Source of the DNA: Euryarchaeota archaeon UBA40
GTDB taxonomy: Archaea > Thermoplasmatota > Poseidoniia > Poseidoniales > Thalassarchaeaceae
Assembly: GCA_002506875.1 (NCBI GenBank)
Contig: DAYJ01000003.1
Location: forward strand, 1-19,598
Length of the DNA: 19,598 nt
Reading direction: 5' to 3'
Notes under the pieces: model-generated
What the model saw: only the letters and a program-made list of their open reading frames with translations
What the model was told of the DNA's origin: nothing
Database searches by the model: none
Translations under genes and position numbers: made by a program
In this document: positions 1 through 19,598 of the stretch, one piece after another
Layout: every line of letters begins with the position of its first letter
How positions within the stretch are numbered: the first letter of the stretch is position 1

Positions 1-342
1 AACAGGCTCCGGTTCCTCAACAGGTTCCGGTTCCTCGACAGGTGCAGGTTCAGGGGGCTCCTGTACCGGGGCTGCGCTGAGTGTGACGCTACGATTGAGG
101 CCTCCTCGTGTTCTTCGAAGAGATTTGTCAATGTCTGGAGCTGGAATGGAGGCCATGGATGGTAGCATCGCTCGCCGTGCGTCCCCTCTGAGGATCCTGT
201 AGACGCCTTGAGCGGACCCAATGCCTAATGTTGCCAAGACAGTGGCGCTAATGGGGTCCATCGGAGTAGATGTAGCGTGGCGAGGTATGTCTTCGTTTCG
301 GGTGGTTCTGCTCTGGAAGTAAGCCATCCTTGTGCGGTTCAT
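1..342 (-). CDS. Partial CDS (5' end; continues beyond left edge): hypothetical protein with a Pro/Glu-rich V-E-E-P-E-P hexapeptide-repeat linker
   Basis: The minus-strand frame is open from the stop at 343-345 down to position 1. It is absent from the ORF track because it has no stop inside the window. In-frame ATGs lie at 342, 327, 261, 168 and 156; none has a convincing SD, so the start is unresolved. From 156 it reads MASIPAPDIDKSLRRTRGGLNRSVTLSAAPVQEPPEPAPVEEPEPVEEPEPV, with codon choice (CCT/CCA/CTT/CTC) like the rest of the window. Plus-strand frame 2 is also open up to the TAG at 200-202 and gives a Gly/Ser-rich then Arg-rich peptide, so the strand itself is uncertain. Confidence 0.3.
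   Translation of the reverse strand, partial: MNRTRMAYFQSRTTRNEDIPRHATSTPMDPISATVLATLGIGSAQGVYRILRGDARRAMLPSMASIPAPDIDKSLRRTRGGLNRSVTLSAAPVQEPPEPAPVEEPEPVEEPEPV
3..56. repeat. 18-bp imperfect tandem repeat, three units (third unit degenerate)
   Basis: The units are caggctccggttcctcaa (3-20), caggttccggttcctcga (21-38) and caggtgcaggttcagggg (39-56). The period is a multiple of 3. On the minus strand each unit encodes VEEPEP. The array may continue beyond the left edge. Confidence 0.7.
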
Positions 343-386
343 TCATATCCTTTCGGAATCGTTGAACCACTAGCGGAGGCCATGCC

Positions 387-803
387 ATGACTGTGCGAGT
401 GGGTAGGAAAGCACGTCGTTTCCTACGCCGCATTCAGAAATCGCGGGAAATCCCTGATTTGCAAGTCATCGCGAATGAAATCCAGAATGAGGTTGATGCG
501 AGAAACATCACCTATGAGGAGGCGAACCAACTGGGGAACCAAATCCAGAATAGAGCCGACATGATTGATGTATCCGGGCTCGTTTACGCCATCAGTGATA
601 GGGATACATATCGCAGAACGCTTGAAATTTATTTGAAGGATGGGCTTCTTACTCGGACGGAGCAAATGCTCCTTTGGGATGAGCGAAGAAAGCTCGGCTT
701 GACACAGGAAGAACACGATCGATTGATTGACAAGCTCATTACCCTCTATCGGAGTCAAGGCCGCTCAATTAGGATTCAAGGTCCTTCAGGAGGTGATTCC
801 TGA
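387..803 (+). CDS. Hypothetical small cytosolic protein (138 aa) with a very basic N-terminus and a helical body; first gene of the three-gene module
   Basis: The ATG at 387 is preceded by GGAGG at 375-379. There is no hydrophobic segment. The N-terminus MTVRVGRKARRFLRRIQKSR is strongly basic. The segment YRRTLEIYLKDGLLTRTEQMLLWDERRKLGLTQEEHDRL resembles, from memory, the Y-x3-L...DG-x-[IL]-[ST]-x2-E...LG[IL][ST] helical hairpin of TerB/DjlA-N-like domains; this is unverified. The stop TGA at 801-803 overlaps the ATG of the next gene. Confidence 0.6.
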   Translation: MTVRVGRKARRFLRRIQKSREIPDLQVIANEIQNEVDARNITYEEANQLGNQIQNRADMIDVSGLVYAISDRDTYRRTLEIYLKDGLLTRTEQMLLWDERRKLGLTQEEHDRLIDKLITLYRSQGRSIRIQGPSGGDS

Positions 804-3800
804 TGTCTAGAAGTCGAACATTGGTTCTATTCTTAGTGAGTATTCTAATTTTCAGCGTTCTTACACCAATGTCGATGTCACCTGCTAGCGATACAGCGTA
901 TACTTCAGGGCGATCAGTGGATGTCGCCATTGACCAAATGGATGTCATCTCAGCATCTGCAGATATCCTTGGCACGCCAACTCTTGCTCCAGGGGATCAC
1001 GTAATCCGGGTTCGAATTACAAACACTGGAACCAGTATCGCTACCGGTACAATCGAGTTGCTAGAGGGGCCGGATTTCTCATCCCAAACTCCAGTCCTTG
1101 GTACGCAGAAGTCCATCTCAGTCCCTGCAGGGGGGTCTGAAGTCCATCTCCTCGAGTTCACAAAGATGAGCGGTAACTCTGCAGTCACAGCTTCTGTTTC
1201 TGCGAGTGGTGATTCCGAGCCCTCAAATAATCAAATGAATTTGCCAGCAGGCTTGCTTACTGTATCTTCGACACCTTCGCATATCTCCGTCTCTGATACG
1301 ATCCCGAATCATGGAACTACTGTGGCTTCTGGGCCATGGGTTGGAAACTGGGTTTTCGCGAATACGGGGAATTTGAATCTGACTGCAGAAGCATCTCTTA
1401 CCCTCACTCCTGTAGGTGGAGGGGCCTCAATAGACATTGATTCTAGCCAAACAATCGCTCCCGCTGGTTCCTTGGCTTCCACGGCAGGGCTATCTTCAGT
1501 CAATCTCTCCGTGGATGCATCGACCTTCCTTGGGACATATGCTCTTAGTGGCACAATCGATATCTGGTCACCTCTTGGCTCTTATCACACTGAGACTATT
1601 TCTTCTCGTGATGTGACCTTCACAGATGCTATAGCTACACTTTCGGCCCCCAATAATATCTCAGTATCTCCTGGAAGTGGGACCACGCTTCTTTTCATCT
1701 TACAGAATATTGGCGGTGTTAGTGACACTTTCACCATTACCTACTCCGACGTACAAGACCCTGATTGGATGGATACGAGCCTCGAGAATCCGAATGATGG
1801 TGATTCAGTGACTATAGCAGCGGGAGAAGGACAAGCGATTACAGCCCCAGTTGATGTCCCATTTGATGCCTCAAGGTCCGACGTAGATACCATTACAGTC
1901 ACCGCTACGAGTTTGAATACAGGTGAAATTGTAACTGCACGCGCTTCAGTTATGGCTGGCGATTTGTTTTCTTCGGATTTGCAAAGTAATGGGTCAGTTG
2001 TCTATGTTGATCCAGGTGCCCCAGCTTCTGTGTTTTACACTCTCAAGAATACAGGAACTTCCCCGGCACATTTCGAAATCGATGCAGGTTTGCAAGAGGT
2101 CCCAGATGATTGGACCATATCTGTATCTCCAGATGTAACCGATCTTGTATCTCCTGGTGAGACAAGGTCAATCACAATCGAGGTGACGGCTCCTTCAATT
2201 TTGGACCCCCTGGATCCGGACCAACGAAATTCTGCTGGGAGTCGGCTGACTTTACGTGTAACTTCAACTCCCTTACAAGGGGAAGCGGCCCTAGTTGCTA
2301 GCAATATTACTGATATCGAGGTTCGTGCTTCAGTCAGTGTCACAATGTTGCCATATGGCGATTTACATTACACGACTAGCGATTTAGAGTTGGGAGGTAT
2401 GGCAAAAACGCTAGATGTCGAAGTATCATTGATGAGTAATTTCCCCTCTGGGAGTCCGGGTTTAGCCGTTGTAGATCTCACGGTTCTTGCCACATCTTTC
2501 ACATCCTATGATGGTGCATCCTATGGGTTATCGGAGAATACTCGTTGGGATGCTACCCCTGCGCCTACATCGCTTAATCTTCTACTCGGAGAATCTGCAA
2601 TAGTCGTGTTATCAGTTCTCGGCCCTACAGCTCATCTTCCTGCACATGGTTTACTCAATTTCACCATTACAGCATCGACTTCTTTGTCAGGTTTAACGGG
2701 GATCACCTCTCCTGACACTTCAGCGGTCTTTTCTGTCAATATTGGCGATGTAATCGATGCAGATCTTGCGGACAGTCCAGTAATTCCCGGTTCTCCGGGA
2801 GTACAGAGCGATGCCACCCTCCGACTATCCAATATCGGTAACACTCTTTCCAATTTCACTCTTGAGATGGATGAACTTGAGGGGTGGGACCTTATTCTTG
2901 TCAACAACGCAGTGACGGGGCTGGTTCCTCAGGTCGCAACCTTCCCAACAGGTTTCGATGTGGGTACTGACATCACTATCAGTGCGACGCCCCCACTGGA
3001 TGCACGTGCAGACGAAGTCCATCTTGTCAATGTGAATGTCTACGACGAAGATGGACATTTCATGGACAATGGATCCGCTCGCTTCGTTCTTGATGAAGTC
3101 ATTGACGGCCTACTTGAGCCAGATACAATCAATATGGAGGTTCCAATCCTTGAGAGTCGTACGCAAACCGCGGTATTCCAGATTAGAAATATGGGTAATT
3201 CGGAGCAAACATTCGATATTGACATTGGTTCTTTCGTAGGAGGTACTGACTTCACAGTGTCTCCGCTTCAAGATGTCACAGTTCCTCCTGGTGCAAATGT
3301 CACTCAAGAGGTCACGGTTACTGCCCTCAACTCAGCACGAGCTGATACGACCTACTCGTTCGACATCATTCTCCTTAAGGACGGTCTAGAGTTTGATAGA
3401 ACTGATGTGAATGTTCAGATACAACAAATCCATCTTATCGAACTCAGTACCACGGATACTCTGGAGGCAATCCCTGGTGAGGTGGTGACTCTTCAGGTAG
3501 AGGCAGAAAATCTTGGCAACCTCCGAGAGATAGGCAACCTGAGTTTTGAAACACCCTTCGGATGGACTCAGACTACTACGACATTCGATATCGAACCTAA
3601 CTCCGTCGTATTGGGCCTCGAAATCTCTCTTACAGTTCCGGCTCTAACCTCGGAGGAAGTGCCGATGGCTGGGGCGGTATACGACATCCCCATCATTGCT
3701 CGTAATACGAGCGATAACATCCCAGTCGGCTCGTTCAATATCACTGTGACTATCAAGCCCGTGTTCCAACTCGTTTTCCTTGATTCGCCTGAGCGAATCG

Positions 3801-5521
3801 CGAGTATTCCGAATCAGGATCGCTCGATTGGTTACCATATCAAGAATGCCGGTAATGATGCAGTTACTCTCTCGGTGACTTGTACACTGGATTCCTCAAG
3901 TGTTAGTCGATGGACGGCGCCTACTTGCCCCGGTAGCCTTGCTCTGGCTCAAGGTGAACAGACTTGGATTAACATGACCATGAGGCCAACTGATAACCGT
4001 CATTGGAACAAGGAAACTGGCGGGATGACATTACGCTTCATTCCACAAGGAGATGTTGGGGGGGAAGCAAACTGGACCACGCCATTGATTATTGAGCGCG
4101 TCCAGACCGATGATGAAGTCGTCCTTCAGAATTCGGATGGTCCAGTAAAGACTCTAGAAATTGATTGGATGCATGTTCCAGATCTCACTCAGACAGGCGC
4201 TCTTTCCTCGAATACATACGAAGTAAGGTATGTTGAGGGAATCCGTCTTCTCAACTCAAGCCTCTATCCTGGTACTATCTGGGATTTTAGTCTAGGCTCT
4301 GATCAGACGTCTCTTATTCCAGGCACCGTAACGCCTCTTGGAGAGGCGTCACCCTATGTTCTAAATTCCTTCAATCTAAGGACTACTCTCCCTAGTCCGA
4401 CGACTATCGCTCCCGGTGATGGTTGGGACTTGGTGTTCGAGTTACATAATCTCGATGAACCATCGTTGGGAATTAACGGGATTACCACCTTCATTGTCAA
4501 GCTGCGTATGGACTCTTATGCCGACCCTCAGATTCTTGATGTCAGATTCGAATCGGGTGATCTTGTAGAGGGTACCTCGACTAATCTCATTGTCAACGTC
4601 ACGAACTCTGGAACTGCAATTCTGCCAGTGAATAGCATCCTCCTAATCTCTTGCAGTGGAGACGTCATAATCAACGGTTCTGAGACGAATTTGATTCCGC
4701 CTCTTGGGATTCAGGAGTCTGTCGAACTCACATGGGGTATTGAGGCTGCGTCTCTGCCTTGGTATGAGAATTCAGGATTCTTCGAATGCACCTTCCAATT
4801 AACTCTCATTGACGACGTCTATGGTAATGATCTAGCTAATGATGTAAGGGTTGAATCGTTGCAAATCGAGTCTTGGAGCATAGGTTTCCTACCTAGTTTG
4901 ATAGGTTGTATCCTCGTAATCTTCCTTTCTCTCTTCCTATTCCGGAGGGGTATGGATGATGATGAGCGCGCCCTCTTTGGGTCGGGATATGTGGCGATGA
5001 TAGGGCTAGGATTGCTTTCTCAAACGGCTATCATCCCTGAGATTGGCCTAATCAGTGTCGCCCTCTCTGCCCTCTGGTTGTTGGCTCTTGCATGGATTGG
5101 CTCGGGAGAGTTGCAAGCCATCCACGATGACCGTCGTAAGGCGATGCTTGGCGAGCGTTCTGCTCTTTCTTCTCACGAGGATGAGTTAGCAAATACACAG
5201 CGTGAGATATCCTGGGTTCTTCTAGGGGCTCCGATGCTCTTCGTCCTTGTGATGATGATTGATCCGAGTTTCACTGTCGATATGACTGCCCTGAATCTCG
5301 GTTCTAGCGCAGTTTACCTTGTTTTGATTTCGATGATGATTATACTCACCATCACCACACTGGAGCGAACCTATGGTGGGCTCCATAACCAACTCGCGGC
5401 TCTCGATCTTCGAACGCAGCGAATTCGTGGTATTCTTGAGAGCCGATCGATAGTTCACACATCGGCACCACCTCCTCCTTCTCCCGAAGTATTCACCGAT
5501 GTTGGAGGTGAAGAGGAATGA
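803..5521 (+). CDS. Giant envelope protein (1572 aa): N-terminal signal peptide, about 1300-aa ectodomain of repeated CARDB/NEW3 (COG1470-like) beta-sandwich domains, C-terminal 5-TM module and cytosolic Pro-rich/acidic tail
   Basis: A near-perfect SD, GGAGGTGAT, lies at 789-797, 5 nt before the ATG at 803. The N-terminus MSRSRTLVLFLVSILIFSVLTP looks like a signal or anchor sequence. Nine copies of an h-x-N-x-G-x strand motif occur roughly every 100-130 aa: ITNTGT, FANTGN, LQNIGG, LKNTGT, LSNIGN, IRNMGN, AENLGN, IKNAGN, VTNSGT. Several are followed by P-x-x-W and P-G-x-[ST] segments, e.g. LKNTGTSPAHFEIDAGLQEVPDDWTISVSPDVTDLVSPGETRSITIEVTAP, which is the pattern I associate with CARDB/NEW3 domains. 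I counted about 17 N-x-S/T sequons by hand. Five hydrophobic helices lie near the C-terminus. Confidence 0.9.
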   Translation: MSRSRTLVLFLVSILIFSVLTPMSMSPASDTAYTSGRSVDVAIDQMDVISASADILGTPTLAPGDHVIRVRITNTGTSIATGTIELLEGPDFSSQTPVLGTQKSISVPAGGSEVHLLEFTKMSGNSAVTASVSASGDSEPSNNQMNLPAGLLTVSSTPSHISVSDTIPNHGTTVASGPWVGNWVFANTGNLNLTAEASLTLTPVGGGASIDIDSSQTIAPAGSLASTAGLSSVNLSVDASTFLGTYALSGTIDIWSPLGSYHTETISSRDVTFTDAIATLSAPNNISVSPGSGTTLLFILQNIGGVSDTFTITYSDVQDPDWMDTSLENPNDGDSVTIAAGEGQAITAPVDVPFDASRSDVDTITVTATSLNTGEIVTARASVMAGDLFSSDLQSNGSVVYVDPGAPASVFYTLKNTGTSPAHFEIDAGLQEVPDDWTISVSPDVTDLVSPGETRSITIEVTAPSILDPLDPDQRNSAGSRLTLRVTSTPLQGEAALVASNITDIEVRASVSVTMLPYGDLHYTTSDLELGGMAKTLDVEVSLMSNFPSGSPGLAVVDLTVLATSFTSYDGASYGLSENTRWDATPAPTSLNLLLGESAIVVLSVLGPTAHLPAHGLLNFTITASTSLSGLTGITSPDTSAVFSVNIGDVIDADLADSPVIPGSPGVQSDATLRLSNIGNTLSNFTLEMDELEGWDLILVNNAVTGLVPQVATFPTGFDVGTDITISATPPLDARADEVHLVNVNVYDEDGHFMDNGSARFVLDEVIDGLLEPDTINMEVPILESRTQTAVFQIRNMGNSEQTFDIDIGSFVGGTDFTVSPLQDVTVPPGANVTQEVTVTALNSARADTTYSFDIILLKDGLEFDRTDVNVQIQQIHLIELSTTDTLEAIPGEVVTLQVEAENLGNLREIGNLSFETPFGWTQTTTTFDIEPNSVVLGLEISLTVPALTSEEVPMAGAVYDIPIIARNTSDNIPVGSFNITVTIKPVFQLVFLDSPERIASIPNQDRSIGYHIKNAGNDAVTLSVTCTLDSSSVSRWTAPTCPGSLALAQGEQTWINMTMRPTDNRHWNKETGGMTLRFIPQGDVGGEANWTTPLIIERVQTDDEVVLQNSDGPVKTLEIDWMHVPDLTQTGALSSNTYEVRYVEGIRLLNSSLYPGTIWDFSLGSDQTSLIPGTVTPLGEASPYVLNSFNLRTTLPSPTTIAPGDGWDLVFELHNLDEPSLGINGITTFIVKLRMDSYADPQILDVRFESGDLVEGTSTNLIVNVTNSGTAILPVNSILLISCSGDVIINGSETNLIPPLGIQESVELTWGIEAASLPWYENSGFFECTFQLTLIDDVYGNDLANDVRVESLQIESWSIGFLPSLIGCILVIFLSLFLFRRGMDDDERALFGSGYVAMIGLGLLSQTAIIPEIGLISVALSALWLLALAWIGSGELQAIHDDRRKAMLGERSALSSHEDELANTQREISWVLLGAPMLFVLVMMIDPSFTVDMTALNLGSSAVYLVLISMMIILTITTLERTYGGLHNQLAALDLRTQRIRGILESRSIVHTSAPPPPSPEVFTDVGGEEE
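4877..5362 (+). other. C-terminal five-helix transmembrane module of the giant protein
   Basis: The hydrophobic segments are IGFLPSLIGCILVIFLSLFLF, LFGSGYVAMIGLGLLSQTAII, IGLISVALSALWLLALAWIG, ISWVLLGAPMLFVLVMMI and LGSSAVYLVLISMMIILTITTL. Charged loops (RRGMDDDER, HDDRRKAMLGER) fall on the predicted cytosolic side if the ectodomain is outside. The roughly 50-aa tail ending PPPPSPEVFTDVGGEEE is then cytosolic. Confidence 0.7.
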
Positions 5522-6363
5522 TGGAAAACAACCCATTTGATGATTCAGGTGTGGGGGGAGATGCCTCATCCCGATTCCTTGAGCAGTTGACTCAACGTTC
5601 CGTCCGTGTCCGACACTACCTCTGGAATCATCGCCCATTGAAGGCAAGAAAAGATCTCAGGGAAGCGAATCGCGATGCGGAATTCCTTGAGAAACAAGTG
5701 GTTAGGTTACACCGTTCACTTCTCGCTCTGGAGCAGCACCTATCTTCACTTGATGATTTAACAGAAGATGAGAGAAGAGCGATGGGAATGGTGACTGATG
5801 GTCTCATCGATCTGGATCAGGGTCATTGGGAATCTGCCCTCGAATCTTTCCGTTCAGCAATTTCTGATTTGTCTGAGTCCGGAGGCCGTGTGAATCCTTT
5901 CCTTGTTGGTCGATTCTTCCTCACAGTCGAGGCTCGTTGGCCTGCTGAGATGGAGCATGGACTTCTTCTGCTTACTATTGAGAATCTTGGTACTGACCTA
6001 CTCCCTCCATTCCGGTTAGCTGCGCCCGCTCCTCCGGACTGGATTGCGGAACCTAAGGCGGCCGAAGTGCCAGCTATACCGCCCGGGGGCTTCATTGAGA
6101 TGGGTATCAAAATTCATCCAACTGGGACCATCTCTGAAAATCTTGTATTGGCCAAGAGGGTATCCATTGTTACAGGATATCTTGCAGACATGGGCGATCT
6201 AACGGTATCCACTCGCATAGAGAATCGGACTCTCAAATCCTTGGAAGGCTTTGTCGTCGATGCTTGGCTCCCTCGTGGGTTTACCGCTAGGCGCCTTCCG
6301 TTCATCCAGAATCTTGCACCTGGAGAGGTCGTACATATCAACACTGAAATCGATGCCCGTTGA
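5518..6363 (+). CDS. Hypothetical cytosolic protein (281 aa): N-terminal coiled-coil/helical region plus two CARDB-like beta-sandwich-type segments, no signal peptide
   Basis: The ATG at 5518 overlaps the giant gene's stop (ATGA at 5518-5521) and is preceded by GGAGGTGA at 5504-5511. The N-terminal half is helical and charged (KDLREANRDAEFLEKQVVRLHRSLLALEQHLSSLDDLTEDERR). The C-terminal half carries LLLLTIENLGTDLLPPFRL...PPGGFIEMGIKIHP and LTVSTRIENRTLKSLEGFVVDAWLPRGF...APGEVVHINTEI, which echo the strand motifs of the giant protein. No hydrophobic leader or TM segment is present. Confidence 0.75.
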   Translation: MMENNPFDDSGVGGDASSRFLEQLTQRSVRVRHYLWNHRPLKARKDLREANRDAEFLEKQVVRLHRSLLALEQHLSSLDDLTEDERRAMGMVTDGLIDLDQGHWESALESFRSAISDLSESGGRVNPFLVGRFFLTVEARWPAEMEHGLLLLTIENLGTDLLPPFRLAAPAPPDWIAEPKAAEVPAIPPGGFIEMGIKIHPTGTISENLVLAKRVSIVTGYLADMGDLTVSTRIENRTLKSLEGFVVDAWLPRGFTARRLPFIQNLAPGEVVHINTEIDAR

Positions 6364-6414
6364 GCAATTTTGACCAAAATTTCACATCTTCTTTGAAATG
6401 CCTCTTGGGGCTAC

Positions 6415-6423
6415 TATGATATA
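6415..6423 (+). promoter_or_regulatory. Putative archaeal TATA-like box for the archaellin gene
   Basis: TATGATATA lies 36-44 nt upstream of the ATG at 6459. GGTGGA at 6446-6451 is a possible SD. The spacing resembles the candidate TATA elements upstream of the rhodopsin and hppA genes in this window. This is sequence inspection only. Confidence 0.3.
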
Positions 6424-6458
6424 CTTCGATGAATTGCGTAAAGTCGGTGGACATACCC

Positions 6459-7109
6459 ATGAACGCAAGTAAGACACAATACAAGAAGAACGACGATGGT
6501 GCATCGATCGGGATCGGAGCGATGATCGTCTTCATCGCACTTATCTTGGTGGCCGCAGTAGCCTCTACGATTATCATCAAGACCGCAGAAGAACTTCAGC
6601 AACGTGCTGAGGCAACTGGTGACGACACCCGTGACGAAATCTCGGGTAAGCTCCAGATTGTCATGGCCTATGTTTCGATAGATGACAACGCAGGCCCTGC
6701 AACCGCTGCCGATGAAGTCACCCTAATTGTCCAGATGGCTGCTGGTTCTGACTCCACTTTGCTTACCGACATCCGATGGTTGATTGTTTGTAACGACGGA
6801 ACTCAAAATGTTGACATCAACACTGGAGCCCTAGAAGACGCCGGTGGCGCTGCTGGCGCTGCACGTGTATTCGCAGAAGAAATCGACGGCACAGCAATGA
6901 CTTCTGGCGACGCTGTAGATGCTGGTCAGACCTTTGCAATCGTAATCGATACTGATGATACTGGCGACGATGGTGCTAATCCATCTGTTGATGGATGTCA
7001 GGCTGGAGTCGGCGACAACCAAGAGCTTCGACTTATTGTCGATGGCGGCGGTGAAACCTACTCTCAGTTGACTTTCAATTCCATTACTGCTGGATCACTG
7101 ATTGTTTGA
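6459..7109 (+). CDS. arlB: Archaellin (archaeal flagellin) with class III (type IV pilin-like) signal peptide
   Basis: The N-terminus MNASKTQYKKNDDG|ASIGIGAMIVFIALILVAAVASTIIIKTAEELQQRAEATGDDTRDEISGKLQIVMAY matches the conserved archaellin N-terminus (GIGTLIVFIAMVLVAA...). The ORF track starts at the ATG at 6429. I prefer the ATG at 6459, which has an SD-like GGTGGA upstream and a more typical leader length. The C-terminal part is a variable D/G/A/T-rich domain. Confidence 0.9.
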   Translation: MNASKTQYKKNDDGASIGIGAMIVFIALILVAAVASTIIIKTAEELQQRAEATGDDTRDEISGKLQIVMAYVSIDDNAGPATAADEVTLIVQMAAGSDSTLLTDIRWLIVCNDGTQNVDINTGALEDAGGAAGAARVFAEEIDGTAMTSGDAVDAGQTFAIVIDTDDTGDDGANPSVDGCQAGVGDNQELRLIVDGGGETYSQLTFNSITAGSLIV

Positions 7110-7123
7110 TGTGGTTTGTGGAA

Positions 7124-7143
7124 TCGGCCCAATCGCGGGCCGA
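7124..7143 (+). terminator. GC-rich hairpin after a T-rich tract downstream of arlB; possible partial terminator or mRNA-stabilising element
   Basis: The stem TCGGCCC (7124-7130) pairs with GGGCCGA (7137-7143) around a 6-nt loop, aatcgc. It follows the T-rich sequence TTGTTTGATGTGGTTTGTGG, which spans the arlB stop codon. The location between the highly expressed filament gene and the accessory genes fits differential expression. Confidence 0.3.
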
Positions 7144-7185
7144 GCCGCAAGACCGTGAGGTCTATCCATAAGGAGTTGAACAGAG

Positions 7186-8001
7186 ATGGTTGACAGTCAG
7201 GAAGGTCGCATGGCTGATCGTTTAGATCAGGCGTCCAAAGTGACGGTTGACCAGATTGACATCCCACCTGAATACCGTCCAACCGATTTAGAAGCCTGGT
7301 TGTTCACCCCCGGGGCTACTCGAGTCGGATTCATTGGTACGGGTTCAGGAGATGGTGTTGCAACTGCAAGCGCTCCTGCGGAAACTGCTGTATCCAGCGG
7401 TCCGCCGCCAGCAGAACTCCTCAAGTTGCTCGCCGATCGGTTTGAGCGTTTGGAAGCCTCTATTGGCCATATGGAGACGAACCTAACTATCGCTCAGAAT
7501 TCGACTCCAAGAGTGGAATCAGCAGGGGATGTGATGCATAAGATTGGAGCGGATGGCGAAGTTATTGCCGTCAATTTGGGAGATTCTGATTCAGATGATC
7601 TAATCGGCGTCGATGCAACTCATGCTGGGCCAGGATTGTTGGATTTGTATGAGGCCCAATCTCTCGAACTGAATCCGTTCCTTCGTTCCAAGGATGGTGG
7701 GATTTCCGGACCTGGAGTCGATCCTGCGAAGATTGTTGCTCTAATCCTCGATCATTTGTCGGGTGTAGATGCAAAGTCCTTCATCGCCGCAGCAACGAAA
7801 TCTGGTTTCTTGTCTGCTGATGAAGCGAGAACTCTTGGTGGAATTGCATCTCTTGCCGAGGAAGGTCAATCCAAGGGTGGTAACCCTACCTTGCCAAATC
7901 GCCCATTGCTAACCTTTGTCGCGATGGTTGAATCGTGGCGCTCTCAATCCAATGTAAAGTCATCAAAGCGATCCTCCTCTGCCTCTGGTGAGGGGGAATG
8001 A
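7186..8001 (+). CDS. Putative divergent ArlC/ArlD-like archaellum accessory protein (271 aa, acidic, cytosolic)
   Basis: It occupies the arlC/D/E slot between arlB and arlF. AAGGAG lies about 10 nt upstream of the ATG. A short coiled-coil (ELLKLLADRFERLEASIGHMETNL) and the segment LLDLYEAQSLELNPFL resemble my memory of the FlaC-type ...LYE-x-[vs]-x3-NPF signature. The C-terminal LPNRPLLTFVAMVESW resembles only the beginning of the FlaD/E domain, and the protein ends soon after it. This is motif-level evidence and needs an HMM check. Confidence 0.45.
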   Translation: MVDSQEGRMADRLDQASKVTVDQIDIPPEYRPTDLEAWLFTPGATRVGFIGTGSGDGVATASAPAETAVSSGPPPAELLKLLADRFERLEASIGHMETNLTIAQNSTPRVESAGDVMHKIGADGEVIAVNLGDSDSDDLIGVDATHAGPGLLDLYEAQSLELNPFLRSKDGGISGPGVDPAKIVALILDHLSGVDAKSFIAAATKSGFLSADEARTLGGIASLAEEGQSKGGNPTLPNRPLLTFVAMVESWRSQSNVKSSKRSSSASGEGE

Positions 8002-8004
8002 GAT

Positions 8005-8400
8005 GTGGGTGGTTCAAGCAGCGTTGGTGCGCTGATTGTTGGCACGGTATTCTTGAGTATCTTCGCCCATGCAATGGTTCTAGCTATTGGGAATATGGAA
8101 CGAATGTCGTCAATCGAGGACCGCGAAGATCCTGACATCAAGGTCCAGATTGTGAATGCAACTTTTACTTCCGGAACACTCTACGTAAATATCACCAATG
8201 CTGGAACAGATTCGGTACCATTGGACGAGATATTCTTATCATACGAGGGGGGGACGCCTCGTAATTTCTCTAATTTTTACACCGGTAGCGATTATCTCTT
8301 TCCAGGGGAGACTGTAATGGGTAGCACATCAGTATCTGGGACACCCACACGGGCTTATGTGGCATCCTATGGCGTAGGTTTCGGAGCAACCATCCAGTGA
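8005..8400 (+). CDS. arlF: Archaellum protein ArlF (FlaF)-like: N-terminal TM helix plus beta-sandwich
   Basis: A GTG start at 8005 has GGTGA at 7988-7992 upstream. The protein is 131 aa with an N-terminal hydrophobic helix (VGALIVGTVFLSIFAHAMVLAI) followed by beta-rich sequence (KVQIVNATFTSGTLYVNITNAGTDSVPLDEIFL). Its position is immediately before arlG. Size and architecture are typical of FlaF. The F versus G assignment rests on gene order and N-terminal pattern. Confidence 0.7.
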   Translation: MGGSSSVGALIVGTVFLSIFAHAMVLAIGNMERMSSIEDREDPDIKVQIVNATFTSGTLYVNITNAGTDSVPLDEIFLSYEGGTPRNFSNFYTGSDYLFPGETVMGSTSVSGTPTRAYVASYGVGFGATIQ

Positions 8401-8409
8401 GGTGAAATA

Positions 8410-8880
8410 ATGGCAGATGGAGGCGTTTCTGAGATGATCATGTTGGTTACTAGTCTTCTTGTCGCCGGCATCGTTTCAGGTGTCCTCGTAGGTTCTTATG
8501 CGAATATAGTAGATGGCATGGAAGGAACAGCATCTCAATCAGAGGTTGATTCAAAGACCAGTGCTGGACTTGTATCTGACCCTATGAATATTGATTGGAA
8601 TTCGGTGACCAATCAGACTACTGTTAGTATCCAGAATACAGGGACATTGTCTCTAGACATCGATGAGACGTCCATGATGCTCAATGGTTCAACAATGAAT
8701 GTTACGAAATCCGGTGGCCCGACAAATTGGCTTGCTGGAACTGTAATCAGTTTCACTGTATCTGGAAATGTAACCTTCTCTAGCAACCAAGAGGTGCCCC
8801 TCAATGTGATTGTTCTGACTGAAACAAAGTCCCCCGCCACAGGTGCTCATTCATTCACGGAGGTCGTTCGGATTGTCTGA
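8410..8880 (+). CDS. arlG: Archaellum protein ArlG (FlaG)-like
   Basis: GAGGTGA at 8399-8405 precedes the ATG at 8410. The N-terminus MADGGVSEMIMLVTSLLVAGIVSGVL fits the FlaG pattern (S-E-x-I-x-[FL]-[IV]...A...V-x-G-V-L). It is followed by a beta-sandwich-like region (TTVSIQNTGTLSLDIDETSMMLNG). The protein is 156 aa. Confidence 0.75.
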   Translation: MADGGVSEMIMLVTSLLVAGIVSGVLVGSYANIVDGMEGTASQSEVDSKTSAGLVSDPMNIDWNSVTNQTTVSIQNTGTLSLDIDETSMMLNGSTMNVTKSGGPTNWLAGTVISFTVSGNVTFSSNQEVPLNVIVLTETKSPATGAHSFTEVVRIV

Positions 8881-9562
8881 GGATGCCTTCCCGTTCGGTC
8901 TGGAACAGGACAGTCTAGCGAATAGCCTAGGTGCAGCGATTCCGAATCGTTCTCTCATGATTGTTGAAGGTGAAGTTGGTGAAGGTAAGAGTCTCATTGG
9001 CCAGCGCCTTGCATACGGGCTTGTTCAGAATGGGACCAAGGTTGCATACGTGACAACAGAACTTACCACTCGAGGCTGGCTTGAGCAAGTTGATTCCATC
9101 GGCTATGGCATGACCTCAGCTATTGATGATGGGCGTTTTCTTCTCATGTCGAGTTATGGTGTTTTAACCGAGCAGGTAGAGGAGGAAGTGACTCTCTTTG
9201 ACTTACTCCGAAATGACGGACTTAAGGCTGCAGATTTCATCATTATTGATCGTGCATCTCAACTCCTCCCAGAAGGCGTTGATCCCAAACATCTTCTCAC
9301 AGAGATTCGTCGATTCACATCTGATGGGCGTACTCTAATGCTCGCTATGGATCCTCATGAAGTCCCGGAAGTTATTTTCCGTGAGATGAAGGGGGCCGCT
9401 GAGGTCGTTATTGGCCTGATGTCCCTGACTCAGGGGGGTCAGTTGAAGCGTACTCTGGCAGTTACCCGTTTCCTTCGAGCCTCTGGACCGGTTCAAGCCA
9501 GAATCGGTTGGCGTGTCGAGCCGAGTATGGGCTTCATCGTCGATATCACGGCGGTCAGTTGA
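8843..9562 (+). CDS. arlH: Archaellum ATP-binding protein ArlH (FlaH), RecA/KaiC-like
   Basis: Walker A is GEVGEGKS within LMIVEGEVGEGKSLIGQRLAYGL, and a Walker B-like FIIIDRAS is present. Size and position between arlG and arlI fit FlaH. The track start is the GTG at 8843, which overlaps arlG by 38 nt. An in-frame TTG at 8873 with GGAGGT at 8857-8862 upstream is an equally plausible start. Confidence 0.85.
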   Translation: MLIHSRRSFGLSEDAFPFGLEQDSLANSLGAAIPNRSLMIVEGEVGEGKSLIGQRLAYGLVQNGTKVAYVTTELTTRGWLEQVDSIGYGMTSAIDDGRFLLMSSYGVLTEQVEEEVTLFDLLRNDGLKAADFIIIDRASQLLPEGVDPKHLLTEIRRFTSDGRTLMLAMDPHEVPEVIFREMKGAAEVVIGLMSLTQGGQLKRTLAVTRFLRASGPVQARIGWRVEPSMGFIVDITAVS

Positions 9563-9573
9563 GGTGATTTGGG

Positions 9574-11295
9574 ATGGCAGACGAAGATAATCCTGAGTTC
9601 CAAAAGGGCGATTTAGAATCAGTAATGGCGCGGCACGATCACGTCAAGAGATGGGTTGAGGATTTTGAGGCTCAGCACGGGTCTCGCCCTTACTTCTACG
9701 GTCCTCTGGACCGTGGTGCTAAGAGTTTAGAACCTAGAAACCTCATCTATACTCTCAAGCCACCTTTGTTCGCTCACATCTACAAGCCTCCTGATGACGA
9801 CGAGCAGGGAGCCGGAACCACGCTATGGTTTGGTATTGAACCGGTGCTGAATGAAGAGGAGGAGGTAATACGTATGGAGATTGTAGAACGTCTACTACGT
9901 GATGCTCCTAGTGCTCCATCTTTCACATCTGATTCTGAGTTCGAGAGTATTCTCGTGGGTATGATCGAAAAGATGACTACTACGAAGTCCGTAGGCATCC
10001 AAGCTGAGGGTTTACTTGGACCAGCACGCGACTATCTTGGTCTTGGTGAGCCTCTAATACAAGTAAAAGAGGAGCAATTAGAGCGATTGAAGTATATCAT
10101 TATCCGCGATCTCGTGAAGTCCGGGCCGTTGGAAGCTCTTCTTTCTGATGAACAACTGGAAGACATCCACTCGGTTGGTTTACGCTACGTCAACATGGAT
10201 CACAAGGTGTTCGGTATGGTTACCTCCAACATCCGCTTCCGGGATCGAGAAGTGCTGACTCGCTATCTTCGTTCAATGTCCGAACGTATTGGCCGCCCGG
10301 TATCAGATAGTAAACCGATTATTGATGGTGCACTTCTCGATGGTTCTCGAATAAATATCATCTTCAGTGACGATGTATCGATGCTTGGACCATCGTTTAC
10401 GATTCGTAAGTTCGCTGAGGAAACCATCTCGTTCACTCAACTTATCCAATGGGGTACGATGTCGGCCCAGATTGCTGCATACATTTGGCTATGTCTTGAG
10501 AATGGTATGTCACTTCTCGTGTCAGGTGAAACGGCGTCAGGAAAGACAACAACGCTCAACGCGATTCTTCCTTTCATTGACCATAATGTCAAGATTTACT
10601 CTGCAGAGGATACTCCTGAAGTGAAGGTTCGCCATCGTCTTTGGCAACGTCTCGTTACTCGCGATTCGAAGAACGAGGATTCTCGCGTCGAAATGTTCGA
10701 TCTTCTGAAGGCGGCTCTCCGTTCTCGGCCTCGCTACATCATTATCGGTGAGATTCGTGGAGTTGAAGGGGCTACAGCCTTCCAAGCAATGCAGACTGGT
10801 CACCCAGTGATTGCAACTTTCCACGCATCTTCTATTGTCAAGATGATTCAGAGATTTACGGGAGATCCGATTAATGTCCCCGCCCGTTTCTTCGACAACC
10901 TGAATTTCGCTATATTCCAAGAGGTAGTTGAAGCCCCAGGTGGTGGAATCGCACGACGTGTAACTGGGATTGACGAGGTTATCGGATACAACAAGTTCGC
11001 AGACGGTATCCTTACTCGAGGTATGTTCGAGTGGGATCCTGTATCCGACAAGCACTACTTCCGAGGTATGTTCCAATCTCATCTGATGGAGAATAAGATG
11101 GCGCCAATGATGGGTTTCGCTAACAAGCGCGAAATCTATGATGAAATGGAGCGACGGACGGAAGCGATTCAGAGGATGGTTGACCGCGATCTTACTCATT
11201 ACGACGATGTCTTCGATTTGCTGGATGTATACTATCAGCAGGGCTGGGAGCAGTTCTCCGCTGCTATCGACACCTGGGTAGGAATCAACCATTGA
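9574..11295 (+). CDS. arlI: Archaellum motor ATPase ArlI (FlaI), type II/IV secretion ATPase superfamily
   Basis: GAGGTGAT at 9561-9568 precedes the ATG. Motifs present are Walker A GETASGKTT, an Asp box IYSAEDTPE, Walker B RPRYIIIGEIRG and a His box GHPVIATFHA. The 573-aa length is typical of FlaI. Confidence 0.95.
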   Translation: MADEDNPEFQKGDLESVMARHDHVKRWVEDFEAQHGSRPYFYGPLDRGAKSLEPRNLIYTLKPPLFAHIYKPPDDDEQGAGTTLWFGIEPVLNEEEEVIRMEIVERLLRDAPSAPSFTSDSEFESILVGMIEKMTTTKSVGIQAEGLLGPARDYLGLGEPLIQVKEEQLERLKYIIIRDLVKSGPLEALLSDEQLEDIHSVGLRYVNMDHKVFGMVTSNIRFRDREVLTRYLRSMSERIGRPVSDSKPIIDGALLDGSRINIIFSDDVSMLGPSFTIRKFAEETISFTQLIQWGTMSAQIAAYIWLCLENGMSLLVSGETASGKTTTLNAILPFIDHNVKIYSAEDTPEVKVRHRLWQRLVTRDSKNEDSRVEMFDLLKAALRSRPRYIIIGEIRGVEGATAFQAMQTGHPVIATFHASSIVKMIQRFTGDPINVPARFFDNLNFAIFQEVVEAPGGGIARRVTGIDEVIGYNKFADGILTRGMFEWDPVSDKHYFRGMFQSHLMENKMAPMMGFANKREIYDEMERRTEAIQRMVDRDLTHYDDVFDLLDVYYQQGWEQFSAAIDTWVGINH

Positions 11296-11316
11296 GTAGG
11301 ATTCGGGGGGCAGCAA

Positions 11317-13119
11317 ATGGAACGCCTCCCAACTTGGCAGATTTCCATCCGGCGTCTCGGTATGCCGGTCGCCTCCTACGCCATCCAAGTAGTTCTACCT
11401 GCAACTGTGTTTGGCCTCATCTTAGGGGCTGTCATCTTCTTCTTCGCCTCTTCTTTGTTTACAGGGGCTTCAGGGATCCTGCTTGCGTTGCTCTTCCCTC
11501 TACTTAGTGGGGGGGTGGCAGTGGTATGGCCTCTGATTCAGACTCAACGTACAGCGATTGCAATCGAGCGTGAGATGCACATGTTCATCACGCGGATGGG
11601 AATACTTTCCTTGGGCGATGCTGGTGCGCAGTCCATGTTCGATATTCTGAAACAGATGGGGGACTATGGTGCTCTTGCAGAAGAGGTACAGGCAATTGAG
11701 ACGTTAGTTGAACGATGGCATACTAATCTCCCGGAAGCGGCTCGAATTGTTGGTCGGCAGAGTCCTTCGCCTATTTGGGGGGATTTCCTTGACAGGATGG
11801 CATTCTCTGTCGAAGCAGGTCAACCCCTCGAGGAATTTATGCGTTCAGAGCAAGACACCTTCCAAGAGGAGTTTAACACGCTGTATGATACCCGCCTCGA
11901 AGCTGTGGATACACTCCGTGAAATTTACATTTCAATCACTACGACTGGCATGTTCCTTCTTGTTGTAGCAGGGATTCATCTCGTGTTATTCATGACAGGG
12001 TCATTAGACGATGACCCTTGGACAGTACTTGTTCGTATTCGCTGGATCCTTCTCGCTGCACTCATCTACAGTTTACTCCAATTGTTTGGCCTGGTTTTCT
12101 TCATTGTTCTCATCCCAGACGATGATTTGTTCGCGAGGAATAATGTAGCAACTCCTTACATAATTCGTATGCGACGTACGTGGGCTTTGGCTACAATAAT
12201 TGGACTAGGAATCATCCTTTCCATTTTCACTGCCGGTTTCGTGGTAGATTACACCTTTATCGCTGATAATTGGGACCGCTACGGCCTGCTATCTATCGCA
12301 GTAATTGTGACTCCGTTTGCTTTCCCTGCCTATCTAGTCAGTCGAGAAGAGAAGTCGGTCCGGCGGCGTGACGAGTCATACCCTGGATTCATCCGCGCTC
12401 TTGGCGGAACGGCTCAGGCTCGCGCAGCTGAACCGAGCGCTACGGTTCGTGCATTGAAAGACATCGACTTCGGCGCGCTAAATGCCTCAATCGACATGCT
12501 GGAGAGGCGTCTATCAATGCGAATCAATAGTGATAATTCTTGGACATGGTTTGCTGCAGATACAAACTCGATGATGGTTTCACGTTTCATTCGAATCTAT
12601 CTTGAAGGTGCTCAAACGAGTGGAGAACCTGCAGGTGTAGCGGAACTTGTATCCAAGAATACGACGAATCTTTTGTCACTTAGGCGACGTCGGGCCTTAT
12701 CCTCGGGAACGATGCAGGGTGTTGCGTTTGGTGTACTTATTGCAATGATCACAAGTTTGAACATCACAATTTCCATCGTTCAAGGTCTAGGTTCATCCAT
12801 TAGCGGTGTTGCACAAGGTCTCGTTGGGACCGATGCATCTGCCATCCCTGCTATGGCAGGTGGATTCGGACTTCCAGTCCTCGACGACAGCACAGTTGTT
12901 GAGCAGAATATATTCCTGTTCAAAGTCCTCGTCTCTATACTCGTGATATTCATGATTATGGTTCTCGGTCTTATTTCAGCTAGGATTCGAGGAGGTGGTA
13001 TCGCATTATCAGTTGGTCAAATGATTACGATGCTTTGGGTTGCTGGTTTAACCAGTTTGTTGACCGCAGTCCTACTCGATGCGTCCATCGGTTTGTTCAT
13101 CTCTAATGCTGCGAACTGA
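11317..13119 (+). CDS. arlJ: Archaellum polytopic membrane platform protein ArlJ (FlaJ), TadB/C (T2SS-F)-like
   Basis: This 600-aa protein has many hydrophobic helices separated by two soluble helical regions (MFITRMGILSL...MFDILKQMGDYG and YPGFIRALGGTAQ...). Its position directly after arlI and its size and architecture are typical of FlaJ. Confidence 0.85.
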   Translation: MERLPTWQISIRRLGMPVASYAIQVVLPATVFGLILGAVIFFFASSLFTGASGILLALLFPLLSGGVAVVWPLIQTQRTAIAIEREMHMFITRMGILSLGDAGAQSMFDILKQMGDYGALAEEVQAIETLVERWHTNLPEAARIVGRQSPSPIWGDFLDRMAFSVEAGQPLEEFMRSEQDTFQEEFNTLYDTRLEAVDTLREIYISITTTGMFLLVVAGIHLVLFMTGSLDDDPWTVLVRIRWILLAALIYSLLQLFGLVFFIVLIPDDDLFARNNVATPYIIRMRRTWALATIIGLGIILSIFTAGFVVDYTFIADNWDRYGLLSIAVIVTPFAFPAYLVSREEKSVRRRDESYPGFIRALGGTAQARAAEPSATVRALKDIDFGALNASIDMLERRLSMRINSDNSWTWFAADTNSMMVSRFIRIYLEGAQTSGEPAGVAELVSKNTTNLLSLRRRRALSSGTMQGVAFGVLIAMITSLNITISIVQGLGSSISGVAQGLVGTDASAIPAMAGGFGLPVLDDSTVVEQNIFLFKVLVSILVIFMIMVLGLISARIRGGGIALSVGQMITMLWVAGLTSLLTAVLLDASIGLFISNAAN

Positions 13120-13767
13120 TTAGCGACGCCGTTCTTCAGCAATTCGCTTTTTCGTTGCCGCCCATGAACAGATTGGGCATTGTGTCAGGTCATGATTACG
13201 GGCAGGACAGTACTCACGTCCAAAGAAGATGATCTGAAGGTGACGAGAGTTCCATGTCTCTCTCATGAAGACAGCTTTCAGATCACGCTCCGTGCGTTCC
13301 ACGGTGCTGCCATTGCTCAAACCCCACCTTGCGGCAAGTCGATGGATGTGTGTATCAACCGGAAAGGCAGGAATGCCGAATGCCTGTGCCATGACGACAC
13401 TCGCTGTCTTGTGGCCTACTCCTGCAAGTGATTCCAAGAATTCCCATTCAGGGATGATGCCATGGCCTGAATTGATAATTTGTTCAGCCATTCGCCGTAG
13501 ATTTTTCGCTTTGGTAGGAGCTAGTCCAATTTCACGTATGATTTCTTGAATCTCCACGACATCTAGTTTAGCCATTTTTTCGGGTGTCGAAGCAGCAGAA
13601 AATAGAGCAGGTGTTACTTCGTTGACTTTCTTGTCTGTTGTTTGAGCTGAGAGCATAACAGCGACCAGTAGCGTGTATGGATCGGAGTGATCCAGTGGGA
13701 CTGGAGTTTCAGGATAGAGTTCGTCCAGCATCTGCCCGATGCGTTCCGCTTTCTCTATTCGTTTCAT
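13120..13767 (-). CDS. nth: Endonuclease III (HhH-GPD DNA glycosylase/AP lyase)
   Basis: Conserved features are DPYTLLVAVMLSAQTTDKKVN, the helix-hairpin-helix LAGVGHKTASVVM with the catalytic Lys, the catalytic Asp in FPVDTHIHR, and a C-terminal Cys cluster CPARNHDLTQCPIC. The start ATG at 13767 overlaps the polX stop (ATGA on the minus strand). Confidence 0.93.
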   Translation of the reverse strand: MKRIEKAERIGQMLDELYPETPVPLDHSDPYTLLVAVMLSAQTTDKKVNEVTPALFSAASTPEKMAKLDVVEIQEIIREIGLAPTKAKNLRRMAEQIINSGHGIIPEWEFLESLAGVGHKTASVVMAQAFGIPAFPVDTHIHRLAARWGLSNGSTVERTERDLKAVFMRETWNSRHLQIIFFGREYCPARNHDLTQCPICSWAATKKRIAEERRR

Positions 13768-15725
13768 GATCGCCCCTCAATCATCCGTTGCTCAATTTCT
13801 GCACCGGTCAAGCAGTTGAGAATATCGTTACTCTCAAGCCAACCTTTTCGGGCGATTTGTACACCAAACCACACATCACTGAGCCCCTGTGGAGCATGGG
13901 CATCTGGATTGATTACAATTGGCACACCCTGCGTTTTTGCATATTTACAGAGCCTCCAATCGAGATCCAATCTGTATGGGCTCGCATTAATCTCACAGGC
14001 TTTGAGGGCCCCTTCTTGATTCAGTTCACCCATGCGCCTAAGGACTGCATGCATGTCTACTGGAAATCCATCTCTTCCTCCAATGATACGGCCAGTTGGA
14101 TGCCCTAGTATAGTGAAGGTAGGATCCTCAATTGCACGAATCAGCATCTCTGTATTTTCTATCTCGTCTCGATTTCTCCAAGAACCGAGAGCATGAACGC
14201 TACCCACAACGTGGGAGAGATTTCTACGAACATTTTCCGGGTAGTCTAGCTTCCCATCTGCGAGAATGTCGCATTCGGATCCATGTAGCAATCGAAAATC
14301 GACTCCTGAATCGACCCATTTTTCGTTAAGTACACGTATTTCTTCTCCCTGTTCAGCGACTTCCTCATTTGGAATGCCTATACTCCTCCCTCCGATATTC
14401 AGTGCCTCGGAATGGTCTGCTATGCCGAGGAATTGCCAGTTAAGATTCATTGCAGCCTCTGCCATTTCCTCAAGAGTTGCAGTTCCATCAGAGGCCGTGG
14501 TGTGGTTATGTAGCGCTCCATTCACTTGTGCTGGTTCAATTAAGTCAGGGAGATTGTCCGACATTGCGGCTTCAATCTCACCAGTGTCTTCTCTCAATTC
14601 AGGTGGCACCCATTTCATCCCGAGGTGGGTGTAAATGTCCGATTCCTCAGAGGCGGGTAATCCGTGCTCCTTTGCTGCTTCGTAGCCCTTGGAATCACCA
14701 GCCGCATCTACAGGAAATAACCCAAACTCATTCAATCGGAGTCCAAGGTCTAGGGCCCGTTGCCGCATTCGGACATTGTGCTCCTTGCTTCCTGTGAAGT
14801 ATGCCATGGTGTATGCAAAGACGTGTGGAGGGACAAGACGAACTTGAGCGTCAATTGTTGAATTAGCTTCCAATTCCTCCCAAGCATCTCCACCAAGGGC
14901 GCTGAGAACGGACCCATCGAGTGTTGTGGAGGGGGCGTGGTGATCGAATAAGGTGGATTCAAGAATCAGGCTGACTTTTGAATCACCTGCGCCCTTAACC
15001 TCAGCAACTCCTGGGATGGATATCAGGGCCTCCATTACATCCTGCGCATCCTCAAGATTGACTGCAGCGACAACATCAAGATCACCGATTGATTCCTTAC
15101 GTCGACGAGCAGATCCTGCAAGTTGTGCTCTTTGGACTCCTGAAATTGTTGCAACTCGAGATTCAAATGCCTCTCCATACATCAGGCCAATATCCAGTCG
15201 CCTTCGTCCGGTGAATCGTGCTAGGAGATTGATGCCTTCGATGATTTTCTCTTCCATCTTCTTGCCCATTCTGGGAAGTGATGCTAGCGCCCCTTCCTCA
15301 GCTGCTGATTGAAGTTCTGCGACGCTTTCAATTCCGAGTTCGTCGTAAAATTGCTTTATTCTCTTTGGGCCTAGTCCTGGAACGCCGAGCATTTCGATAA
15401 GCCCCCTTGGGACACGTTCGTACAGCGATTCAAGATCGCCCCAAGTACCTTCACTCAGGGCTTCGGAAATTAGTCCAGCAATTCCCTTGCCTACTCCCTT
15501 GATGTCGGTCAATGTCCCGGCTTCAATCTCGCTCCATAGGTCACTTTCATGACCGGATAGAGTACGAGCTGCGTTTTCATAGGCTCGAATCCGGAAAGGG
15601 TTCGCACCTACAAGTTGGAGAAGTATCCCTACTTGTTCAAGGACTGAGATAACCTGGCTTTTCGAGAAAAGAGGAGGTTCTTCTCTCCGAGTACGCGGGA
15701 GGCTCCACCCGTGGATCATCGCCAT
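13764..15725 (-). CDS. polX: Family X DNA polymerase with C-terminal PHP (polymerase/histidinol phosphatase) domain
   Basis: The N-terminal region has NPFRIRAYENAARTL and HhH motifs (IKGVGKGIA, VPGLGPKRIKQF). The nucleotidyltransferase signature is GSARRRKESIGDLDVV plus IDAQVRLV and YFTGSKEHNVRMRQRA. PHP motifs are HNHTTASDG, GIADHS, GSECDI, GSVHA, LGHPTGR and INPDAH. An alternative start lies two codons downstream (ATG at 15719). Confidence 0.95.
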   Translation of the reverse strand: MAMIHGWSLPRTRREEPPLFSKSQVISVLEQVGILLQLVGANPFRIRAYENAARTLSGHESDLWSEIEAGTLTDIKGVGKGIAGLISEALSEGTWGDLESLYERVPRGLIEMLGVPGLGPKRIKQFYDELGIESVAELQSAAEEGALASLPRMGKKMEEKIIEGINLLARFTGRRRLDIGLMYGEAFESRVATISGVQRAQLAGSARRRKESIGDLDVVAAVNLEDAQDVMEALISIPGVAEVKGAGDSKVSLILESTLFDHHAPSTTLDGSVLSALGGDAWEELEANSTIDAQVRLVPPHVFAYTMAYFTGSKEHNVRMRQRALDLGLRLNEFGLFPVDAAGDSKGYEAAKEHGLPASEESDIYTHLGMKWVPPELREDTGEIEAAMSDNLPDLIEPAQVNGALHNHTTASDGTATLEEMAEAAMNLNWQFLGIADHSEALNIGGRSIGIPNEEVAEQGEEIRVLNEKWVDSGVDFRLLHGSECDILADGKLDYPENVRRNLSHVVGSVHALGSWRNRDEIENTEMLIRAIEDPTFTILGHPTGRIIGGRDGFPVDMHAVLRRMGELNQEGALKACEINASPYRLDLDWRLCKYAKTQGVPIVINPDAHAPQGLSDVWFGVQIARKGWLESNDILNCLTGAEIEQRMIEGRS

Positions 15726-15775
15726 GCAGGAGACATTTTGCCGACGGGTCTTGAAGCATCGTTTAGATGAGGGTT

Positions 15776-15822
15776 GAGGGGGGGATGGGCAACATGGGAC
15801 CCACCCCCCTCCTCGTGGGGGT
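15776..15822 (-). promoter_or_regulatory. G-run / C-run / G-run element able to form two mutually exclusive GC hairpins in the rhodopsin-polX spacer
   Basis: In plus-strand coordinates, GAGGGGGG (15776-15783) is complementary to CCCCCCTC (15804-15811), with an inner TGGG/CCCA pairing at 15786-89/15800-03. Alternatively, ACCCCC (15803-15808) is complementary to GGGGGT (15817-15822). The central C-run is shared, so only one structure can form at a time. The element would be transcribed on the minus strand between the two genes. Confidence 0.3.
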
Positions 15823-15830
15823 CATTTCAG

Positions 15831-15847
15831 AGATCGGTAGCCGATCT
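15831..15847 (-). terminator. Perfect 7-bp hairpin immediately downstream of the rhodopsin stop codon
   Basis: AGATCGG (15831-15837), a tag loop, and CCGATCT (15841-15847) lie 6 nt after the stop codon at 15854-15856. No long oligo-T tract follows, so function as a terminator versus an RNA stability element is uncertain. Confidence 0.3.
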
Positions 15848-15853
15848 TGAATC

Positions 15854-16666
15854 TCATTCCTCAGACTCGGATGCCTTCGTGTCCATGGTCGCAGCGTACC
15901 ACACCATTAGTCCGAATGCAACCTTGTTGACTGAATCAGCCAGGTTGTAGAGGATGTTAAGGAAGTCAAGATTCGGGTCAGTTCCGGTTCCCATGAAATA
16001 TCCAATTGGATAGATGGCCCATCCAACAGTCAGGATGATTGCCATAGCGCGGAAAGCGAACTGAGTTCCTTCAGAAGCGGTATCTGCTCCTTTCTTTGCA
16101 TCGCCTGCCCATACCTCATACATGATGTAGAACCAAGCGAGACATCCGATGATCAGCATTGGCATCTCGGGTGCGTGACCAGCTTCTCCGAGGAATCCAC
16201 TGATCAGCATGATTAGGGATGCGCCAAAGAGGCGCCAGAACAGCATGGCAGTAGCCGCACCGACAGCAGCCAGAATTAGGTAGAATTCAGCTACTTGGAG
16301 TGGGACTGTGATGAGCCAATCGACGTACCTGAGTACTAGGGGGCTCTGGCCTGCGCCCAAAGCGTATGTTTGCGCCCATGCCTCTCGCATGTATGTGTAA
16401 TGGTACCATGCAACACCGGTAACCAGTGCTGCAACAGTCATCGATGTGCGCCACTTGGGGGCAACACTTCCACGCTCCATGATGAAGAATGCAGTTGCTG
16501 CAAACATCATCGCTGTAGCGATCCAGAAGGATGCACCTACGGTATCATCCTCTCGCAGGAGGCTGGTTTCAGCAGCAGCTGTGCCAACCATTGTCAGGGC
16601 AGTCAACAACAGCGCAAACATTGCGCCGCTTCGGCGTGTCAGGTTCAAAGGGTTCTTATTTCCCAT
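15854..16666 (-). CDS. Proteorhodopsin-type light-driven proton pump (microbial rhodopsin, DTE motif, Gln at spectral tuning site)
   Basis: It aligns along its full length with green proteorhodopsin as I recall it. SFWIATAMMFAATAFFIMERGSVAPKWRTSMTVAALVTGVAWYHYTYM includes the His75 equivalent. RYVDWLITVPLQVAEFYLIL carries the D97, T101 and E108 equivalents, with Q at position 105. NLADSVNKVAFGL carries the D227 equivalent and the Schiff-base Lys231 equivalent. The N-terminal MFALLLTALTMVGTAAA looks like a signal peptide. Confidence 0.95.
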   Translation of the reverse strand: MGNKNPLNLTRRSGAMFALLLTALTMVGTAAAETSLLREDDTVGASFWIATAMMFAATAFFIMERGSVAPKWRTSMTVAALVTGVAWYHYTYMREAWAQTYALGAGQSPLVLRYVDWLITVPLQVAEFYLILAAVGAATAMLFWRLFGASLIMLISGFLGEAGHAPEMPMLIIGCLAWFYIMYEVWAGDAKKGADTASEGTQFAFRAMAIILTVGWAIYPIGYFMGTGTDPNLDFLNILYNLADSVNKVAFGLMVWYAATMDTKASESEE

Positions 16667-16690
16667 GAACTAACTCCCATGCAGTATAGA

Positions 16691-16697
16691 GTATAAA
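16691..16697 (-). promoter_or_regulatory. Putative TATA box of the rhodopsin gene
   Basis: The minus strand reads ctgTTTATACtctatactgcatGGGAGttagttcATG. TTTATAC lies about 25-31 nt upstream of the ATG at 16666, and GGGAG is a possible SD. This is sequence inspection only. Confidence 0.35.
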
Positions 16698-16792
16698 CAG
16701 GTGTTAGTGGCCCTACGCGTTGAATCATCAGACGTAACGCTGTTGATGCTGGCAGAGGTATCAACTAAAGCCCAATTGAGCACCTCGCCAGA

Positions 16793-17143
16793 GTGGTCAG
16801 GATAATGCTCGAACTCGCTGAGTCCATACTATCTTGGTCTTGCGGTACGATTGTAGTCATCTGGATTTCGATAGGCACCCTTGCACGATCGGTAAGAATG
16901 GAACGCATTGCGCATAATGTCGTCACACTGCTATGTTTCCTAACGGCCGCCGGGTTAATCATTTTCGATCGCCTAGGGGAAGAGTTCTGGGATACGGAAC
17001 CATTGGCTAACTTCCTTGCTCTCATGCTTGTAATCCTAGGAATAGTGGGCCAGATTATTCCGATTAGAGGTGAAGAGATTCAGGGTGAACCCAATCCACA
17101 TCACCTGATGAAGGCACGTAAAGAGAGGGAATCTGAGGAGTAA
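16793..17143 (+). CDS. Hypothetical small membrane protein (about 3 TM helices, charged C-terminal tail)
   Basis: Hydrophobic helices are ILSWSCGTIVVIWISIGTL, VVTLLCFLTAAGLIIF and LANFLALMLVILGIVGQIIPI, followed by the tail HHLMKARKERESEE. The track start is the GTG at 16793; the ATG at 16805 is an alternative. I recognise no family motif. Confidence 0.55.
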   Translation: MVRIMLELAESILSWSCGTIVVIWISIGTLARSVRMERIAHNVVTLLCFLTAAGLIIFDRLGEEFWDTEPLANFLALMLVILGIVGQIIPIRGEEIQGEPNPHHLMKARKERESEE

Positions 17144-17161
17144 ATCACTCTAGGTGCCTTA

Positions 17162-17443
17162 TTATTCGGCTTCGCTAGCCAATTTCTCGTCGATGAATTG
17201 GCGCATGTATTCAGGTAATTCTCCGTTGAGGAACACGACATCATTGACTTCATCGAGTTTCATCAGTGAGTAATATATCTGCATGGCAGTCATTGGTGTA
17301 CTTCCACAACCTGTGCAGCCGCCTTCTAGTGAGATGGTAACTATCCCATCTGTGGTGTCAACGACATTTACGATTCCATCATGGGCATCGAGCACAGCCT
17401 GAACAGGGCCAACCGAATCCAAGATGAGTTGCTTGTCGACCAT
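17162..17443 (-). CDS. NifU/Nfu C-terminal-domain-like Fe-S cluster scaffold/carrier protein (93 aa)
   Basis: DGIVTISLEGGCTGCGSTPMTAMQI matches the Nfu pattern G-x-V-x-[VIL]-x-L-x-G-[AG]-C-x-G-C-x-x-[ST]-x-x-T. The small size is typical of stand-alone Nfu proteins. Confidence 0.75.
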   Translation of the reverse strand: MVDKQLILDSVGPVQAVLDAHDGIVNVVDTTDGIVTISLEGGCTGCGSTPMTAMQIYYSLMKLDEVNDVVFLNGELPEYMRQFIDEKLASEAE

Positions 17444-17563
17444 CAGTTATCGGAAGTCGTCCCCCTCTATCAATCAACGCCTCTGTGAGCCTAGATTCTA
17501 GCCATCCGTCATTTTATTGATGGCTTGAAACAAGGGGGGGAATGGTTTTGCTTGAGATTCCAA

Positions 17564-17571
17564 TTAAATAT
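17564..17571 (+). promoter_or_regulatory. Putative TATA box of the pyrophosphatase gene
   Basis: TTAAATAT lies 36-43 nt upstream of the ATG at 17607. AGGTGA at 17596-17601 is a good SD 5 nt before the ATG. Confidence 0.35.
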
Positions 17572-17606
17572 GGGTCCAATGTCGCTGTGAGTCATAGGTG
17601 AATGAA

Positions 17607-19598
17607 ATGGAACCAGAACAACTCGCACAGATAGGTATTGCACTCGCCGTCTTCGGCCTACTGACCGCTTTCTTGCTGTATCGGCGTAACGATTCAATCG
17701 TGATTGACAACGAGGTTGTCGCAGATATCACTGGTCAGATTCAGCGTGGAGCCATGGCCTTCCTCGGAGCTGAGTATCGCTATCTTGCGATTTTCGTTAG
17801 TATCGTCGCCCTCCTACTTCTTGGTGGAGGAGAGATGAACGATGCTCTCGGTTGGGAAACAGCAGCTGCCTTCCTCTTTGGAGCTCTAGCCTCTGTCCTT
17901 GCCGGTTACTCCGGTATGAGGAGTGCAACTTCAGCTAACGGGCGCACAGCAATGGCTGCCAAGAATGGTGGCCAAGCTGAGGCTCTTGAGGTATCCTACA
18001 ATGGTGGAGCCGTGATGGGTCTTGCCGTGGGTGGTCTTGGTCTTCTCGGCGTCTCTGCAATGTACCTCTGGCTCGGCCCCTATGGTTCCGATCCGTCCTT
18101 CGATGCAATTCCATACATTGCTGGTTTCGGCATGGGTGCATCTAGCATTGCTCTTTTCGCTCGTGTAGGTGGTGGAATCTATACCAAGGCTGCTGATGTA
18201 GGCGCTGATCTCGTCGGTAAGGTTGAGGCAGGAATTCCTGAGGATGACCCTCGTAACCCTGGCGTAATTGCTGACAACGTTGGCGATAACGTCGGCGATG
18301 TTGCAGGGATGGGTGCTGACATCTTCGAGTCCTTTGTCGGGTCTATCATTGCCGCAATGGTCATCGCAGCCGCTGCTGGGGCTACTGCTAAGTCTGCTGC
18401 TGTAGCTGCTGTAGGTTCAGGGGATCTCGCAAATGCCGTTCTCCAAGGCGCCACCGCTGAGTATCAGGGTGCTTTGGTTCTCCTTCCTATCGCTCTCGCG
18501 GTAGTCGGATACTTCGCCAGTATCATTGCTGTATTCTCTATGCGTGTGCTCAAGAATATGGGCGATGCTGCTGCTGCTCTTCGCTACACGACATTCATCG
18601 GTGCCGGACTTTTCTGGGTTGGTGGATATCTCATCATGGGTCCATCCGGAATGGATATGGAAGCTTATGCTGCTGCTGCAGGAATTGAGAACGCCTTTGG
18701 TCCACTATACGCAGTTATTGCTGGATCGGTAGTAGGGATTCTCATCGGTCTTGCAACAGAGTACTATACTGGGATAGAGCCAGTCATGGGTCTCAATGTC
18801 CGTGATATTCCATACATTGGCGAGATGTCCAAAACAGGTCCTGCGACTAACGCTATTGCCGGTTTGTCTGTAGGTATGAAATCGGTCTTTGTTCCGATTA
18901 TCTTCATGGCTATTGGCATCTATATCGCGAATGACTTTGCAGGGCTCTACGGTATTGCCATGGCTGCGATGGGTATGCTTGCAACTGTTGGTGTCACGAT
19001 GACCGTTGATGCTTATGGCCCGGTTGCAGACAATGCCGGCGGCATTGCCGAAATGGCAGAGATGGGTCCGGAAACGCGCGAGATCACCGACTCACTTGAC
19101 GAGGTTGGCAACTCGACAGCTGCCATCGGCAAAGGCTTTGCCATCAGCGCCGCGGCACTTGCCGCGCTGGCCCTGATCAGCGCCTATATTGCTAAGGTCA
19201 GCAATGGTGACCCGACCTTTGTCCTGGCGATCAACGATCCGATGGTTCTTGTCGGTATGTTCATCGGCGGTATCTTCCCGTTCCTGGTCAGTGCGATGAC
19301 CATGACCGCGGTGGGCGACGCCGCCTTTGACATGATTGTTGAGGTACGCCGTCAGTTCAAAGAGATCCCGGGCCTGCTGGAAGGCAAGGCCAAGCCGGAC
19401 ACTGCACGCTGCGTCGACATTGCGACCCGCGCTGCACTGCGCCGGATGATCCTGCCCGGTTCGCTTGCTGTTCTGGCCCCTGTTGTCATCGGTTTTGGCC
19501 TTGGGCCAAAGGCGCTTGGCGGCATGCTGGGTGGCGCGCTTATCTGCTGTGTGATGATGGCACTGATGATGGCGAATGCCGGCGGCGCATGGGACAAT
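17607..19598 (+). CDS. hppA: Membrane-bound H+(/Na+)-translocating pyrophosphatase, partial (3' end beyond right edge); K+-dependent-type Ala in the GNxTAAIGKG motif
   Basis: It is absent from the ORF track because it has no stop in the window. I translated it by hand from the ATG at 17607, which follows an in-frame TAG at 17595-17597. It gives 664 codons with no stop up to position 19598. Signatures present are [101 protein letters not shown] and ANAGGAWDN. Confidence 0.95.

Follow-up and report, generated by a model that had tools for sequence, protein, structure and literature searches.

Three coupled genes in front of the archaellin gene

What are three genes outside any characterised family doing directly upstream of the archaellum (arl) genes of an archaeon of the Poseidoniales (marine Group II), and do they belong to the archaellum at all? 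The question is raised by the window (the whole stretch of DNA analysed, 19,598 nt), in which ORF1, ORF2 and ORF3, called the trio below, precede the archaellin gene arlB. The genes, defined by open reading frame and translation, and their junctions are as follows.

387-803, + strand: ORF1, 138 aa
803-5521, + strand: ORF2, 1572 aa
5518-6363, + strand: ORF3, 281 aa
789-805, + strand: ORF1/ORF2 junction, with Shine-Dalgarno (SD) sequence GGAGGTGAT at 789-797 and stop/start overlap TGATG at 801-805
5504-5521, + strand: ORF2/ORF3 junction, with SD GGAGGTGA at 5504-5511 and overlap ATGA at 5518-5521

Both the overlapping codons and the near-perfect SD sequences of the two downstream genes, to which the sequence-only reading had drawn attention, were confirmed at these positions. 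The motif GGAGGTGA occurs twice in the window, counting both strands, once at each trio junction. As two or more such sites were found in 33 of 200 shuffles, the count by itself is not significant; it is the placement of the sites, not their number, that is informative, each lying 6-7 nt 5' of a start codon that overlaps the previous stop. The site at 5504-5511 falls within the last codons of ORF2. An alternative ORF3 start, ATG at 5521, is equally possible.

In 80 of 84 related loci ORF3 starts between -20 and +1 nt from the ORF2 stop, and nearly all of these loci carry a GGAGGT-type SD before that start. At the ORF1-ORF2 junction, assessed with an SD heuristic, the distance is -11 to +5 nt in 46 of 76 loci, the remainder having ambiguous start calls or belonging to a clade with an inserted gene. 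Because this gene, of 1050 aa, stands between ORF1 and ORF2 in one Thalassarchaeaceae subclade, coupling of these two is not universal. The three genes can be regarded as one conserved, translationally coupled unit, as had been proposed, and the conserved overlap together with the strong SD argues for co-production of the ORF2 and ORF3 products.

The trio accompanies the archaellum genes

We surveyed gene neighbourhoods from ORF1 (84 loci) and, independently, from ArlH (80 loci), the inspected loci being the best 80 of 257 genome matches and 80 of at least 534 metagenome matches. The order ORF1-ORF2-ORF3-arlB-X271-arlF-arlG-arlH-arlI was found in both sets and in both Poseidoniales families wherever the contig reaches; the sufficiently long ORF1-seeded loci, all of which have it, represent about 60 species-level genomes. 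ORF3 (and ORF2) was present in each of the 32 ArlH-seeded loci with more than 300 nt upstream of arlB. Among the loci inspected from both seeds we saw neither a trio without arl nor an arl cluster without the trio. The adjacency persists at about 25% identity and across two families, and the upstream neighbours differ by clade. In their pattern of divergence, ORF1 (50%) resembles the cytoplasmic motor parts ArlH (52-58%) and ArlJ (52-55%), and ORF2 and ORF3 (25-33%) resemble the periplasmic stator protein ArlG (27-34%).

The suspected link to the archaellum genes came out strongly positive in both directions of this survey, a check that the sequence-only reading had suggested, and a functional tie is supported by these comparisons. 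The trio was found adjacent to arl, kept together and outside any characterised system, the three points on which the sequence-only reading had said it could fail.

ORF2 is a giant surface protein of fixed layout

The ORF2 product consists of a Sec-type signal peptide (aa 1-29), an ectodomain (aa 30-1355), a five-transmembrane (5-TM) module (aa 1362-1517) and a tail (aa 1518-1572).

890-4867, + strand: ectodomain, about 11 beta-sandwich repeats, NEW3/CARDB-like
4886-5353, + strand: 5-TM anchor by hydropathy, all five segments kept in the alignment of both families
5099-5203, + strand: TM3-TM4 loop, aa 1433-1467, with invariant E1436, D1443, G1450 and H1458

The repeats have a period of roughly 113 aa and bear an N-x-G(-N) signature followed some 20 residues on by W, with conserved N/G/W columns at N74, N187, N302, N416, N546, N677, N796, N903, N1015 and N1268. 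In Pfam, NEW3 (34.4 bits), FixG_C (37.3 bits) and HYDIN-Ig (35.4 bits) all pass their cut-offs. The ectodomain is very acidic (pI 4.05) and has 17 N-glycosylation sequons.

The TM segments lie at 1362-1380, about 1389-1410 (TM2, weakly hydrophobic), 1414-1432, 1468-1486 and 1499-1517. We favour a 5-TM, tail-inside topology because of the positive-inside rule and a clade-specific insertion between TM2 and TM3, and the same rule would place the TM3-TM4 loop in the cytosol. No solved relative of the module was found. Conservation within ORF2 peaks in a 40-residue bin (aa 1441-1480) that lies largely inside this loop, and invariant residues are numerous in the membrane-proximal domains as well. 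The tail, described earlier as acidic and cytosolic, is indeed acidic, but only mildly so (pI 5.6), and its predicted cytosolic side depends on the positive-inside rule. The E-rich codons that end ORF2 double as the ORF3 SD (GAGGAGGTGA encodes E-E-V in relatives), and conservation there is therefore at least partly an RNA signal. Across 1425 residues ORF2 is colinear at 26% identity, and orthologues measure about 1570-1720 aa; this would fit a fixed-length structural element better than a fast-evolving adhesin.

ORF1 and ORF3 are candidate cytosolic partners

No signal peptide, TM or hydrophobic segment was found in ORF1 or in ORF3, and so the architecture of an ectodomain with a TM module plus two such proteins is as it had been described. 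Profile searches of Pfam and NCBIfam place all three proteins outside characterised families.

ORF1 comprises six helices, the N-terminal one basic (AF2 model, pLDDT 87.9), and has an invariant motif, YAISDRDxYRRxxExYL...LTRTEQ..LW. Its characterisation as very basic applies to the first 25 residues (pI 12), but overall the protein is moderately so (pI 9.4; 24 K+R against 21 D+E). Distant profile matches were to TerB/Tic110/ENT-like helical repeats (PF05099, PF16940, PF03735), at about residues 64-126. The matched unit, YRR.L...L.DG.IT..E..IL..LR..L.IS..EH, is tandem in proteins that score on TerB, Tic110 and ENT, whereas ORF1 has a single one and itself falls below these three Pfam models. 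In other proteins such units stand in tandem behind AsnC-type HTH domains. A Foldseek search with ORF1 found neither a TerB-like structure nor a regulator-like fold.

ORF3 has a disordered N-terminus, a four-helix region (aa 16-120), an invariant NPF (aa 126-128) and a beta-sandwich (aa 131-278) with the N-x-G...W signature (AF2 model, pLDDT 77.8); a weak NEW3 match was obtained in 21 of 22 family members. An NPF(L) peptide is invariant in both ORF3 and X271, but this similarity falls short of statistical significance (hhalign E 0.2).

The trio and arlB may be transcribed separately

The following features flank the trio.

1-327, - strand: divergent gene, frame open to the left window edge, ATG at 327-325
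328-386, + strand: divergent intergenic region of 59 nt, with box TGCGGTTCATTCATATCC at 333-350 and ORF1 SD GGAGG at 375-379
6364-6458, + strand: ORF3-arlB spacer, with weak T-runs, box ACTATGATATACTTC at 6413-6427 and SD-like GGTGG at 6446-6450
6459-7109, + strand: arlB, archaellin (Pfam Arch_flagellin, 79.9 bits)

The divergent gene, for which a Pfam search gave no family, forms the left boundary of the module. The box TGCGGTTCATTCATATCC and the ORF1 SD are kept in 16 relatives with ORF2 identities of only 53-97%, and neighbouring bases vary; region 328-386 thus probably serves the trio as its promoter and 5' leader.

The gap of 95 nt between ORF3 and arlB holds for an arlB start at ATG 6459. 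Another ATG in the same frame, at 6429, is an unlikely start, being 2 nt 3' of a conserved AT-rich box. This box, ACTATGATATACTTC, is exact in 21 related loci while other spacer positions vary, and close relatives have runs of T7-T9 3' of the ORF3 stop. Given these T-runs and the invariant box, arlB probably has its own promoter in the window's clade. The idea that the trio is expressed with arlB is accordingly doubtful there, and with a putative terminator of its own the trio would not necessarily be expressed in stoichiometry with the motor. Across loci the spacer measures 45-96 nt, and in Poseidoniaceae it holds a conserved hairpin and no promoter-like box.

The remaining cluster and the closest known systems

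7186-8001, + strand: X271, conserved protein (alignment) at the ArlC/D/E or ArlX position
8005-8400, + strand: ArlF-like, assigned by position and an N-terminal TM segment only
8410-8880, + strand: ArlG
8843-9562, + strand: ArlH
9574-11295, + strand: ArlI
11317-13119, + strand: ArlJ

Pfam assigns Arch_flagellin, KaiC-type ATPase, T2SSE and T2SSF in the arl block (8005-13119), and surveys describe the Poseidoniales locus as divergent (PMC6336850, PMC9287336). X271 has an invariant LYEAQ..NPFL motif, and no Pfam or NCBIfam family was found in 10 orthologues. Family-model searches detected no ArlC/D/E/X in the cluster, including among ORF1, ORF3 and X271. Like the trio, ArlX (Thermoproteota) and ArlC/D/E (Euryarchaeota), which are scaffold or switch proteins of the cytoplasm, are lineage-specific, non-universal cluster components, and ORF1, ORF3 and X271 could fill their niche, although none of the three matches any Arl family model. 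CheF/CheY, to which ArlCDE connect, are missing from Poseidoniales (PMC6461757).

The arCOG05057 S-layer-like proteins of Methanococcales, with similar ones in Thermococcales, are, like ORF2, secreted, built of several Ig-like folds and encoded in or beside the archaellum cluster; such proteins occur in archaellum and type IV pilus loci (Makarova 2016, PMC4858521; bioRxiv 10.64898/2026.04.22.720090). They have been proposed as local envelope modifiers (same sources), much as we propose local envelope action around the filament. ORF2 differs in its C-terminal 5-TM module with a conserved, putatively cytosolic loop, in its translational coupling to two cytoplasmic proteins and in its location upstream of arlB. 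Its anchor and partners are unlike the known S-layer-like proteins, which counts against an envelope scaffold.

Archaeal membrane proteins with COG1470/NEW3 (PF10633) and CARDB domains share with ORF2 a signal peptide, tandem N-x-G sandwiches and a C-terminal anchor, and ORF2 passes the NEW3 gathering score; in contrast to them, its locus has no adjoining ABC-transporter genes, and it has a 5-TM anchor, dedicated cytosolic partners and an arl-exclusive association. The ArlF/ArlG stator, anchored in the S-layer according to Banerjee 2015 and Tsai 2019 as cited in PMC12448462, is, like the complex proposed below, an archaellum-specific extracellular beta-sandwich apparatus that fixes the motor to the envelope. 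ArlF-like and ArlG genes are also present in the cluster and are not homologous to the trio; in this proposal their products would grip the trio, which would not replace them.

The trio is uncharacterised as regards families, but its novelty is limited: Tully 2019 drew attention to hypothetical genes in the "putative MGII motility operon" whose orthologues are conserved but have no annotation (PMC6336850, Fig. 4 text), and S-layer-like multi-Ig proteins were already known from Methanococcales and Thermococcales archaellum loci (bioRxiv 10.64898/2026.04.22.720090; PMC4858521).

A possible envelope anchor, and the alternatives

The trio is probably a lineage-specific archaellum accessory, and possibly the envelope anchor of the archaellum. 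Our tentative reading, to which we give a probability of about 0.4, is a Poseidoniales-specific, envelope-spanning accessory complex at the motor with an anchoring role; complex formation, motor location and anchoring are all inferred. ORF2 would be exported via Sec and stand on the surface as a string of fixed length, made up of about 11 Ig-like domains that carry glycans. The 5-TM module would hold it in the membrane, with its conserved cytosolic loop and a juxtamembrane helix docking co-translated ORF3 and ORF1.

It is also conceivable, if rather unlikely, that ORF2 is a co-inherited adhesin or surface-contact device alongside an archaellum with which cells attach to particles, with ORF1 and ORF3 as membrane-proximal adaptors and no part in motor or stator. 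The very acidic, sequon-rich ectodomain consists of NEW3/CARDB/FixG-like Ig domains, which are typical of surface-binding proteins; Poseidoniales lack chemotaxis genes, and a role in adhesion has been suggested for their archaellum (PMC6461757); and in the window's clade the ORF3-arlB spacer has putative promoter and terminator signals that would separate the two. On the other hand, adhesins do not usually keep length, domain number and colinearity constant across an order at about 25% identity, constraint is strongest in the cytosolic loop and not at a distal binding tip, and arl synteny is absolute both ways among the inspected loci.

Less probable still is a sensory or regulatory input replacing chemotaxis, in which ORF2 would detect surface contact or an external ligand and signal through its loop to ORF3 and ORF1, and from there to ArlH/ArlI or to cluster transcription. 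The missing che genes of the order (PMC6461757, PMC6864105), the loop being the best-conserved stretch of ORF2, the ArlH- and ArlJ-like conservation of ORF1, the recurrence of its helical unit behind HTH domains and the NPF(L) peptide common to ORF3 and X271 would all suit this. Yet no trio protein has a recognisable kinase, receiver, HAMP, PAS or HTH domain, Foldseek found nothing regulator-like for ORF1, the resemblance between the NPF peptides lacks significance, and a fixed number of eleven Ig domains exceeds what a sensor needs.

That ORF2 is a general S-layer or cell-coat protein, beside arl only by descent, is very unlikely. Many archaeal S-layer proteins are secreted, glycosylation-rich, acidic, membrane-anchored and multi-Ig, as is ORF2, and our literature search returned no S-layer protein known for the order. 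Every copy of ORF1, ORF2 and ORF3 seen in the inspected loci adjoins an arl cluster, though, and published surveys find no such cluster in about half of the Thalassarchaeaceae genera (PMC6461757, PMC6336850); judging by adjacency and this literature, the trio would be absent from the non-archaellated genera, which would then have no general coat. S-layer families in Pfam and NCBIfam were unmatched, and S-layer proteins are not known to combine a 5-TM anchor with cytosolic partners of their own; the earlier suggestion of a coat hence finds little favour.

Least credible is a functionally unrelated operon kept beside arl by inheritance, since its own conserved upstream region, the terminator-like T-runs of the window's clade and the lack of homology to any Arl protein are set against an adjacency that outlasts about 25% identity, two families and changing upstream neighbours, an arlB spacer that stays at 45-96 nt and in Poseidoniaceae has a hairpin instead of a promoter-like box, and apparent loss or retention of the trio along with arl.

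Returning to the anchor, the complex at or around the archaellum base would be a local, S-layer-like envelope scaffold, offering a firm hold to the ArlF/ArlG stator, to the motor or to both, and the filament a passage through the envelope. How Thermoplasmatota without an S-layer anchor their ArlF/G is an unsolved question (PMC12448462). If the proposal is true, such a scaffold would matter in this lineage, in whose cluster neither ArlCDE nor ArlX was detected.

Three coupled genes directly upstream of arlB

Three genes (the trio) were called as ORFs directly upstream of the archaellin gene arlB:

387-803, plus strand: ORF1, 138 aa
803-5521, plus strand: ORF2, 1572 aa
5518-6363, plus strand: ORF3, 281 aa

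The stop codon of ORF1 overlaps the start of ORF2 in TGATG (801-805), and the ORF2 stop overlaps the ORF3 start in ATGA (5518-5521). Over both strands, the window has just two copies of GGAGGTGA (789-796 and 5504-5511), and each of them precedes the start of the next gene by 6-7 nt. At least two copies were obtained in 33 of 200 shuffles and the count alone is thus not significant; what is significant is where these sites stand, at the junctions, and that they are conserved. Of 84 related loci, 80 have an ORF3 start between -20 and +1 nt from the ORF2 stop, and nearly all of those 80 have a GGAGGT-type Shine-Dalgarno (SD) sequence ahead of that start. The sequence-only reading was therefore right about the overlapping codons and the SD sites at both junctions, and also in describing the module as joined head-to-tail with the archaellum operon. 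ORF1 has an SD of its own, GGAGG at 375-379, and because the gene to its left runs divergently on the minus strand, from 327, the trio opens its own transcription unit.

The conserved acidic residues that end ORF2 (EEV; GGEEE in the window, 5504-5518) are, in all loci, encoded by the SD of ORF3, GAGGAGGTGA. Conservation of this C-terminal "motif" is therefore at least partly an RNA-level signal, and the "acidic tail" earlier ascribed to ORF2 is only mildly acidic (pI 5.6), with terminal glutamates that double as the ORF3 SD.

The archaellum cluster and its neighbors

Downstream of the trio follow, in order, arlB (Pfam Arch_flagellin, 79.9 bits), a conserved 271-aa protein that we call X271 (7186-8001), an ArlF-like gene (131 aa), ArlG, ArlH, ArlI and ArlJ. 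As listed, ArlH begins at GTG 8843, so that its first 38 nt (8843-8880) still lie within ArlG; the true ArlH start may be further downstream.

X271 matches no family and occupies the position of ArlC/D/E or ArlX. Neither ORF1, ORF3 and X271 nor their 19, 22 and 10 orthologues, respectively, gave a FlaC_arch, Arch_fla_DE or NCBIfam Arl match at relaxed E-values. None of the three proteins has a TM helix or a family match (crenarchaeal ArlX combines an N-terminal TM with a cytosolic coiled coil). By arCOG markers, too, the Poseidoniales cluster is without detectable ArlC/D/E/X (PMC9287336). When the trio and the same sets of ORF1, ORF3 and X271 orthologues were scanned with Pfam and NCBIfam, only generic Ig-like domains were found, in ORF2, in agreement with the initial impression that the trio belongs to no characterised family.

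The remainder of the window contains the following features, and tRNA and Rfam scans of the whole window gave no matches:

13120-13767, minus strand: HhH-GPD base-excision repair protein
13764-15725, minus strand: PolX with PHP domain
15854-16666, minus strand: rhodopsin
17162-17443, minus strand: NifU-like protein, 93 aa
17598 onward, plus strand: H+-pyrophosphatase, running off the right end

It had been considered that the trio might turn out to be a known COG1470 ABC-associated cassette. No ABC-transporter genes adjoin it: the ORFs of the window include none, and neither do the gene tables for four related loci (L001-L004).

The trio and the arl genes occur together in both directions

The decisive evidence came from comparing genomes. 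Relatives of ORF1 were found in 257 species-representative genomes, whose titles are nearly all Poseidoniales or unclassified Euryarchaeota. We inspected the best 80 of these 257 genome matches together with four metagenome loci, and every contig that was long enough carried ORF1-ORF2-ORF3-arlB (1-2 copies)-X271-arlF-arlG-arlH-arlI. Three archaeal trio and arl contigs (L046, L049 and L076) come from MAGs titled Rhodobiaceae, Salipiger bermudensis and Verrucomicrobiales, an evident binning contamination of public genomes. When the two families of the order, Poseidoniaceae and Thalassarchaeaceae, are aligned with each other, identity is 26% for ORF2, which stays colinear from one end to the other, 27-31% for ORF3 and about 52% for ORF1. 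ORF1 diverges like ArlH and ArlJ, and ORF2 and ORF3 like ArlG and the ArlF-like protein.

The converse survey was seeded on ArlH, with a divergent clade as first sequence, and covered the best 80 of at least 534 metagenome matches. ORF3 (and ORF2 where covered) lay directly upstream in all 32 loci whose sequence continues for more than 300 nt ahead of arlB, and ORF1 was present whenever the flank extends to it. Among the best 80 of 257 genome matches and the best 80 of at least 534 metagenome matches, we saw neither a trio without arl nor an arl cluster without the trio. The neighborhood survey proposed on the basis of the sequence thus found co-occurrence from the ORF1 side as well as from the ArlH side. 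All informative loci show what marks an accessory component, namely the same locus, the same strand and a conserved association with arl. According to published distributions, arl genes occur in all Poseidoniaceae genera and in about half of the Thalassarchaeaceae genera (PMC6461757; PMC6336850); together with the arl adjacency, this suggests that the trio is absent from non-archaellated genera.

The coupling of ORF1 to ORF2 is broken in one Thalassarchaeaceae subclade, which includes MED-G33. Here a 1050-aa gene is inserted between them (in locus L024, 10441-13593); its product has a TM at its N-terminus and a long charged coiled-coil region, and carries the domain 'SLxWD..NDLDL...GG.LD.DMN...ENI.W..G.Y' twice. 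This domain is also encoded by a 281-aa gene just upstream of ORF1 (L024, 9144-9989). Neither extra gene has a Pfam match, and the layout is repeated in L022, L027, L028, L030, L034, L036, L040, L064, L069 and L074.

Transcription signals between ORF3 and arlB differ among clades

In the window's clade the ORF3-arlB spacer is variable except for an exact 15-mer, ACTATGATATACTTC, at 6413-6427. It recurs in 21 related loci (in L006-L016, L087-L097, L106 and L113) whose ORF2 is only 53-97% identical, and in close relatives runs of T7-T9 follow right after the ORF3 stop. The 15-mer is likely an arlB promoter element and the T-runs are likely the terminator of the trio. We rejected ATG 6429 as the arlB start as it abuts this conserved AT-rich box; the position of the box therefore confirms the start at 6459 and the 95-nt gap behind ORF3.

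Other Thalassarchaeaceae clades have AT-rich boxes of different sequence. In Poseidoniaceae the spacer is 45-66 nt long, lacks an AT-rich box and contains a conserved hairpin, UCC.CCCNC-loop-GNGGG.GGA, with an A-run and then the SD of arlB behind it (e.g., L019, 15285-15345; L062; L043; L001). Its arms show compensatory changes (CCCUC/GAGGG, CCCGC/GCGGG, CCCAU/AUGGG). The hairpin comes from single-sequence folds, and RNAalifold gave no structure, the arms being misaligned by loop-length differences. Such a hairpin may act in RNA processing or stabilisation, and the Poseidoniaceae spacer would fit co-transcription of the trio with arlB. Expression of the trio with arlB, as proposed, would thus depend on the clade: it agrees with the Poseidoniaceae arrangement, whereas in the window's clade arlB probably has a separate promoter and the trio a terminator.

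ORF2 combines an Ig-repeat ectodomain with a putative five-TM anchor

Inspection of 60 aligned N-termini revealed a Sec-type n-h-c signal with A-x-A-like ends such as PFADA/S and PLTVA/D. The idea that ORF2 is pilin-like, with a class III signal peptide, was rejected, as by inspection no [KR][GAS] motif stands directly before the hydrophobic helix. The ectodomain has a pI of 4.05 and 17 N-glycosylation sequons. NEW3 (NPCBM_assoc, PF10633; Pfam gathering cut-off 24.4 bits) matches at aa 403-465 with 34.4 bits and reaches 49.2 bits in the ORF2 orthologue of L024; FixG_C (37.3 bits) and HYDIN-Ig (35.4 bits) also exceed their Pfam gathering scores. Choice-of-anchor T (NF041740) scored 54 bits, below its NCBIfam cut-off of 70 bits, and no S-layer family was matched in the Pfam/NCBIfam scan. 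An alignment of 65 ORF2 orthologues has 106 columns conserved to at least 90% in all three clades, and among these N-x-G(-N), with a tryptophan after it, returns at intervals of about 113 residues (N74, 187, 302, 416, 546, 677, 796, 903, 1015 and 1268). From this recurring signature we deduce about 11 NEW3/CARDB-like sandwiches.

The C-terminus contains four strong and one weak hydrophobic segments. A topology with five TM helices, in which the loop 1433-1467 and the tail are cytosolic, is favoured because the short loops are free of K/R and because of a clade-specific TM2-TM3 insertion. Of all 40-residue bins of the protein, aa 1441-1480 is the most conserved, and it falls mostly within this TM3-TM4 loop, whose invariant residues are E1436, D1443, G1450 and H1458. 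No meaningful match came from a PDB sequence-profile search with the TM module (E ≥ 0.05). We dropped the idea of an ion-conducting stator of the MotA/ExbB type, since no conserved charged residue lies inside the TMs and the TM3-TM4 loop has only about 35 residues.

ORF3, ORF1 and X271

ORF3 has no hydrophobic segment. Its AF2 model (pLDDT 77.8) consists of four helices (16-120) and a beta-sandwich (131-278), with an invariant NPF at residues 126-128 (window 5893-5901). The sandwich also carries the N-x-G...W signature of the ORF2 repeats; NEW3 scores 16.9 bits against the cut-off of 24.4, with weak matches in 21 of 22 orthologues (best E 0.0011). The ORF3 C-terminal HMM aligns in register with the ORF2 repeats at E ≥ 0.012, a similarity that is not significant, and the sandwich was not accepted as a copy of an ORF2 repeat. 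Foldseek of the model against the PDB returned only generic sandwiches (arrestin, transglutaminase, FixG-related, TRAP; E ≥ 2e-3), and weak EzrA/coiled-coil matches of the helices were treated as compositional.

ORF1 is confidently modeled as six helices (AF2, pLDDT 87.9) and contains a long invariant motif, YAISDRDxYRRxxExYL. It had been called very basic, which applies to its first helix only; the pI of the whole protein is 9.4. PDB sequence-profile searches with ORF1 and ORF3 found nothing meaningful (E ≥ 0.05), and Foldseek of the ORF1 model against the PDB gave no match (best E 1.0). TerB (PF05099) had no direct match at E ≤ 10 among 19 ORF1 orthologues. Support for a TerB domain is only transitive, via distant profile matches, and we keep it as a resemblance, not a membership. 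Three such matches (P0310, P0322, P0313) have HTH domains (AsnC-type in P0310) and 2-3 tandem copies of the helical unit present once in ORF1, with weak scores on TerB, Tic110 and ENT; this tandem-repeat family seems uncharacterised.

X271 has an invariant LYEAQ..NPFL and ORF3 an invariant (L)NPF(L). As hhalign aligned only 16 columns, around NPF(L), at E 0.2, the likeness is that of a short peptide, not of homology; ORF3 was rejected as an X271 homologue and the peptide kept as an unexplained common motif, which may serve for docking.

A possible accessory complex of the archaellum

The trio is very probably a functional part of the archaellum system. Our main reading, held tentatively at a probability of roughly 0.42, is that it forms a scaffold or anchor, as an accessory complex that spans the envelope and is dedicated to the archaellum. 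In it, ORF2 would serve as a local scaffold, S-layer-like and rooted in the membrane beside the motor, ORF3 and ORF1 would dock onto its cytosolic loop and tail, and the complex would provide a fixed structure needed by the ArlF/G stator and motor. We favor a dedicated complex because of the exclusive two-way inheritance with arl, the tight coupling, especially of ORF2 and ORF3, the colinear, fixed-length ORF2 ectodomain with the strongest constraint on the cytosolic loop, the two proteins without export signals, the matching divergence patterns, and a cluster without detectable ArlC/D/E/X. Beyond architecture and synteny, we infer every element of this account. The account has a precedent in the literature: S-layer-like multi-Ig proteins in the archaellum loci of Methanococcales and Thermococcales have been proposed as local envelope modifiers (bioRxiv 10.64898/2026.04.22.720090; PMC4858521). 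In architecture and position ORF2 resembles the arCOG05057-type proteins, which are secreted, consist of several Ig-like folds and are encoded in archaellum loci; ORF2 itself has a signal peptide and about 11 sandwich repeats and adjoins arlB.

A co-inherited adhesin would account for the Ig repeats and accord with the adhesion proposal of Rinke et al., but it fits poorly with the conserved ORF2 length and the constraint on the cytosolic side, and we regard it as rather unlikely. On one hand, the conserved ORF2 loop, the relatives of the ORF1 helical unit in HTH proteins and the NPF(L) peptide common to ORF3 and X271 might point to a sensory or regulatory input in place of chemotaxis; on the other hand, there is no signalling domain and the NPF(L) similarity is not significant, which leaves this idea quite improbable. 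That ORF2 is the general S-layer conflicts with its arl-restricted distribution and is very hard to sustain, and two-way synteny at about 25% identity makes an unrelated neighbor of arl the least credible explanation of all.

A bolder version of the scaffold reading, which we consider speculative and unlikely, is a self-contained trans-envelope stator scaffold. Here ORF2 would form oligomers that surround the archaellum base and replace an S-layer there, as a private structure rooted in the membrane and gripped by ArlF/ArlG, and ORF3, ORF1 and X271 would build the cytoplasmic ring supplied elsewhere by ArlCDE or ArlX.

Significance for Poseidoniales motility

Poseidoniales are the most abundant planktonic archaea of surface oceans. 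As their cluster is without detectable ArlCDE/ArlX and has no chemotaxis partner genes, part of their archaellum must consist of unknown parts. Conserved unannotated orthologues were already drawn in the 'putative MGII motility operon' of Tully 2019 (PMC6336850), and envelope Ig proteins are already known from archaellum loci of other lineages. New are the definition of the three proteins, the five-TM anchor with a conserved cytosolic loop, the coupled cytoplasmic partners, the arl association, obligatory in both directions in the loci inspected, and the clade-specific transcription signals.

The trio and X271 belong with the cluster no less firmly than the core arl genes do, and can serve as markers when 'divergent' archaellum loci of marine metagenomes are annotated. 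They are candidates for the envelope-side stator anchor and the cytoplasmic scaffold. A recent cryoEM study of Thermoplasmatales (PMC12448462) left open what anchors ArlF/G in Thermoplasmatota that lack an S-layer, and these candidates make testable how ArlF/G serve as stators there. If the stator-scaffold version were true, it would represent a third, previously unrecognised way of anchoring the archaellar motor and would offer an answer to how archaella can turn in Thermoplasmatota without a paracrystalline S-layer.
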